DNA of 62,254 bases, counting the filler, from Candidatus Nanoarchaeia archaeon (GTDB lineage: Archaea > Nanobdellota > Nanobdellia > Woesearchaeales > DATDTY01), in NCBI GenBank assembly GCA_035290625.1. It is 3 parts of 3 records of this genome, joined end to end, with 100 filler letters (N's around TTAATTAATTAA, not from the genome) between each part and the next. Parts side by side here need not be neighbours in the genome. Positions count along the whole stretch, not along the records: positions 39,226 to 62,254 come from DATDTY010000058.1; 2 more parts are not named here. One strand, 5' to 3'. Under the pieces are notes generated by a model that saw only the letters and a program-made list of their open reading frames with translations, was not told the origin of the DNA and did not search any database. Position 1 is the first letter of the stretch; each line of letters opens with the position of its first letter. Both the position numbers and the translations under genes were made by a program. Positions 1 through 62,254 of the stretch are shown here, in pieces.

Positions 1-102
1 GCGCCGAGCAGTTATTCAGCGACGGTAGGAGTGAATGATCTTGCCGTTTGTGAGGCCTATATCAAGAATCAGGAAGCACACCACAACGTGGTGTTCAGTT
101 AG
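1..102 (+). CDS. tnpA: 3' end of IS200/IS605-family Y1 (HUH) transposase TnpA, truncated by window start
   Basis: Frame 1 reads APSSYSATVGVNDLAVCEAYIKNQEAHHNVVFS*, matching the TnpA C-terminal pattern (Y..TVG......YI.NQ, catalytic Tyr); an IS200/605 hairpin follows. Confidence 0.8.
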   Translation, partial: APSSYSATVGVNDLAVCEAYIKNQEAHHNVVFS

Positions 103-141
103 CGCAGGAAGCCCCGCCCTTTAGGGCGGGGAGGAGGTCAC
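1..141 (+). mobile_element. Right end of an IS200/IS605-family insertion sequence
   Basis: Subterminal hairpin CCCCGCCCT-TT-AGGGCGGGG (112-131) followed by AGGAGGTCAC, ending in TCAC (138-141), directly after the tnpA stop. Confidence 0.8.
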
Positions 142-615
142 TTTATCATTCCGCCTTTTCTCTCTGGATTTTTCTGTTTTTGGGCTTAAATGACGTACTG
201 GATAAGGTACAAGAGAGTCCTCTATTCTGCCTTTCTCATCCTTCTCAGGAAAGAGAATCTTCCACATGTGCTTAATATCACGAATAAAGTCACTCTTACT
301 TTTGGGTGTCTTATAGGCACTGTGCATATAAGTCACTAGTTTGTCTATATCCTCCCTATCTAACCCCTTAAGGTTCTTTTCAGCGACATGGCAAACCATC
401 CTCCTGCTCTCTAGAAGCCTATTCCTTCTTACATAGCTTAAGTCCTTAGCCTCAAATTTGTTAAATAAGTGTCTAAAATAGACCAGATTCTCTTCGTTAT
501 TGCAGTAATATTTCCTTTTCCTGTCATTCTCACCTGGGGGGATTAAGAATTGCTTCAAATTTGCCTTAAATCTCTCATATTTACCCTTACTGTCGTATAT
601 ATCGTTTTCTGCCAT
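142..615 (-). pseudogene. N-terminal part of a probable tyrosine recombinase/integrase, interrupted by the IS
   Basis: Helical N-terminal domain (LDREDIDKLVTYM...KSKSDFIRDIKHMWK) resembling integrase core-binding domains; located just past a tRNA 3' end; ORF runs into the IS end before any catalytic domain. Confidence 0.5.
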
Positions 616-681
616 ATAGCGTGCCTCTCATCCCTCTGCCTTTTATAGGTTTGTTAAACACGCTTTCCATTAGAAATATAA

Positions 682-755
682 AGCGAGGGATGGGATTCGA
701 ACCCATGAATAATCGCTCTGCAGGCGATCCCCTTAGGCCGCTTGGGTACCCTCGC
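682..755 (-). tRNA. tRNA-Cys(GCA)
   Basis: Reverse complement folds as a cloverleaf GCGAGGG...CCCTCGC-U, anticodon loop CTGCAGA, T-loop GTTCGAATC. Confidence 0.95.
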
Positions 756-795
756 GCATATCCCAGAAAAAGAAGTGTGTTTAAATAAGTTGTTG

Positions 796-1647
796 TTAGT
801 CAGGAGCAGCTTCCTTCTCTCTTAATGATATCCCGGCAATAAGGATTAACGTTCCACCGATAATCATATCTATTGTGATTGCCTCTCTGAAGAAGACTGC
901 ACCAAAAATCAGCGCAGCGGGAACCTCCCAATAGGTGAACAGCGAGAAATGGTTCATGGGCAGCCTTTTCAGTGCAAAGAAAAATAATAGGAAAGCCGCA
1001 ATACCCACCAAAAAACCGTATATCGAGGCAATGATTGTCTGGGTAAGTGTCGGCAATGGCTCATTGATAAATATGAATGGCAAAAAAACTACTGCACCCA
1101 GAAGATTTTGGTAAAATATCGTCTCTGTTTTGGTGTAATTTTTTAACTCTTTTTTGAAAATAACTGCAGTGAGCGAGAAGATGATTGCAGACAAGAGCAT
1201 AGCTCCCATTCCGATGACATCCCTGTTCCCAAAGGTTATCTCTTTATTCAGATACATAATCATAATCCCAAGAAACGCTACGCCAATAAGCAGTGCTGTT
1301 CTTTTAGTTACCCTCTCCTTTAACAGCAGCATGCCAAACAATGTCGCAAAAATTGGCCATGTAAACAAGATGATGACCGCATTTCCAATGGAGGTATACA
1401 GGTATGCGACCATATAAAGAAACATTCTTGCGGCATTCAATGCAGACGCAACCAGCATGATCCAATAATTTCCATGAAAGACCCGTACTCTCTTCCATCC
1501 AAAATAACCTAAAAGGATCACCACAGGGACAAACACTCGAAAGAAGGTGATAGACGTTGAGGGAAGGTTCAGGAGCTTAATGAAAACGCCGCTTGATCCT
1601 CCGATTGTAGCGGCAAAAAATATTGCAAGATAAGGGTTCAAACTCAT
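796..1647 (-). CDS. EamA/DMT-family transporter
   Basis: 283 aa, about 10 TM helices in two EamA repeats, with TWPIFATLFG..LLKERV motif. Confidence 0.9.
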   Translation of the reverse strand: MSLNPYLAIFFAATIGGSSGVFIKLLNLPSTSITFFRVFVPVVILLGYFGWKRVRVFHGNYWIMLVASALNAARMFLYMVAYLYTSIGNAVIILFTWPIFATLFGMLLLKERVTKRTALLIGVAFLGIMIMYLNKEITFGNRDVIGMGAMLLSAIIFSLTAVIFKKELKNYTKTETIFYQNLLGAVVFLPFIFINEPLPTLTQTIIASIYGFLVGIAAFLLFFFALKRLPMNHFSLFTYWEVPAALIFGAVFFREAITIDMIIGGTLILIAGISLREKEAAPD

Positions 1648-1798
1648 ACCTCAGCACATTGCCGGGTTATTATATATATAAGTTTCTGGTATCCCGCCAT
1701 ACTGAGAACTTATCCTGAACCTTTGTTTAACCAGGCGAATTACCGCGTATGCCGAGCCTACCACAACCATTAAAAACCTCATCAGTTCCATCTCAGCC

Positions 1799-2179
1799 AT
1801 GGCCTCTGCATCAGAGCTTCAGAGAGGAGACTTCTTTCTTCTCAATGGAATCATCCTCCAGGTCACGCGAAGGGAAGTTGTTGCAGTAGGAACCCATTCG
1901 CATACAAAGCTCAAATTCTACGCCAAGAGCATCAAGGGAGGCGGAGAAAAGCAGTTTACCTTCAGCCATGGAGACAAAGTGGAGAAACTTGACATCCAGA
2001 AGAAGCACGCGACAGTCATTGCAAAGAACCCTGCAGGAGTGCAGATCATGGATCCTGTATCATTCGAGACCTTTGATGCTGCAGTTGATGAGTCCCTGGG
2101 AGAGCTCTCTGAGGGCGATGACATCATTTACTTCAGCTACAATAACGAGATAAAAATTCTTGAAAAGAGAAGGGAATGA
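1799..2179 (+). CDS. eif5A: Translation factor aIF5A/eIF5A homologue with atypical hypusine loop
   Basis: 126 aa; SELQRGDFFLLNG...H..K.K...G...VQIMDPVSFETFD pattern of aIF5A. Confidence 0.8.
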   Translation: MASASELQRGDFFLLNGIILQVTRREVVAVGTHSHTKLKFYAKSIKGGGEKQFTFSHGDKVEKLDIQKKHATVIAKNPAGVQIMDPVSFETFDAAVDESLGELSEGDDIIYFSYNNEIKILEKRRE

Positions 2180-2216
2180 GCATCCCTTGACTTTCCTAGT
2201 CCCTTTTGTCAATCTA

Positions 2217-2291
2217 CGGGCCAGGGAAGATTTGAACTCCCGACCTCCTGCTTAGAAGGCAGGCGCTCTGTCCAGACTGAGCTACTGGCCC
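2217..2291 (-). tRNA. tRNA-Arg(TCT)
   Basis: Reverse complement GGGCCAGTAGCTCAG...CTTCTAA anticodon loop...GTTCAAATC...CTGGCCCG. Confidence 0.95.
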
Positions 2292-2337
2292 ATATCCTCA
2301 AAGGTTCATAGGAGCTTTATAAATGTTTCAAAAACAT

Positions 2338-3177
2338 TCACTTCTTAGAAATCCTCTTTGCGGATTCAACCTCATTAAGATAATTCTCAGAGCTAACGAC
2401 CTTCTCCCCGCTCCTCTTCTCCAGCTCCCTTCTTGCTACCCCTGCTACGGTCCCGCCCTCTTTTGCAGCGGCTTTATTCTGATCAAATCCAAACACCTCC
2501 TTCCTCTTGGCTATTTTCGTTGCAGAGGCTTCGCCGAGCATACTAAAAATCAGTTCCAGATCGTTCATATGGTCTCTCAGGTTTTCTCTCTTTAAGCCTT
2601 TGAATTTCTTATATCTGTTAGGAGTCAAGCCAAAGGTCGCTTTAGAAATCTCAGACGTTAGTATGGAATATTCCTTATTTGTCTTAACACCCCTTTTGTC
2701 CCATTCATGCGTGAGTTCATCCCGTATTGCAGTCCCCCTAACCCGCTTTTCTATCCAGTCATCTGAATACCCTTTTGCTTTGTATATTGCCCTCATCCGC
2801 TTTTGAGCGAGTTCTGGATTCTCTATTTCTTGAATGCGCTCATAGCCGACCTTAGCCAGCCATTGCTTGAAAGGCTCTGCCTTTTTAGAAGGGATTGATT
2901 GTATTATCCTGAACATGGATTCTGTATTTGCGCAGTCAGTTGCATAATACTTACCATCCTCTGAAGGCAATTTCAGTTGTCGACAAATTGTCGATAACTC
3001 AATACCCTGCTCTGCCTCTCGTTTTTTAAGCTGATACCAGTAATCCTTAGCATCTTTGCTATCCGTCAACGCAAAGACTACATCAACCACTGAGAAGTGC
3101 CACTCATTATTATGCCACACTCTTCGTATATTCTTGCCTTGGAATACTACTAACGCCTTTTCTGCGTCCATTCGCAC
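2338..3177 (-). CDS. Bro-N domain (phage antirepressor-like) protein
   Basis: IRRVW..EWHFSVVDVV, QLKL...DGK.Y.TD, RIIQSIPS.KAEPFKQWLA, ENLRDHM.DLELIF motifs. Confidence 0.85.
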   Translation of the reverse strand: MRMDAEKALVVFQGKNIRRVWHNNEWHFSVVDVVFALTDSKDAKDYWYQLKKREAEQGIELSTICRQLKLPSEDGKYYATDCANTESMFRIIQSIPSKKAEPFKQWLAKVGYERIQEIENPELAQKRMRAIYKAKGYSDDWIEKRVRGTAIRDELTHEWDKRGVKTNKEYSILTSEISKATFGLTPNRYKKFKGLKRENLRDHMNDLELIFSMLGEASATKIAKRKEVFGFDQNKAAAKEGGTVAGVARRELEKRSGEKVVSSENYLNEVESAKRISKK

Positions 3178-3240
3178 AGGGTAGATTCATCCCTTTATAT
3201 ACTTCACGCGAGGTTGTCCAGTGATGAGTGAGAGAACGGC

Positions 3241-4344
3241 CTATGGCAGCCAGGTTTCAGGCTTCTTAATCTTCTCAGGAAGGTATTTCTCAATAACATA
3301 GTTCAGCCCCCATTTTGCAAGCGACTGCTGCTCTGACCTTACTTTCATCTGGCTCAGCTGGTTAAGGGCCTTCTGCCATTCTTTATGGTGTTTTGCAAAC
3401 GGATCGTTCTTAATCACGTCTTTTATCTTCTTGAAATCAACCTCCTTGAGAGGATGCGTTGGCAGTTTATAGTCAATAATATCCTGCGGAGTCACTCCCA
3501 GAAACTTTGCGCTGGGAACGCAGAAGTACTCATTGATATGTGCTGCATTTCCTGAGCCTACTTTCAGTGTCCTGTAGATTGAGAAGAATCCGTAAGGATC
3601 ACAGTCGGTAAACACATAGACAGGAAGCTTTTTTGCATCGCTCAGCCTGCGGATAAACCTGCGCAATGCCCGTGTCGGAACCCCTCCCATCGAAATAAGG
3701 ATGCAGTTCGCATTCTTCCAGTAATTGTGCTTTACAAGCCTCTGGAACATACCTGCAGTCTCAATCGCCAGGATAAACTTTGCATCAGTCTCAAACTTCA
3801 GGTGTTCGACCGAGATAGGGATGGAATACGCGCCTGATCCGAACTTGGTGCAGTCAATCCTGAGATCTTTCCCTGTATCCGGATCCTTGTCAACCACGAT
3901 CAGCTTTCCTGCAATCTCCCCTCCCTTCTCTTCAGGGATGAATCCGATCTGCTCCCTGTTGACTTGCATCATCGCCTCAATATCCTCCATCACCATATCG
4001 GATTCCGGCTGCTCGCTGAACGCAGCCTCAGCCCAGTTCTTTGAGATGTAATACATCTCTCGCTTGGTCGTGATGTCATCTGTCTGGACGATTGTCTTCG
4101 CATGCGCCATCATCCTGAGAGTCTGCGCAAAGGTCTTTATCGTGGATGCAGTCAGGGTCCTGCTTTTCATCTTCCCAAGAAGCTCAAAATATCCTTCTTT
4201 TGGGTCATACTTGACATTGGTCAGTGCGCGAAGCGGCATCTCAAGCTGGGGAAGCTGCTTCTTCAGGATCTTTTTGTAGACATTCTCAGTTGCGATCTTC
4301 TCGATCTCCTCTGCAACATTTTTACTGGTCTTCATCATCCTCAC
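3241..4344 (-). CDS. top6A: DNA topoisomerase VI subunit A
   Basis: TKREMYY (catalytic Tyr), IETAGMF, GVPTRA, FTDCDPYG TOPRIM motifs. Confidence 0.97.
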   Translation of the reverse strand: MRMMKTSKNVAEEIEKIATENVYKKILKKQLPQLEMPLRALTNVKYDPKEGYFELLGKMKSRTLTASTIKTFAQTLRMMAHAKTIVQTDDITTKREMYYISKNWAEAAFSEQPESDMVMEDIEAMMQVNREQIGFIPEEKGGEIAGKLIVVDKDPDTGKDLRIDCTKFGSGAYSIPISVEHLKFETDAKFILAIETAGMFQRLVKHNYWKNANCILISMGGVPTRALRRFIRRLSDAKKLPVYVFTDCDPYGFFSIYRTLKVGSGNAAHINEYFCVPSAKFLGVTPQDIIDYKLPTHPLKEVDFKKIKDVIKNDPFAKHHKEWQKALNQLSQMKVRSEQQSLAKWGLNYVIEKYLPEKIKKPETWLP

Positions 4345-5953
4345 CTGAGCCTATCTTCGCGAATTCCTCGTCATACTCGGGATTCTCCATCTCGACCTTT
4401 TCCAACTCCCCCCTTTTGCTCTCAAGAATCGTAGCCAAGAGCTCCTCAACCTTCTTTTCTTCATCCTGCTTGAGCCCAATCAGTTCCTTCAGCGCCTCTC
4501 CAACATGCGGGATGAACATCCTGATATAATCCCGTTTCTTGCCCTCGAACTGCACCCTTCTCTTCTTGCTCACATAGCTTGCCAGATTTCTTCCGACCTC
4601 CTGGAGAGCAAGCTTTACTTCCTTTACAATCTCAGGATAATGGGCAATAGCCTCCTTTGACTCTGATGTGAAAGGCACCCACACCGAAGCAAGGTGCACA
4701 ACTAAGGTGACTGGGCCTATCGGCAAAGCTCCCCTGCTCTGGTTCAATCCATAATCTTTCCATGCAGTGCTGATAACAGATTTGGTGATGGCGCAGGCTC
4801 CCTGCTGGTACAGCAAAGGAACCCTGTTTGCAAGCCGCAGGAGCCGGACAGTGTCCTCAGCTCCCTGAGATCCGCCATAGGCGATGCCTGCCTCCACAAC
4901 AAAAGGGTTTCCCCTGTATACTGATGGCCGCCTTGATGCTGTTGCATAAAATTCAGCATTAACCTCTTTCCTTAATCCTTTCTCGAGCTGCTCTGCTCCG
5001 ATGGGAGAGATGCAGTCAGTTGGAGGCGCAATGAGCTTTGTCTTCTTGATGCCTTCCATGAGCTTCTCAACCATCTCCCTGCTCATCTCACCGGGCTTTG
5101 TGTTCGGCAGCAGCGAAGCATTCTCGCAGATCTGCTTTGCAGTCCCAGATCCAACCCTGGAGAACTCTGAGCTGAGGAACAACTGCAACGTCCTGCTTTC
5201 CGTATCCTTCAGCATCTTCTGCATAATCCCAAGCTCAATCCCATAGGGATGAGGCTTGATCTCTGCTGGCATGGGGGGAAGCGTGCTGACAGCTCGGGGA
5301 AATATGATCTGCTGGGCTTTCGGATTTGTATACACAATCGTGACATGCGGATTCGCAATAGCAGTCTCCTTCAGATACTCATCCACAGACTGGGTTCCGC
5401 TTACATAATCCCCTTCAAGCTCAAGCTCAATCCTGACTCCATGCTCCTTCTCCCAGCTCCTTGTTTCATCCTTGACAATCTCCGGAGCATTGTGCTGGGT
5501 GTCGATATGGAGCTCATAGTAATGGCAAGGCTCATTTTTCCCTGTTTTTGACAGAATCTTTGCAGGCTTTCCTGTCGTGAGCTGGGCATAAAGGACAGAC
5601 GCGCTGATCCCGATGCCCTGCTGGCCTCTCGACTGGCTTAGTTTAAAGAACTTGCTTCCATACAGGAGCTTGGCAAATATCTTCGGAATCTGGGCTTTCA
5701 CAATCCCCGGCCCGTTATCCTCAACAATGACCCGGTAGCGGTCATTCCCCATATCAATAACCTCAATAGAGACTTCAGGGAGAATCCTTGCTTCCTCGCA
5801 GGCATCGAGCGAATTATCCACAGCCTCCTTAATAGTGGTCATCAAGGCTTTTCTCTTGTTGTCAAATCCGAGCAGATGCCGGTTCTTCTCAAAGAATTGG
5901 GATATGGAAATCTCTCTCTGCTTTAATGCCATCTCCTGGGCTGCGCTTGCCAT
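4322..5953 (-). CDS. top6B: DNA topoisomerase VI subunit B
   Basis: KEAVDNSLDACEE, EDNGPGI, QSRGQQGIGIS GHKL motifs, ANRVPLLY. Confidence 0.98.
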   Translation of the reverse strand: MASAAQEMALKQREISISQFFEKNRHLLGFDNKRKALMTTIKEAVDNSLDACEEARILPEVSIEVIDMGNDRYRVIVEDNGPGIVKAQIPKIFAKLLYGSKFFKLSQSRGQQGIGISASVLYAQLTTGKPAKILSKTGKNEPCHYYELHIDTQHNAPEIVKDETRSWEKEHGVRIELELEGDYVSGTQSVDEYLKETAIANPHVTIVYTNPKAQQIIFPRAVSTLPPMPAEIKPHPYGIELGIMQKMLKDTESRTLQLFLSSEFSRVGSGTAKQICENASLLPNTKPGEMSREMVEKLMEGIKKTKLIAPPTDCISPIGAEQLEKGLRKEVNAEFYATASRRPSVYRGNPFVVEAGIAYGGSQGAEDTVRLLRLANRVPLLYQQGACAITKSVISTAWKDYGLNQSRGALPIGPVTLVVHLASVWVPFTSESKEAIAHYPEIVKEVKLALQEVGRNLASYVSKKRRVQFEGKKRDYIRMFIPHVGEALKELIGLKQDEEKKVEELLATILESKRGELEKVEMENPEYDEEFAKIGSGEDDEDQ

Positions 5954-6046
5954 AGGTAGAACACTTCACGATTTGTTTAAAAATGTTTAGGTTATGAGGC
6001 CGGAATCTTTCTCTGCTTGGGGGCATAATTGAGAACTTTTCCATTA

Positions 6047-6097
6047 ATCCCGGTAAGACATCCCGGTAAGACTTACACACTCCAGGAATCCCGGTAA
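6047..6097. repeat. Short direct repeats ATCCCGGTAA(GAC) x3
   Basis: Copies at 6047-6059, 6060-6072 and 6088-6097, upstream of top6B. Confidence 0.7.
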
Positions 6098-6117
6098 CCT
6101 ATCAAAAGCAATACTGA

Positions 6118-8625
6118 TCAGCTGATGATATACGTCACAACAACAGCCCTGCTCCATACGCCATCAAGACCTTTGATAGCCATGCGCAGCTCATACTCGC
6201 CAGGCTGGTTGAATTTAATCACAGGGCCGTCATTACTCCATGCGTCAAACCAGATTGGGCCTATTATCTGCCCTGCAGTGTTCGTTGCCTGCTTCACCTT
6301 GCTTTGATCTCCTCTTACATTTTCCGCTGACCCAAGAGGCGCCAACCTAAAAACACCCTCAGCATTCCTCTTGAAAACAGCAACTCGAGTTCCAGCGATC
6401 CTTCTTTCATCAGCAGCCCTCAAGGTTATCGGAGGGGTCATATACCCTGCGGATCCGGTAACCCTGGCTCCATTCACAAGAGACGTTAACTGGGCAATAA
6501 GCGGCAAAGTCTGCTCAATCTGTTGCGACTGCGCTCCGCTCTGCTCCACAATCACTATTAGCCTTGATACAGCAGATTCTCTCCCGTCCGATGCTCTGAT
6601 CTCAACGTCTTCATATCTCCCGGCACTTGACGGAGTCCAGGAAAATTCTCCTGTAGCAGAATTAAGAGTCGCCCCAGGAAGGCCAACCAGAGCATAAGAG
6701 AGGGTGTCACCGTCAGCATCAAAAGCGCTGATGCTAAATGTCCTTGGCTGGTTTGCTCTGAAAAAAAGCGGGCTTGAAATAGCCTGTTGGCCGTTCATTG
6801 CTGTTCCGAGGAATAGAGGCGGGCTGTTGACAATAACTGAGAATCTGGCAGGATCGCTCCAGTGGACCGGAGTTGAGGCAGGCGCGTTAAGCGGTGTGTC
6901 TCTGGCCCAGAAGCGGACTTCATAACGTCCTGGCCCTCTGAACTGAAGGTTGGGGGATCGGTCAAACCATACGGTTTTAGGCGTTTGTGTAGTTGTAGTT
7001 GCCTGCCTGATTCTCTCATTAAGGTTTATAACATCTCTTGGATCTGCCGGAGTGTTTCCTGATGTAAACACAGCCCAGCGGTATCCTTTTGCTGCATCAG
7101 CTGGCTCGCTCCTTCCATGTACAGTAATGCCATCGTTTCTTTGAATCCTTACAGTTCTGCCGTCCCGGTGCGATGTGATGATTGCTCTTAGAGGCTGGCT
7201 TGCAGGAGATATCACTCCTTCTATACTTCCATCTTCCGTATCTTGTGAGGCAGGCGCGGCAATTGCAGCTTCCTCAACAACAATACTGATGCTTTTTGAG
7301 GCAGTATCCCTTCCGTCAAAAGCTCGTATCTCTACACTATATGTCCCTGTGTTTGACGGAGTCCAGGAAAATTCTCCTGTACTTCGATCAATCCTTGCAT
7401 TTTCAGGGCCTGAGATTCCGTAGGTAACCACGTCATTATCCGGATCGCTGGCGCTTATTGTAAATGTAATCTGGGCGTTCGGTCTGCCTGAAATCTGGCC
7501 GTGAACAGCTTCCCTCCCATTGAATGATCTCTCATTGAACTCAGGAGCTGCATTTGAAAACACCGGAGGATTTTCACTTGTGTACTCTGCTGTTACCCTG
7601 TTGCTGGCCTCTACATAGAATAGTGCAGGCTCGCTCCATACTTCATTTGCATCCTTCACTGAAAATCTGACCTCATAGCTGCCAGCCCGCCTGAAGATTA
7701 GCGTAGGCCTGTAATCAAACCATACCGGCAGCGGAGTTCCATCGCTGACTTGCTGCATTGCTGAACTGAGGGCTCCTACATCCCGCAGGCTTGCGCGGCC
7801 TCCTCCTCGGTTAAAGATTTCCCAGCGATAGCCTCTTACTGCATCCAAAGGCTCGCCTCTTCCCTGCACGATAAACGCAGTTCCGGCAAACACAGTTACA
7901 GTACTCCTTTCAGCATGGGAGATAAGGCTCGCACGTAGTTCCTGGCTTGGAGTCTGCCGCGACATCTCCTCCGTTGCAGCAGCTTGCGGTGGCTTTTCCC
8001 CGCAGCACTTCCTCGTTGAAAGCGCTCCGCAGCTGTACTGGTATTCATACTCATTGGAAGTGCACGCTGTCGAACTGCACCGGTATGCAAGATTCCTGGT
8101 AATGCCTTGCCGCTCGCATTCAGTTATTGCCTCCTGGATATTAAGAGAAGCCACACTGATCAGTTTCTGGTTTACCTGAGTGGAGGTTGGAACCAGAGCA
8201 AAGCCATAACGGTTTGCTATCCGCGTTACATCTATGCTATAGGCAGCAGGAGAATTACGATCAAGAGTTGCAGTTACTTTATCGCTCCCAAAGGGTATAA
8301 ACGGTTTGATAGTATCCGCTGTAAGCCTGCTTGGCCTTCCTGTCAAAGGATAGATATCAACACCCATTGGACTACCAGAGAAAACATCAATGACTCTGAG
8401 TTCAAGAGAAATCCTGTTGAACTCAGGAATCTGGTCAAAGAACACCAAGCCAATGCATCTTTTTCCCTGACCATTCATGCAGAGATTGGCATTATTAGTC
8501 CGGGTGAACTCTGACTGAGGGCTTGCCTCAAAGACATATGCAAGCGTTGCCTGCTCTTCAGCTGCTAGAACATGCGCAGCCAGCACCAAAAAGAAGATAG
8601 CATATATTCCGATTTTTGTTTTCAT
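6118..8625 (-). CDS. Secreted/surface protein with Cys-rich N-terminal module and Ig-like (He_PIG/cadherin-like) repeats
   Basis: Signal peptide; two ASD.D.D...Y...TGEFSWTPS..G.Y..VEIRA.DGR Ig repeats alternating with three WFD...G.YE(V/L)R repeats. Confidence 0.75.
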   Translation of the reverse strand: MKTKIGIYAIFFLVLAAHVLAAEEQATLAYVFEASPQSEFTRTNNANLCMNGQGKRCIGLVFFDQIPEFNRISLELRVIDVFSGSPMGVDIYPLTGRPSRLTADTIKPFIPFGSDKVTATLDRNSPAAYSIDVTRIANRYGFALVPTSTQVNQKLISVASLNIQEAITECERQGITRNLAYRCSSTACTSNEYEYQYSCGALSTRKCCGEKPPQAAATEEMSRQTPSQELRASLISHAERSTVTVFAGTAFIVQGRGEPLDAVRGYRWEIFNRGGGRASLRDVGALSSAMQQVSDGTPLPVWFDYRPTLIFRRAGSYEVRFSVKDANEVWSEPALFYVEASNRVTAEYTSENPPVFSNAAPEFNERSFNGREAVHGQISGRPNAQITFTISASDPDNDVVTYGISGPENARIDRSTGEFSWTPSNTGTYSVEIRAFDGRDTASKSISIVVEEAAIAAPASQDTEDGSIEGVISPASQPLRAIITSHRDGRTVRIQRNDGITVHGRSEPADAAKGYRWAVFTSGNTPADPRDVINLNERIRQATTTTQTPKTVWFDRSPNLQFRGPGRYEVRFWARDTPLNAPASTPVHWSDPARFSVIVNSPPLFLGTAMNGQQAISSPLFFRANQPRTFSISAFDADGDTLSYALVGLPGATLNSATGEFSWTPSSAGRYEDVEIRASDGRESAVSRLIVIVEQSGAQSQQIEQTLPLIAQLTSLVNGARVTGSAGYMTPPITLRAADERRIAGTRVAVFKRNAEGVFRLAPLGSAENVRGDQSKVKQATNTAGQIIGPIWFDAWSNDGPVIKFNQPGEYELRMAIKGLDGVWSRAVVVTYIIS

Positions 8626-8627
8626 CC

Positions 8628-9176
8628 TTAAATCACCTCAACAGTTAGATGGACTTGGTTATACTCGGTAGATTCAACGATGTTACAAGTCTGTGCTCCT
8701 CTACTATCAACTGGCGTGCATATCTCCATCTGCACAACACACGTTCCTTTATCCATTGCTGCTCCAGGCTCTATTGTTACAGGCGAAACAAAAACTTCTT
8801 TTGGAGGAATTGTGATAACAGAGTTATAAGACCCAATCCTTAAATCATCGCAAGCATTGGCCCCAATAGAACTCTTCTCATTGCTCTTTATCAGATAGCC
8901 TATAGGTGCATCACCCTTATTCTGAAACCCTAGCCAAACCTGCTCCTTCTCTCCAGCCTTAACCTTAATCACAGGCCTGTTAAACTCGATATTCTTTCCA
9001 GACTCCTTTATCTGCTCCAGAACCTCTTTTTCTACAGCATCAGATGCCCTTTCAAACTGCTTCTCCCCCGAGCTAAAAAGATTCCTCATGAATCCCAGTC
9101 CCAGGCCAAGCATCGTAATAGCCAATATCAAAACAACAATAGCATTGATTGACAGTTGCAGGGATGCTTTTTTCAT
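8628..9176 (-). CDS. Archaeal type IV pilin-like protein (class III signal peptide)
   Basis: MKKA/SLQLSINAIVVLILAITMLGLGLGF N-terminus. Confidence 0.7.
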   Translation of the reverse strand: MKKASLQLSINAIVVLILAITMLGLGLGFMRNLFSSGEKQFERASDAVEKEVLEQIKESGKNIEFNRPVIKVKAGEKEQVWLGFQNKGDAPIGYLIKSNEKSSIGANACDDLRIGSYNSVITIPPKEVFVSPVTIEPGAAMDKGTCVVQMEICTPVDSRGAQTCNIVESTEYNQVHLTVEVI

Positions 9177-9282
9177 CGGTTTCGCTGATTTGGTAAAAGG
9201 CGCATCAACCCTCCATTTTTAGAGTATTTAAACATTTAGATTCTAAAAGCAAGCATAATAACCACTCCTTAGTAACGAAACA

Positions 9283-9290
9283 TTTATAAA
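9283..9290 (+). promoter_or_regulatory. Putative archaeal TATA box
   Basis: TTTATAAA preceded by purine-rich CGAAA, about 35 nt upstream of ATG 9324; the same motif recurs at 20168, 43381 and 61464. Confidence 0.5.
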
Positions 9291-9323
9291 GGGGTAGTTC
9301 CTACCAGCTCTGGAGAATCAGCC

Positions 9324-10259
9324 ATGGCTTTAGAAAAAACAGCAAACCCCCAAATCCGGGAATACAACGCTCTTTTTAAGGATCTCGTTTCAAAGAATGG
9401 CTGGAAAACCGATAATATCTATCACTTTGATCGAGGCTCTTGGAATGTATTTATGGACGCAACAAAAAAACTTGCCCCTCAATTGAAGGGAACCTACCTC
9501 TATCTTGCGTTTGCTGCAAATAAACTCTTCAGATATGCACAGGCAGTGCATGAATTCTCAGAGAGGGGCCTTGAAGCAGGCCCATCCTTTCTTGAGAAGC
9601 TGATAGGGTATCCAGCAGAACAACTGTGGCGCTTTAATCCTGAAGAGGCAGTCCTCAATGCAGGAATTGTGCAGAGCCCGCTTACAAATGTGCAGAAGGC
9701 GCTTGATTATATTATCCCGTTCCTTGAGGATGAAGTATTTGATTATGAGCCGCCTCTATTTCGGGATCGAAGGCATGAGGAAAAAGGAAATGATTTCTTC
9801 TCATTTAACTCAAAGACCGGATGGATCCAATACGCTGTCCCCCCCTTTACTCAATCAAACTCGCAGCAGGCATTAATTAGCTTTGGGCAGCAATTCGTGG
9901 TTAGCCAAGACGTCAAAGCAAAGGAATGCCCAGACGTTCCACAATCCCTGCTTCCCTTTGCGTCGCAGCAATTGGGATTATTTGCAAATCCAGCATCAGA
10001 TCCCGATTATTTTGAGAGTGAGATCCTCATTGCAGGCCTTGAGATAGGATCTCCCCCCATGTTCAACATTAACGTTTCTCCAGGCGATGCATTTGCAAAT
10101 CTAGCCAGAAACTATCAAAGGATACTGCAGTCTTTGGATATGCAACAATTACCTTCCAGCAAAACCGTTAAGGAATACGTTGAGAATTCAAAAGGCATTC
10201 TGGAGGCAAGCAAGCTTAAAGATGCCATCAGAAAAAGATTAACTGCTAAGAACAATTAA
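9324..10259 (+). CDS. Hypothetical protein
   Basis: 311-aa ORF with upstream TATA box; convergent with the RHS gene, stop codons overlap (TTAA). Confidence 0.7.
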   Translation: MALEKTANPQIREYNALFKDLVSKNGWKTDNIYHFDRGSWNVFMDATKKLAPQLKGTYLYLAFAANKLFRYAQAVHEFSERGLEAGPSFLEKLIGYPAEQLWRFNPEEAVLNAGIVQSPLTNVQKALDYIIPFLEDEVFDYEPPLFRDRRHEEKGNDFFSFNSKTGWIQYAVPPFTQSNSQQALISFGQQFVVSQDVKAKECPDVPQSLLPFASQQLGLFANPASDPDYFESEILIAGLEIGSPPMFNINVSPGDAFANLARNYQRILQSLDMQQLPSSKTVKEYVENSKGILEASKLKDAIRKRLTAKNN

Positions 10260-13200
10260 CCTCCGCCTCTTAGTAGGTTAAGCAAATGCAATAGCTTTTT
10301 TTTGTCATTTGGGTCTGTAAGGCCTAAACGTGTCGTAGATGGAGGCTCAGGGCTACTCGAAACCTGAGATGCTGGAACATTTGGTCTATCGCCAAGATGA
10401 TAACGATTTGCCCTTATTTCCCTTTCTGCGCCCCTCTGAGAAATAGTCCTTGGACCCGGGGTTGTGGGGCATCCTATGTTATGCACCAAAGCGCCATTCG
10501 CAAAGTAATTATGATCCCCCTTCACTTCAAGGTTATACGTCCTTACCTTTTCGTTAACTGTCTCAATATCAGTAACCTCAGTTGGAACAAGACTGCCGTT
10601 TTCAAGAACAAAGATTGTATCCCCGGGAGCTAGCAATTCAGCCGGCGTATATCCCTTTCCTGTAAAGAACAAATGATCCCCTGTAGTCTCGATCTGCTGG
10701 TTGCCATACTGCAGAATCAAATAAGAATTCCCCATCCCTCTAATAACCTCTGTCACAACGTTCTTGTTTTCCTGCTCTTGTGAAATAGAATAAGATTGAA
10801 TAATATCCCCAGCCCGCAGCTCTTCAATAGCCTTCTTCCCTTCAGAAGTCTCTACCTCAGTTCCAGCCAAGAAACTGCTGCAGCCAGCAAATGCGGGCCT
10901 GCGATTGAAAAAGTCCCCGGGTAATTCTCTAAAACTTCTGCCGAGATTCCTCATCGCACCCGAACCCCTCTCAGCCAGGTTCCTCACAAACGCCTTCGCT
11001 CCCTGCTTATACAGCGAAGAAACAGAACTTACTCCTCTGCCTGCTCCTCCGGTTACCAGACCTCCAGGACCGGAGAAAAGATTTCCCAAATAATCAGCAT
11101 AATTCCAGAATCCGTCGTCGCTTTGGAACTTAAAATAAGCATCTTCCACATCACGATACCATTCATCCCACTTCCAGGGAAGCATCTTTCCAGTATCATA
11201 TACTACTCCCTCAGCAATAGACAGCGCAATGTCAACCACCCAACTCTCGCATTTTTGAATTGTAGTCCAGGATTGGTATCCGATCACCTCTTTATTACAG
11301 GGGTTATAGTGTTCGAAAGGCGTTAGGTAATCGATTTCCTTTCCATGCTCATCAGTGCATTCTACACGGCAGCCTGGCTCCAGCATGACCTCATAAGGGG
11401 GGAATTCTTCAATAGAATCATCTCCAAACTCAGTATCAACATACTGCACACAGCAAATAAGCTGCTGGGCAGGAGACCAGCCAGGAATCATCTCTCCTCC
11501 CAATTCTCCGCATTGGAATTTTCTGCCAAGGCCCATGATGCGCAATTGGCCATCATAATCATTGAATCTTCCGCGATACTCTGTGCAATGGTCCTCGCAA
11601 ACCGGAAGGCCTGGATCCTGGCCCAAACAATCAGGACTGCCTGCGACAGCTGCCCCTGTGATGGCTAGCCCAGACCCAATCCAGTCCCCTGATAATCCGC
11701 TGCCAGCATCCTTCAGCTCTATCGCTCCGACAGACCCCAGCAATCCATCCAAGAAATCATCCGCAGCAATCTGGTCCCTTTGCGGAACAAGAGCCTCTAT
11801 CTCATCAGGGTGGTCTATAGCGCTAATCTCTCCGGTTTCATCTCTGGTTGCATAACTCTCCAACTCATCAATATAATCCTGATCAACGATTGAGTCATCA
11901 GGATACCTGATCGATCTCAGCTTATGAGGTGGCCCATAAGAAAATACATACTCATTGCCATTATCATCTACTCTGGTAATCTCCCCAAGCGCACTAAACT
12001 CCATCACTGCTGCAGAGCCATCCCTCCTGTCAGTAGAATCTATCCTGATGAGGGTATGATCCTCATCATACGTATAATCAACGGTTGCAAAAACAGCGCT
12101 TCCATCTGAAGACTCTGTTTGCCGAATCCCCCAAGGATAATAGGTATGCCTTACTTCTACATTGAAAACCCCCTCCCGAAGTTTAGTAATCCGTATTGGC
12201 CTGTCAATGCTATCCCATTCAAGGGCATATTCGTCGCCCCTTCTGTCAACCACATGTATAATCCTCCCAACACCATCATAAGAGACAGCGTATCCGTCAT
12301 AGTAGCTCACAGTATCCCCATCATACCGAATATCCCTTAGCCTTCCTCTGTCAGTCACAGAATCCAGTTGGTTATTAGCATACCTGCTTGCCAGCGTATC
12401 TGACCCATCATCATAATACACCAACCTGCCTGCATCATCACGCTCCATCTGAACGCTGCGTCTCACTTCTCCATCCACAATATACTCTGCAGCAGAAACC
12501 TCCCCAAACAGATCGTATTCAAGCATAATCTCGCTCACCAATTCGCCGTTGCTGAACGTCTTGTCCGAAACAACCTGGCCAATAAGGTTGAATGTTAACA
12601 CTTTTCTGATGCTTTCTCTCGTAACAGTCAACGTATGACTCGGCCTGTCGAGATCATAAGCAACACTATACTCTTCAGAGCCCCCGTAGGATCTTCTCTG
12701 AACCTCGCCATACGCACCCAGGCTTTCAATAATAGTATACCCTGTTGGCAGCGTCAATGTGCGGGAATCTAATGTTCTAGACATCTGATAAGCGCTATCG
12801 CCCCTCCCAACAGACTCAGGATCCTTAAACATGTCATCTGAATACTCCATAGAGTATGCAGTGGACTCTAAATACAAGACCTCTGGCTCATAATCCCTCG
12901 TGCCTTCTGATGATCCTATGCTGGCTGCATGAAGAAGCCCATCCGGCCCAATATCTGCCTGATAGGTATACCGAAGCCGGAATCCCGGCTGGTAAGGAAC
13001 AGAAAGCCGGAGCACATCTCCTGTGCCTTCAAAATAGACATCAGTTGCTCGCTCAGAGTTATCGTTAATAGACTCTTCTACACGCATATGCACAGGATCC
13101 GAATCAAAGTCATACGCATAGCTGGTATGGCTTGATGCAGATTGAACAGAAGTTGAAAAACCAAACTCATCATACTGGAATGAGCTCTCCACAGGGTAGT

Positions 13201-16200
13201 CTGTAGAAAGGAGCTGATTGAGGGGGTCATACGTATCAGAAATAAGAAGGTCCCCCCCATACCTTGATGCTGAAGGAAAAACTGCTTCTTGCTCATGTGC
13301 TTGCTCGTATACAAAGGATAACGATCTTGATGCAGTTGCTGCCCCATCCTGCTCATAAGAAACTCTCTGCTCAATCTCTCTCAGTTTATCATCATATCTG
13401 TACCCATAAACAATCCATCTCTCGCAGATGCCATCAGATGCCTCCGATGCATCGGCACAGGTTCTTATTTCTTCAATAAGATGATTGGGAGTATAAGCAT
13501 ACTCCTCCAGATAAAGCAGCGCTCCGCTGCCGCCATCCTCTTCCAGATATCTCTCAATAAGCAGTGTTCCAGGATCATACTCCAAAGAAACAATAATGTC
13601 GTCATCGGCAGCATCCTCAAAACCCGACTGCAGGATTCGCTGCGGCTTTCCTTTAAAGAAATCACTGTACTCGGTTGAGATCGCCAGAACGCCTTCCTGG
13701 TGCCGCTCAGACACAAGATTTTGATAATAAGGATCGCCCTCATGGCTGATATCATACTCAAATGAGAACCTTGATAATTCGCTTCCATCCTCCTTAGAGA
13801 AGATCTGTTCTTTAAGTAACCCTTTCCTTTCAGTGTCTGCGCCAAAGACGTAGGTAATAGAGCCCCTCCCCCGCTCTCGTACTCGTGTCGAAAAAACCAA
13901 ATCGCCGGAGCTATACGAAATCAGGTACGCAGCAGGATGGACACCATTGAATACTGTTACCCCAGAAACTCTATCGCCCGTATAAAAGAAGGAAGCCGTT
14001 CCGCCAAACTCGTTTGTTATCTGTGCCAGCCTGCCGTCTCCGTAATACCCGAAACTCAGCAGAGTTCTCCGTTGATCTCCTTCCAAACTCACCTGATCCA
14101 CGCCTGCCAGCATTCTGTTATATTGAAACTCATATCTTCTAACCACAGCTCCATTAGGGTCCGTCAATTCTACAGCATCGAGCACAGAGAAAGGAAATCC
14201 AGCGCCGTCCCTCAACACAGTTGTCCTGTACGAAAACACAGCAGCCCTCCCTACTTCATCAGTAATCCTCTTGAGATAAGAAATCTCTGCCTGATACCTC
14301 TGTTCATCCTTGTTTTCCAATGCATACACCTTATCCTCATACTCATAAGCAACTGCATTATTCCCAAACCGCATCTCGCTGATGTCCCACCTTCTCAGCT
14401 CTCCAACTGTTGTTTGATGGGCGAGGACGTATCTATGCCCATTGGTGAACTCAATAGACCAGGATCTCCCATCAAATCGTATTCTTGTATTCGGGTCATT
14501 ATACATATAATAAATTCCGTCCTGTCCAATCAACTGAAAATGATCTCCATCAAGGAAAAGAATGAATTGGCCAGGCTCATTTTCAATCATAAACGGCTTG
14601 TTAATAATCCAATCTCCCCCCATCTCAGATGGCAATTTGAGGTTTTTCCTGCTGTAAAACAAATCAAGGCTCAGGTTAAACGTAATTCCCTCTATTGAAA
14701 AGACATTCTCAGCCCTCTCCAACGCCCCCAAAAAGAGATTTACCCCCTCAAGAGCATCATCGCCATATGTCGCCTCCAAACCCAAACCGCAGCTCTCTGG
14801 AACGCATCCCTGGAGAGGAACAAGCGGATTCTCCAAATGCCCGACCCGAATCAGATTCTCAGAATCCCTGCTCATTCCCCCATTTCCCTGCCTCACAGTA
14901 AACATAAATTCAGGCCTTCCCTGAAGAAAGCCATCTTCCTGGTATTCCGCAGTCCAGATCGCCTCTGCTCTCCCATTCTGGACAATTGCAGAAGGCGCAG
15001 ACCCAACAGGCGCATTCCCCCAACCAAAGACACCTCTCTCAAAAATATGAAATTCGATCTCCTGATTCTCGCAATTCTCTGCCCCTGCAACAAGGGACAC
15101 AGCACTTCCCTCAAAAACATCTATAACATCTATGGTTGCTCCTGGCCTTCCTGCACCTTCCCACCTTGCAGAAACAAGCTCGCATTCACTTTCGGCCTGT
15201 TCAGGAGCCTCAAGCTGATATGCGGCAGGAGAAACATGAGAGGGTGCTCCTGGAAACTGCCTCTCACGATCAGCTTGTCGTACATCTGATGAAGGTGCTG
15301 CTCGCGTGGCCGGCCGGCCGGAAGGTTGCCGATCCGGACTACTCGGACCTGTTGCCTGGACTCGAGACTCTGGGCTCGTTGAAGGCGTTGCAGGAGCTTG
15401 AGGCTGGCTAACTGGGCTTGCGCTTGTTGAAGGTGATTCCGGAACTGGAGCCTGGGCCGGGTTTGCCTCAGTTTCAGGAGCAGGCCGTGATACCTCCTGC
15501 GTTGCAGGAGCTTGCGGTTGCTGTGTTTGGAGTTCTCGCTGCCTCGGCCTTTCTCCGCAGCAGCTCTTGCCTGAGAAAGCTCCGCAGCTGTACGAGTACT
15601 CAAACTCATTGGAAGTGCACGCTGTCGGACTGCACCGGTATGCAAGATTCCTGGTAATGCCTTGCCGCTCGCATTCAGTGATCGCTTCCTGGATATCGAG
15701 AGAAGCGCTACTAATGAATTTCTGGGTTGGTGTTATTGTAGATGAAGGAACCGCAGGAACAAGAGCAAAACCATAGGGATTTGCAACCCTTGTAACATCA
15801 ATGCTATAGCTGGCAGGAGAATCCCGATCAAGAGTTACCCTTACTTTATTTTCTCCAAATTGAATGAATGGTCTTATACTATTTGCCGTAAGGCTGCCTG
15901 CAGGCTTCCCTGTTAAAGGATAAATCTCAACATCAATGTTGTCTCCAACAACATCAACAACATCAAGGTTAAGGAGGATCCTGTTAAACTCAGGGATCTG
16001 CTCAAAGAAAACCAGCCCAATGCATCTCTGGCCTTGGCTGTTCATGCAGAGGTTTGCCGCATTCTGCTCTGTAAACTCTGAATCAGGCCTTGCCTCAAAT
16101 ACATAAGCGAGTCTTGCGCTCGGCTCAGCCAGGCTAGGAACAGCAAGGAGGCTCATAATTCCAAAAACAAACATGCTCGCAAGCCAAGTCAGCAGAATTC

Positions 16201-16231
16201 CCCGTATTGAGACCTGAAAGCAGTCTTTCAC
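10256..16231 (-). CDS. Secreted RHS/YD-repeat protein with C-terminal Hint (PT-HINT-type) domain, polymorphic-toxin-like
   Basis: Signal peptide, Pro/Ser linker, many Y.YD..GR-type repeats, Hint SFLAGTEV...IEELRAGD...TT.DH.F...TYNLEV.GDHNYFANGALVHN (10478-10876), 73-aa C-terminal tip. Confidence 0.85.
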   Translation of the reverse strand: MKDCFQVSIRGILLTWLASMFVFGIMSLLAVPSLAEPSARLAYVFEARPDSEFTEQNAANLCMNSQGQRCIGLVFFEQIPEFNRILLNLDVVDVVGDNIDVEIYPLTGKPAGSLTANSIRPFIQFGENKVRVTLDRDSPASYSIDVTRVANPYGFALVPAVPSSTITPTQKFISSASLDIQEAITECERQGITRNLAYRCSPTACTSNEFEYSYSCGAFSGKSCCGERPRQRELQTQQPQAPATQEVSRPAPETEANPAQAPVPESPSTSASPVSQPQAPATPSTSPESRVQATGPSSPDRQPSGRPATRAAPSSDVRQADRERQFPGAPSHVSPAAYQLEAPEQAESECELVSARWEGAGRPGATIDVIDVFEGSAVSLVAGAENCENQEIEFHIFERGVFGWGNAPVGSAPSAIVQNGRAEAIWTAEYQEDGFLQGRPEFMFTVRQGNGGMSRDSENLIRVGHLENPLVPLQGCVPESCGLGLEATYGDDALEGVNLFLGALERAENVFSIEGITFNLSLDLFYSRKNLKLPSEMGGDWIINKPFMIENEPGQFILFLDGDHFQLIGQDGIYYMYNDPNTRIRFDGRSWSIEFTNGHRYVLAHQTTVGELRRWDISEMRFGNNAVAYEYEDKVYALENKDEQRYQAEISYLKRITDEVGRAAVFSYRTTVLRDGAGFPFSVLDAVELTDPNGAVVRRYEFQYNRMLAGVDQVSLEGDQRRTLLSFGYYGDGRLAQITNEFGGTASFFYTGDRVSGVTVFNGVHPAAYLISYSSGDLVFSTRVRERGRGSITYVFGADTERKGLLKEQIFSKEDGSELSRFSFEYDISHEGDPYYQNLVSERHQEGVLAISTEYSDFFKGKPQRILQSGFEDAADDDIIVSLEYDPGTLLIERYLEEDGGSGALLYLEEYAYTPNHLIEEIRTCADASEASDGICERWIVYGYRYDDKLREIEQRVSYEQDGAATASRSLSFVYEQAHEQEAVFPSASRYGGDLLISDTYDPLNQLLSTDYPVESSFQYDEFGFSTSVQSASSHTSYAYDFDSDPVHMRVEESINDNSERATDVYFEGTGDVLRLSVPYQPGFRLRYTYQADIGPDGLLHAASIGSSEGTRDYEPEVLYLESTAYSMEYSDDMFKDPESVGRGDSAYQMSRTLDSRTLTLPTGYTIIESLGAYGEVQRRSYGGSEEYSVAYDLDRPSHTLTVTRESIRKVLTFNLIGQVVSDKTFSNGELVSEIMLEYDLFGEVSAAEYIVDGEVRRSVQMERDDAGRLVYYDDGSDTLASRYANNQLDSVTDRGRLRDIRYDGDTVSYYDGYAVSYDGVGRIIHVVDRRGDEYALEWDSIDRPIRITKLREGVFNVEVRHTYYPWGIRQTESSDGSAVFATVDYTYDEDHTLIRIDSTDRRDGSAAVMEFSALGEITRVDDNGNEYVFSYGPPHKLRSIRYPDDSIVDQDYIDELESYATRDETGEISAIDHPDEIEALVPQRDQIAADDFLDGLLGSVGAIELKDAGSGLSGDWIGSGLAITGAAVAGSPDCLGQDPGLPVCEDHCTEYRGRFNDYDGQLRIMGLGRKFQCGELGGEMIPGWSPAQQLICCVQYVDTEFGDDSIEEFPPYEVMLEPGCRVECTDEHGKEIDYLTPFEHYNPCNKEVIGYQSWTTIQKCESWVVDIALSIAEGVVYDTGKMLPWKWDEWYRDVEDAYFKFQSDDGFWNYADYLGNLFSGPGGLVTGGAGRGVSSVSSLYKQGAKAFVRNLAERGSGAMRNLGRSFRELPGDFFNRRPAFAGCSSFLAGTEVETSEGKKAIEELRAGDIIQSYSISQEQENKNVVTEVIRGMGNSYLILQYGNQQIETTGDHLFFTGKGYTPAELLAPGDTIFVLENGSLVPTEVTDIETVNEKVRTYNLEVKGDHNYFANGALVHNIGCPTTPGPRTISQRGAEREIRANRYHLGDRPNVPASQVSSSPEPPSTTRLGLTDPNDKKKLLHLLNLLRGGG

Positions 16232-16288
16232 AGCCTCTTTATTCGAATATACCTATATATAATTATCGTTGCCCGCAGGCCAGAAACC

Positions 16289-16834
16289 CTACCCCCTCAA
16301 AAACTCATGCCCAAACTTCTTCCTCTGCCTCTCCAGCCAGCTATAGACGCTCGCATGGGAATTGCCTTTCAGCAGATTCTCAATAGCCCGTCTCGCCAAT
16401 GTTACGTTCTCAGCCCGTCCGATGATGCATATCGTCTTGCCATACACAGAAATCTGCGAATCAGTCAGTGTCTCAATTGTTTCCCGGCATTTTCCCTTCT
16501 CCCCAATAACCCTTCCTCTGGCCCTGGCAAGGCCGTTCTTGCTGAACTCCCCAAGGGAAATCACATCCAATACATAATCCTGCTTGAACAGCTGCATCGC
16601 AGTATCAGGATTAAATCCCCTGCCAATGGCCCGGACAACCTCAAGCATTGTGAACAGGGCAAGCGCATCCTCTCCCTTCAGCAGGCAGTCTCCTTCCTCC
16701 GAGTCCACATCTATCTTGACTTCAGCAGTGCTCTCCAGCCTTTTCTTTACCTCTCCATTCTTCCCGATAAGCACAGCTACGCGATCCTTAGGTATCTTCA
16801 GTTCATACACATATTCTGCCATAGTCAGCTGCAA
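16289..16834 (-). CDS. KH-domain ribosome biogenesis protein (Dim2/Pno1/Krr1 family)
   Basis: IPKDRVAVLIGKNG, AIGRGF, GRVIGEKGK, ISVYGKT; adjacent to rio1. Confidence 0.92.
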   Translation of the reverse strand: MQLTMAEYVYELKIPKDRVAVLIGKNGEVKKRLESTAEVKIDVDSEEGDCLLKGEDALALFTMLEVVRAIGRGFNPDTAMQLFKQDYVLDVISLGEFSKNGLARARGRVIGEKGKCRETIETLTDSQISVYGKTICIIGRAENVTLARRAIENLLKGNSHASVYSWLERQRKKFGHEFLRG

Positions 16835-16848
16835 ACCCCCTATTATTT

Positions 16849-17571
16849 TTAAATGTTACATCGCTCAACAATCCGCATAAGTCTCTTTACGATTCTCTCC
16901 TGGTCGCTCTTGACCCCGAGCTTCTCAAAATAGCTGCAAATATTTCTCACATCTCGCCTGAGAAACTCCCAAAACCGCGGGTTCTTCACCCCCGTGCAAT
17001 GCGAGAAATCAATAAACACAGGCCGTTCATGGTAATTCAGCACATTAAACGCAGATAAATCTCCATGCACAAATCCAAGAGCAGCAAGCCGCTCTATGTC
17101 CTTTAAGGTCTCCCTGAAAAAAATAGCCGGATGCCCTGGAATAGCGTGCTTCAGCTTCGGGCTGGCTTCCGAATTCCCAATAAAGCTCATCACAATCACA
17201 TTGTTTGCAAAAGCCAGCGGAACCGGAGCCTCAACACCCGCTTCCCTTGCCTTCAGCAGGTTCTTGAATTCCCTTCTGCACCACGCAAAGATGACGTGTC
17301 TCCTGCTTCTCCTGAGATTCTCGAATCTTGGATCGCCCTGGATGTACTCAAACATCCTGTTGAAATCCGCATTCTCCAGCCTATAGATCTTCAAAATGAC
17401 TTTTTCGTCCCCTTTTGCAGCAACAAATACGTTCGCTTCCTTTCCCATAGAGACCGGGCCAATCAGGCCGTCAAAATTGCCCTGTGAAAGCAGCTTAAAG
17501 ATGGTCCGATTCGTGAACGCATCAAACACAGTATGCTCAGTCTTGAATTTCTCGCGTGTTATCCGTGCCAT
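16849..17571 (-). CDS. rio1: RIO1-family serine/threonine kinase
   Basis: GKEANVF, KIYR, W..REF.NL, HGDLSAFN, IDFS motifs. Confidence 0.95.
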   Translation of the reverse strand: MARITREKFKTEHTVFDAFTNRTIFKLLSQGNFDGLIGPVSMGKEANVFVAAKGDEKVILKIYRLENADFNRMFEYIQGDPRFENLRRSRRHVIFAWCRREFKNLLKAREAGVEAPVPLAFANNVIVMSFIGNSEASPKLKHAIPGHPAIFFRETLKDIERLAALGFVHGDLSAFNVLNYHERPVFIDFSHCTGVKNPRFWEFLRRDVRNICSYFEKLGVKSDQERIVKRLMRIVERCNI

Positions 17572-17622
17572 ATCCTTGAAATGACGCTCTCCTTTTTAAA
17601 GCATTCCGTCTTCTCATCATGC

Positions 17623-18408
17623 ATGGAGAGCGAAAAATTGATGCAGATCTTTGCAACTGTAGCTGCTGAGCCGAGGTATTTTTTAGCGAGGTATATCCTA
17701 GATCCGCATACCCCTCTTACCGCTGCAGAAATAAACAAGGAAATTGAAGCAGCATACCCTGATATCTATCACACCTTCTTTGCTCAGCGTTCCTTATCCT
17801 ATGCTTGGAACCTTTGTGCCAAGGGAATGGCCTCAATAGGCTTGGTTTCCAAAACCACAAAGCCTGCCTCTGTATTTTGGGAAAAGGAAGAGATAGATGC
17901 AGCTGCGGTCAGGGCAACCCCTCTGGTCAATGAGCTTGAACCATGGGTTCATGATTGGTGGGGCAAAGAGATTACATTGAACTTCCATGCCTCTGCTTTT
18001 CTCACCTATCCCCGCTCAGAAAAGAAAGAGGCTATCTACTATCGCGCTCTCATGCTTTACCTGCTGTCAAAAAACCCAACCATGGCCATCAGAGACATTT
18101 CTGAAGAACTCTATCCAATCTATAAACGAGTAACTCATCAGAAGCGTAAAAATGGGAAAATAGCCCGTTCTCCAGTATACACCCATTTCCATGTTTACAG
18201 GCACATGCGCGCTCTCGAAGACCTTGGTGCAATAGCCCTAAAAGGCGAGGGAGCACAAACATACTCAGATAAGCAGGTCACGCTAAAGGATTTGGGGGAG
18301 TATGTATCAGAAGAATTCATCAGCCCTGTTTTTGAGAAGGAGCCAAAGAACAGAAAATTCTATCGGTCTCAACTCTTTGAACTCCTTCATATGCACTACA
18401 CCGGCTAA
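17623..18408 (+). CDS. Hypothetical protein, possibly with winged-helix domains
   Basis: In-frame ATG at 17623; MAIRDISEEL...VYRHMRALEDLGAI resembles a wHTH. Confidence 0.55.
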   Translation: MESEKLMQIFATVAAEPRYFLARYILDPHTPLTAAEINKEIEAAYPDIYHTFFAQRSLSYAWNLCAKGMASIGLVSKTTKPASVFWEKEEIDAAAVRATPLVNELEPWVHDWWGKEITLNFHASAFLTYPRSEKKEAIYYRALMLYLLSKNPTMAIRDISEELYPIYKRVTHQKRKNGKIARSPVYTHFHVYRHMRALEDLGAIALKGEGAQTYSDKQVTLKDLGEYVSEEFISPVFEKEPKNRKFYRSQLFELLHMHYTG

Positions 18409-18588
18409 GGTGAAAAAGTCTGGCTAAAATTCTATGCATGGCATCTCCAAGCTACTGATAGCTAAAGTGTACAGATTAAAGATTGAAAGAGAGATCCATG
18501 ACAATAAAAGTACTGAGAGGGCTATTGAAAGATGGTAAGAAGTGTTTGTAAAATGCAAGGTTAATATCACTAAATTATCCGGTTCACT

Positions 18589-19998
18589 CTAAATCTCCTC
18601 AAATAACCTCCCAATTTCCTTCAAATCCAGATGTATTGCATTTATCTCTGTTATCCTTTCTGATGCTTTATCTGTGAATCCATTTTTTGAAATGAATAAG
18701 AATGTATATTCTCCTGTGAAATTAATAAATTTGGATTTTCTCATAAGGTCATCAACAACGCTTATATCTGCTGGGTCATTAGTCCATTTGACCTCGCCCA
18801 CCAATATTCTTCTAGTTTTGCGATTATATCCAACAATATCTATCTCTTCTCCAGTTCTGTTCCACCAGCTGCCAATATTCTCAAAATCTATAATATGGCC
18901 ATTTAATCCTTTGTTTATGTATCCGATAAGCAATTCTTTGCATATTTCTTCAAATACTCGTCCAGTATGGGCATTAAGATTTTCTTTTATATCCTCCTCT
19001 GCAATCTTAATGTTGCCTAAATTTAGGGCAGTTTGGTTTGGGAATATGAATTTATACCAAAAGTTAAAGAAGTTATCTTTTAAGCCATACCTGCCAAGCC
19101 GTTCCTGGCCTAGTACTGGGTCTTTTCTTCCAAGCAGCTCTAGCAGTTCATCCAATCTTTTGATATATGCCGGCAGAGTATTTGTGTCTATCCCTGTAAA
19201 ATCTCCTATCTCTTTGACATTTTCTTTGCCTGCAGATGCCGCCTGGAGAATGGAGTTATATTTGGCGTGTATTCTTACATTCTCGTATTCTATCAGGTTT
19301 TTTGGTTCTTCAAATAATTCAGCGCCTTTTTTTAATAAAAGTTCAAATATTTTTTTGTGTATGTTCCCCTCTGTCTTTTTGACTTTTTCAAGATAGTAGG
19401 GTGTTCCTCCAAATACTGCGTAAGTGATTATTCTTTCTTCCTCACTTAATTCTTTAAACATTAATCTAAAATCAGCATATTTGAAAGGAGATATTTTTAT
19501 TCTTGTTGCCCCCCCATATAATGCTCCCGCCTTGCTATTAGTTATCTTTTGTATCATCCCGATTGATGAACCAACCAGTATAAGCATGATTTTCTTATTC
19601 TTTAATTTTTGATCCCAATGGTTTTGTAATTGTGTTATGAATTGAGGTGAGACTTCGAGGAATCTTTGAAACTCATCAATCACCAAAACAAAGCTGTTTT
19701 CTGATTTTAATGCAATGAAATCTAAAAAGTCATTGAAATCTGCAAATTTTCTTGTTTCGCCTAACTGTTCCTGCACTGTTTTGGAAATGGAATCCAATAT
19801 CCCCTGTTTTTCTACTAAATCCACGTAAAAATACATTTTGTTTTCAGGAATTGATTTGATGAATTGTCTTATGAGCTCGGTTTTACCCACTCTTCGCCTG
19901 CCATATACAACGAACATTTTGCCAGACTGCAAATTAGCAAATTCTTCTTTTAGCAATTTGATCTCCTGTTTTCTATCGTAAAATGTTCGGGTTTCCAC
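18589..19998 (-). CDS. Archaeal ATPase (AAA + wHTH + DUF234/PD-(D/E)xK C-terminus)
   Basis: FYDRKQE, YGRRRVGKT Walker A, VIDEFQ Walker B, GGTPYY, WW...EEIDIV...GEVKW; AT-rich. Confidence 0.9.
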   Translation of the reverse strand: METRTFYDRKQEIKLLKEEFANLQSGKMFVVYGRRRVGKTELIRQFIKSIPENKMYFYVDLVEKQGILDSISKTVQEQLGETRKFADFNDFLDFIALKSENSFVLVIDEFQRFLEVSPQFITQLQNHWDQKLKNKKIMLILVGSSIGMIQKITNSKAGALYGGATRIKISPFKYADFRLMFKELSEEERIITYAVFGGTPYYLEKVKKTEGNIHKKIFELLLKKGAELFEEPKNLIEYENVRIHAKYNSILQAASAGKENVKEIGDFTGIDTNTLPAYIKRLDELLELLGRKDPVLGQERLGRYGLKDNFFNFWYKFIFPNQTALNLGNIKIAEEDIKENLNAHTGRVFEEICKELLIGYINKGLNGHIIDFENIGSWWNRTGEEIDIVGYNRKTRRILVGEVKWTNDPADISVVDDLMRKSKFINFTGEYTFLFISKNGFTDKASERITEINAIHLDLKEIGRLFEEI

Positions 19999-20216
19999 TT
20001 TATATTAGCATGATAATGTTATAACATTAACAAGATAATGTTGTATATAAATCTTTCGAATTTTATGGTTTCTGACCTGAATTCGAGGTTTTCGGGTTTT
20101 ACACTGTCGGGTGACTGAATAACGGATTTCAGAAAAAGTATTATTGTTACTGCTTAGTAACAAAACATTTATAAATACGTAAAGGTTCTCAAAATATGTG
20201 TAAATCATACATAAAA

Positions 20217-20363
20217 ATGGAAAGGACCTACACCATAACCAAGAAGATAGCAAAGCACGGCAAGCAGGCAGTCATTGTTATTCCAAGCATCCTGCAGAAT
20301 GGCCTGAAGCCGAAAACCATCGTTGAAGTAAAAATTAGCGTTCTCAAGGAGCCTGAAAAATGA
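20217..20363 (+). CDS. Small AbrB/MazE-like protein, 48 aa (not in ORF track)
   Basis: MERTYTITKKIAKHGKQAVIVIPSILQNGLKPKTIVEVKISVLKEPEK*; TATA box at 20168; stop overlaps next start (ATGA). Confidence 0.7.
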   Translation: MERTYTITKKIAKHGKQAVIVIPSILQNGLKPKTIVEVKISVLKEPEK

Positions 20364-21568
20364 CACTCAGCCTAAAAAACTACAAAAACACAACTGAAGT
20401 AGCAAATCTCAACGGAGTTCCTCTTTATATGAATGATATGGCGGATGCGGCCCTCAGAGGAAAACTTAACATGTTCTTGCAGGGAACTACAGGCCCCGGA
20501 AAGACGCAATTAGTGAAGGACATCATGCAATACTTCGGAGACGCTTCTCTTTTTATTCTTGGCAGAAATGATATGGACACTCGCGAGCTATTTCAGCAAG
20601 TCAATCCTAAATTCATAAAAGCAATACAGGAAGGACGAAGCTCAGGCTCTGATATAAGATTCAAGGAGCTTACAGATAAAATCAATTATCACTTCATTGG
20701 TGTTGATGAGCTGCCAAACTGTGTTGCTGCTGTCCGGGCCCAGCTCTTCAACCTCTTTGACGGATTCATAGAAATTGATGGGAAAGCCTATCCTATTGGC
20801 GCTGAGTATTGTGTTGGCATGGCAACAGGAAACATTGGCCAGGAATTCACAGAATCTTCAAATGAGCTGGGAAGGGCATTGAAGGACAGAATGCATTTGA
20901 TTATTGACACCGATTATTTTATGGAGCAGCCTGATGACCTCTACGAGATCTTAAAAAAAGACAGAAATCCAAGAGTTCGCTTCGAAGAAAGCGGAGAAGA
21001 CAGAACACTGGAAATAGTAGAGGCCCATAGGGCGCTGGATCAGAAAGAAGTTCCGTTTGAAAAATATATCACTGCCCTGTATTTAAGGCACGGCCTGGAT
21101 TACCTGGAAGGCGGAAAAAGCAAAACAGCCTTAAAGTCAGGCTGGCCTGCTAAGGTTGAAGGCCATCAGGCAGGCTCAGACTCTGCTTTGATACTGCCTA
21201 TTTCCCCAAGAGCAGCCAAATCTATAATTACCCTGAGCCAGGCTCTCGATGAAATAACTCAAGAGAAGGGAGCAAAGGAGCGGGATCCGTTTGCATCAAT
21301 GATGGTTGCCTATAAGTTCGTATCAGCAAAATCTGGAATATTGAATGAGGCTTTGGTCAATGCAGAGTACGACGGAAACCATTATGCAGCAATGGACGCG
21401 ATCATTGATGCAACAAGAGCCCAATTTGACCAGAATCTAGACTTCATCGCAGCAGGTATAGATATGGTGCAAGCAGGACAGAGAAATAAGAAGGTTCTTG
21501 ATAAATTCACAGAAAGATGGGGGTTCATGAAGAGCGTCTTACAAAATCTTGCAGAAAAAACCAAATGA
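20360..21568 (+). CDS. MoxR-like AAA+ ATPase
   Basis: LQGTTGPGKT Walker A, GVDELPN Walker B, ATGN sensor, ALKDRM Arg finger, ISPRAA. Confidence 0.8.
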   Translation: MTLSLKNYKNTTEVANLNGVPLYMNDMADAALRGKLNMFLQGTTGPGKTQLVKDIMQYFGDASLFILGRNDMDTRELFQQVNPKFIKAIQEGRSSGSDIRFKELTDKINYHFIGVDELPNCVAAVRAQLFNLFDGFIEIDGKAYPIGAEYCVGMATGNIGQEFTESSNELGRALKDRMHLIIDTDYFMEQPDDLYEILKKDRNPRVRFEESGEDRTLEIVEAHRALDQKEVPFEKYITALYLRHGLDYLEGGKSKTALKSGWPAKVEGHQAGSDSALILPISPRAAKSIITLSQALDEITQEKGAKERDPFASMMVAYKFVSAKSGILNEALVNAEYDGNHYAAMDAIIDATRAQFDQNLDFIAAGIDMVQAGQRNKKVLDKFTERWGFMKSVLQNLAEKTK

Positions 21569-21729
21569 TCCAAAAAACCATTTTCGGGAAACCAATAGAA
21601 GGGGCTTACAAGAGATACTTATCAGAGCAGGAAAAGAAACCAGATAAAGAAAAAGAAATCATCATCCCTCCAACAGAAATCCAAAACCCAGAAAAGTATC
21701 TCATCCTCAAAGGAAGAACCCATAGCAAG
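21565..21729 (+). CDS. Hypothetical protein, truncated at contig end
   Basis: ATGA overlap with the ATPase stop; MIQKTIFGKP... open to the gap. Confidence 0.55.
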
Positions 21730-21829
21730 NNNNNNNNNNNNNNNNNNNNNNNNNNNNNNNNNNNNNNNNNNNNTTAATTAATTAANNNNNNNNNNNNNNN
21801 NNNNNNNNNNNNNNNNNNNNNNNNNNNNN
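21730..21829. other. Artificial contig-join linker
   Basis: N run + TTAATTAATTAA (21774-21785, stops in all frames) + N run. Confidence 0.97.
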
Positions 21830-22194
21830 AGAGCCACAAGGGCAATGAATTGCAATGGAGCAGTTTCAGGTCTCCTGTGTCTGATCTGAAGGAGACAGAA
21901 AAAGGCATTGTAGCTTCGATTGAGCTGCCAGGGGTTGATAAAGATGGCATTGAGCTCAATGTGACTGATACCAGCATTGAGGTTAAGGCTGAAAACAGGA
22001 TAGAGAAGAAGCATGAGAAAGAAGGCTTTTCAAGCTACGAAAGCAGGATGTCAAGATTCTGTAGAAGAATCCCCCTCCCTAGCGAGATCGATGCAAGCCA
22101 GGCAAAAGCATCCTTCAAGAACAGCATCCTCAGGATCGAGGCTCCGAAGATGAAGCAGCTCGAACAGAAAAAGAAAAGGATTGAGATTGAGTGA
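21830..22194 (+). CDS. hsp20: Small heat-shock protein Hsp20 (probably 5'-truncated)
   Basis: DLKETE...ELPGVDK..I, F.RRIPLP.EID...AKASFKN.IL.I..PK alpha-crystallin motifs. Confidence 0.9.
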
Positions 22195-22778
22195 TGATAA
22201 AAGCAAAAGGTTCAGCGAAGCCCCAAGAGGATAAGGAGTATAGCGGTGGGGGTACAAAAGAGGATACTCGGGAGGAGAAGCCCGTGCCTACCCCTCTTAC
22301 AGAAAAAGACCAAGAAAAAGACCAGAGGATAGCTGACCTTACAGAATCCCTCCAGCGCCTCCAGGCAGAGTTTGAGAACTTCATGAAACGCAATAAAAAA
22401 GATGCAGAGCTCTTGCGGAAATACGCTGAGGAGGATTTCATCAGAAAGCTGCTTCCGATCATCGACAGCTTTGAGCATGGCCTGAAGGAATGCAAAGAAG
22501 AGACAGAGTTTGCCAAAGGGATGAAGATGATGTACAGCCAGTTCCAGAGATTCCTTAAGCAGTCTGGAGTGGCTCCCATTGAGGCTGCAGGGAAATTTGA
22601 TCCCCATCTGCATGAGGTGATGCTGCAGCAGGAGTCAGATGAGGAGGGAGGCACAATACTCCAGGAACTGCAGAAAGGGTATAAGATATATGATCATATT
22701 TTGCGGCATAGCAAGGTCAAGATAAGCAAAGGAAGGCCTCAAGAAGCCGGCAAAGAAACTGCTCAGAAACAGCAGTGA
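22191..22778 (+). CDS. grpE: Nucleotide exchange factor GrpE
   Basis: RLQAEFENF.KR, LLPIIDSFE, FDPHLHE, QKGY...LR...V.I. Confidence 0.95.
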   Translation: MMIKAKGSAKPQEDKEYSGGGTKEDTREEKPVPTPLTEKDQEKDQRIADLTESLQRLQAEFENFMKRNKKDAELLRKYAEEDFIRKLLPIIDSFEHGLKECKEETEFAKGMKMMYSQFQRFLKQSGVAPIEAAGKFDPHLHEVMLQQESDEEGGTILQELQKGYKIYDHILRHSKVKISKGRPQEAGKETAQKQQ

Positions 22779-22902
22779 TTCAGCAGTGTAAATTCATAGT
22801 ATAGGATCAGTGTAAGTTCACAGTGTAAGTCCGTAGTATAAGGCTGATACCACGAAAAAGAGCCGGTAGCACAAAAAGGATCAAAATCAAAACGGAGGAA
22901 AA

Positions 22903-24783
22903 ATGGCAAAAGAAAAAATCTTAGGCATTGATTTGGGAACAAGCAATTCAGCTGCGTCTGTATTGCAGGCGGGAAAACCTGTCATTGTCCCAAGCTCAGA
23001 GGGAGCTTCCCAGTACGGAAAAGCATTCCCAAGCGTGGTCGCATTCACGAAAGACAGCCAGCTTTTGGTCGGAGAGCCGGCAAAGAGGCAGGCAGTCTCA
23101 AATCCGCAGAATACGATTACTGCTGCAAAGCGAAAGATGGGGACGAATTTCAAGTACAATATCAATGGCAAAGACTACACTCCGCAGCAGATCTCTGCAT
23201 TTATCCTGCAGAAGATCAAGAAGGACGCAGAAGAGTTTGTAGGAGAGCCGCTGAAGAAAGCAGTCATTACAGTTCCAGCATATTTTGATGACAACCAGAG
23301 GCAGGCAACCAAGGATGCAGGGACGATTGCCGGCCTTGATGTTGTCAGGATCGTGAACGAGCCTACTGCCGCTGCTCTTGCGTATGGCCTTGACAAAGCA
23401 GACAAGGACCTCAAGATCCTTGTGTTTGACTTTGGCGGCGGAACACTGGATGTCACGATTATGGAATTTGGAGAAGGGGTCTTTGAAGTAAAGTCAACAT
23501 CAGGAGACACGCAGCTTGGCGGAACAGATATGGATGATGCTGTCATCAAAGAGATTGTGAGGGACTTCAAGAGCAAGGAAGGAGTGGATCTCAGCGAGGA
23601 TGATACAGCAATGCAGCGTTTGAGAGAGGCTGCTGAAAAAGCCAAGATCGAGCTCTCAACAACCATGGAGACTGATATCAACCTGCCCTTCATTACAGCC
23701 ACAAACAAGGGTCCAAAGCACTTTTCCATGAAGCTTACCCGCGCAAAGCTGGAGCAGTTAGTCGATCCCCTTATCAAGAAGTGCAAAGGCCCGCTCGAGC
23801 AGGCAATAAAGGATGCTGGTCTTGCTCCGAATCAGATCAGCAGGATCATCATGGTGGGAGGCCCTACAAGGATGCCTGTGGTCAGGAAATTTATCGAGGA
23901 CTCTATAGGCAAGAAGGCTGAGCGCGGCGTTGATCCTATGGAATGTGTCGCGCAGGGAGCAGCAATCCAGGGAGGGATCCTTGCAGGAGAGCTGAAGGAC
24001 ATCCTCCTGTTGGATGTGACGCCTCTTACATTAGGCATTGAAACACTCGGAGGCGTAAGAACAGAGCTGATACCGAGGAATTCCACAATTCCTACAAAGA
24101 AAAGCCAGATCTTCAGCACAGCCTCTAACAACCAGCCTGCAGTCACGATCCATGTCCTGCAAGGAGAGAGGCCGATGGCTGCAGACAATAAGAGCCTGGG
24201 CAGGTTTGACCTGGTTGGGATACCCCCTGCGCCAAGAGGGATCCCCCAGATTGAGGTCACATTTGATATTGACGCGAATGGGATAGTCCATGTCTCTGCA
24301 AAGGACCTCGGCACAGGCAAAGAGCAGTCAATCAGGATTACTGCTTCCCAGAAACTGAGCGATGCAGATATAGAGGCAATGCGGAAGCAGGCCGAGTCCC
24401 ATGCAGAAGAGGACAGGAAGAAGGTCGAGGAGGTCAAGATCGTGAATGACGCAGATACCTTAGTCTATACCTCTGAACAGCTGTTCAAGGACTTTGAAGG
24501 CAAAGCAGACGCAGAAAAGCTCAAAGAGGTCAAGGAGGGGATAGAAGAGCTAAAAAAGCTCCTCGATCCTGAGAAAAAAGACGTCAATGCCATCAAAAAG
24601 AAGCTTGAAGAGGTCCAGGAAAAGGTTCAGAAGATATCAGTTGAGATGTACCAGAAGGCAGCTGAAGAACAGGCAAAAAAACAGCAGGCTGAAGAAGCTT
24701 CCAAAGAGCCTGCCAAAGAGCCTAAAACCTCAAAAAAAGGAAAGGAGAAGGTCGTTGATGCAGAGTACAAAGAGGAAAAATAG
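22903..24783 (+). CDS. dnaK: Chaperone DnaK (Hsp70)
   Basis: [49 protein letters not shown]. Confidence 0.99.
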
Positions 24784-24915
24784 AATCCGCACAACAAAGC
24801 CCCCATTCCCAAGGTTTAAAAACCCGGGGATAATTCCTTTTTAAAGCAAGATTACATAAAACCTAGCAAGGCTGGGTTTATCCACACCTCTTTTCCCAGC
24901 CTTGCTTCCATTCCT

Positions 24916-25371
24916 ATGGTCGCAATCCGAATCGCCAAGCCAGAAGAGATCAGGCATCTTGTGCCTATCTACAAAGCTTCTTACACCGAGCATAACGTCT
25001 TTATGAAGAGCGATGAGGAAGTCCGCAATTACATTGAGAACCTCCACGGAACATTCATCATAGCTGAGGAGGACAGCCGTATCGTTGGAGGCCTTTGCAT
25101 CCAGAAGTCCATAACAGCATCAAACCACATCCTGGCAAAATTCGTGCACTTCGCAGTGGATAAGGAATATCGCAGGAAAGGCATCGGAACCGCCATATTC
25201 CGCGCCGCAGAAAAGGCGATCGGAAAAGGCAAGATCGAGCTCTTCGTCTCAGAGAAAGGCCAGGAATTCCTTGAATTCTACAAGAGCCTGGGCTATGAGA
25301 TAGAGGGAAAGCTTAAAAACCACTTCAGGCCAAATGAATTCTGCTATATATTGGGGAGAACATTGGAATGA
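24916..25371 (+). CDS. GNAT-family N-acetyltransferase
   Basis: AVDKEYRRKGIG motif A, FYKSLGY motif B. Confidence 0.9.
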   Translation: MVAIRIAKPEEIRHLVPIYKASYTEHNVFMKSDEEVRNYIENLHGTFIIAEEDSRIVGGLCIQKSITASNHILAKFVHFAVDKEYRRKGIGTAIFRAAEKAIGKGKIELFVSEKGQEFLEFYKSLGYEIEGKLKNHFRPNEFCYILGRTLE

Positions 25372-25709
25372 CAGAGCAAAAAGTCAGCATCAGCATCGTA
25401 GACGGGGATTCCTTCTACTGCCACGAGCTGTCCATCAACTTCAACCCAGGCCAGTTTACGCTGGACTTCAAGAATATCAGCCCAAGGGTGGACCAGAGAA
25501 ACGACGCAGGTCCTACGATCGTCATCAAGCATAATGTTGTGATCACTGATCCCTATCATACAAAGAAGATCTATGAGCTTCTCGGAAAGATGCTTGACCG
25601 TTATGAGAAGGAATTCGGGAAGATCCAGGAGCCTGCAGCTTACAAGAAAGCCAAGAAGAAGCAGAATGTAAAGAAGATCGTAACTGACACCCCGGGTTAT
25701 TTTGGATAA
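25368..25709 (+). CDS. Conserved small protein (DUF3467-like)
   Basis: FY....IN.NP.QF.LDF...P.HTK.....L...L.RYE..FG.I pattern. Confidence 0.6.
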   Translation: MTEQKVSISIVDGDSFYCHELSINFNPGQFTLDFKNISPRVDQRNDAGPTIVIKHNVVITDPYHTKKIYELLGKMLDRYEKEFGKIQEPAAYKKAKKKQNVKKIVTDTPGYFG

Positions 25710-25748
25710 AATGTTTGGACAGGATACTATGTTTGGATAAAATGAAAG

Positions 25749-26843
25749 ATGGCAAGAGACTACTACAAGATTCTTGGTGTGGAGAGAAATGCCTCAAAAG
25801 AGGAGATCAAGAAAGCCTACAAGCGGCTTGCCAAGAAATACCATCCAGACCTGAATAAGGAATCTGACGCTGCGGAAAAGTTCAAGGAGATCAACGAGGC
25901 TGCTTCTGTTCTTGGAGACCGCCAAAAGCGGGAGCAATACGATCAGTTCGGGGATGCTGACGCGTTCCGCAAGGCAACAGGAGGCCAAGGATTTGATTTC
26001 AGGGACTTCGGCTTTCAGAATTTTGATTTCGGCAATTTTGACTTTGGAGATATTTTTGACAGTTTCTTTGGGGGCAGAGAGAGGGGAGAGAACAGGGGCC
26101 ATGACCTTCTCTATGAGCTTGAGGTCAGCCTGCAGGACATTGCAAAGGAGACAGAAAAGAGCATTGTGTATTCGCATCTGGACACCTGCTCGCATTGCAA
26201 AGGCACTGGAGCCCAGTCAGAGAACGCAGTCAAATCGTGCCCAGACTGCCGTGGTTCAGGCATTGTCAGGAGATCGCAAAGAACCCCTTTCGGCATCTTT
26301 CAGACCCAGACAACCTGCAGGAAATGCCAAGGCAGAGGAGAGTGGATTGAGGAAGAATGCAGGGTCTGCGACGGAACAGGCGTTGAGAAGCGAACGCGAA
26401 AACTCACAGTTACAGTGCCAAAAGGCGCCACAGATGGTATGCGGCTGAGGGTGGAAGGCCATGGAGATGCTGCCCAGAGAGGCGGAAGGCCAGGCGACCT
26501 CTACATTGTTATCAGAGAGAAGGAGGACGATAGCTTCAGGCGCCAGGGAGACGACATTGTTCTTGAGTGGAAACTGCCCTTCATCACTGCAGCCCTGGGC
26601 GGCGCAATAGATGTCCCGACACTCAGCGGAAAGGCATCACTCAGCATTCCAGCAGGAACCCAGTCAGAGACAGTCTTTCGGATGCAGGGAAAAGGCCTGC
26701 CTGGTTCCCATGGCAGCAGGGGAGACCAGCTTGTCAAAGTCCATATCCAGGTGCCAGAAAAGCTCTCAAAAAGGCAGAAAGATCTCTTAAAAGAGTTCGA
26801 GAAAGAAGGGCAGAAGGGATTTCTGAAGAGGATGCTGGGATAA
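25749..26843 (+). CDS. dnaJ: Chaperone DnaJ
   Basis: J-domain HPD, G/F region, four CxxCxGxG repeats. Confidence 0.98.
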
Positions 26844-26956
26844 TCCGATGCTCCATTATTTCTTGCTCAATTCTTAATGGAGAAAATGGGCGATCTCACG
26901 ATCTCAGAGACTCGTGACAGCAAAACATTTAAACTGCTAGGCATACATATCCTGGT

Positions 26957-27352
26957 ATGGAGATAAAGATAAAAATAATCGGCCTATTGAAACGATTGAA
27001 CGTTTTTGATAGTGTAAACTTCATCATGCTGTATGGGTCTCATGCAAATGGAAAAAATACCCCAAGGTCAGATATTGACATCTCCATTTCATTGAAGAGC
27101 CCAAGAAAAGACAGGCTGCGGGTGAGAATGGCTCTGGCAGGAGAGCTGCCCGATATATATGATATTCAGATATTTGAAGACCTGCCCCTGCAGGTTAAGA
27201 TGGAAGTATTGAAAGGAAGGCTTATGTACTGTAAAGACAAAGATGATCTTGCCTCGCAGGCAATGCAGTTAAAGAAAGAGTATGAAGACTTCCTGCCAAG
27301 GTATAGGTATTACATTACGGGTGTGAGGCATGCAAAAAGGGCGAGTATTTGA
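26957..27352 (+). CDS. Minimal nucleotidyltransferase (MNT/MntA-type antitoxin)
   Basis: LYGSHANG.....SDIDI, DIQIFEDLPL. Confidence 0.85.
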   Translation: MEIKIKIIGLLKRLNVFDSVNFIMLYGSHANGKNTPRSDIDISISLKSPRKDRLRVRMALAGELPDIYDIQIFEDLPLQVKMEVLKGRLMYCKDKDDLASQAMQLKKEYEDFLPRYRYYITGVRHAKRASI

Positions 27353-27413
27353 GAAATTGAAGGAAATCGAGGAGAATATTGATCTTATTAATCGGGTAAG
27401 GCCGATCGACTGA
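27330..27413 (+). pseudogene. Truncated HEPN/DUF86 partner of the MNT
   Basis: Overlapping ORF MQKGRVFEKLKEIEENIDLINRVRPID* resembles the first helix of DUF86 proteins, then stops after 27 aa. Confidence 0.45.
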
Positions 27414-27463
27414 GGGCCCCATCTTAAGAGTTCAGATTAGTATGAGCTAACTTACAATCTGCC

Positions 27464-27647
27464 GGCTCAGTAGAAAGTCCGGCATCCTTTCTGCGAGCTT
27501 CTTTGCAGTAATAACCACTGCTGACAGAGGGTAGGCCCCTTCGGGGGTGTCAGCAATCGCAGATGCGATCGCAAGCGAGCCGGCGGCTAGCGAGCAAGCT
27601 CGCCTTGCTCGCTTGCAAGCCACTGCCGACTGACTTTCTACTAAGCC
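27464..27647. mobile_element. MITE-like element, copy 1 (16-bp TIR, 9-bp TSD)
   Basis: GGCTCAGTAGAAAGTC ... GACTTTCTACTAAGCC; flanking direct repeat CAATCTGCC (27455-27463, 27648-27656); second copy at 33257. Confidence 0.75.
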
Positions 27648-27708
27648 CAATCTGCCGCAATCTGCAAAAACCCAATAATTTATAAATCTCAGGTTCCAGG
27701 ATGGAGCT

Positions 27709-28041
27709 ATGTGGCCCACCATCATTGCCTTGGTCGTCTTTGTTGTATTCATTACCTGGTACATGATGTATAATGCCCAGCTCCTCCTGAGCCTGGCGAT
27801 AAACCTGCCGATGCTCTATATTGTCATTGCAAGAGCCTGGGCAGAGCTGGAAGAGAAGCAGAAGTATTACCTCTTTGGGCTGTTCCTTGCAGTGGCAGTC
27901 GCTTTCTTCTCCATGGATAGTATTTTTGAGCAGGCAAAAGCCTACAAGATCTGGTTTCCAACGCTTCTTCTCGTGATCACGTTCCTTGCAGCCCAGGCCT
28001 TTTATTCCATTGAAAAGTACGCAAAGTTGGCCAGGAAGTAA
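27709..28041 (+). CDS. Small membrane protein (about 4 TM)
   Basis: 110 aa, hydrophobic segments, GGAG upstream. Confidence 0.7.
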   Translation: MWPTIIALVVFVVFITWYMMYNAQLLLSLAINLPMLYIVIARAWAELEEKQKYYLFGLFLAVAVAFFSMDSIFEQAKAYKIWFPTLLLVITFLAAQAFYSIEKYAKLARK

Positions 28042-28044
28042 TAA

Positions 28045-28204
28045 CGAAAACCGCACTAATCCCCGGCCTAAAGGTCGGGGTTTTTGATCACGCGGTTTTC
28101 GGGACAGGAAAATTGAAAAGCAATTTTCCGTCCCAAAAATCCGAGGATTTTTGTGGATTGAAAATTCGGGCTAAAGCCCGCGTCTTAAACCCCAAATTTT
28201 CAAT
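28045..28204. repeat. Multi-hairpin palindromic element, possibly a non-autonomous IS200/IS605 derivative
   Basis: CCCCGGCCTAAAGGTCGGGG hairpin (28061-28080) nested in GAAAACCGC/GCGGTTTTC, followed by three more stems. Confidence 0.55.
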
Positions 28205-28231
28205 AAAGTAACAAGGAGCTTAACTCCCAGC

Positions 28232-29098
28232 TTAACGCCCAATCTCTCTCGTAACAGCCCAGTCCAGAAGAACGTCTCCAGCAGAGTTCATGCTGTGCCT
28301 GATGCTCTCCTTGTCAAAATCCCTGGATTCCTTCATGGCAACAACCTTTCGGAGAAGCCCGATGACAGTATGGATGCCAAAGACATCCCGATTGTCGCTC
28401 CCTTCAATAAGGGCCTTCATCATGTCGATGGAGGCTGAAAGCTCGGCGAAGAACTGCCGCTCTTTTGGCTTGAGGATAATGAGGTGATCCACTAATCGCT
28501 CAAGTTCCTTGGAGATCATTGCTATATAGAAGAGGTCAATGCTCAGACAGCGGCTGTTCTTATGGAATGTCAGGTTATCGATGACTGCCTTGTCGATCAG
28601 CATCTTCGTGCGGTCAATCTCTTCCTCATAACGATTAATCAGCTCTGCATCGTAGCTCTGCCGCATCACCAGGAGGAGGTTTTTTATCTTCCTCAGCATG
28701 GTTTTGAGCAGCTCATCCGGCTCGTTTACAGAAACAGCAGACGTGCACCGGATCGCCTTTTGGTCAAGCTCAACACTCTCCAGGCTGATGAGCTTCTTCT
28801 GGTCAAGCACCTTTGAGAAATCCATACCCTTTTCCAGATTGATTTCAAATGAGGCGATGGGATTGATGTAGCTTGCTACAATCAGCTTATGGATGATCCT
28901 CTGGTCATCCACAGATACCGACAGCCTGAGATGGACAGGCTTCTTCTCGACAGGCTGCGGATGCAGGGTCAGGCTCCCTTCTTTTGCCTCATCCACCCCC
29001 ACCTTGGACTTTGACGTTATTCTGTACTTCCTGCACCAGCTGGTAGGAAGGTAGACATAATGCATGTCTCCTGTTCTCTGAACGCTCCGGATGTCCAT
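28232..29098 (-). CDS. AbrB-PhoU fusion (phosphate uptake regulator-like)
   Basis: Start MDIRSVQRTG..YVYLPTSW (AbrB-like); E.EIDR and KELERLVDH PhoU-like motifs. Confidence 0.75.
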   Translation of the reverse strand: MDIRSVQRTGDMHYVYLPTSWCRKYRITSKSKVGVDEAKEGSLTLHPQPVEKKPVHLRLSVSVDDQRIIHKLIVASYINPIASFEINLEKGMDFSKVLDQKKLISLESVELDQKAIRCTSAVSVNEPDELLKTMLRKIKNLLLVMRQSYDAELINRYEEEIDRTKMLIDKAVIDNLTFHKNSRCLSIDLFYIAMISKELERLVDHLIILKPKERQFFAELSASIDMMKALIEGSDNRDVFGIHTVIGLLRKVVAMKESRDFDKESIRHSMNSAGDVLLDWAVTREIGR

Positions 29099-29389
29099 AG
29101 AGAAGGTATTTAGGGGATATTTATAAATATTTGGCTGGTCTAACTCTGGTGAAAATCTCGCTTCGTTCGGGCAGCATCGGTACTCAAAAACGCCTGTGCA
29201 TTTTTGGTCGCTCCTTCGGAGCAGTTCGCCTTGTGCGTATGTGAGCGAGGAGCGACATATCCCCGAAGGTGGCAACCCCCTTGTCGCTGTGATGCCTTTT
29301 GTGCTTAGGCTCACAGGATGGCGCTGCATAGCTTTTCAACGGCACCTCCCTCAGATACATTTATTTAGCCATCGGCATTCCCGCCAGGC

Positions 29390-30541
29390 ATGCTGACTGT
29401 CTTTATTCCAAAAGAATCCGAGCCGAGAGTAGCTGCAACCCCGGAGACAGTGGCCCTGATGAGAAAAGCAGGCCTCCAGGTTGTTGTCCAGAAAGCTGCA
29501 GGAGAGAGGGCTTTCTTCTCAGACGAGTCCTACAAAAAAGCCGGGGCCAGGATCGGAAAGCCAGGCATGGCAAGAGCGGATATCATTCTTGCTGTACAGC
29601 CTCCAAAAAAGCCGCATCCTGGAGCAACAGTGATCTCCTTTCTTCCAGACAGCCAAACCCTCAAAGCCTATCAAAAAAAACGCATTACGCTCCTTTCCAT
29701 GAATCATATCCCGCGGACCAGCGCAGCGCAGAAGATGGATGCGCTGTCATCCCAGAGCAACATCGCTGGCTACAAAGCCGTCATCCTGGCTGCATCCCAT
29801 CTGCCAAAAGTATTTCCCTTGATGATGACTGCTGCCGGTACGCTCCAGCCGGCAAAGGTTCTGATTTTGGGCGCAGGCGTTGCAGGCCTGGTGGCTGCCG
29901 CAACCTCAAAGCGGCTTGGAGCAGTTGTAGAGGTCTCAGACATACGCAGTGCTGCCAGGGAGCAGGTGGAAAGCCTGGGAGCTTCGTTTATTGGGGTCAC
30001 CGAAGCAGGCTCTGAGGATTCTTCCGGGTATGCCAAGGAGGCATCAGCAGACTTTGCAAAAAGGCTGGAAGAGGAAATCACCAAACGCCTGCCAAACACA
30101 GACGTTGTCATAACAACCGCGCTTGTCCCTGGAAAGAAAGCTCCGATTCTCCTCACCGAAAAGCAGGTGAAGCTCATGAAGCCTGGCTCAGTCATCATAG
30201 ACCTTGCAGCAGAGCAGGCAGGCAACTGCAGCCTCACAAAGCCAGGAAGGGTCATACATGCAAACAGCGTCACAATCGACGGAACCCTTAATCTGCCTGG
30301 CGCAGTTCCAAGGCACGCCTCAGAGATGTATGCAAAGAATGTGTTCAGCCTTCTTGAGGCAATTGCCAGGGATGGAAAAATCTCCATTGACAGGGATGAC
30401 AGGATTATTGAGGCTGTGCTGGTCATGCACAACGGAATCCTGGAGAGAGAAGTTGGTTCCCTGAACAGAAAGGGGGATAAGGGAAAGGCGGATAAGGCGA
30501 TTAAGGGGGGGGAAAGAAGGGAACTGAGGGATCAGACATGA
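29390..30541 (+). CDS. pntA: NAD(P) transhydrogenase alpha subunit part 1 (dI)
   Basis: PRVAATPETV, MDALSSQSNIAGYKAV, GAGVAGL, TTALVPGKKAP, DLAAEQAGNC. Confidence 0.95.
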   Translation: MLTVFIPKESEPRVAATPETVALMRKAGLQVVVQKAAGERAFFSDESYKKAGARIGKPGMARADIILAVQPPKKPHPGATVISFLPDSQTLKAYQKKRITLLSMNHIPRTSAAQKMDALSSQSNIAGYKAVILAASHLPKVFPLMMTAAGTLQPAKVLILGAGVAGLVAAATSKRLGAVVEVSDIRSAAREQVESLGASFIGVTEAGSEDSSGYAKEASADFAKRLEEEITKRLPNTDVVITTALVPGKKAPILLTEKQVKLMKPGSVIIDLAAEQAGNCSLTKPGRVIHANSVTIDGTLNLPGAVPRHASEMYAKNVFSLLEAIARDGKISIDRDDRIIEAVLVMHNGILEREVGSLNRKGDKGKADKAIKGGERRELRDQT

Positions 30542-30819
30542 TCGACCTTGTGCTGCTGACCGCTTTTGTGCTCAGCCTGTTTGTAGGCTATGAGGTCATA
30601 ACCAAAGTCCCGCCTGTCCTGCATACACCTCTGATGTCTGGAACAAATGCAATATCCGGAATTACCATCATCGGCGCCTTATTGGCTTTGCAGAACTCAA
30701 GCCCCACCGCTGCCAATATCCTCGCCTTGATTGCCGTAGCCCTGGCAACCATCAATGTGGTAGGCGGGTTTCTTGTTACAGGAAGGATGCTGAGGTTGTT
30801 TAAGAAAAAGGAACATTGA
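30538..30819 (+). CDS. NAD(P) transhydrogenase alpha subunit part 2
   Basis: VPPVLHTPLMSGTNAISGI, INVVGGFLVT.RML. Confidence 0.95.
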   Translation: MIDLVLLTAFVLSLFVGYEVITKVPPVLHTPLMSGTNAISGITIIGALLALQNSSPTAANILALIAVALATINVVGGFLVTGRMLRLFKKKEH

Positions 30820-32204
30820 ACAAAATGAACATTGAACTCTTGTATTTGATCGCTGCAGTTTTTTTTATTATCGGGATAAAGCAGCTTACGAAGCCAAAGA
30901 CAGCAAGCCGGGGAAATGCAATCGCTGCCCTTGGCATGCTTGTGGCAGTAATTGCTGCATTGCTCCGGATGCAAAGCGGCGACCCATCAACAGGCGTGCC
31001 TGCCGGCATTGGCATCCAATTCATTATTGCAGGCATCCTTGTTGGAGCCGGCATCGGATCGGTGATGGCCTGGGCAGTTGCTATGACTGCAATGCCGCAG
31101 CTTGTTGCCATTTTCAACGGGTTTGGAGGAGCTGCCTCGTCTTTGGTCGCCCTCTCTTACTCTATGACGCACACGGTTGAGGGATTTGAGCTCTTCACAC
31201 TCCTTTTGAGTATCATCATCGGAACTGTAACATTTACAGGAAGCATTGTTGCATTCCTGAAACTCCAGGACATTGCTTCGAAGCCGCTGGTGTTCCGGGG
31301 AGCAAAGGCTGTGAACACCCTTCTCGCAGCGCTTCTGGTCATCACTGCTGGAAAGATGATGCTCACAGCAGCCCGCATAGATCTGATCCTGATTCTCCTG
31401 GCAACCGCCTTCTTTCTCGGAATCCTGCTGACCACCCCCATTGGCGGAGCTGACATGCCCGTCGTCATTTCATTGCTCAATTCCTATTCCGGGCTTGCTG
31501 CTGCAGCAACAGGGTTTGCCATTGGCAATACGGTCTTAATTGTCGGAGGCGCCCTGGTTGGGGCATCGGGACTTATCCTCACAAAGATCATGTGCAAGGC
31601 GATGAACCGGTCACTGGCAAATGTCATGTTCGGATCAGGAAAACAAGTTGAAAAGGAACAGGGAGAGTATACTAATGTCAAAGAGGCTTCGCCTGAGGAG
31701 GCCAGCCTCCTGTTAGACAATGCAAAATCTGTGATCATTATACCCGGGTATGGCATGGCGGTAAGCCAGGCGCAGTTTGCTGTGCATGAGCTCGCAAGTC
31801 TTTTGGAGAAAAAGGGAGCAAAGGTGCGCTATGCAATCCACCCGGTTGCAGGCAGGATGCCGGGCCATATGAATGTTGTGTTAGCTGAGGCCAATGTTCC
31901 GTATGACAAGCTCTATGATCTGGATTCCATCAACAGCGAATTCAGGCACACAGACATGGCGATCGTCATCGGAGCCAATGATGTCACCAATCCTGCTGCT
32001 ACGCAGGAAAAAAGCTCTCCCATCTACGGCATGCCTATCCTGAACGCCCATGAGGCGAAGAGCATTCTTATTATCAAGCGCTCCTTAAGCCCGGGCTTTG
32101 CAGGGATAAAAAACTCTCTGTTTGAATACCCGAACGCGCAGATGGTGTTTGGAGACGCAAAGAAGGTCATGCATTCTATTATTCAAGAGCTGAAAGAGAT
32201 TTAG
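30816..32204 (+). CDS. pntB: NAD(P) transhydrogenase beta subunit
   Basis: MPQLVA.FNG.GG, IGGADMPVVISLLNSYSG, PGYGMAV.QAQ, HPVAGRMPGHMNV, GANDV.NP. Confidence 0.97.
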   Translation: MNKMNIELLYLIAAVFFIIGIKQLTKPKTASRGNAIAALGMLVAVIAALLRMQSGDPSTGVPAGIGIQFIIAGILVGAGIGSVMAWAVAMTAMPQLVAIFNGFGGAASSLVALSYSMTHTVEGFELFTLLLSIIIGTVTFTGSIVAFLKLQDIASKPLVFRGAKAVNTLLAALLVITAGKMMLTAARIDLILILLATAFFLGILLTTPIGGADMPVVISLLNSYSGLAAAATGFAIGNTVLIVGGALVGASGLILTKIMCKAMNRSLANVMFGSGKQVEKEQGEYTNVKEASPEEASLLLDNAKSVIIIPGYGMAVSQAQFAVHELASLLEKKGAKVRYAIHPVAGRMPGHMNVVLAEANVPYDKLYDLDSINSEFRHTDMAIVIGANDVTNPAATQEKSSPIYGMPILNAHEAKSILIIKRSLSPGFAGIKNSLFEYPNAQMVFGDAKKVMHSIIQELKEI

Positions 32205-32276
32205 GAAAACTGGTGATTAGGAGGAGGGGCTTATCAGTCAGCTTCGGGTAAACTCATCTTGCTGCTCCAGCTTGAA

Positions 32277-33209
32277 TTAAATAAACCTTTGCAGAAAATG
32301 AATATCGCCTTCTGTCCTATCTATTAAATTGCTCATTCTAGGATTTGGATGGCTGCTATAATATCCTAAAAGATTGTTGTAACATTCAATAGCTGCCCTT
32401 GCCCAACTCTTGTTATGGGTAATCCTGCTGAGTGCCTTAGCTGCATTTCCCGCAAAGCTATACGCATGTGCTGAATGTTTTGGATCAGTATCTCTTGTCA
32501 TATCAGCAGAGGTTTTGGTTGCAAGATACCAGTTCTCAGCCCACGATAAGTCTGCTGTTATTTCGAATAAGGCTTTAGCTGCATTTCCCGCAAAGCTATA
32601 CGCATGTGCTGAATGCGCAGGTTCTGAAGTTCTTGTTATATCAGCAGAGGTTTTATAAGAGGTGTACCATTTCTCAGCCCAGGATATATCTTTTCTTTGT
32701 TCGAAGAGGGCTTTAGCTGCATTTCCTGCAAAGCCATACGAATGTGCTGAATGTTTTGGATCAGTATCTCTTGTCATATCAGCAGAGGTTTTGGTTGCAA
32801 GGTACCATTTCTCAGCCCAGGATATATCTTTTCTTTGTTCGAAGAGGGCTTTAGCTGCATTTCCTGCATATGCTAAAAGATGAGATTCTAAGCTGATTAA
32901 ATTATTCTCTGAACGATCAGCTTCTGCGCCATCTCTTAACCTCTTAACTCCCTCCATGTTAAATGAGTAGAGTTTAAACAAGAGATCATCTAAGGTATGA
33001 GAAGACTGCATGACGTGGTGTGCAACTTTAGTCAGCCGTTTGATAAAACTAATATCCTTGCCTGAAACCGATTCTGTCTTATGTAAATATTCTACAACCA
33101 GGCCAGCGCATCTTTTTCCGCTCTGTTCTGATAGGCAGTCGTAATTATCCAGGAGGAGCCCATCCTCTAATTCTCGTTCAATGCCGATTAATTCTTCTAA
33201 ACCCTCCAC
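32277..33209 (-). CDS. Helical (TPR-like) repeat protein with 46-aa repeats
   Basis: About 3.5 repeats of AGNAAKALF....SWAE.WY...KTSAD.TR...P.HSAH.Y.F; start uncertain (GTG 33209); the ORF-track extension runs into the MITE. Confidence 0.7.
   Translation of the reverse strand: MEGLEELIGIERELEDGLLLDNYDCLSEQSGKRCAGLVVEYLHKTESVSGKDISFIKRLTKVAHHVMQSSHTLDDLLFKLYSFNMEGVKRLRDGAEADRSENNLISLESHLLAYAGNAAKALFEQRKDISWAEKWYLATKTSADMTRDTDPKHSAHSYGFAGNAAKALFEQRKDISWAEKWYTSYKTSADITRTSEPAHSAHAYSFAGNAAKALFEITADLSWAENWYLATKTSADMTRDTDPKHSAHAYSFAGNAAKALSRITHNKSWARAAIECYNNLLGYYSSHPNPRMSNLIDRTEGDIHFLQRFI
32400..32870. repeat. 138-bp tandem coding repeats
   Basis: TTAGCTGCATTTCC recurs with exact 138-bp spacing (about 32436, 32574, 32712, 32850). 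Confidence 0.9.
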
Positions 33210-33256
33210 AGATGGGGGGTTCTTGCTGCATTTTATAAGTATTGCTGATATGGCAG

Positions 33257-33401
33257 GGCTCAGTAGAAAGTCCGGCATCCCTTCTGCGAGCTTCTTCAGC
33301 CTCATAAGAAGTGCTGACAGAGGGTAGGCCCCTTCGGGGGTGTCAGCAATCGCAGATACCGTCACAAGCGAGCCTGATGCCGATTGACTTTCTACTGAGC
33401 C
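33257..33401. mobile_element. MITE-like element, copy 2 (perfect 16-bp TIR)
   Basis: GGCTCAGTAGAAAGTC ... GACTTTCTACTGAGCC; internal TGCTGACAGAGGGTAGGCCCCTTCGGGGGTGTCAGCAATCGCAGAT identical to copy 1. Confidence 0.75.
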
Positions 33402-33476
33402 AGGGTGAACCGCAACGCATATATATCCCATATTTGGTATCTATAGAGTCTTTAGCATGGCTTTAAAAGGCGGCAA

Positions 33477-33830
33477 GTGATTGCAATAGCAATAGAAGAC
33501 ACAATGGAACAGATACTAAAAGAGATAAAGGATACAGAAGAGCAGCTCCGAAAGTTGAGGGAGCAGACTGATGCTGAAGTAGCAAAAATTCTGGAGAAGG
33601 GAAAATCTGATGCAGAGAAGCTCGTCGAGAAGGCCAAAGAGGAGTTGGCAGCCCAGCTCAGGGAAAAGCTGGCCCAGCACGAAAATCAGGCTCAGGAGAT
33701 GAAGCAGAAGATTCTCAAATCCGGCGAGCAGGATATCAAACAGGTCAGCCAGAAGGCAAATAAAGAGAGGGCAGTGCAGAGAATCCTTGAGTTGTTTGAA
33801 GCCCACCTCCAGGATAAGGGCAGCAAATGA
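33477..33830 (+). CDS. atpH: A/V-type ATP synthase subunit H (G-like stalk)
   Basis: Charged coiled coil, first gene of the operon; start may be ATG 33504. Confidence 0.7.
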   Translation: MIAIAIEDTMEQILKEIKDTEEQLRKLREQTDAEVAKILEKGKSDAEKLVEKAKEELAAQLREKLAQHENQAQEMKQKILKSGEQDIKQVSQKANKERAVQRILELFEAHLQDKGSK

Positions 33831-33843
33831 TTGAAAAGATGAC

Positions 33844-35640
33844 ATGATTGAAAAGATGGTAAAGGTGAATATTGTAGGTCCAAAAAAGAGGCTTGAGAGT
33901 GTAGTGAGCTCTCTCCACAGGCTGAAGGTGCTGCATATCACCGAACATAAGAAGAGTGATGAGTTGGATATCGGCTCTCCGTCAAAAAAAGCTGAAAAGA
34001 TTTCCCGAATGCTTGTTGAAGTCAGCGCCCTTGTCGCCAGCCTCAGGCTGGAGGCAAGCTGCAGGCCGGAAGCTCTTGGTGATGGAGCGTCTATCAGAAA
34101 AAAGCTAAAGGAGATCACAAAGCACGTTGTGCGGCAGCAGGAGGAGCTTAAGGCCCTCAATGAAAGGCTGGCATCAGCCCGCTCATCCGGGGAGAAGATG
34201 CTTCCCTTTGCAGGCCTGAGCACTCCATTTGAGTATTATGGAGGATATGAGTGTCTTGTCTCTTTTGCTGGCAGGGCAAAGGATATCCCTGGCCTCAAAC
34301 ATGAACTTCATGGCAACACCATGATGGAACATGCCAAAGATACGCTCCTGCTCTTTGCAGATAAAGCCTCAGAAGAAGTATGCAGGACTGCGCTGAAGAA
34401 GCATAGTTTTCAGGCGCTTGGCTATGATCCTTCATGGAAGCATAGCCCAAAGCAGGCGATAAGGGATCTTGAAGCAGAAGAGAAAGGCATTCAGGCAAGA
34501 ATTGCCAGGATCCAAAGCTCCCTCAACCAGGTCGCTGAAAAATCCGGAAACTTTCTTTTGGCTCTCCAGGCTGCCTTGAAGAAGGAGTTGGAGAAGGCTG
34601 AGGCTCCTCTCAAAATGGGATCTACAGAGTCTGCTTTTTTCCTCAGCGGCTGGCTTCCTCAGGCAAGGAAAGAAGAAGTGGAGAAAGCCCTGGCAAAGGA
34701 AACCATCCATGTCGTGATCAATGAGCCCGGCAAAAAAGACACGGTTCCTGTTAAGCTTAGGAACAGCAAGACGACCCAGCCCTTTGAGTTTTTTATGGAC
34801 CTCTATAGCCTTCCCAGCTACAGGGAGCTTGACCCCACGCTGTTCCTGGCCCTCACCTTCCCGCTCTTCTTTGGGTTTATTGTTGGTGACATAGGCTATG
34901 GCCTTGCAGGCCTTTTGATAGCATGGTATATTTCAAAAAAGATTCCCGGCACAAAAGGATTCATGAAGATCATTATGGTTTCCTCCCTCATGTCGCTCCT
35001 CTTCGGAGTCTTTTTTGGAGAGTTCTTTGGCGAGGAAGAGATTATGGGAATTGCCATGCCCCACGTCCTGAGCCGGGCGCATCAGATGCAGGAGCTCCTT
35101 TACCTGGCCATCGCCATAGGGATTATCCATATCAATGCTGCTCTGCTCATCGGATTCTTCAATGAAAAGAGCCACGGCATTAGCCATGCAATCTTCGCAA
35201 AGATCTCATGGATCATTCTGCAGATTGGGGTTGCCGTCATTGCACTAGACTTGATGGGCATCATTTCTTCTTCCTACCTTGGATACTTCATCATCGGAAT
35301 TGCAGTTCTCATGCTTGTCAAAGGCGAAGGCATCAATGGCATCATCGAGCTTCCCGGCATCTTCTCCAATATACTCTCCTATGCAAGGCTTATGGCAATC
35401 GGGCTTTCTTCAGTAAGCATTGCTCTTGTTATCAATGAGTTTGCGGCAAAATGGATCGAGGCAGGAGGCCTTCTCGCGATAGGAGCAGTGCTTCTCCTGG
35501 TCATTGGCCACGGCGTGAACCTCGCTTTAGGCTACCTGGGCGGATTTCTCCATAGCTTAAGGCTGCACTATGTCGAGTTTTTCACAAAGTTTTTTCACGG
35601 CGGAGGGATTGCCTACAGGGCATTCGGGGAGCATAAATGA
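33844..35640 (+). CDS. atpI: A/V-type ATP synthase subunit I (a)
   Basis: P.Y.ELDPT, GDIGYG, SYARLMAIG, LHSLRLHYVEFF.KF. Confidence 0.95.
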   Translation: MIEKMVKVNIVGPKKRLESVVSSLHRLKVLHITEHKKSDELDIGSPSKKAEKISRMLVEVSALVASLRLEASCRPEALGDGASIRKKLKEITKHVVRQQEELKALNERLASARSSGEKMLPFAGLSTPFEYYGGYECLVSFAGRAKDIPGLKHELHGNTMMEHAKDTLLLFADKASEEVCRTALKKHSFQALGYDPSWKHSPKQAIRDLEAEEKGIQARIARIQSSLNQVAEKSGNFLLALQAALKKELEKAEAPLKMGSTESAFFLSGWLPQARKEEVEKALAKETIHVVINEPGKKDTVPVKLRNSKTTQPFEFFMDLYSLPSYRELDPTLFLALTFPLFFGFIVGDIGYGLAGLLIAWYISKKIPGTKGFMKIIMVSSLMSLLFGVFFGEFFGEEEIMGIAMPHVLSRAHQMQELLYLAIAIGIIHINAALLIGFFNEKSHGISHAIFAKISWIILQIGVAVIALDLMGIISSSYLGYFIIGIAVLMLVKGEGINGIIELPGIFSNILSYARLMAIGLSSVSIALVINEFAAKWIEAGGLLAIGAVLLLVIGHGVNLALGYLGGFLHSLRLHYVEFFTKFFHGGGIAYRAFGEHK

Positions 35641-35765
35641 AGCAGTTGCAGAGGCAGGCAGGGGAGTTTAAAGCTAGGTAAAAAGCAGACTATGACGGAC
35701 TATCAAACACATCTGCTGAGATTCATCTATCAAAGTTCATAATTCATAAAACACGGAGGTAAAAA

Positions 35766-35993
35766 ATGGAAGACATAAACACAGGGTTGATTGCGATCGG
35801 AGCAGCAATTGCGATCGGATCAAGCGCATTCGCAGCAGCTGTTGCAGAGAAGCAGATCGGCGCTGCAGCAGTCGGCGCCATGGCAGAGAAAGAGGAATTG
35901 TTCGGAAAAGGGCTTATCCTGACCGTCATTCCCGAAACGCTCGTGATATTCGGCCTGGTCATTGCAATACTGATCCTTGGAATGGCGCAATGA
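35766..35993 (+). CDS. atpK: A-type ATP synthase subunit K (c), single hairpin
   Basis: 75 aa, IGAAAVGAMAE...IPETLVIFGLVIA with the ion-binding Glu. Confidence 0.95.
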   Translation: MEDINTGLIAIGAAIAIGSSAFAAAVAEKQIGAAAVGAMAEKEELFGKGLILTVIPETLVIFGLVIAILILGMAQ

Positions 35994-36541
35994 GTCTCCA
36001 GCACGTGAAAGAAGAGATATGGAAAGAGGGCCAGAATGAGGCTCGCCGCAGGCTCCAGGCTGCAAAGCATGAAGCAGATGCTATGCATGCAAAGGCTGAG
36101 CAGGCTGTCAGGCAGCTCAGGGAAGAATATGCGAAAAAAGCCAGGCAGCTCAGGGAAGAGATAGAGAGGAGGGAAGTTGCAGCAGCCCGGCTTGAGGCGC
36201 GAGCAAGGCTTCTTCAGTTCAAAAAAGACAGTATTGACGACGCTTTCCAAAAGGCTGCTGAGAAGCTGAGGCTGCTTCCAGAAGCGAAGAGGAAAGAGTA
36301 CCTTGGAAAACTCTTTGAGGCTGCAGGACCCATAGAAATCAAAGAGATTTCCTGCAGCAGCCGCGACAAGCACTTTTTCAAAGCCGGGAATATCCGGGAA
36401 GCTGCCATGCTTGGCGGCTTTATCGCCAAGAGCAAGGACGGAAGCTATCAATTGGATTTTTCCTTTGAGAGTCTGCTGCAGACAGTCAAAGAGCAGCACC
36501 TCGCAGAGATTGCTGATGCAGTCTTTGGAGGATCACGATGA
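35990..36541 (+). CDS. atpE: A/V-type ATP synthase subunit E
   Basis: N-terminal coiled coil, LGGFIA.S.DG...LD.SFE motif, operon position. Confidence 0.85.
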   Translation: MSLQHVKEEIWKEGQNEARRRLQAAKHEADAMHAKAEQAVRQLREEYAKKARQLREEIERREVAAARLEARARLLQFKKDSIDDAFQKAAEKLRLLPEAKRKEYLGKLFEAAGPIEIKEISCSSRDKHFFKAGNIREAAMLGGFIAKSKDGSYQLDFSFESLLQTVKEQHLAEIADAVFGGSR

Positions 36542-37557
36542 AACTCTCCTCAGTATATCCCTACACCTACGGCCGAGTCGCAGCCATGCGCTCAGAGCTC
36601 TTGCCATCCGACCGCTACAGCCAGATGCTGAAGATGAGCCTCTCTGAGCTTACCCAGTTTCTGCAAGGGACTACATACAAGACCGAAGTGGACACCCATG
36701 CGCTGCATAGCCATGGCGCAGCCCTGATTGATGTTGCTGTCCAGGACCATCTGGGGAAGGTGGCAGCAAAGCTCAGGAGAATCTCTGAGGAAGGCCTCAG
36801 GCAGGTGATCGATGCGTATCTCCAGCGCAGGGAAAGCCATAACGCCAAAACGCTCATCAGGGGCATGATTGCAAGATTCCCATTTGACCGCATACGGCTC
36901 CATCTGATGGAAGGCTCAACAGCCATCGAGAAGTATAAAGAGAGGTATGAAAAGGGTTCTGTGGATTCCGTCATCTCCTCCCTTCAGTTCATAAGAAATC
37001 CAGCCAGGATGATCGCTGAATTCGCTCAGACAAAAGACTTGTTCAGGCTTGAGGCCAGGATTGATGAGGCATACTACCAGTATATGCTCGGCTTTGCCCG
37101 GAATCTCCCTGTTCAGGGAGATGTCATGAGGCAGTTCATTATGGAAGAGGTGCGTTTCAAGAATCTTATGACTGTGCTGAGGATGAGACGGGCAGGGGTT
37201 CCTTCAGAGCAAATCCAGACATGGCTTTACTTCCCAAATCCTGCAGAGGCACACTACTTCAGCAGGCTTCTTGCCTATCCGGAAACAAGGAATGCGCAGA
37301 TGGCATTCAAGGACAAAGTGGCTGACAGAGACGTCAAAAAGGCATTGGAGCTGGATTCAGTGTCTGCAGTTGAGATTGCATTGATGAAATACCTCCTCAG
37401 GAGAATGGCCAGAAGGACGCACCAGAATCCGCTAAGCGTTGATGTGATCCTGAGTTATCTTTTCGCTGTCGAGATCGAAGCGAGAAACCTGAAGATACTT
37501 GCAAAAGCAAAAGAGGCAGGCCTTCCGGAAGCAAGGGTGCAGGAGCTGTTGATATGA
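36538..37557 (+). CDS. atpC: A/V-type ATP synthase subunit C
   Basis: YPY..GRV.AM.S.LL, N.KT.IRG, E.E.RNL..L. Confidence 0.9.
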   Translation: MKLSSVYPYTYGRVAAMRSELLPSDRYSQMLKMSLSELTQFLQGTTYKTEVDTHALHSHGAALIDVAVQDHLGKVAAKLRRISEEGLRQVIDAYLQRRESHNAKTLIRGMIARFPFDRIRLHLMEGSTAIEKYKERYEKGSVDSVISSLQFIRNPARMIAEFAQTKDLFRLEARIDEAYYQYMLGFARNLPVQGDVMRQFIMEEVRFKNLMTVLRMRRAGVPSEQIQTWLYFPNPAEAHYFSRLLAYPETRNAQMAFKDKVADRDVKKALELDSVSAVEIALMKYLLRRMARRTHQNPLSVDVILSYLFAVEIEARNLKILAKAKEAGLPEARVQELLI

Positions 37558-37642
37558 GGATTGTTGGCATAAGCTATTGAGGATTGCTGAGGAGCTGCTA
37601 TTGGCATGAGGGCATGAGGAAATAGGATGGAGATCGCATAAG

Positions 37643-37972
37643 ATGGAGATCGCAGTTGCAGGCAGAAAGGATTTCATCCTTGGATTTAGCCTGGCAGGAG
37701 TCCTGAATACAGTAGAGCTTAGCAAAGACCAGATGAAAGATATCCGGGAGATGCTCAAGGACCGCAGCCTCGGGATCCTGGTATTGGAAGAGGAAGCTAT
37801 TGCTGGCCTCTCTGAGGCTGATAAGGAGAAGATCGAGCGGTCCGTGCAGCCTGTTGCGATTAGCCTGTCAAAAGGCGCAGGCAATGAAGCCCTGAGGGAG
37901 ATTATTATAAAGTCCATAGGGGTGGATTTGTGGGGAAAAGATGAGGTAGGAAAAGATGAGGCAGAAAGATGA
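37643..37972 (+). CDS. atpF: A/V-type ATP synthase subunit F
   Basis: IAV.G..DFILGFSLAGV, IKSIGVDLW. Confidence 0.92.
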   Translation: MEIAVAGRKDFILGFSLAGVLNTVELSKDQMKDIREMLKDRSLGILVLEEEAIAGLSEADKEKIERSVQPVAISLSKGAGNEALREIIIKSIGVDLWGKDEVGKDEAER

Positions 37973-38048
37973 AGTGTGATCAGTGTTGTCAGTGGGAGCA
38001 AGTGGCAGAATCAAGGCGTAAAAAACCAGATCACAAGAGGGATTTGCA

Positions 38049-39125
38049 ATGAAAGGGATACTCCGCAGGATTGCCGGGCCTGTTGTCGTGGCGAGCCAGG
38101 TTGAAGCGAGGATGTTTGATATTGTCAGGGTGGGAAAAGAGCGGCTGATGGGCGAAGTCATCCAGCTTGACGGCCCGGATACTGTTATCCAGGTCTATGA
38201 AGATACCTCCGGGCTTAGGCCTGGAGAGCCTGTTGAGAACACGGGGCTTCCCTTGTCTGTTGAGCTCGGGCCGGGTCTCCTGACATCGATTTATGACGGC
38301 ATTCAAAGGCCCCTGCCTGTGCTGATCAAGGAGATGGGAGACTTCATCAGAAGAGGCGTTGATGCTCCGGGGCTGGATCCAAAGAGGAAATGGCAGTTCA
38401 AGGCAACAGCAAAGAAAGGCCAGAAAGTCAGGCCTGGCGATGTTCTCGGAGAGGTGGAAGAGACCCCGGGCATCATCCACAGGATCCTTGTCCCTCCTGA
38501 TAAAGAGGGCACATTGACAGACATCAGGTCAGGGCTGTTCACAGTCAAGGATGCGGTCGGAAATCTGGACGGAAAGACTGATCTTTTTCTTATGCACAAA
38601 TGGCCGGTAAGAAAGCCAAGGCCTGTTGCAAAGAAGCTTCCGCCCAATATGCCATTAGTCACAGGCCAGCGCATCTTTGACGCGTTGTTTCCTGTTGCCA
38701 AAGGAGGCGTTGCAGCAATCCCGGGGCCATTCGGAGCAGGCAAAACCGTCACCCAGCAGCAGCTCGCAAAATGGTGCGACGCAGACATCATTGTCTATAT
38801 CGGATGCGGTGAAAGAGGCAATGAGATGACAGAAGTCCTTACAGAATTCCCTCACCTCAAAGACCCAAAGACAGGAAAGCCATTGATGAATAGGACGGTG
38901 TTGATTGCAAACACCTCCAACATGCCGGTTGCTGCAAGAGAGGCGTCAGTCTACACAGGGATTACCATCGCTGAATACTACAGAGACATGGGCTACTCAG
39001 TTGCATTGATGGCTGACTCAACATCGCGATGGGCAGAAGCCATGCGTGAGATCTCCTCAAGGCTGGAGGAAATGCCAGGCGAGGAAGGATATCCTGCATA
39101 TTTGTCAACAAGGCTTTCAGAATTC
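38049..39125 (+). CDS. atpA: A/V-type ATP synthase subunit A, truncated at contig end
   Basis: [42 protein letters not shown]. Confidence 0.98.
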
Positions 39126-39225
39126 NNNNNNNNNNNNNNNNNNNNNNNNNNNNNNNNNNNNNNNNNNNNTTAATTAATTAANNNNNNNNNNNNNNNNNNN
39201 NNNNNNNNNNNNNNNNNNNNNNNNN
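39126..39225. other. Artificial contig-join linker
   Basis: N run + TTAATTAATTAA (39170-39181) + N run. Confidence 0.97.
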
Positions 39226-39239
39226 ACTTATACCGTAAA

Positions 39240-40124
39240 TTGCTTAAGGAGCGAGCTCGGCTTAGTCATGGCATTCCTGGGCCTAAGAGGAGGCTTGATA
39301 ATCTGTCAAGGACACTCCTCTCTATGGGTCTGAATGCCTTTGATATCACTTTTGGGAAAGAGATTGTGGATGGCTGTAACAAGAAAACCATGAAAAGCCT
39401 GAAGCCAGGGGATCAGGCGTATATCCTCCTTCACGGAACTTCGCAGAACGGTGGGGCATTTAGGGAGAGGATCAAGCAGCTTGAGGCAGAAGGCTATAAG
39501 GTCTTTGCTCCAAGTTACAGCTACTCAGATGCTTTGGCAAACCTGGATTCTGCAGCAGATTGGCTGCATGGATATATTAAGGGCATAAAAGGAAAGACAA
39601 AGGTAGCTCCTATAGTGGAGGGGCATAGCTTAGGGGCAATACTTGCTAAATATGGCTCTATGCAACGTCATTATACGAGCGATGATGTACGCCGTGTTGT
39701 GCTTGACTCTGGAGTCTTTGAAGGAACAAGCGATACCTGGCAGAAAAAGCTGCTGGAAGGCATTGAGTCTAATATCCAGAATGTGGATCCAAGGCACAGG
39801 AAAGGCAGGGAGACCATGCTCTACCTGAGCGGAGTTACCTCTTCTCCCTATAAAAGAAGAAGGACTAACACAGAGGTAATCACTGTTGCAGGAACAGGAG
39901 ACAGGCTTGTAAATCCTGGGGCATCATTCCATCCTGATGCACGGCAAAATTATCTTGTTCCTGAAGGGACGCATTTTGACGGAGCTGGAGGAAACAGGGC
40001 ATATGGAACCAATATCATCCACTTGGTAAAGGCTCAGGAAAAGGCTGGGTGGGGCTTTAAGGACTACACTCCCGAGAATAAGATTTATGAGAAGGTGCCT
40101 TTGGAATTGAAGAAGGTGGCGTAG
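39240..40124 (+). CDS. Alpha/beta hydrolase (lipase/esterase-like), probably 5'-truncated
   Basis: ILLHG oxyanion motif, GHSLG nucleophile elbow, AG..D..V, late His (GTH). Confidence 0.85.
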   Translation: MLKERARLSHGIPGPKRRLDNLSRTLLSMGLNAFDITFGKEIVDGCNKKTMKSLKPGDQAYILLHGTSQNGGAFRERIKQLEAEGYKVFAPSYSYSDALANLDSAADWLHGYIKGIKGKTKVAPIVEGHSLGAILAKYGSMQRHYTSDDVRRVVLDSGVFEGTSDTWQKKLLEGIESNIQNVDPRHRKGRETMLYLSGVTSSPYKRRRTNTEVITVAGTGDRLVNPGASFHPDARQNYLVPEGTHFDGAGGNRAYGTNIIHLVKAQEKAGWGFKDYTPENKIYEKVPLELKKVA

Positions 40125-40233
40125 GGGAGGAAACCCTGTTCTGCTGCTGAAGGTGAGACTGAAATGTGGTTGAAGAGCGGAATGAAATGAGTACCGCAGA
40201 CTTTTCCGGGGCACATGACCGAGGACAGTAACA

Positions 40234-40989
40234 ATGAAAGACCAGTTTGAGAGCGCAAAAAGGGAATTAGAGGGAATTTTAAGCAGAGAATGGAGTCTTA
40301 GAGGTTCAGCTCCAGATGAACGTAGGAGTCAATTAAGACAAATATATCCAGACGATACCGACGCCGAAATCGAAGATAAGTTGACGTGGGGAAACCCATA
40401 TTATTTTAGGAAAGAGGCTCCTGAATTTAGAACTCGAGGAACAAACCAAATGATTTTAGGATTAGACCAAGGTTATGTTGGAAAAACTCGGTTATACATA
40501 GAAACATCTAACCATTATGTTCTGTATGCAATCCGTATCTATGAGCCAGATTTGGGTAAAACATTAGAAATACTGGAAGGACTGGGATTTGATGTTCCAG
40601 AGCATCATTACGTCGGAATTGAACATAAAGATGGAAATTTCAAGGTTGAAGATGGAGACTTTGGATTTGTAATTGCTCATGATTTAACAGAGAATGGAAA
40701 ATACAGAGTCGAAGATGTGGAAGGCAAACATTTCGAAACTTTGTCAAATGGAGCAGAATTGAGACAACAATTAATTGATGCCTCAAGAATTTTACAAGAA
40801 ATTTATGATAAGAAAAATCCATTATATGCAGGGGAAGTCAATGGTCATGTTACAGATGAAGGACCTCAGGAAGCATTTAGACATATGTTTTTTACTCAAA
40901 TTGACTCAACTGCAAACACAGGAAAATTGGTGTTAGGTGATTTAGACCATGTAATTCTATATCGAAAGCCCCAAGCCCCTTCAAAGTAA
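40234..40989 (+). CDS. Hypothetical protein (AT-rich gene)
   Basis: 251-aa ORF, no confident family. Confidence 0.7.
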   Translation: MKDQFESAKRELEGILSREWSLRGSAPDERRSQLRQIYPDDTDAEIEDKLTWGNPYYFRKEAPEFRTRGTNQMILGLDQGYVGKTRLYIETSNHYVLYAIRIYEPDLGKTLEILEGLGFDVPEHHYVGIEHKDGNFKVEDGDFGFVIAHDLTENGKYRVEDVEGKHFETLSNGAELRQQLIDASRILQEIYDKKNPLYAGEVNGHVTDEGPQEAFRHMFFTQIDSTANTGKLVLGDLDHVILYRKPQAPSK

Positions 40990-41043
40990 TAGCCCTCTTT
41001 CTCAATTGCAACTAACTAGTATCTCCTATAATCCTCGTAATAT

Positions 41044-41955
41044 TTAACACAATCCCCCATAATCCTTATCCACCAGCACATGCCCTTTCTTCCATAATGC
41101 GACAGGAGCATTGTTGAGGATGCAGAGGGTTACATTTGGCATACCAATAAGTTCTCTGTCTTCGTATTCATTTGCGAGGATCCCTATACTTCCCTGTTTG
41201 CATTTTTGGCGCTCAACAATCTTTCTCTTTGCTTTTGCATTGGGGATGCTAAGCTCCTCTGAGGTTATGCTTCCGTCCTCTTTGCATTTTACCCTATTTG
41301 AGTGGAATGAGGAGCATGGGATCAATGAGGCATAGGCATGAACTCCTCCATTCTTCTCTGAGAAGCTCTGTGACATGCAGAGTATCTCCAGCCTTGGATT
41401 GAGCTTTTTTGTGCCAAGGAAAAGCTCCTGTACTCCCGGATAGAGGCTTCTCTTGAGCTCTTGTTTTGAGTAGAAATACCCTCTGAAATGGATATTGTTC
41501 CTCTTCATCACAGAGATAAAACGTTTTATCAGATGCTCATTGCTGATATGCCAAAAACCAAGGAAGTTGCTGCCATTTCGGACAAAGCGGCAGAGGTACA
41601 TGTATGTTCCAGCAACTGCTAATGAGGCCAGTGTTCTCCAATGCCTTTTTTCTTTTGACAATCTCCATCTTTTTCTTGCAAAAGACCTAAAAACTATTTT
41701 AAGAGCATCCTTTGTAGTTTCTATTTTTCCGATTCCTTTGTAGGCTGCGCCAAAAAAACACCTAAAAAAGTAATCAATGAATATCCTGTTTGCGATACCA
41801 ACCGTATAATGCGGGGCTATGGTGTCATCAATATCCACCACAAGAAGATCAAGGCTGCTGAGGCGCTTCCCAATCTCTGCTTTGGGCAGTTTAGAATATG
41901 CATTGTTTCCAAGGCTTCTAGGGAAATAGTATCTCCTGAGCAGTTTTGCTATCAT
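41044..41955 (-). CDS. HAD-superfamily hydrolase-like protein with membrane segment
   Basis: Start MIAKLL; motif I LVVDIDDT, LYPGV.EL, motif II LCMS, K, NEYED. Confidence 0.65.
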   Translation of the reverse strand: MIAKLLRRYYFPRSLGNNAYSKLPKAEIGKRLSSLDLLVVDIDDTIAPHYTVGIANRIFIDYFFRCFFGAAYKGIGKIETTKDALKIVFRSFARKRWRLSKEKRHWRTLASLAVAGTYMYLCRFVRNGSNFLGFWHISNEHLIKRFISVMKRNNIHFRGYFYSKQELKRSLYPGVQELFLGTKKLNPRLEILCMSQSFSEKNGGVHAYASLIPCSSFHSNRVKCKEDGSITSEELSIPNAKAKRKIVERQKCKQGSIGILANEYEDRELIGMPNVTLCILNNAPVALWKKGHVLVDKDYGGLC

Positions 41956-41960
41956 CGAAC

Positions 41961-43031
41961 TTAAGAAACCTTCTTCGCCGGTATTCCTCCCCATACCTCT
42001 CCATCGGGAACGTCCTTGTTCACAAAAGAGCCATCGAGGATCTTGCAGTTCTTTCCAACCCTTATTCCCGGGTGTACCAGAGCAAATTCTTCGATGATGC
42101 TGTTGTCCCCAACATCTGCCATTCCGCACCATACCCTTTCTACGGTGAAGGAGTGTGTTCCGATATATACGCGCTTCTTCAGCTCAACATTCTTTCCAAT
42201 GGTAACCAGTTCAGGATAGATATGGTCAATATATGCGCCTCTCCTGATCTTTGCGCTCAGTGCGATCTTTGCTCCTGTTAAACGGAGCAGGAGGTTTTTC
42301 CACAGCCCTGCAGGAAACAAGCCGCAGAATTCAATGATCGCCGAGGTCCAGTAGATCCTGAATATTGAGCGCACTTTATACCAGTCATCCCCAGCATTCA
42401 TCCTTTCTCCATTATAACGGACGATCAGCAGCCTCTCCTTTGAGTTCCGAATAAACCCCCTGATCTGTTTTCTGCTTGTTTTGTAGTAGCCAGGCTCATA
42501 ATGCACTTCATCCCAGCCTGGCTCAAAATCCTTGATCTTTCTTGGAGTTTCTCCACCACCCCAGAACTCATTGTTTACAACCTTCTGATTGGTAAGGTTG
42601 GTATGCATGCCGATAAGGTTGTGGTCTCCCATCTCCACTGGCCCGAACACCGGAGAGTCTCCTCCAACAAGATTTGATTCTCCAATCTGTACCTTTCCAA
42701 GGATGAGTTTGCCATCTTTGATTGCATGATTCCAAAAATGAGTGTAGCCGCCTATAAGTGTGCCATCTCCTACTTTTGTCAGCTCAGGAAACCACCAGTC
42801 AAACAGGACATCCATGGGAAGGCAGACATCCTTTCCCAGCTTTACTCCTGAAAGCCTGTAAAGAGTGTTCTTGAATTTGCTTGGAGGGACTTTTCTTAAA
42901 CATTGGAATAAAATGAATCTTAGAAAGACGAGAAGCCTGTTTCTCGGAGGCAGCTTTTTTGAATAAGGAATCTCCAGGGATATCTTGTCTGAGCTGATGA
43001 ATCCTTGGATCTCTGATTTGAGCGAATCCAT
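41961..43031 (-). CDS. Tandem left-handed beta-helix acyltransferase (two YvoF-like domains)
   Basis: Two copies of KN.L.RL.G.K....D..(F/Y)PEL..(V/I)G with hexapeptide repeats; ends VNKDVPDGEVWGGIPAK. Confidence 0.85.
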   Translation of the reverse strand: MDSLKSEIQGFISSDKISLEIPYSKKLPPRNRLLVFLRFILFQCLRKVPPSKFKNTLYRLSGVKLGKDVCLPMDVLFDWWFPELTKVGDGTLIGGYTHFWNHAIKDGKLILGKVQIGESNLVGGDSPVFGPVEMGDHNLIGMHTNLTNQKVVNNEFWGGGETPRKIKDFEPGWDEVHYEPGYYKTSRKQIRGFIRNSKERLLIVRYNGERMNAGDDWYKVRSIFRIYWTSAIIEFCGLFPAGLWKNLLLRLTGAKIALSAKIRRGAYIDHIYPELVTIGKNVELKKRVYIGTHSFTVERVWCGMADVGDNSIIEEFALVHPGIRVGKNCKILDGSFVNKDVPDGEVWGGIPAKKVS

Positions 43032-43058
43032 GCCTTTTTCCTCTGAATCTGGTAATCC

Positions 43059-43319
43059 TCACTCACTTATCAAATATTCTTTTATTTCCTTTAGTCTTTC
43101 TTTATTAAGCTGAATTGCTTTTTTGCTTTTGCTGTACCATACCAAAAAACCTTTTCTTAGTAATGACTCAACAGCTTCCTTCAGGCTTTTTATTTCGTGC
43201 GGAGGAATTCCGCTCAGGATATTCTCATATCGTATATGTTTGCTTCCAATAATTCTTTTTCTTAGCATCTTCTCGAGCAGGTATTTTTCAAAGGATTCTG
43301 TCATCTTCTTATGGCTCAC
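43059..43319 (-). CDS. Small basic protein, winged-helix-like
   Basis: 86 aa; IGSKHI...SGIP.H...KEAVESLLRKGFL. Confidence 0.6.
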   Translation of the reverse strand: MSHKKMTESFEKYLLEKMLRKRIIGSKHIRYENILSGIPPHEIKSLKEAVESLLRKGFLVWYSKSKKAIQLNKERLKEIKEYLISE

Positions 43320-43411
43320 TCACCTTCTAATATAAGGGTTTCTTATATCATGATACTTTGAAAGGCTCAAAATAGCAACATTTATAAATAATTCCGGTTT
43401 ATTGAAATGCT

Positions 43412-43756
43412 ATGGAAATCAAGACTTTAGAAGGGCCTAGTGCATTCTTACATGTCCTTGGAGACTCCCCTAGGAATCGGATCTTGGATTTTCTTCTTGG
43501 AGAAACTGAGCACGATTTTACTCTCAAGGAGATTGCAGTAAAGAGCAGAGTAGGCTATGCCACTATCAAAAGAATATGGGAGAATTTCATAGAATCAGAT
43601 TTGGTCAAGGCAACACGAAGAGTCGGAAAGGCGGTATTCTACAAATATAACAAAGAGAGCATCAGCGGGAAAGCGCTTCGAAGGTTTTACCTGGAGATTC
43701 TCTTTACTGAAGCTGAGAAGGAAGCTAAGTCTGAACAGAAGGTTACTGTTCGATGA
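43412..43756 (+). CDS. Winged-helix (ArsR-like) transcriptional regulator
   Basis: GDSPRNRILDFLL....FTLKEIA.KS.V.Y.T....L...DLV..TRRVGKA.FY; TATA at 43381. Confidence 0.8.
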   Translation: MEIKTLEGPSAFLHVLGDSPRNRILDFLLGETEHDFTLKEIAVKSRVGYATIKRIWENFIESDLVKATRRVGKAVFYKYNKESISGKALRRFYLEILFTEAEKEAKSEQKVTVR

Positions 43757-43813
43757 ATCCTTTCTCATAATCTTTATAAACTTCTGCCTACTTGTAAGCA
43801 AGTGGGTGGTACT

Positions 43814-44803
43814 ATGCTTGACTTGATGAAGATTGTTCGGGAAAAGGCGAGAAAGGCAAGGAAGAGGATATGCATCGCAGAGGCAGAGGATGAAAGGGTA
43901 TTAAGAGCTGTTGATGCGCTTGTGAAGGAAAAGATTACGGATATTGTGCTGATAGGGAATGAAAAGAAGATACGGGAGCATGCAAAGGAGTTTAAGACGA
44001 ATCTTGGCAGTTCGGAAATTATTGACATCCAGAGCTACAAGGACAAGGATATCCTTGTTACTGAACTCTATGAGCTGAGGAAGCATAAAGGCTTAAGCAG
44101 GCAGCAAGCCAAGAAGCTCCTTGAGGACTACAACTACTTTGGCTGCATGCTGCTGCATGTTGGGAAGGTGGATGCTTTTTGCTCAAGCTGTGTCTGCTCT
44201 ACTGCTGAGCTTATGAGGCCTAGTTTGCAGGTCATCAAGACAAGAGAGGGAATCTCAACTGCTTCTGAAATTATGGTGTTTATTGACAGGAAGAAGGACA
44301 GGGTTTTCTTTGCCTCTGACGGAAGCATTGTGATTGAGCCTACAGCAGAACAGCTGGCAGATATCGCCTTGAATGCAGCGGATGTGTGCAGCTCATTTGG
44401 CTTTGAGCCAAAGGTTGCGATGCTTTCCTATTCAACACACGGCTCAGGAGAGCATCCGATCCTTACGCCAATCAGGGAAGCTATCAAGATCATAAGAGAG
44501 AAGAAGCCTGGGCTGATTATTGATGGAGAGATCCAGTTTGACGCTGCGACAAATCCTGTCTCTGCAAAGAGGAAATGCCACAAAGGAGATGTCTTGAAAG
44601 GAGAGGCAAATGTCCTTGTCTTTCCAAATCTAAGCGCAGCCAACATTCTTGGCCATGCCTGGATACAATTGGGTGTTCCAGAATACCAGTTCGGGATATC
44701 TGCTGGCATGAGAAAGCCGATTGTGATTTACGGAAGAAGCGCTACGTGGGAGAAGATACGGGATCTTACCATACTTGCACAGATGGAGGCGAATATGTTT
44801 TGA
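43814..44803 (+). CDS. pta: Phosphate acetyl/butyryltransferase (PTA_PTB) family protein, atypical active site
   Basis: AEAEDERVLRA, PKVAMLSYST.GSG, IDGEIQFDAA, ANVLVFPNL..ANI; C-terminal DLSR motif altered to IYGR. Confidence 0.85.
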   Translation: MLDLMKIVREKARKARKRICIAEAEDERVLRAVDALVKEKITDIVLIGNEKKIREHAKEFKTNLGSSEIIDIQSYKDKDILVTELYELRKHKGLSRQQAKKLLEDYNYFGCMLLHVGKVDAFCSSCVCSTAELMRPSLQVIKTREGISTASEIMVFIDRKKDRVFFASDGSIVIEPTAEQLADIALNAADVCSSFGFEPKVAMLSYSTHGSGEHPILTPIREAIKIIREKKPGLIIDGEIQFDAATNPVSAKRKCHKGDVLKGEANVLVFPNLSAANILGHAWIQLGVPEYQFGISAGMRKPIVIYGRSATWEKIRDLTILAQMEANMF

Positions 44804-44816
44804 TGCTGGAGGAGTC

Positions 44817-46250
44817 ATGAAACCAACCAAAAAAGAAGTATTTGAGCAAATCAATAAGAAATGGTATAGGCAAGGCTTTAATTGCACGCCGCTGCTGCTA
44901 GGGCCATGCGGCTCCAGCGGCATGGATCTTAAGCCCACTTTGGGAGATACGATGCGTTCATTCCTTTATGAATTTAAGAATGACTATGGCCTTGCTTGTT
45001 ATTCTTCTGAAGACCTTGATCGGCTTGGAGCTGTCATCCTAGGGAAAATAAGGTCAGAGCGCGATTTTCTTAAGAATGTTCGGAAAGAGTATGAAAGGAC
45101 ATTTAAAACTGCGCTTGGTGAGATTACTCCATCAATACGGTCCCTGTCATCATTTTCAGACAAGGAGCTCATACAACTTCTAGCCAACTCAGTTGCTACC
45201 ATACGCTTGAGTGTCGGGCAGGCCCATATCATAGAGCCTTTTGCACTTACAACTGACCATTTCATCAAGAAGAAGCTTCGCAACTATATCAAAGATGAGA
45301 AAAAACTGAACCTATGCCTTTCAGCCTTATCGCAGCCCATCAAAAAGTCCTTTATCAATGAAAGTGAAGAGGAGCTCTATGCCCTGTCGCTTATCAAAGG
45401 CAAAGACAAACGAGCAAGAGCTATAACTATCTATCTTAAGCGGTTCTTCTGGATCAGGAACAGCTATGCAGGAAGAGTAAAGAGGACTGTTTCCGACATT
45501 GAAAAAGAGCTGGAATCACTGGGGAACTTTCAGCCTCTGGATACTGTGAAAATAAAGAAGGAGAAGAGAGAAATCATCAAAGAGCTTAAGCTTGATACAG
45601 ATTTGATACTCCTTCTCGAAACCTCTGATTTTATGACAGAATGGCAGGATAAGCGGAAGAAGAACATCCTGACCGCAATTGACCCTATGGAAGCGGTTCT
45701 TGAAGAACTCGCCTCCCGGCTTTCTATTGATGTGAGCCTTTTAAGATACTTGTCTGAGTATGAGCTGGATGAGAACCTCCTTACCAACAAGAAGCTCAAA
45801 GCGACTCTGCAGGAGCGAAGGAAAGGCTGTATTTATTTTACTGCCGGAAATGGCTTTATTTTTCTTACCGGAGAAGACTATGCACGCTTTCATAAACAGG
45901 TGGGAGATGCTGACAAACAATTTTCAGAAGCAAAAGACATTCATGGGCTTACTGCATCATCAGGAACTGCTGTTGGGAAGGTCATGATCTGCAAGAGCAT
46001 ACAGGATATCTCTCATTTTGTCAGGGGAAGCGTTCTTGTGGCATCTATGACAAGGCCTGAATACCTTCCTGCGATGAAGAAGGCTGTTGCCATTGTTACT
46101 GATGAAGGAGGGATCACTTCGCATGCAGCTATTATCAGCAGGGAGCTTGGCATACCCTGCATCATTGGAACGAAGAATGCCACAAAAATCCTGAAGGATG
46201 GCATGCTTGTTGAGGTCAAGGCGAATCACGGGCTTGTGAGGATACTATGA
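44817..46250 (+). CDS. PEP-utiliser mobile (phospho-His swivel) domain protein, paralogue 1
   Basis: C-terminal [50 protein letters not shown] before ATG 44817. Confidence 0.9.
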   Translation: MKPTKKEVFEQINKKWYRQGFNCTPLLLGPCGSSGMDLKPTLGDTMRSFLYEFKNDYGLACYSSEDLDRLGAVILGKIRSERDFLKNVRKEYERTFKTALGEITPSIRSLSSFSDKELIQLLANSVATIRLSVGQAHIIEPFALTTDHFIKKKLRNYIKDEKKLNLCLSALSQPIKKSFINESEEELYALSLIKGKDKRARAITIYLKRFFWIRNSYAGRVKRTVSDIEKELESLGNFQPLDTVKIKKEKREIIKELKLDTDLILLLETSDFMTEWQDKRKKNILTAIDPMEAVLEELASRLSIDVSLLRYLSEYELDENLLTNKKLKATLQERRKGCIYFTAGNGFIFLTGEDYARFHKQVGDADKQFSEAKDIHGLTASSGTAVGKVMICKSIQDISHFVRGSVLVASMTRPEYLPAMKKAVAIVTDEGGITSHAAIISRELGIPCIIGTKNATKILKDGMLVEVKANHGLVRIL

Positions 46251-47668
46251 CGTGGACTGTCTACACAAGAGGGGCTATCCCTCTTTATCGATTATCGTGC
46301 GCAATCAAGGCAATTCATGATCTTGCCACAGAACTGAACGGGTCTTATTTTAAGTCTATCCTCTATGCAACTGAAGGTGATTCCTTTTGGTGGGCGTGGG
46401 ATACCAAGGAGATTGAAGGACTGGGAATGCACATCCTAGGGAAAACAAAAACAGAGAAGGGCAGGAAAACACATTTCAGCGCGATGAAGCGTTATTTTGA
46501 TAAGGCGATTACGTCAGCAGAGAGGGTAAGAACCCTTGACCTTGCCAAGCTTGGTGATGAAGACATCATCAAAGAGTACAGTGTGCATTATCATGAATCC
46601 AGCTTTGCTCACACATTAATGGACACTGATGTTGATGCTATCGATGTCCTTCCCGCAGAGATCCTCAAACAAAAGATAAAAGAAGCTCTGCCTAAATCGA
46701 CAAGTGAAAAAGAATTCATTGAAGCCTATACTACCCTATCAACTCCTGCCCACACCTCCTATATCCTTGAGGAGGAGAATGAGCTCTTAAAGGTAATCCT
46801 GAGAAAAACAACTCTTGCCAAGGTTATTGAGAAATACTGGTGGACAAGTCTCGGTTGGGAATGCATGACTCCCAAGTCAAAAAGCGATTTTCTTAAGTTA
46901 CTCCAAGAGCATCGGCGAAGTATAAAAGATCCTGAAAAAAAGCTGAAGGAGAACCAAGTGAATGTTCAGCGAATAAAGAAAGAACGTGATAACCTCCTAA
47001 AAAAATATTCTCTTTCTGAAGACATACAGAACCTTATAGAGCTCTTTGATACCTATGCGCGCTACCATGATCTGAGGAAAGAAATGCAGGTAAAGACAAC
47101 CTATTCTTTCTATCTTTTGCTGCAGGAGGTCGCAAAAAGGACCAAGCAGGATATTGATGATCTGGAATGGTTATGGCATGACGAGGTTTGCGATCTTCTG
47201 CGAACACGCAAATCTGATAAGCAGGAGATCAAAAGAAGAAAGCAGGCGCTTCTTGTGCTCTCTCTTGAAAAAGGAATCCGCACTTATTCCGGAAGGGAAG
47301 CGATACGTGTACGAAGAAAGGAACTTGATGAAACGGTTGCTGATGTTGATGAATTAAAAGGCATGGGGGTTTCACCCGGAATCGTCAAAGCCCGCGTCAA
47401 AGTCTGCAATGGATCAAAAGAAGCAGCTACATTAAAAAAAGGAGAGATTTTAGTCACAGGCATGACCCTGCCTGATTATGTTCCTGCTATGAAGAGGGCA
47501 GCGGCAATTGTCACTGACGAGGGCGGCATCACATGCCATGCAGCCATTATCAGCCGGGAGCTTAAAAAGCCGTGCATTGTCGGCACAAAGATCGCTACAA
47601 AGGTCCTGAGCAATGGAGACTTGGTTGAGGTGGACGCCAATAAAGGCATTGTCAGGAAAATAAAATGA
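46247..47668 (+). CDS. PEP-utiliser mobile domain protein, paralogue 2
   Basis: TDEGGITCHAAIISRELKKPCIVG; ATGA overlap. Confidence 0.9.
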   Translation: MTWTVYTRGAIPLYRLSCAIKAIHDLATELNGSYFKSILYATEGDSFWWAWDTKEIEGLGMHILGKTKTEKGRKTHFSAMKRYFDKAITSAERVRTLDLAKLGDEDIIKEYSVHYHESSFAHTLMDTDVDAIDVLPAEILKQKIKEALPKSTSEKEFIEAYTTLSTPAHTSYILEEENELLKVILRKTTLAKVIEKYWWTSLGWECMTPKSKSDFLKLLQEHRRSIKDPEKKLKENQVNVQRIKKERDNLLKKYSLSEDIQNLIELFDTYARYHDLRKEMQVKTTYSFYLLLQEVAKRTKQDIDDLEWLWHDEVCDLLRTRKSDKQEIKRRKQALLVLSLEKGIRTYSGREAIRVRRKELDETVADVDELKGMGVSPGIVKARVKVCNGSKEAATLKKGEILVTGMTLPDYVPAMKRAAAIVTDEGGITCHAAIISRELKKPCIVGTKIATKVLSNGDLVEVDANKGIVRKIK

Positions 47669-49029
47669 AAAAAACAATTATCCTGGACAGAATAAGCGGC
47701 ATCGATGGGTGCATCTATCTAACTTCTCCTATACCTCAGCTTATCTCCTGGTCGAATAAGCTCTTCAGGCTTCAATTCGGAGATTATGCTATTGGCTTTC
47801 ATGACGAAAGGAATTGCGATGAGTACGTTAGTTTCGAGTATTTTAGGAAACAATCTGAGCTGCTTGCGCAGATGTTCCTGAAGGCAGAGCTTACGTTTCC
47901 TTTTTTCTCCAATGTGCATAAAAACCTCCTAAAAGGGATTTCTCTCCTGGACACGCTTGCCAAACAGAAACTCAAGGGACTTCGCAGTCTACCTGACAGG
48001 GAATTGATTGCTTCGTATACTGTTTTCATGAAGGACTATACCTATTATTACGGTTGGGGAGCCATCACGTTCATCTATGAGCAGACACTTGCAGAAATGC
48101 TTGCCTCAGAGCTCCAGTCCCATGTTAAGAACCCTTCTGAATCTATTATGAGTTATATCCATTCCAAGAATAAGAGGTATGAGAGCTTTATGCTCCGCTA
48201 TGACAAGGCTATCGGCAAGCTTAGCAAGAAAGACGATAAGAAGCTCAGGCATGGCCTGATTGAGAACTTTTACTATATTAAATCCAGCTATTTTGATGCT
48301 CCTGTGCTTGATAACCCTTCTATTGATAAGGATATCAGAGAGTTTACTTCACATAAGAAAAAAGTGGCTGCTTCCAAGGTTGACATCAAACATCTATCAC
48401 AGAGAGAGAAAATAATGCTGAGGATCCTTGCAGCCTCTCTTCCTCTGCGGGATACCAGAAAGCAGCTGAACCTTATCGGAGACTTTATCATGATGCGATT
48501 TCTTGAGGAAGCTCTTAGGAGGAAGGGCATCCTGGATAAGCTTGCTCTCTTCAAAAGGATCTTTTGGCCTGAGTATAAAGAAATCTTTGATAATCCCGGA
48601 AAACTGGAATCAAGGCTGAAAAAGCGAACAGCAGCAACGCTTTACATCAATCCAAAGAGCGAGAAATTCTATCTTGGCTATCTCGCTGTGAAGGAACGCA
48701 GTTCTGGCGCAGGGGAATTGAAAGGCCTGGTTGCGTCAAAAGGAAGGGTTACTGGAAGTGTTCGGGTGATCCATGGCTCTCTGGATTTTCATCTCTTTCA
48801 GAAGGGAGAGATACTGGTTACTGACGCAACACGGCCTGATTTTGTTCCGATCATGAAGAGGGCAAAGGCAATCCTCACCCAGGAAGGTGGGCTTACTTCT
48901 CATACAGCGATCGTGAGCAGGGAGCTTCATATACCTTGTATTGTCGGGATACCTGGAGTAACTGTTTTGCTGAAAGATGGGGATAGGGTTGAAGTAGACG
49001 CCAATAAAGGAGTGGTGAGGAAAGTATGA
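47665..49029 (+). CDS. PEP-utiliser mobile domain protein, paralogue 3
   Basis: TQEGGLTSHTAIVSRELHIPCIVG; ATGA overlap. Confidence 0.9.
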   Translation: MKKTIILDRISGIDGCIYLTSPIPQLISWSNKLFRLQFGDYAIGFHDERNCDEYVSFEYFRKQSELLAQMFLKAELTFPFFSNVHKNLLKGISLLDTLAKQKLKGLRSLPDRELIASYTVFMKDYTYYYGWGAITFIYEQTLAEMLASELQSHVKNPSESIMSYIHSKNKRYESFMLRYDKAIGKLSKKDDKKLRHGLIENFYYIKSSYFDAPVLDNPSIDKDIREFTSHKKKVAASKVDIKHLSQREKIMLRILAASLPLRDTRKQLNLIGDFIMMRFLEEALRRKGILDKLALFKRIFWPEYKEIFDNPGKLESRLKKRTAATLYINPKSEKFYLGYLAVKERSSGAGELKGLVASKGRVTGSVRVIHGSLDFHLFQKGEILVTDATRPDFVPIMKRAKAILTQEGGLTSHTAIVSRELHIPCIVGIPGVTVLLKDGDRVEVDANKGVVRKV

Positions 49030-50609
49030 ACTGGAAGGACGTCCCGGAAATCCGCGTATCTGATGTTTTCAACGAACGCATTCTTAAGAACCGAAACTGG
49101 TACGAGAAAAGCTGGGGCGGAGTCCTCCATCCTCTCTTTATTGTGGGATATGGTGTTGTCCCCCTGCTAAATCAAAGGGTTAAGGATAGCTTTCCCATCG
49201 GAATCTGTTTTGTCCATAATGATAAGATGCGGTGGTTGTGGGACACCCGAGATATTGAGAGAATACGGGTTCGTATTTTGAACCTTCTTTCCGATAATCC
49301 CTCTTCTGTTTATGGTTGGGTTGATGCATGGAAGCAAGATTGGAAGGAATTCATTGCAGTGTGCTCTGCTCTTGAAAAAACTTCATTGCAAGAACTGACT
49401 GATGCAGAGCTCTCTGCAGCCTATGAGCAGCTTGTTGATGCATATATTCAAGAGAGCAGCCTTCCCTATCTGACAGACTCTTTCCTTGCTTCCGGAAAAA
49501 CAGACTGGCTTGTAGATATGATCACAGAGGAAATACAGGATAAGGTTTCTAAAGAAAATATTGCTTCAACTCTGGCTTGCCTTACAGCTCCTGTGCATAC
49601 CTCCTTTTCCCAGGATGAGCGCATAAGCCTCTTATCATTGGCAGAAAAATTAATTCGTAAAAAAGATACCAGGGAGGTCCTTAACACATGCAACTCCGAA
49701 GCCGTTCTTCGTTCTGTTAAGAAATACCCTTCCTTGCTCAAACTCCTCAGTGATCATGTTTCGCATTTCTATTGGGTTGAAAACAGTTACTATGAAGCCC
49801 CTTTCCTTGACGAATCCTATTTCCTCAAGACTATCTGCGAACTTTCCAAGACCTCTGATATCCTTTCTTCCTATCGTAAAGAGGCAGGGCTCTGCTTGGA
49901 GAACAAAAAGCGCAAGCAGGCCTTATACAAAAAATTAAAAATATCTGAAAGGCTCAGGTCCATCATAACCCTGTCAGAAGATTTTTCTAAATGGCAGGAT
50001 ACAAGAAAATCATGCGTGTTCCGTGTCAATCACTTTATCTTTAGGATACTGGATGAGATGGCAAGCCGCCTGAAGCTGCCTCCTGCGGAACTCTATTATA
50101 CCATCCCATCCGAACTTCAATCTGTTTTTCTGGATAGGAAGTATGACCGAAAGAAACTGCAGCTGCGGAGATCAGAAGGCTGCGCGTTTGCCTTTACAGC
50201 TAAGGGCTGGAGGCTGTTTGAGGGAAAAGAATACCGGGGAATCGACCAGGATATCTTCTTTGGAAACCCCGGTCAAAGAAAAGTCCTCAAAGGAGTTCCT
50301 GCATCTCCCGGAAGCGCCAAAGGAACCGTACGTGTTGTGTTTAAGCCCCATGAACTCAGGAACGTGAAAAAAGGAGAGATTATTGTCACCAACAACACTA
50401 CTCCTGATTTTGTTCCTGCGATGAGGAGGGCTGCTGCAGTGATTACCGAGCAGGGCGGCATCACCTCCCATGCAGCGGTTGTTTCAAGAGAGCTGAAAAT
50501 CCCATGCATTATCGGGATCAAGCAGGTTACGTATATATTGGAGGATGGGGATCTGGTTGAGGTGGATGCAAGCCATGGTGTTGTAAAAATACTGAAGAAA
50601 TCCCGATAA
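49026..50609 (+). CDS. PEP-utiliser mobile domain protein, paralogue 4
   Basis: TEQGGITSHAAVVSRELKIPCIIG; ATGA overlap. Confidence 0.9.
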   Translation: MNWKDVPEIRVSDVFNERILKNRNWYEKSWGGVLHPLFIVGYGVVPLLNQRVKDSFPIGICFVHNDKMRWLWDTRDIERIRVRILNLLSDNPSSVYGWVDAWKQDWKEFIAVCSALEKTSLQELTDAELSAAYEQLVDAYIQESSLPYLTDSFLASGKTDWLVDMITEEIQDKVSKENIASTLACLTAPVHTSFSQDERISLLSLAEKLIRKKDTREVLNTCNSEAVLRSVKKYPSLLKLLSDHVSHFYWVENSYYEAPFLDESYFLKTICELSKTSDILSSYRKEAGLCLENKKRKQALYKKLKISERLRSIITLSEDFSKWQDTRKSCVFRVNHFIFRILDEMASRLKLPPAELYYTIPSELQSVFLDRKYDRKKLQLRRSEGCAFAFTAKGWRLFEGKEYRGIDQDIFFGNPGQRKVLKGVPASPGSAKGTVRVVFKPHELRNVKKGEIIVTNNTTPDFVPAMRRAAAVITEQGGITSHAAVVSRELKIPCIIGIKQVTYILEDGDLVEVDASHGVVKILKKSR

Positions 50610-50610
50610 C

Positions 50611-51905
50611 ATGAAAAAAAACGAACTTAAAAAGAAGGTGCTGCGATTTCGCTGGGAATGGTGGGCGGAGAGGCCCTTTGGAGCATTTATCTTGTCGTTG
50701 TTTAAAGAGGGCCAAACCCGGTCGTATATGCAAAAAATTGGAGTTGATGCTCAATGGCCTGCAATGCTTTTCCAGAATGGCTGTTGGTATAAGAGCGAAG
50801 AAGTGTGGGATTTGTTCGAAAATCAGTTGACAGGATACCTATCCGACGGTGGATCTGTTTTTCAGATTACAAGAGGCTGCGAGTTATATGGGGAACATTC
50901 CAAAAAACAAATTCAGAAACTTATCAAGGCTGATATGACTCCGCGAAAAAAGCTCCAAGAATTACACAATGTCCTTGCACTGGATATTGCTTTTGTGTGG
51001 GTGACTCATGGGCTCGAGCATTTGTATAAAAAAAGGCTATACAATGAAATTCCTAAATATTTCAGCGGAGACGTTGAAAAGTTTATTGGTGATGCCAGCA
51101 TTCCAGCAAAAAAGAATGCCCATTACTACCTTGAGAAATCCTTGCGCAGCAAACAAAGCCTTAAAAGCGTGCAAAGACGTTTTGGCTGGATAAAAGCGAG
51201 GGACGGATTTTCTGATCCATACACTATCCAGGAACTCGCAGCTGAAAGAAAGCGTTTAATCGTTGCGGATCCTGCGCATATCCGAAGAATAAAGGTTCCA
51301 GAGGAACTTAAGCCTTTAGTAGATATTACAAAGGAACTCGTTTATTTGCGGACATTGCGCACCGATCTCCTCTACGAGTTGCTATTCATAAGCAGGCCTA
51401 TTCTTAAAGAAATCGCGAATGTGTACGGAATCCCCTTTAAGGAGCTTAGAGATTACTCAATCCACGATTTAATCTCAGCCAAGCCGAGGAAGTATCCAAA
51501 GCAGGTTACAGCAATCAGCTTTGGTAAGAATTTCTTTTTTTTTGATGCGCCTATCCTTAAGGGTGATATAGAAAGTATCAAAGACCTGAACCAGCTTTCT
51601 GGAACAATCGCTAATCGGGGCATTGCTATAGGAAAGGCAAAAATTGTAAAGACTGCTTATGAAATCAGCAAGGTGAATCGTGGGGATATCCTATTAGCCC
51701 CAACTACTGCTCCTTCTTACATTATTGGGATGAAGAAGGCTGCGGCATTTGTAACAGATGAAGGGGGATTACCTCTCATGCAGCGATTATCGCTCGAGAA
51801 ACGGGGAAACCGTGCATCATCGGAACCAAGCACGCAACACATATCTTTAAGGACGGCGACCTTATCGAAGTAGACGCCAATAAGGGCATAGTGAGGAGAC
51901 TCTAA
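50611..51905 (+). pseudogene. PEP-utiliser mobile domain protein, paralogue 5, frameshifted just before the catalytic His
   Basis: G5 run at 51763-51767; adding one base restores [47 protein letters not shown] ending at 51905. Confidence 0.85.
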
Positions 51906-52094
51906 CTGGGGCAGTATCCTGCCGTATTTTCTTATATATGAAATGTACTTCATATATTTCTGAAATATATGAACTTTAAGTAAAATTCTAGGAACCGTTA
52001 TGTGGGGGAAGGCCCCTTGGGTATAAAATATACCTATCAATAGGATTAAAATATACCATAAACTTTAAAAATAGAAGGTAATTTCTATACCAAG

Positions 52095-52526
52095 ATGACC
52101 ACGATCGCAGACCATAAGCGCAAGATTCGGGAACATGTTGAGGAGATCAATGATGCAATTGATTATGGGATAGAAAAACGCCCAATCACTCTGGGTTTTC
52201 ATGCGTCTGCCTGCGGCGTAGAGCTCCTTGAGCTTTTCCTTCATAAGTCAGACCTTATCTCTACAGGGAAGGTTGTCAAGCACAGCTGGTTCAAGAGGCC
52301 CCGGCAAGATCAGAAGATTGACCCCCTCATAGAAAGAAAGCTGCCTGTTCATTTTGCAGGAAAGGAGGATATCTATAACCTTCTTTATTCTGTAGAGGAA
52401 AACCGAGATGCCTTAGTCTATGGGAAGTGCACAAAGAGCCAGATAGAGTCTGTTATCACTGCCTTCTTTAGCCTCAAAAAGGAGATTGAGAAGAAACTTC
52501 ATGAATTAGGTGAGAGCCTTGATTAA
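52095..52526 (+). CDS. Putative HEPN-like protein paired with a nucleotidyltransferase
   Basis: All-helical 143 aa with E.NRDALVYG motif; overlaps the downstream MNT gene. Confidence 0.55.
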   Translation: MTTIADHKRKIREHVEEINDAIDYGIEKRPITLGFHASACGVELLELFLHKSDLISTGKVVKHSWFKRPRQDQKIDPLIERKLPVHFAGKEDIYNLLYSVEENRDALVYGKCTKSQIESVITAFFSLKKEIEKKLHELGESLD

Positions 52527-53112
52527 GAAAACCGAGCTCATAGCTGTTGCATTTTCCTTCCTAAGCTTTGTTTTCCGGGAGCCTTACCAAAAAGGTATCC
52601 GCAGGATTATCCTCTATGGATCTGTGGCAAGGAATGAGTTTGATGAGGGAAGCGATATTGATCTCTTTTTTGACTGCGGCAATGAGGCTGAAACAAAAAA
52701 GCTTGTCAGCAGGGCTCTCGCCAAGTTCTATGCTTCCCAAGAGTGGGGCAAATGGAAGTTAAAGGGAATCACCAACGAGATCCAGCCCATGGTTGGCTCA
52801 TTGGAGGAATGGGACCTGAAGCAAAGCGCTGAGAAGGAAGGCGTCCAGCTCTACTCTTCTACTGCTGCGCCGCACCTTATGAAATACTACTTATTTTCCT
52901 TTTCTGCTCTTACTCCTCTTTCCAGAAGAAACCGGGTTATCCGCAGGCTTTTTGGGAGAAAAGGATATAACCAAGCCGGGATTGTGGAGCGCTACGGAGG
53001 AAGCAAGATTACTCCAAGATCTTTTCTTATCCCCCAAGATGGAGTAAAGGAGGCAACAACAGTACTATCCAAGGAGAAGGCAGAATTCAGCTTCAAAGAG
53101 GTGTGGATGTGA
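52510..53112 (+). CDS. Nucleotidyltransferase (MNT) with extra C-terminal domain
   Basis: IILYGSVARNEFDEGSDIDLFFD. Confidence 0.85.
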   Translation: MRALIKKTELIAVAFSFLSFVFREPYQKGIRRIILYGSVARNEFDEGSDIDLFFDCGNEAETKKLVSRALAKFYASQEWGKWKLKGITNEIQPMVGSLEEWDLKQSAEKEGVQLYSSTAAPHLMKYYLFSFSALTPLSRRNRVIRRLFGRKGYNQAGIVERYGGSKITPRSFLIPQDGVKEATTVLSKEKAEFSFKEVWM

Positions 53113-53142
53113 GGCAGAGAAAGGAGTGGTGCGGAAACTAAA

Positions 53143-54570
53143 ATGATTGATCCAAAAAGAAGGCTTTTCAAATGGGGGCCGATTGACGGCAAAATCCTGT
53201 ATACCGACTCCTTTATGGATCACATGGTGTTGTTCCAGAAGGAATTTCCGTACAGCTGGCCGGATACTCTTGATTTCATATCGAACGATAAAATCCTGAT
53301 TATCCTGGATTATGAAGATCTGTACTCTGTAGGAGAAAGGATGTTTCGTGAGCTTATCCTTGAAGAAAAGAAGAAGAAAGAACTCTACCATGAGTGGATT
53401 CATTATTGCAGCAGAATCGAGAAGCTCCTGAAGAGGACTACCCCCGGGTTTCTGAAGTGCCTTGCAGATGAAGGGCTAACCAAAGAACTTCAGGCTTTCA
53501 ACGCCATCTACGATAAATTCTGGTCATACGGATTTGTCCCAGAGATTGCAAACTGGGGAGGGGAGAGGATCCTGCATAACAAAATCAAGGAAGCGTATCC
53601 GGATGCCTTTAACGAGATTCTGGAGATACTGTCAACCCCTGAAGAGCTCTCCTTCTACCAAAGAGAAGAGCTGGACTTGTTGAGGATAAAGCTCAAGAAG
53701 AACAAATCAAAATACATCAAGGGCCACCAGCAGAGTTATTTCTGGATAAAAAACAGCTATGGAGGTGTTCTGGTAACGCCCGAAAAGGATTTCAGGAAGC
53801 GGCTGGACGAAGTATCTTCTGCGGAAGCAAAGAAGAAGGTATCTGAGATACTCCATTATACACAATCGGTTAAAAGAAAGAAGCAGGACGCGATCAGGAA
53901 GCAGCATATCGCAAAAGATGTCCAGACTATCGGATCAAACCTCAGCTTTACGATATGGTGGCAGGATCTCAGGAAAAAATACATCTTTATGGCGCTCCAC
54001 ATCATAACCCTCTTCGCTTTCGAGGTTTGCCGGAGAAACAAGGTTCCTGAAAGAGATGTCCTGTTCTATAATCCCGGAGAGCTGTTCAATCTGGCAGCGC
54101 ATCATGAAAAGGCACAACACATGGCCCAAAGGAAGAGAGGCTATGCCTCTTATTATTCTGAAAAGAAGAATGCTGTAACCTATCTCTATGGGGAGAAGGC
54201 GCTTGCATTTATGAAACCTTATACTTCTCTAAAAATCGATACAAGCATCAAGGAATTCTCGGGCCATGGCGTAAGCAAAGGAAAAGCAAGAGGCCATGTA
54301 TGCATACTGACAGGAGCACGGCATTTTGGCAAGCTTAGGGAGGGGGATGTCCTTGTCGCATCAATGACAAGCCCAGAATTCGTCGTTGCGATGAGGAAAG
54401 CAGCTGCTATTGTAACAGACGAAGGGGGCTATACAAGCCATGCAGCAATCGTAAGCAGGGAGATGAAGAAGCCGTGCATTGTAGGGACAAGGATAGCGAC
54501 AAGGGTTTTGAAGGATGGGGATTATGTTGAGGTGGATGCTGATAAGGGGATTGTGAGGAAAGTACGATGA
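53143..54570 (+). CDS. PEP-utiliser mobile domain protein, paralogue 6
   Basis: TDEGGYTSHAAIVSREMKKPCIVG. Confidence 0.9.
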   Translation: MIDPKRRLFKWGPIDGKILYTDSFMDHMVLFQKEFPYSWPDTLDFISNDKILIILDYEDLYSVGERMFRELILEEKKKKELYHEWIHYCSRIEKLLKRTTPGFLKCLADEGLTKELQAFNAIYDKFWSYGFVPEIANWGGERILHNKIKEAYPDAFNEILEILSTPEELSFYQREELDLLRIKLKKNKSKYIKGHQQSYFWIKNSYGGVLVTPEKDFRKRLDEVSSAEAKKKVSEILHYTQSVKRKKQDAIRKQHIAKDVQTIGSNLSFTIWWQDLRKKYIFMALHIITLFAFEVCRRNKVPERDVLFYNPGELFNLAAHHEKAQHMAQRKRGYASYYSEKKNAVTYLYGEKALAFMKPYTSLKIDTSIKEFSGHGVSKGKARGHVCILTGARHFGKLREGDVLVASMTSPEFVVAMRKAAAIVTDEGGYTSHAAIVSREMKKPCIVGTRIATRVLKDGDYVEVDADKGIVRKVR

Positions 54571-55568
54571 ATAATGACTGGTATGAGGGAGCTGCAAGAG
54601 AACTTTCTTTCTTCACAACGACAGAGATTATCAAAGCTTACACTTCTATGCAGAAGAAATATGGCATTGCTTTCTATAGTGTCTTGTTCCACAGCAAGAA
54701 AGGAGTTCTTCGGATGATTCGGAAGAAGTCGGAATTAAATGCAATAATTGATTTTATTGAACATCAATCTGAAGAATTCGTTATTGGACAGTTTAAGAAG
54801 GCGCTCTCCTTATACGAGAAACTGAAGAAGGCACTTCAAAAAAAGGCACTGACTCAAGGAAAGTTTCAGAAAGTCATCTCTTTATGTGAAGAACTCTGGG
54901 CCTACAATATGTTCTGCATCTATTTCACCTACGCTACAGAGAGAAAAAGAGTCAAAGAAATATCTGGCAGAAACTATGCCCTTGTTGCAAAAGTAAGAAA
55001 TGAAATCTGTAATGTGTTGATATTGGAGCGCTTCTTACGGCATCAAAAGATTGACTTATCTGAACTGAATGGAAGAGAGATCCAACTCTATCTCGACAAG
55101 AAAGAACTTCCTGATGAGAAGGAGTTAAAGGAACGAAGAGAAGAATATCTTATATTCATGCAGGATCTAAAGGCAACAAGGATACCTAGATCAAAGATAC
55201 AGTCTACCCTTATACACTATATTGAGGATGCTGATTATACCCATCTACGAGAACTGAAAGGCATAGTGGCATTCAAGGGAAACGTTTCCGGGCCTGCCAG
55301 GATAATACTGAGAAAAAAGGATCTTCATTTGTTGAAGAAGGGGGAAATCCTTGTTACGTTAAGCACAAGTCCTGATTTTGTTCCCTACCTCCTAAAATCA
55401 GTAGGCATCGTCACAGATTACGGAGGGGTTGTGAGCCATGCAGCTATCATCGCCAGAGAGGAAAAAATACCCTGTATTGTTGGAACTAAGATAGCTACTA
55501 AGGTCTTTAAGAATGGCGACTTCGTTGAGGTGGATGCAAATAAAGGAGTGGTGAGGAAGATTAAATGA
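54567..55568 (+). CDS. PEP-utiliser mobile domain protein, paralogue 7 (short N-domain)
   Basis: [28 protein letters not shown] overlap. Confidence 0.9.
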   Translation: MNNDWYEGAARELSFFTTTEIIKAYTSMQKKYGIAFYSVLFHSKKGVLRMIRKKSELNAIIDFIEHQSEEFVIGQFKKALSLYEKLKKALQKKALTQGKFQKVISLCEELWAYNMFCIYFTYATERKRVKEISGRNYALVAKVRNEICNVLILERFLRHQKIDLSELNGREIQLYLDKKELPDEKELKERREEYLIFMQDLKATRIPRSKIQSTLIHYIEDADYTHLRELKGIVAFKGNVSGPARIILRKKDLHLLKKGEILVTLSTSPDFVPYLLKSVGIVTDYGGVVSHAAIIAREEKIPCIVGTKIATKVFKNGDFVEVDANKGVVRKIK

Positions 55569-55616
55569 GGCTCAGGCATTGGGCTACGCCGCAGATGGAA
55601 TGGACATTAAAGTAAT

Positions 55617-56981
55617 CTATAATCCATCTCTCCCAAATTTGTTGCCTAACTCTTCTAATCTCCTATTAACCTTACTGGAATAAAACATTGCTGCAATCTC
55701 TTCGGCGATTATTAATCCGCCTAAGCTTAACCGAATTACATCTTCATCTTTTTCTAATAGTCCTTTATTTTTTAAATCTTCAATTTTATCTCCAAGCGGA
55801 ATATCTATCGGAACACCAAATCTGTCAAAAAATAATTTTTTATCTATCCCTCCTGATGGTTTATTTATGCCACTTGTTTTAATTCCAAAAACAGCAAATC
55901 TTATCATTTGCTCTTCTGCTGTCAATCGCTCTCCAGATTCAACAGCTAAACTCCCTGATTCAATTCTTGATATATAATCTTCAAGACTTTTTCTCATATT
56001 TTCTCCAAATCTTCCAACATTCCTATAAGTAAAACCATTAAACCAAGAATATGCAGAAGCTCCCAATCCAATTAACTCAGAACCAAAATGCCATTTTTGT
56101 TCTTGCTGTCTAAATTCCTTTTGCGGCAATGCAAATTGATTTGGGGAAATTTGGATGTATCCTGTATCAATTAAAAATTCTAATGCTCGAATATACATTT
56201 CCATTGCCTCTTCTTTTGATGGAAAGAGAGACTCATTTCTTTTGCTAAGAGTTGTTCTTCTTTCTTTTCTTAAATGATATAAAGTAACATAATCCGGTTT
56301 TAAATCTCCGATTATACATAGAGTTTCATCCCATAATCCTAGTGTTTGTTTTGGTAATCGGTACATTAAATCGATGTTAATTCTTTCAAAACCATGTTTC
56401 CTTGCCCTATGATAAGAATCAATGGCCTCTTGTCCTGTATGTCCTCTGTGTCTTGCAGCCAATACTTCATCGTGAAAATCTTGAACGCCTATACTAAGAC
56501 GATTTATACCACCTTGAATCATTGTTAATAGTATTGCATCATTTAAGGTGTCTGGCGTTGATTCTGAGGTAATCTCTGCATCTTCATTAAATAATAATTT
56601 ATGTCGAATATAACCGAGTAGTTGAGAAAACTGTCTTGTGCTTAGTCGGGTTGGGGTTCCGCCTCCAAAGAACAAACTGCTTACTGTTCTATCTCCTAAA
56701 TCACTTCTTTCTAAATATATACCTAATTCTTTCTGAACGGCATTAACATATCTATCTCGTTCATTCTCACTTAATCGTTTCAGTTTGTAGAAAGAGCAAA
56801 AGTCACAAATATAAGGGCAATCGGGTATATGGACATACAATCCAATAGATGGTTTTCTCAGGACATCATTTGCTTCAACAGTTGGTCTGATAATTGGTGG
56901 GGGATATTCTACAACGAAACTATATTTTTCAACACCCCTAAAAGGTGCTACTTTGGTTATTATGGCTCTATCTATTGTCAT
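55617..56981 (-). CDS. HemN/HemW-like radical SAM protein
   Basis: LYVHIPDCPYICDFC (CxxxCxxC), FGGGTPT, RLSIGVQDF, INIDLMY.LP.QT, GLGASA. Confidence 0.9.
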   Translation of the reverse strand: MTIDRAIITKVAPFRGVEKYSFVVEYPPPIIRPTVEANDVLRKPSIGLYVHIPDCPYICDFCSFYKLKRLSENERDRYVNAVQKELGIYLERSDLGDRTVSSLFFGGGTPTRLSTRQFSQLLGYIRHKLLFNEDAEITSESTPDTLNDAILLTMIQGGINRLSIGVQDFHDEVLAARHRGHTGQEAIDSYHRARKHGFERINIDLMYRLPKQTLGLWDETLCIIGDLKPDYVTLYHLRKERRTTLSKRNESLFPSKEEAMEMYIRALEFLIDTGYIQISPNQFALPQKEFRQQEQKWHFGSELIGLGASAYSWFNGFTYRNVGRFGENMRKSLEDYISRIESGSLAVESGERLTAEEQMIRFAVFGIKTSGINKPSGGIDKKLFFDRFGVPIDIPLGDKIEDLKNKGLLEKDEDVIRLSLGGLIIAEEIAAMFYSSKVNRRLEELGNKFGRDGL

Positions 56982-57077
56982 AACAACTCTGTAGTAGTCA
57001 TTTCTATATAAGATTATGTTGTAAATCTATTTACTACAACAGTAAAAATTAAATAGTAGTTATTAATACTGATACTC

Positions 57078-57821
57078 ATGAAAGAGAAAGCACTCAGAAA
57101 ATTTGGATTAAGTGATAGAGAAATAAGAGTTTATATAGTTTTACTAGAATTGGGCGAAGCTCTGGCTTCCAAAATAGCTCAAAAGACAGATACTCCAAGA
57201 ACACTCGTTTATGATATCTTAGAAAAGTTATTAGATAAGGGTGTTGTAAGTTATGTGATTAAATCCAATAAAAAATATTTCTCTGCTCTTGAACCAAGCA
57301 GTTTGATAGAAGTTTTGAGAAACAAAGAATGGGAAAAAGAAAAACTCGTTCAGGAAGCTCTACCAGAATTGCTATCTCTAAAACATAAAGATTTAGATAA
57401 AAAAACAAAAGTTGAAATTTATGAGGGAAAAGAAGGAGTTAAAACTTTATTTAATGATGTATTAAAAGTTGGAAAAGAATTTTTATGTTTTGGTTCTACT
57501 GGAATTTCCCCGGATATACTCCCTTATGAACTATCAAGATTTCATAAAGAGCGGATAAAAAGAAAGATACATTGGAAAGTAATATATAACAATGATGAAT
57601 TAGGAAGAAAAAGAGGCATGGAGGCGAGTAAGTGGAAATATTCTCAAGTAAAATATATGGAAAAAACCAGCCCTACTACGACCTATTGCTATGGGAATAA
57701 AGTTGCTATTGTTTTATGGATAAAAGAAAGGTTGTTAGCTGTCATGATTGAAGATGAGATTATCACAAATTCATTTAAAGAATTTTTTGAAGTCTTATGG
57801 AAAAATGCAAAATCAATTTAG
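57078..57821 (+). CDS. TrmB-family transcriptional regulator
   Basis: FGLSDREIRVYIVLLELG..ASKIAQKT..PRTLVYDILEKL..KG.V; VEIYEGKEG. Confidence 0.9.
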   Translation: MKEKALRKFGLSDREIRVYIVLLELGEALASKIAQKTDTPRTLVYDILEKLLDKGVVSYVIKSNKKYFSALEPSSLIEVLRNKEWEKEKLVQEALPELLSLKHKDLDKKTKVEIYEGKEGVKTLFNDVLKVGKEFLCFGSTGISPDILPYELSRFHKERIKRKIHWKVIYNNDELGRKRGMEASKWKYSQVKYMEKTSPTTTYCYGNKVAIVLWIKERLLAVMIEDEIITNSFKEFFEVLWKNAKSI

Positions 57822-57869
57822 CGAGAACTCAACTATATTTAACTTATATCTGCAAAGAGCGGCAAGATC

Positions 57870-59276
57870 ATGACAGCACCCAAAAAAGTCCGCTGGCAGA
57901 AATTCTTTTCCAGAGGCCAGCATCCTGTGCTTATTAGTGATCTGGCCTGGCGCACGCTGCAGCTCCAGCCTGAGGTCCTTGGTTTGTCGGCGATGCATTA
58001 CTATAAGCGCGACGTGCGATCAACCTATTTTGATTCTGGCGAATACCAGCATTTGCTTGGCGTTCTGAGAAATCAGCTAGCGCAAAAGCCGCATCAGGTG
58101 TTGGCGATCCTGAAACAGTTTGAGAGAGATGCAGCTTCTCTTATTCGATTGGCTCGCAGCTTTGCCAGGTATGACTGGCCAAAGGCATCTGACTCCGCCT
58201 TGCGCTCTCGCTTAACGTCCTTTCTCAAGCGCTTTGTTCCTCTTTTTACTTCGGTTTATTACCCTCTTTGGGTGGAGGAGGCAGGCACAGATCTCTTGCA
58301 TGGGCTTCTGAAAAGCAAGCCACAGCCAGAGCGGGAACGATTTTTCTGGCAGGCAACCCGGCCTGACAGGCTGACCACCAGAGATCGCTATCGTCTTAGC
58401 ATTTTACAGGCTAGCCAGCGTCTGACAAGAGATAAAACTCTAAACAAAAAGAGAATCGCTGGCGAGGCAAGAAGCATTGCAAAGCAGTTTGATTATCTTG
58501 CGTCCTATATGCTGCGGATTGAACGTTATAGTGTTGCGGATATCGAGGCAGAGCTGCGCCATGTTGCTGGGCAGAACCCGGCTAGCCAGCTGCAAGCCAG
58601 ACGGGAGGCAGAAGCAAAGCAGACAGCTGCAATGGGCCAATTATTGCAGAATCAAAGCCAGAAGGTTCAGGATGTTGCACGGGTATTAGCGTACGATGTC
58701 TGGCTCCGGGACGAGCGCGTTACGTGGTATGCACGAATTTTTACTTTCTTAGAGCCGATGGTTAAAGAAGCAGCTAGGCGGGTGGGCTTAACGTACTATG
58801 AATTTGTTCAGCAGACGCTTGATGAGATCGCTTCAGGCAATACCCCTCCTAAGCGAAAGCTTCAGGAGAGGCTTCAAGGATATTCATACCTGGTTATTAA
58901 TGATACCGTAAAAATATCTACATTCCGTCATACCAGGACTGCTGAAAGCACTAAAACTGAGGTGCATGGACAGACGGCTTTTCCCGGTAGAGTTAAAGGA
59001 ATCGTACGATTAGGCAATGCTTATATTTTCCATCAGATACTGCCTGGAGAGGTTATTGTTTCCGGCATGACAACTCCAGAGGCAACCGCTTATGTTAAAA
59101 AAGCAGCAGCGATTGTTACTGATGAGGGTGGCATTACCTGCCATGCGGCGATTGTGGCTCGTGAGTTTAAGATTCCAACTATCATTGGAACAAAAATAGC
59201 GACAAAGGTTTTGAAGGATGGGGATTATGTTGAGGTGGATGCAAATAAAGGCATTGTCAGGAAACTGGGCAGATAA
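57870..59276 (+). CDS. PEP-utiliser mobile domain protein, paralogue 8
   Basis: TDEGGITCHAAIVAREFKIPTIIG. Confidence 0.9.
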   Translation: MTAPKKVRWQKFFSRGQHPVLISDLAWRTLQLQPEVLGLSAMHYYKRDVRSTYFDSGEYQHLLGVLRNQLAQKPHQVLAILKQFERDAASLIRLARSFARYDWPKASDSALRSRLTSFLKRFVPLFTSVYYPLWVEEAGTDLLHGLLKSKPQPERERFFWQATRPDRLTTRDRYRLSILQASQRLTRDKTLNKKRIAGEARSIAKQFDYLASYMLRIERYSVADIEAELRHVAGQNPASQLQARREAEAKQTAAMGQLLQNQSQKVQDVARVLAYDVWLRDERVTWYARIFTFLEPMVKEAARRVGLTYYEFVQQTLDEIASGNTPPKRKLQERLQGYSYLVINDTVKISTFRHTRTAESTKTEVHGQTAFPGRVKGIVRLGNAYIFHQILPGEVIVSGMTTPEATAYVKKAAAIVTDEGGITCHAAIVAREFKIPTIIGTKIATKVLKDGDYVEVDANKGIVRKLGR

Positions 59277-59285
59277 TCTTTGCTC

Positions 59286-59666
59286 TCACTTCAGTGGATG
59301 CAGGCGCAGCTCCTTTATGCGGTCGAAATCTTTGATATTGAGTGTTGCTAAAGGGCATTGATTAACAATAGCCGTTGCTGCGATAAAAATGTCGCGTATA
59401 CCTATCAGCCTTCCTGAGGATTTCAGCTGTTTGAAGACCTCTGCAGCTTTTCTGGCGCAGTCTTCGGACAGGCTAAGAATCTCTGTGCGGGAAGCGAACT
59501 GATCAATGGCATCGAGGTTTTTCTCCCTTAAATATAATTCAAAGATGCTGATGGAGGTGATGCACATCACCTTATCCTGGCAGGTATCAAGGAAGGCAGC
59601 TCCTTTTTTAGTCCCTTTCAGTATCTCAATGGCAATATCAGAATCTATGCATACCTTTTGTTCCAT
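59286..59666 (-). CDS. vapC: VapC/PIN-domain toxin
   Basis: CIDSD, SIFEL, RDIFIAATA, LATLN.KDF. Confidence 0.9.
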   Translation of the reverse strand: MEQKVCIDSDIAIEILKGTKKGAAFLDTCQDKVMCITSISIFELYLREKNLDAIDQFASRTEILSLSEDCARKAAEVFKQLKSSGRLIGIRDIFIAATAIVNQCPLATLNIKDFDRIKELRLHPLK

Positions 59667-59875
59667 TTGGCATACTCCTTTCTCAGACTTTTCCTAGAGC
59701 TTTCGTACTCTGCGTCTGTCCTTTCCAGCCTTCCTAAGCATGCCCTCAAGCTGCTTCCAGTCTTAGAACTCTTTCTCTCCATAAGCGCCCGAATGGCCTC
59801 GCTGAAGCTCTTATCTTCCTTCATCTCCTTCAATTCTTCATAGACTTTATTTGCGATCATGATCGTTTTGGCCAT
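59645..59875 (-). CDS. vapB: VapB-type antitoxin (archaeal RHH-like)
   Basis: MAKTIMIANKVYEELKEMK..KSFSEAIRAL; overlaps vapC start. Confidence 0.85.
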   Translation of the reverse strand: MAKTIMIANKVYEELKEMKEDKSFSEAIRALMERKSSKTGSSLRACLGRLERTDAEYESSRKSLRKEYAKWNKRYA

Positions 59876-60008
59876 AGTATACATATATATATACATATAT
59901 ATAAAAATGTTTCGGTCGCAGGCTGATTGGGTATATTTGAGGACTCGCCGCTCATGAATAGTATCCCAATAAAGCTTTTTATATGGCTCATGATTAGGGA
60001 GGAATATC

Positions 60009-61448
60009 ATGCCATCTTTTAACGTCAAGGAACTCAAAAAGATCGACTGGAAACTCATGGCGAACCGGAGGGAGGCGCTTCTGTTCAGGTCTATCACTGA
60101 CAATGCCTATGCTCAATTCGAAACTTTGACAGGGATCCCCTGGAGAGCCAACTCTGTCCTCTGGTTCAGTGATGGGGATATGATCTTTAGCGAGGCTGAA
60201 GTTGAAAAGCTGCGCTCCGTCTTTGTGAAAGGAGGGATAACTCTTCTTTCTAGCTTTCGCGACAAGCTGATTCGCGCTGTCCAGGCATTTGATGACTTCA
60301 GCCATAGCCTTGAAGGGATTGATTACAGCAGAAAAACGAAAGCTGAGCTTCTTAGCCTTACAGAAACGTATTTCACGATGGCCCTTTCCAGCCATGCATT
60401 CCTATTTCCTGTTTTTGTTTCTGATGGCGTAATCTCAAGGCTGATCCTTGATCTGCTGCCTGGGTCGGACGATGAAAAGCAATCCAGGCTTTCAGTCTTA
60501 GTATATCCTGAAAAAGAAAACATCCATGTACAGGAAGAACTGGATTTTTATCGGATTGTTGGAGCCAAGGGAAATCGAGACCGCCTTATTGCATCCCATC
60601 TTCAGAAGTACGCCTGGATAGGAGCACGGTGGTACTTTTTTGAGAACTTCTGGAGAACGGAAGATGTCTTGGGGCGGGTACAAAGTGGTTGCCACAAAGA
60701 CCCTCGGAAGGAGATCGAGGCTCTGAACATGCTTAGGAGGCAGATCCTTACCTCTGCCAAAGACTTGGAGAAAAGACTGGAAATTGCTCCTGGATCTTTG
60801 CTCTCAAAGTATATCTGTCTTGCCAGAGAATTTGCTTATTTGCGCACCTGGAGGACTGATGTGGTGTACCGAGCAGGTTACTTGGCAAGAGGCTTGTTCT
60901 ATGAAATTTCTAAACGAGCTGGATTAAAGAAAGAGGATGTAATCTATCTTACGTTCTCAGAAGCTGTAGACACGGCAAAGACGGGACGAATGCCGGTATC
61001 CCTGCAAACCATTCATAAGCGGAAAAAAGCCTTTGCTACAATGCTCTTCAATGGGGACTATATCGTTCTTGTTGATGAGAAGCAGATAGAGGCGTTGCGG
61101 AGCTTGGTCAAGCAAGTACCTGTATCAGATTCTGTCAAGGGCAGCGTTGCGTTTTCAGGAAAGGCAAGCGGGAAAGTAAAAATCGTCTTTACAACGGAAG
61201 ACCTCAAGCATTTCAGGTTAGGTGATATCTTGATTGCTGTCATGACCTTTCCGCACTTCATTTCTGCTATGGAAAAAGCAGCAGCGATTGTTACTGATGA
61301 GGGTGGCATTACCTGCCATGCGACGATTGTGGCTCGTGAGTTTAAGATTCCAACTATCATTGGAACAAAGATAGCGACAAAAGTTTTTAAGGACGGCGAT
61401 CTTGTTGAGGTTGATGCTGATAAAGGGGTTGCCCGGATACTGAGATAA
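60009..61448 (+). CDS. PEP-utiliser mobile domain protein, paralogue 9
   Basis: TDEGGITCHATIVAREFKIPTIIG. Confidence 0.9.
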   Translation: MPSFNVKELKKIDWKLMANRREALLFRSITDNAYAQFETLTGIPWRANSVLWFSDGDMIFSEAEVEKLRSVFVKGGITLLSSFRDKLIRAVQAFDDFSHSLEGIDYSRKTKAELLSLTETYFTMALSSHAFLFPVFVSDGVISRLILDLLPGSDDEKQSRLSVLVYPEKENIHVQEELDFYRIVGAKGNRDRLIASHLQKYAWIGARWYFFENFWRTEDVLGRVQSGCHKDPRKEIEALNMLRRQILTSAKDLEKRLEIAPGSLLSKYICLAREFAYLRTWRTDVVYRAGYLARGLFYEISKRAGLKKEDVIYLTFSEAVDTAKTGRMPVSLQTIHKRKKAFATMLFNGDYIVLVDEKQIEALRSLVKQVPVSDSVKGSVAFSGKASGKVKIVFTTEDLKHFRLGDILIAVMTFPHFISAMEKAAAIVTDEGGITCHATIVAREFKIPTIIGTKIATKVFKDGDLVEVDADKGVARILR

Positions 61449-61495
61449 CAATAAACAGAAATGTTTATAAATAATGAACACTTCGTTCTATTAAA

Positions 61496-62035
61496 ATGAA
61501 CATATTCCCCTTGCTTACAAGCACGAATATCAGGATACTCAAGTTAATAGACAAAGAGCAGCTTCACATACGGGATATTGCAGATAATCTGGGGATCTCT
61601 CCGGGAACTGTTCATAAGCTTGCCGCTTTCTTAAAAAAAACCGGATTAGCATCTGAAACAAAGCAGAAGAACAGGATACTCCTCAGCTTAAACAAACACC
61701 ATCCCATACTAAAAGAGATAAAACGCATAATCAATTTCAATGATATCCTCAATGCGCCTGCGTACCGCAAGCTGAGGAAATTCGGGAAAATCGGGATTTA
61801 CGGAAGTTTTGCAAGCGGCACGAATGACAAGGACAGCGATCTGGATATCTGGATTCAGACAAGTCGGAAAGAGCTTGAGTTACGGCCCCTTATACGGGAA
61901 TTGGAAAAGCGATTAAACACGAGAGTAAATCCTGTGTTCCTGACGAGCCAAAAGATAATCTCCTTAAAGAAGGACGACCCTGAGTTTTATACAAGATTAT
62001 TGTTAACATCAATCGGTGACTTATTTGATCAATGA
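61496..62035 (+). CDS. wHTH-nucleotidyltransferase (MNT) fusion
   Basis: HIRDIADNLGISPGTVH HTH; IYGSFASG....DSDLDIWI. Confidence 0.88.
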   Translation: MNIFPLLTSTNIRILKLIDKEQLHIRDIADNLGISPGTVHKLAAFLKKTGLASETKQKNRILLSLNKHHPILKEIKRIINFNDILNAPAYRKLRKFGKIGIYGSFASGTNDKDSDLDIWIQTSRKELELRPLIRELEKRLNTRVNPVFLTSQKIISLKKDDPEFYTRLLLTSIGDLFDQ

Positions 62036-62254
62036 GAAAGAATGCTTTCAGAAAGGCCTCTTAAGAAAGACCTCCCCTCAATTGGACCTGGCTAAGAAGG
62101 ATTTGAAACAGGCAGAGTTCTTCCTTAAAGAAGCAGAGGAATTATTAGATCTGAAAAAGAAGCACATAGCAGCATTATCCTTATATAATGCGTTCTTCCA
62201 TGCAGCAAGGTCATTATTGTTTAAGGACGGAATCAAAGAAAGAAGCCATTATTG
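62025..62254 (+). CDS. HEPN-domain protein, truncated by window end (not in ORF track)
   Basis: TTG start after GGTGA; INEKECFQKGLLRK...AEFFLKEAEE...LYNAFFHAARSLLFKDGIKERSH. Confidence 0.85.
   Translation, partial: MINEKECFQKGLLRKTSPQLDLAKKDLKQAEFFLKEAEELLDLKKKHIAALSLYNAFFHAARSLLFKDGIKERSHY

Follow-up and report, generated by a model that had tools for sequence, protein, structure and literature searches.

Chromosomal integrons are same-strand gene arrays with a repeat at cassette ends, TA-rich cargo, and an IntI tyrosine recombinase. The Vibrio cholerae T6SS effector-immunity arrays and the orphan modules of Rhs and CDI systems undergo sequential displacement and integrase-free growth, as described in the relevant part of PMC5361080. 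Short-patch gene conversion occurs in Sulfolobus (PMC4471258, in part), and homology-facilitated illegitimate recombination (HFIR) in transformable bacteria uses a RecA-dependent anchor with a minimum of about 25 to 35 bp (PMC6382021, in part). The two-component small-molecule dikinases HpeHI, CreHI, and PpsAB pair an alpha subunit, with an RPH-type substrate domain and a C-terminal His swivel, with a separate beta subunit, and HpeH and RPH carry a Met two residues before the His (PMC12167813, in part). RPH itself fuses ATP-grasp, RIF-binding, and swivel domains (PMC4844700, in part). We found no paper on the arrays described here or on their recombination in literature searched without supplements and subscription journals, and the main text of PMC8421398 does not mention the His-swivel domain.

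The window (the whole stretch of DNA analyzed, 62,254 nucleotides, from a tiny groundwater-dwelling Candidatus Nanoarchaeia archaeon, GCA_035290625.1) contains nine such paralogues, p1 to p9, together with interspersed cargo (Table 1). We consider it likely that in this multiplied two-component dikinase array homologous recombination is anchored in the second half of the His domain, leaving conversion patches, swapped tails, and captured cargo.

Table 1. Features of the array, with positions in the window unless a contig is named
Feature	Position	Strand	Description
p1	44817..46250	+	alpha subunit (substrate domain + His swivel), 477 aa; PF00391 C-terminal
p2	46247..47668	+	alpha subunit, 473 aa; 21-nt match to p8 at 47639-47659
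p3	47665..49029	+	alpha subunit, 454 aa; 20-mer common with p7 at 49003
p4	49026..50609	+	alpha subunit, 527 aa; other tails in two database variants (P0078, P0080)
p5	50611..51905	+	alpha subunit; frameshift in G run 51763-51767, upstream of catalytic His
TA-like pair	52095..53112	+	143-aa ORF without Pfam match + nucleotidyltransferase (MNT-like); putative partners
Orphan His-domain 3' tail	53111..53146	+	11 codons + stop; begins at MNT stop, overlaps p6 start codon
p6	53143..54570	+	alpha subunit, 475 aa
47-nt tract common to p6 and p8	54493..54539	+	46/47; exact run 36 nt
p7	54567..55568	+	short alpha subunit, 333 aa; polymorphic His domain
HemN-like radical SAM cargo gene	55617..56981	-	GC3 0.19
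TrmB-family regulator	57078..57821	+	GC3 0.19
p8	57870..59276	+	alpha subunit, 468 aa
115-nt tract, p8 copy	59098..59212	+	His -16 to +21 codons; common with p9
VapBC pair	59286..59875	-	PIN toxin 59286-59666; antitoxin 59645-59875 (PF02697)
p9	60009..61448	+	alpha subunit, 479 aa; RPH RIF-binding + swivel fold (predicted); tract recipient
115-nt tract, p9 copy	61273..61387	+	common with p8
HTH-MNT + HEPN	61496..62254	+	HTH-MNT 61496-62035, HEPN 62016 onward; pair runs past window end
Stand-alone ATP-grasp (PPDK_N) gene	L060:12566-13450 = G000:C14		294 aa; start overlaps HEPN stop

Fold and gene layout identify the paralogues as the predicted substrate-plus-His-swivel (alpha) halves of a split rifampin phosphotransferase-type dikinase, with the corresponding activity presumed. 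Among the array paralogues structure prediction covers p9, whose model aligns with RPH 5HV1 residues 323-867 (VIA; Z 19.6, rmsd 5.0, 416 aligned) and has 5FBT as its top Foldseek match (E 2.7e-15, TMq 0.60); p2 residues 240-469 match RPH 5FBS/5HV1. The catalytic motif T/S-x-x-G-G-x-x-x-H is in frame in eight of the nine paralogues and out of frame in p5, which is one G short; all four members of the p5 cluster carry the shifted end, and the contig of X1, possibly the source sample, has no gap at that site. A candidate counterpart of the RPH second-transfer motif Arg666-Glu667-x-x-Lys670, [RQH]-[DT]-x-R-[KTV], lies some 155 residues N-terminal to the His in eight of the nine, compared as a motif rather than by residue-by-residue alignment. 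A profile search found no ATP-grasp domain in p1 to p9, which are not single-chain rifampin phosphotransferases, and their NF041857 scores are 44 to 83 bits against a cut-off of 999. Two residues before the His, where HpeH and RPH have Met, 62% of 237 units have Thr, p8 and p9 among them. The stand-alone ATP-grasp gene, matching PF01326 only, lies 181 nt beyond the window end, and there is one stand-alone PPDK_N gene per genome in G000 (this genome), G007, G026, G036, and G039; in G008, PPDK_N is fused to three units. The many alpha subunits probably share one ATP-grasp (beta) subunit. Six or more His-swivel domains are encoded by 63 of 387 published genomes of the order (about one-sixth, by hand count). 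The N-domains, which the earlier note called almost unalignable, are indeed strongly diverged but are remote homologues, 18 to 28% alike over 110 to 390 aa (best E 7e-14), and the His domain makes up about 20% of the array DNA. Cargo begins shortly after paralogue stops, as had been noted: 190, 49, 10, and 48 nt after p5, p7, p8, and p9, respectively. The HemN-like and TrmB genes are compositionally foreign, with GC3 below the genome's 2.5th percentile of 0.285; p8 was rejected as foreign, since its N-domain has a GC of 0.50 but GC3 and codon score are inside the genome range.

The shared 3' tracts that drew attention to this locus are all present: p8 and p9 agree at 112 of 115 nt, p8 (59196-59242) and p6 at 46 of 47, and p8 (59244-59264) and p2 at 21 of 21, with the 20-mer of p3 recurring in p7 at 55539. 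Among 12 His domains of this genome (66 pairs; p5 and one domain without the motif, on C18, set aside) the longest exact run spans 50 nt, compared with null maxima of 18.6 and 19.8, and neither of two synonymous-codon nulls matched it in any of 200 replicates; the two long tracts (115 and 47 nt) are far above codon-resampling nulls. Identity extends to synonymous sites, as claimed, at 33/35 inside versus 9/22 outside the p8/p9 tract and 14/14 versus 14/43 for p8/p6, for tracts chosen post hoc. The 20- to 21-nt matches are weak alone, because 327 of 30,468 cross-source pairs have an exact run of at least 20 nt. Runs of at least 30 nt occur in 8 of 907 same-source pairs versus 7 of 30,468 cross-source pairs, and tracts of this length are present in 6 of 40 multi-unit sources and in none of the other 34. 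G007 and G008 have no excess of exact runs over the nulls, and G039 exceeds them solely in counts of 20-nt runs. Cross-source runs of 74 and 78 nt were rejected as paralogue exchange, as they join orthologous units of close relatives.

Each tract is an internal patch between diverged flanks. Protein sequence is near-constant over the second half of the His domain, and RadA-type homologous recombination (RadA is present) would act there because it is the sole stretch keeping 65 to 75% DNA identity among paralogues. One observed outcome is conversion patches of 30 to 140 nt among paralogues or alleles, as seen in L077/L078, where 82 nt of one His core hold 17 of the 24 differences over 8.4 kb. 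The earlier note cast p8 as a recipient mosaic; for the 115-nt tract the recipient is p9, because at four near-invariant tract positions p9 differs from its 23 orthologues (I427/T435/I447/T449, where the orthologues have F in 23/23, L in 23/23, K in 22/23, and C in 23/23). I427, T435, and I447 are p8-subfamily states, and the subfamily residues missing from p9 are also missing from the divergent p9 alleles P0043 and P0045. Tract residues F445 and T449 match neither subfamily and may come from a third donor. It is plausible that VapBC and the p9 N-domain entered the p8 His domain, duplicating the 115-nt tract, and that p9 would thus have acquired sequence of p8 type along with the resident tail.

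Six orphan tails are present in five sources, and four of them start 0 to 5 nt beyond the final stop codon of a TA-like pair. The one in the window is directly behind such a pair and matches the p7 tail, in its L060 allele, at 29/33; that in L089 has no cargo. TA-like pairs also lie between tail repeats in L072 (71/71, including about 30 nt beyond the stop) and L063 (89/103), and cargo of which one end lies in a His tail is seen in three organisms. The count omits four PSSM hits of 14 to 17, near background (L054, L063/L064:7182, L075/L132, L114, L134), and seven further profile matches outside called domains (L071, L088, L092, L094, L119, L122, L134) were judged from their context to be ends of complete divergent domains. 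In two Woesearchaeota species, L138 has one unit more than L137, and the break lies within the tail; the block starting there is 99.5% identical (1,642/1,650) versus about 82% upstream. Crossovers in the tail swap tails and delete or insert whole tail-cargo-N-domain units, as L137 and L138 show and as strain variants suggest here, and ordinary recombination at the tails probably adds and drops whole genes and TA modules without an integrase. Foreign operons, mainly TA-like, would be captured by joining at one end within the His tail and illegitimately at the final stop codon of the operon, so that a tail is left orphaned or duplicated; homology-facilitated capture is probable, although loss of an N-part may be an alternative route. 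The proposed unit of cargo, N-domain, and His domain therefore stands for whole-unit gain and loss but is not obligatory, since TA-like operons also come with a bare tail. Viral contigs, considered as carriers, give 158 matches, and the 80 retained are all confined to the C-terminal part.

Strain-level clusters show the same region to be variable, with 18 of 45 variants differing after the His and distinct substitutions at 32 of 338 positions after it versus 76 of 3,340 before (the p5 cluster and truncated or unrelated P0035, P0042, P0067, P0068, and P0073-P0075 set aside). Four of eight full-length p8 variants in databases end in the p9 tail and the p6 fragment P0062 ends in the p8 tail, all known as proteins, and tails foreign to this genome occur in variants of p1 (P0087), p4, p7, and p9; the G026 protein P0115 likewise has a foreign tail. 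Ten clusters from other genomes have a swapped tail in 1 of 15 variants. A swap would do little harm, as the His domain of the chimera stays intact and the following gene still has its start overlap with the tail. Breakpoints are spread over His -17 to +40 codons, i.e., the second half of the domain. Among 109 cross-genome pairs with similar N-domains, His identity is in excess in all five segments (+0.15, +0.26, +0.14, +0.10, and +0.05), and swapping is therefore occasional. The anchor role given to the 3' end in the earlier note is thus upheld by tail swaps and by gain or loss of genes and TA-like cargo, but p8 as recipient of the 115-nt tract and the His domain as a freely exchanged generic handle are not: the domain mostly travels with its N-domain across genomes, and the last ~18 codons alone are largely decoupled.

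Plain ectopic gene conversion among tandem paralogues, followed by decay, would make the orphan tails leftovers of deleted alpha genes and the tail no special entry point, and we regard this as unlikely though not negligible. The patches, internal and with diverged flanks, would be copy-paste repair; His domains mostly remain with their own N-domains, and the stop overlaps a possible start in 89 of 187 units, so that a leftover tail could be kept for the next gene's start, while its other end would be trimmed as far as the TA stop. The cargo-free tail in L089 and the decaying p5 fit as well. The equal tails flanking cargo in L072 and L063 do not, since deleting an unrelated paralogue would be insufficient without later conversion, and neither do the near-identical L137/L138 block that starts in the tail and the genome-foreign tails of variants.

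Recombination anchored in the His domain must also be weighed against assembly artefact, as this genome is a short-read MAG of 84 contigs. The shared tracts are confirmed as real beyond one assembly: contig L060 is identical to window positions 49870-62254 at 12,375 of 12,385 sites, with order and tracts unchanged and the three mismatches of the 115-nt tract repeated. Six of the ten differences are at 55325-55541, in the p7 His domain, where the allele of the window agrees exactly with p8 over 23 nt and L061 has N at six sites. Logan contigs of X1 break exactly at the tract edges (flank depth ~17.5), with both p8 and p9 running into the tract, and read G instead of the window's A at 61323. No X1 contig piece joins the tract to the p8 tail (59165-59236) among the matches listed, and the p8 + p9-tail and p6 + p8-tail proteins could therefore come from graph simplification. 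Some tail-swap proteins could thus be artefacts, and short-read assemblies of such arrays can give chimeric genes. That the tracts and tail swaps as a whole are collapsed repeats or co-assembled strains is very improbable, even with the base at 61323, the chimeric paths allowed by the X1 graph, and the N's of L061 in its favor. L060 holds identical tracts, both genes enter the tract in X1, the loss of p9 subfamily residues recurs in P0043/P0045, and repeat collapse cannot make patches with 15 to 17 substitutions (L077/L078, L137/L138). Among the matches listed, depth dips in X1 (13.2 over the p5 N-domain and 9.4 to 14 over 59213-61302 versus ~17.5) and ~95% alleles of VapB and the p9 5' region in X6, X10, and X15 are no more than hints. 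X1 50541 G>A fits p4 variant P0078 but may stem from another organism's contig, and the X1 joint 46174-50538 is of equally ambiguous origin.

Site-specific recombination at an att-like tail site, integron-like and with a recombinase acting in trans, is hardly credible. Four orphan tails begin at a cargo stop codon, three tyrosine-recombinase matches lie elsewhere in the genome (C33, C48, C10), and the TA-rich cargo is reminiscent of superintegrons. Against this, breakpoints are scattered, and a PF00589 search, which covers tyrosine recombinases but not serine recombinases or transposases, has no match on C58 or C14 in this 84-contig genome, in agreement with the integrase-free array first proposed. 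No conserved DNA site was found in the tail (synonymous codon sharing equals the pooled expectation in 237 units), nor an attC-like hairpin (fold z 0.07 and -0.12 in 50 sampled units). These features together point to homologous recombination rather than an integron. The His core segment has a fold z of about -1 with a crude shuffle. A DGR was set aside by reasoning, as the copied region is conserved rather than variable and the differences are not A-specific.

If the conserved tail does double as a landing pad, this would explain how reduced symbiont genomes build up large enzyme repertoires, renew them, and gather TA modules with no integrase. More tentatively, and on balance doubtfully, the tails could serve DPANN archaea, and CPR bacteria as well, as a common attachment platform that needs no integrase, letting host recombination bring tail-bearing DNA into whichever array. 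Substrate modules serving a single ATP-grasp kinase, along with TA operons furnished with a tail, would then pass from species to species as cassettes, and the array would act like a superintegron with a catalytic domain as its recombination site, through which kinases that scavenge or detoxify small molecules would be renewed.

The alpha subunits resemble HpeHI, CreHI, and PpsAB in their RPH-type substrate domain, conserved C-terminal His swivel motif, lack of ATP-grasp, and nearby separate ATP-grasp gene, but at least 12 alpha-type genes go with a single beta gene in place of a 1:1 pairing (PMC12167813, in part). They differ from both these and RPH in N-domains 18 to 28% alike, Thr rather than Met near the His, and scores far under RPH cut-offs (PMC12167813 and PMC4844700, as far as their relevant parts go). 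Like chromosomal integrons, the array is same-strand, with an element repeated at cassette ends and TA-rich cargo; unlike them, its repeat is protein-coding, with no adjacent integrase, hairpin, or conserved DNA site (PMC5361080, in part). The tracts are short, discontinuous, and without site specificity, as in Sulfolobus conversion and HFIR, which depend on RecA/RadA and were seen in laboratory transformation of single genes, whereas the array tracts are known from sequences alone (PMC4471258 and PMC6382021, in part). The analogy to polymorphic toxins holds for recombination geometry only, as the genes are dikinase subunits and toxin-immunity pairing is not seen: the Rhs/CDI/T6SS layout of conserved N-terminal delivery part, variable C-terminal toxin, and immunity gene is absent, and the conserved part is C-terminal PF00391 with the RPH fold. 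Shared with the V. cholerae T6SS, Rhs, and CDI systems are a conserved coding anchor with homologous swaps (module exchange in L137/L138), orphan 3' remnants (the six tails in five sources), scattered breakpoints, and the proposed homology-facilitated illegitimate recombination (PMC5361080, in part). In those systems the anchor is 5' and the variable part 3', whereas here, in an archaeal host, dikinase subunits with TA-like cargo pairs combine a catalytic C-terminal anchor with a variable N terminus.

The paralogue array lies on a single contig (G000:C58), and all nine kinase-subunit (alpha) paralogues, p1 to p9, are encoded on the same strand with a His-swivel domain (PF00391) at the C-terminus. 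Their N-domains, earlier described as almost unalignable, are remote homologues that align at 18 to 28% identity. A frameshift in a G run upstream of the p5 His, with loss of the catalytic His, is common to 4/4 cluster members and looks fixed rather than phase variable.

Coordinates of features in the window
Feature	Position	Strand	Remark
Array contig	39226-62254
p8/p9 main tract	59098-59212 / 61273-61387
p3/p7 20-mer	49003 and 55539
p5 G run	51763-51767
p4 N-domain cluster	50090-50102
Orphan tail, 11 codons	53111-53146	+	begins at MNT gene stop, overlaps p6 start
RHS/YD-like protein	10256-16231		other contig
Surface protein	6118-8625		other contig
Tandem repeats	32430-32868

Recounting reproduced the matches of the p8 tail (the 3′ end of its His domain) to p9 (112/115 nt), p6 (46/47 nt), and p2 (21/21 nt), as well as the 20-mer common to p3 and p7. 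The longest exact run among the 12 His domains of the genome (G000) is 50 nt, a length that 0/200 replicates reached under either null model, one resampling codons from family usage and the other permuting codons column-wise (mean null maxima, 18.6 and 19.8). Identity does include synonymous sites, as claimed, and synonymous identity is far higher inside the tracts than outside (p8/p9, 33/35 versus 9/22; p8/p6, 14/14 versus 14/43). Because 20-nt runs are present in ∼1% of cross-source pairs, the p2/p8 and p3/p7 matches cannot serve as evidence by themselves. Exact runs of at least 30 nt, counted over 251 units, occur in 8/907 same-source versus 7/30,468 cross-source pairs, and in 6 of 40 multi-unit sources. 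Genomes G026 and G036 exceed their own nulls, G039 does so for the number of 20-nt runs alone, and G007 and G008 have no excess for exact runs between His domains.

Orthologues of p9 have F427, L435, and C449 (23/23) and K447 (22/23), and p9 itself has I427, T435, I447, and T449, all within the 115-nt tract; p8's four orthologues carry I427, T435, and I447, and F445 and T449 match neither subfamily. Since p9 departs from its own orthologues inside the tract and, like p8, follows its own subfamily 5′ of it, p9 is the recipient, its sequence replaced from p8 or from a donor resembling p8. The earlier note had p8 as the mosaic, which is reversed for this tract and could apply only 3′ of 59212.

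Tails also vary among strain-level cluster members. The p9 tail terminates 4 of 8 full-length p8 variants, one p6 fragment ends with the p8 tail, and the tails of p1, p4, p7, and p9 variants are absent from the corresponding gene in G000. Eighteen of 45 variants differ 3′ of the His, with distinct substitutions (not independent events) at 32/338 positions after it versus 76/3,340 before. The p7 His domain holds 6 of the 10 differences between the window and L060, a separately assembled contig, and three of these decide whether the tail is p8-like (window) or 29/33 identical to the orphan tail at 53111-53146. In other genomes, a swapped tail was seen in 1/15 variants from 10 clusters (P0115). 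Clustered N-domain polymorphisms (four changes within 13 nt of p4 relative to L060, and an 8-residue patch within p8 residues 256 to 271 in four variants) suggest that alleles also recombine in patches beyond the His domain.

Same-order relatives are named Ca. Woesearchaeota by their sources, and related genomes offer further comparisons. Loci L137 and L138 (two Woesearchaeota species, ∼82% identical upstream) differ by one whole alpha unit, the extra one being in L138: L137 tracks the upstream orthologue to the V-D-A codons and then runs into the next unit's tail, and 1,642/1,650 nt are identical 3′ of the joint. This block appears to be recently shared, with the tail as its left edge, and a de Bruijn mis-join is unlikely because the sequence ahead of the joint contains no exact match of 21 nt. 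One His core within it differs at 15/94 nt. Of the 24 differences between L077 and L078 (8,390 nt), 17 are confined to an 82-nt stretch of one His core, and neither locus contains the donor. L072 and L079 have the same beta (ATP-grasp), alpha, and phosphatase-like genes, with different order and different inserts after the alpha tail. Against such exchange, 109 cross-source pairs with similar N-domains keep an excess of His identity, which drops from +0.26 to +0.05 toward the 3′ end; exchange is occasional, and most marked over the final ∼18 codons. We note that L133, L135, and L144, in records titled uncultured Methanosarcinales archaeon, carry the same alpha genes, with the longest conversion tract seen in L133 (83 + 26 + 29 nt exact), and that alpha genes repeatedly have phosphatase-type genes (LMWPc, His_Phos_1, HAD) and TrmB regulators as neighbors (L025, L041, L055, L024, and L142).

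A search across 139 loci and the array, 1.34 Mb with 292 full domains in all, recovered six orphan tails from five sources, four starting 0 to 5 nt after the last stop of a toxin-antitoxin (TA)-like pair. The gene order in L072 is alpha gene, PIN-like/UPF0175 pair, first tail, MNT/HEPN pair, second tail; both tails agree at 71/71 nt, a stretch that extends ∼30 nt beyond the stop. An RHH/RelE-like pair in L063/L064 (toxin matches below cut-off) is flanked by tails 89/103 identical; in L089 a tail lies directly behind a tail, and in L085 behind a short insert. Shuffled loci gave no profile match better than E 0.42. The window's orphan tail, a short one, has a good score on the protein matrix alone (23.3; true-tail median, 27.1). 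The TA-like operons of L072 and L063/L064 are bracketed by coding tails.

Within the His domain, the conserved half is probably a site of host homologous recombination, which would yield conversion patches, tail swaps, and whole-unit gain or loss, and would anchor the capture of TA-like operons. The earlier proposal of a recombination anchor is partly supported, by the patches, the swaps, and the unit indel at the L137/L138 tail, but the His domain mostly stays with its N-domain and p8 is not the recipient of the main tract. Conversion plus decay only is an unlikely account. A site-specific system at the array is very improbable: tyrosine-recombinase matches in G000 are on C33, C48, and C10 only, in keeping with the claimed integrase-free array; tail synonymous codon sharing equals the pooled expectation (237 units), with no DNA-level conservation; tail folding is no better than shuffles; and tract ends spread from His −17 to +40 codons. 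G000 encodes RadA and a second Rad51-family gene.

Assembly artefact has an equally slight chance. L060 matches window 49870-62254 at 12,375/12,385 positions, order kept, with identical mismatches within the tract, and in run X1, which may be the source sample, Logan contigs stop or start at the shared-run edges (54539/54510, 59127, 59213, and 61302/61273) with a flank depth of ∼17.5; the tracts are therefore real shared sequence. X1 reads G at 61323, and among the matches listed there is no piece for 59165-59236. A simplified graph could itself produce the p8+p9-tail and p6+p8-tail genes, and these variants accordingly carry less weight.

The predicted p9 model (pLDDT 90.9) resembles rifampin phosphotransferase (RPH; mechanism outlined in PMC4844700) without the ATP-grasp domain (Foldseek E 2.7e-15; on 5HV1 323-867, VIA Z 19.6, rmsd 5.0, 416 residues). 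An ATP-grasp-only gene (294 aa) starts 181 nt beyond the window end, overlapping the HEPN stop, and G007, G026, G036, and G039 have one such gene each alongside 12 to 27 His-domain matches; ATP-grasp is fused to three units in G008 and to a single unit at G000:C30. One beta would charge all alphas and, being shared, would keep tails interchangeable; by analogy, our guess is that the alphas might scavenge or detoxify small molecules.

Alpha units also form in-frame polyproteins, with open frames of 2,815 aa (L033, G007:C7; five His domains), 1,653 aa (L050, G008:C32; ATP-grasp plus three), 1,004 aa (L039, G039:C6; two), ∼2,930 aa (L127), and 3,768 aa (G308). The 821-aa frame at G000:C30:4274-6739 (L057) runs from substrate domain to His domain to ATP-grasp, the reverse of the RPH order, and a 678-aa frame in G009:C2 is similar. 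A stand-alone 108-aa His-swivel gene (L079:1766-2092), with a 369-aa unknown gene and then the ATP-grasp gene behind it, appears to be a three-part version of the split dikinase. A PPDK_N-like match (G007:C1:29728-30606) lies within a 6,471-aa open frame. Downstream of the array, L060:15736-17346 codes for a 536-aa fusion of MtrA-like, thymidylate-synthase-like, and DUF4346 domains. Elsewhere in the window, a 1,991-aa RHS/YD-like protein (Hint-like C-terminal region by eye) and a neighboring 835-aa surface protein share N-terminal DNA blocks 73 to 85% identical, and a 384-aa ORF contains three 138-nt tandem repeats.

A hand count gives about 63 of the order's 387 genomes with at least six His-domain matches (at most 14 scored in each; 14 unpublished genomes were excluded). 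The processes themselves are known; our literature search found no paper in which they act on the catalytic C-terminal domains of an archaeal dikinase array, itself undescribed, that has TA-like operons bracketed by coding tails. The alpha/beta gene layout is that outlined for the two-component dikinases HpeHI, CreHI, and PpsAB (PMC12167813), although here the alpha side is multiplied. Short-patch conversion in Sulfolobus, as outlined in PMC4471258, is a precedent for the patches, and homology-facilitated illegitimate recombination (PMC6382021) and the V. cholerae T6SS and Rhs displacement arrays (PMC5361080), in the form sketched there, are precedents for the process proposed here.
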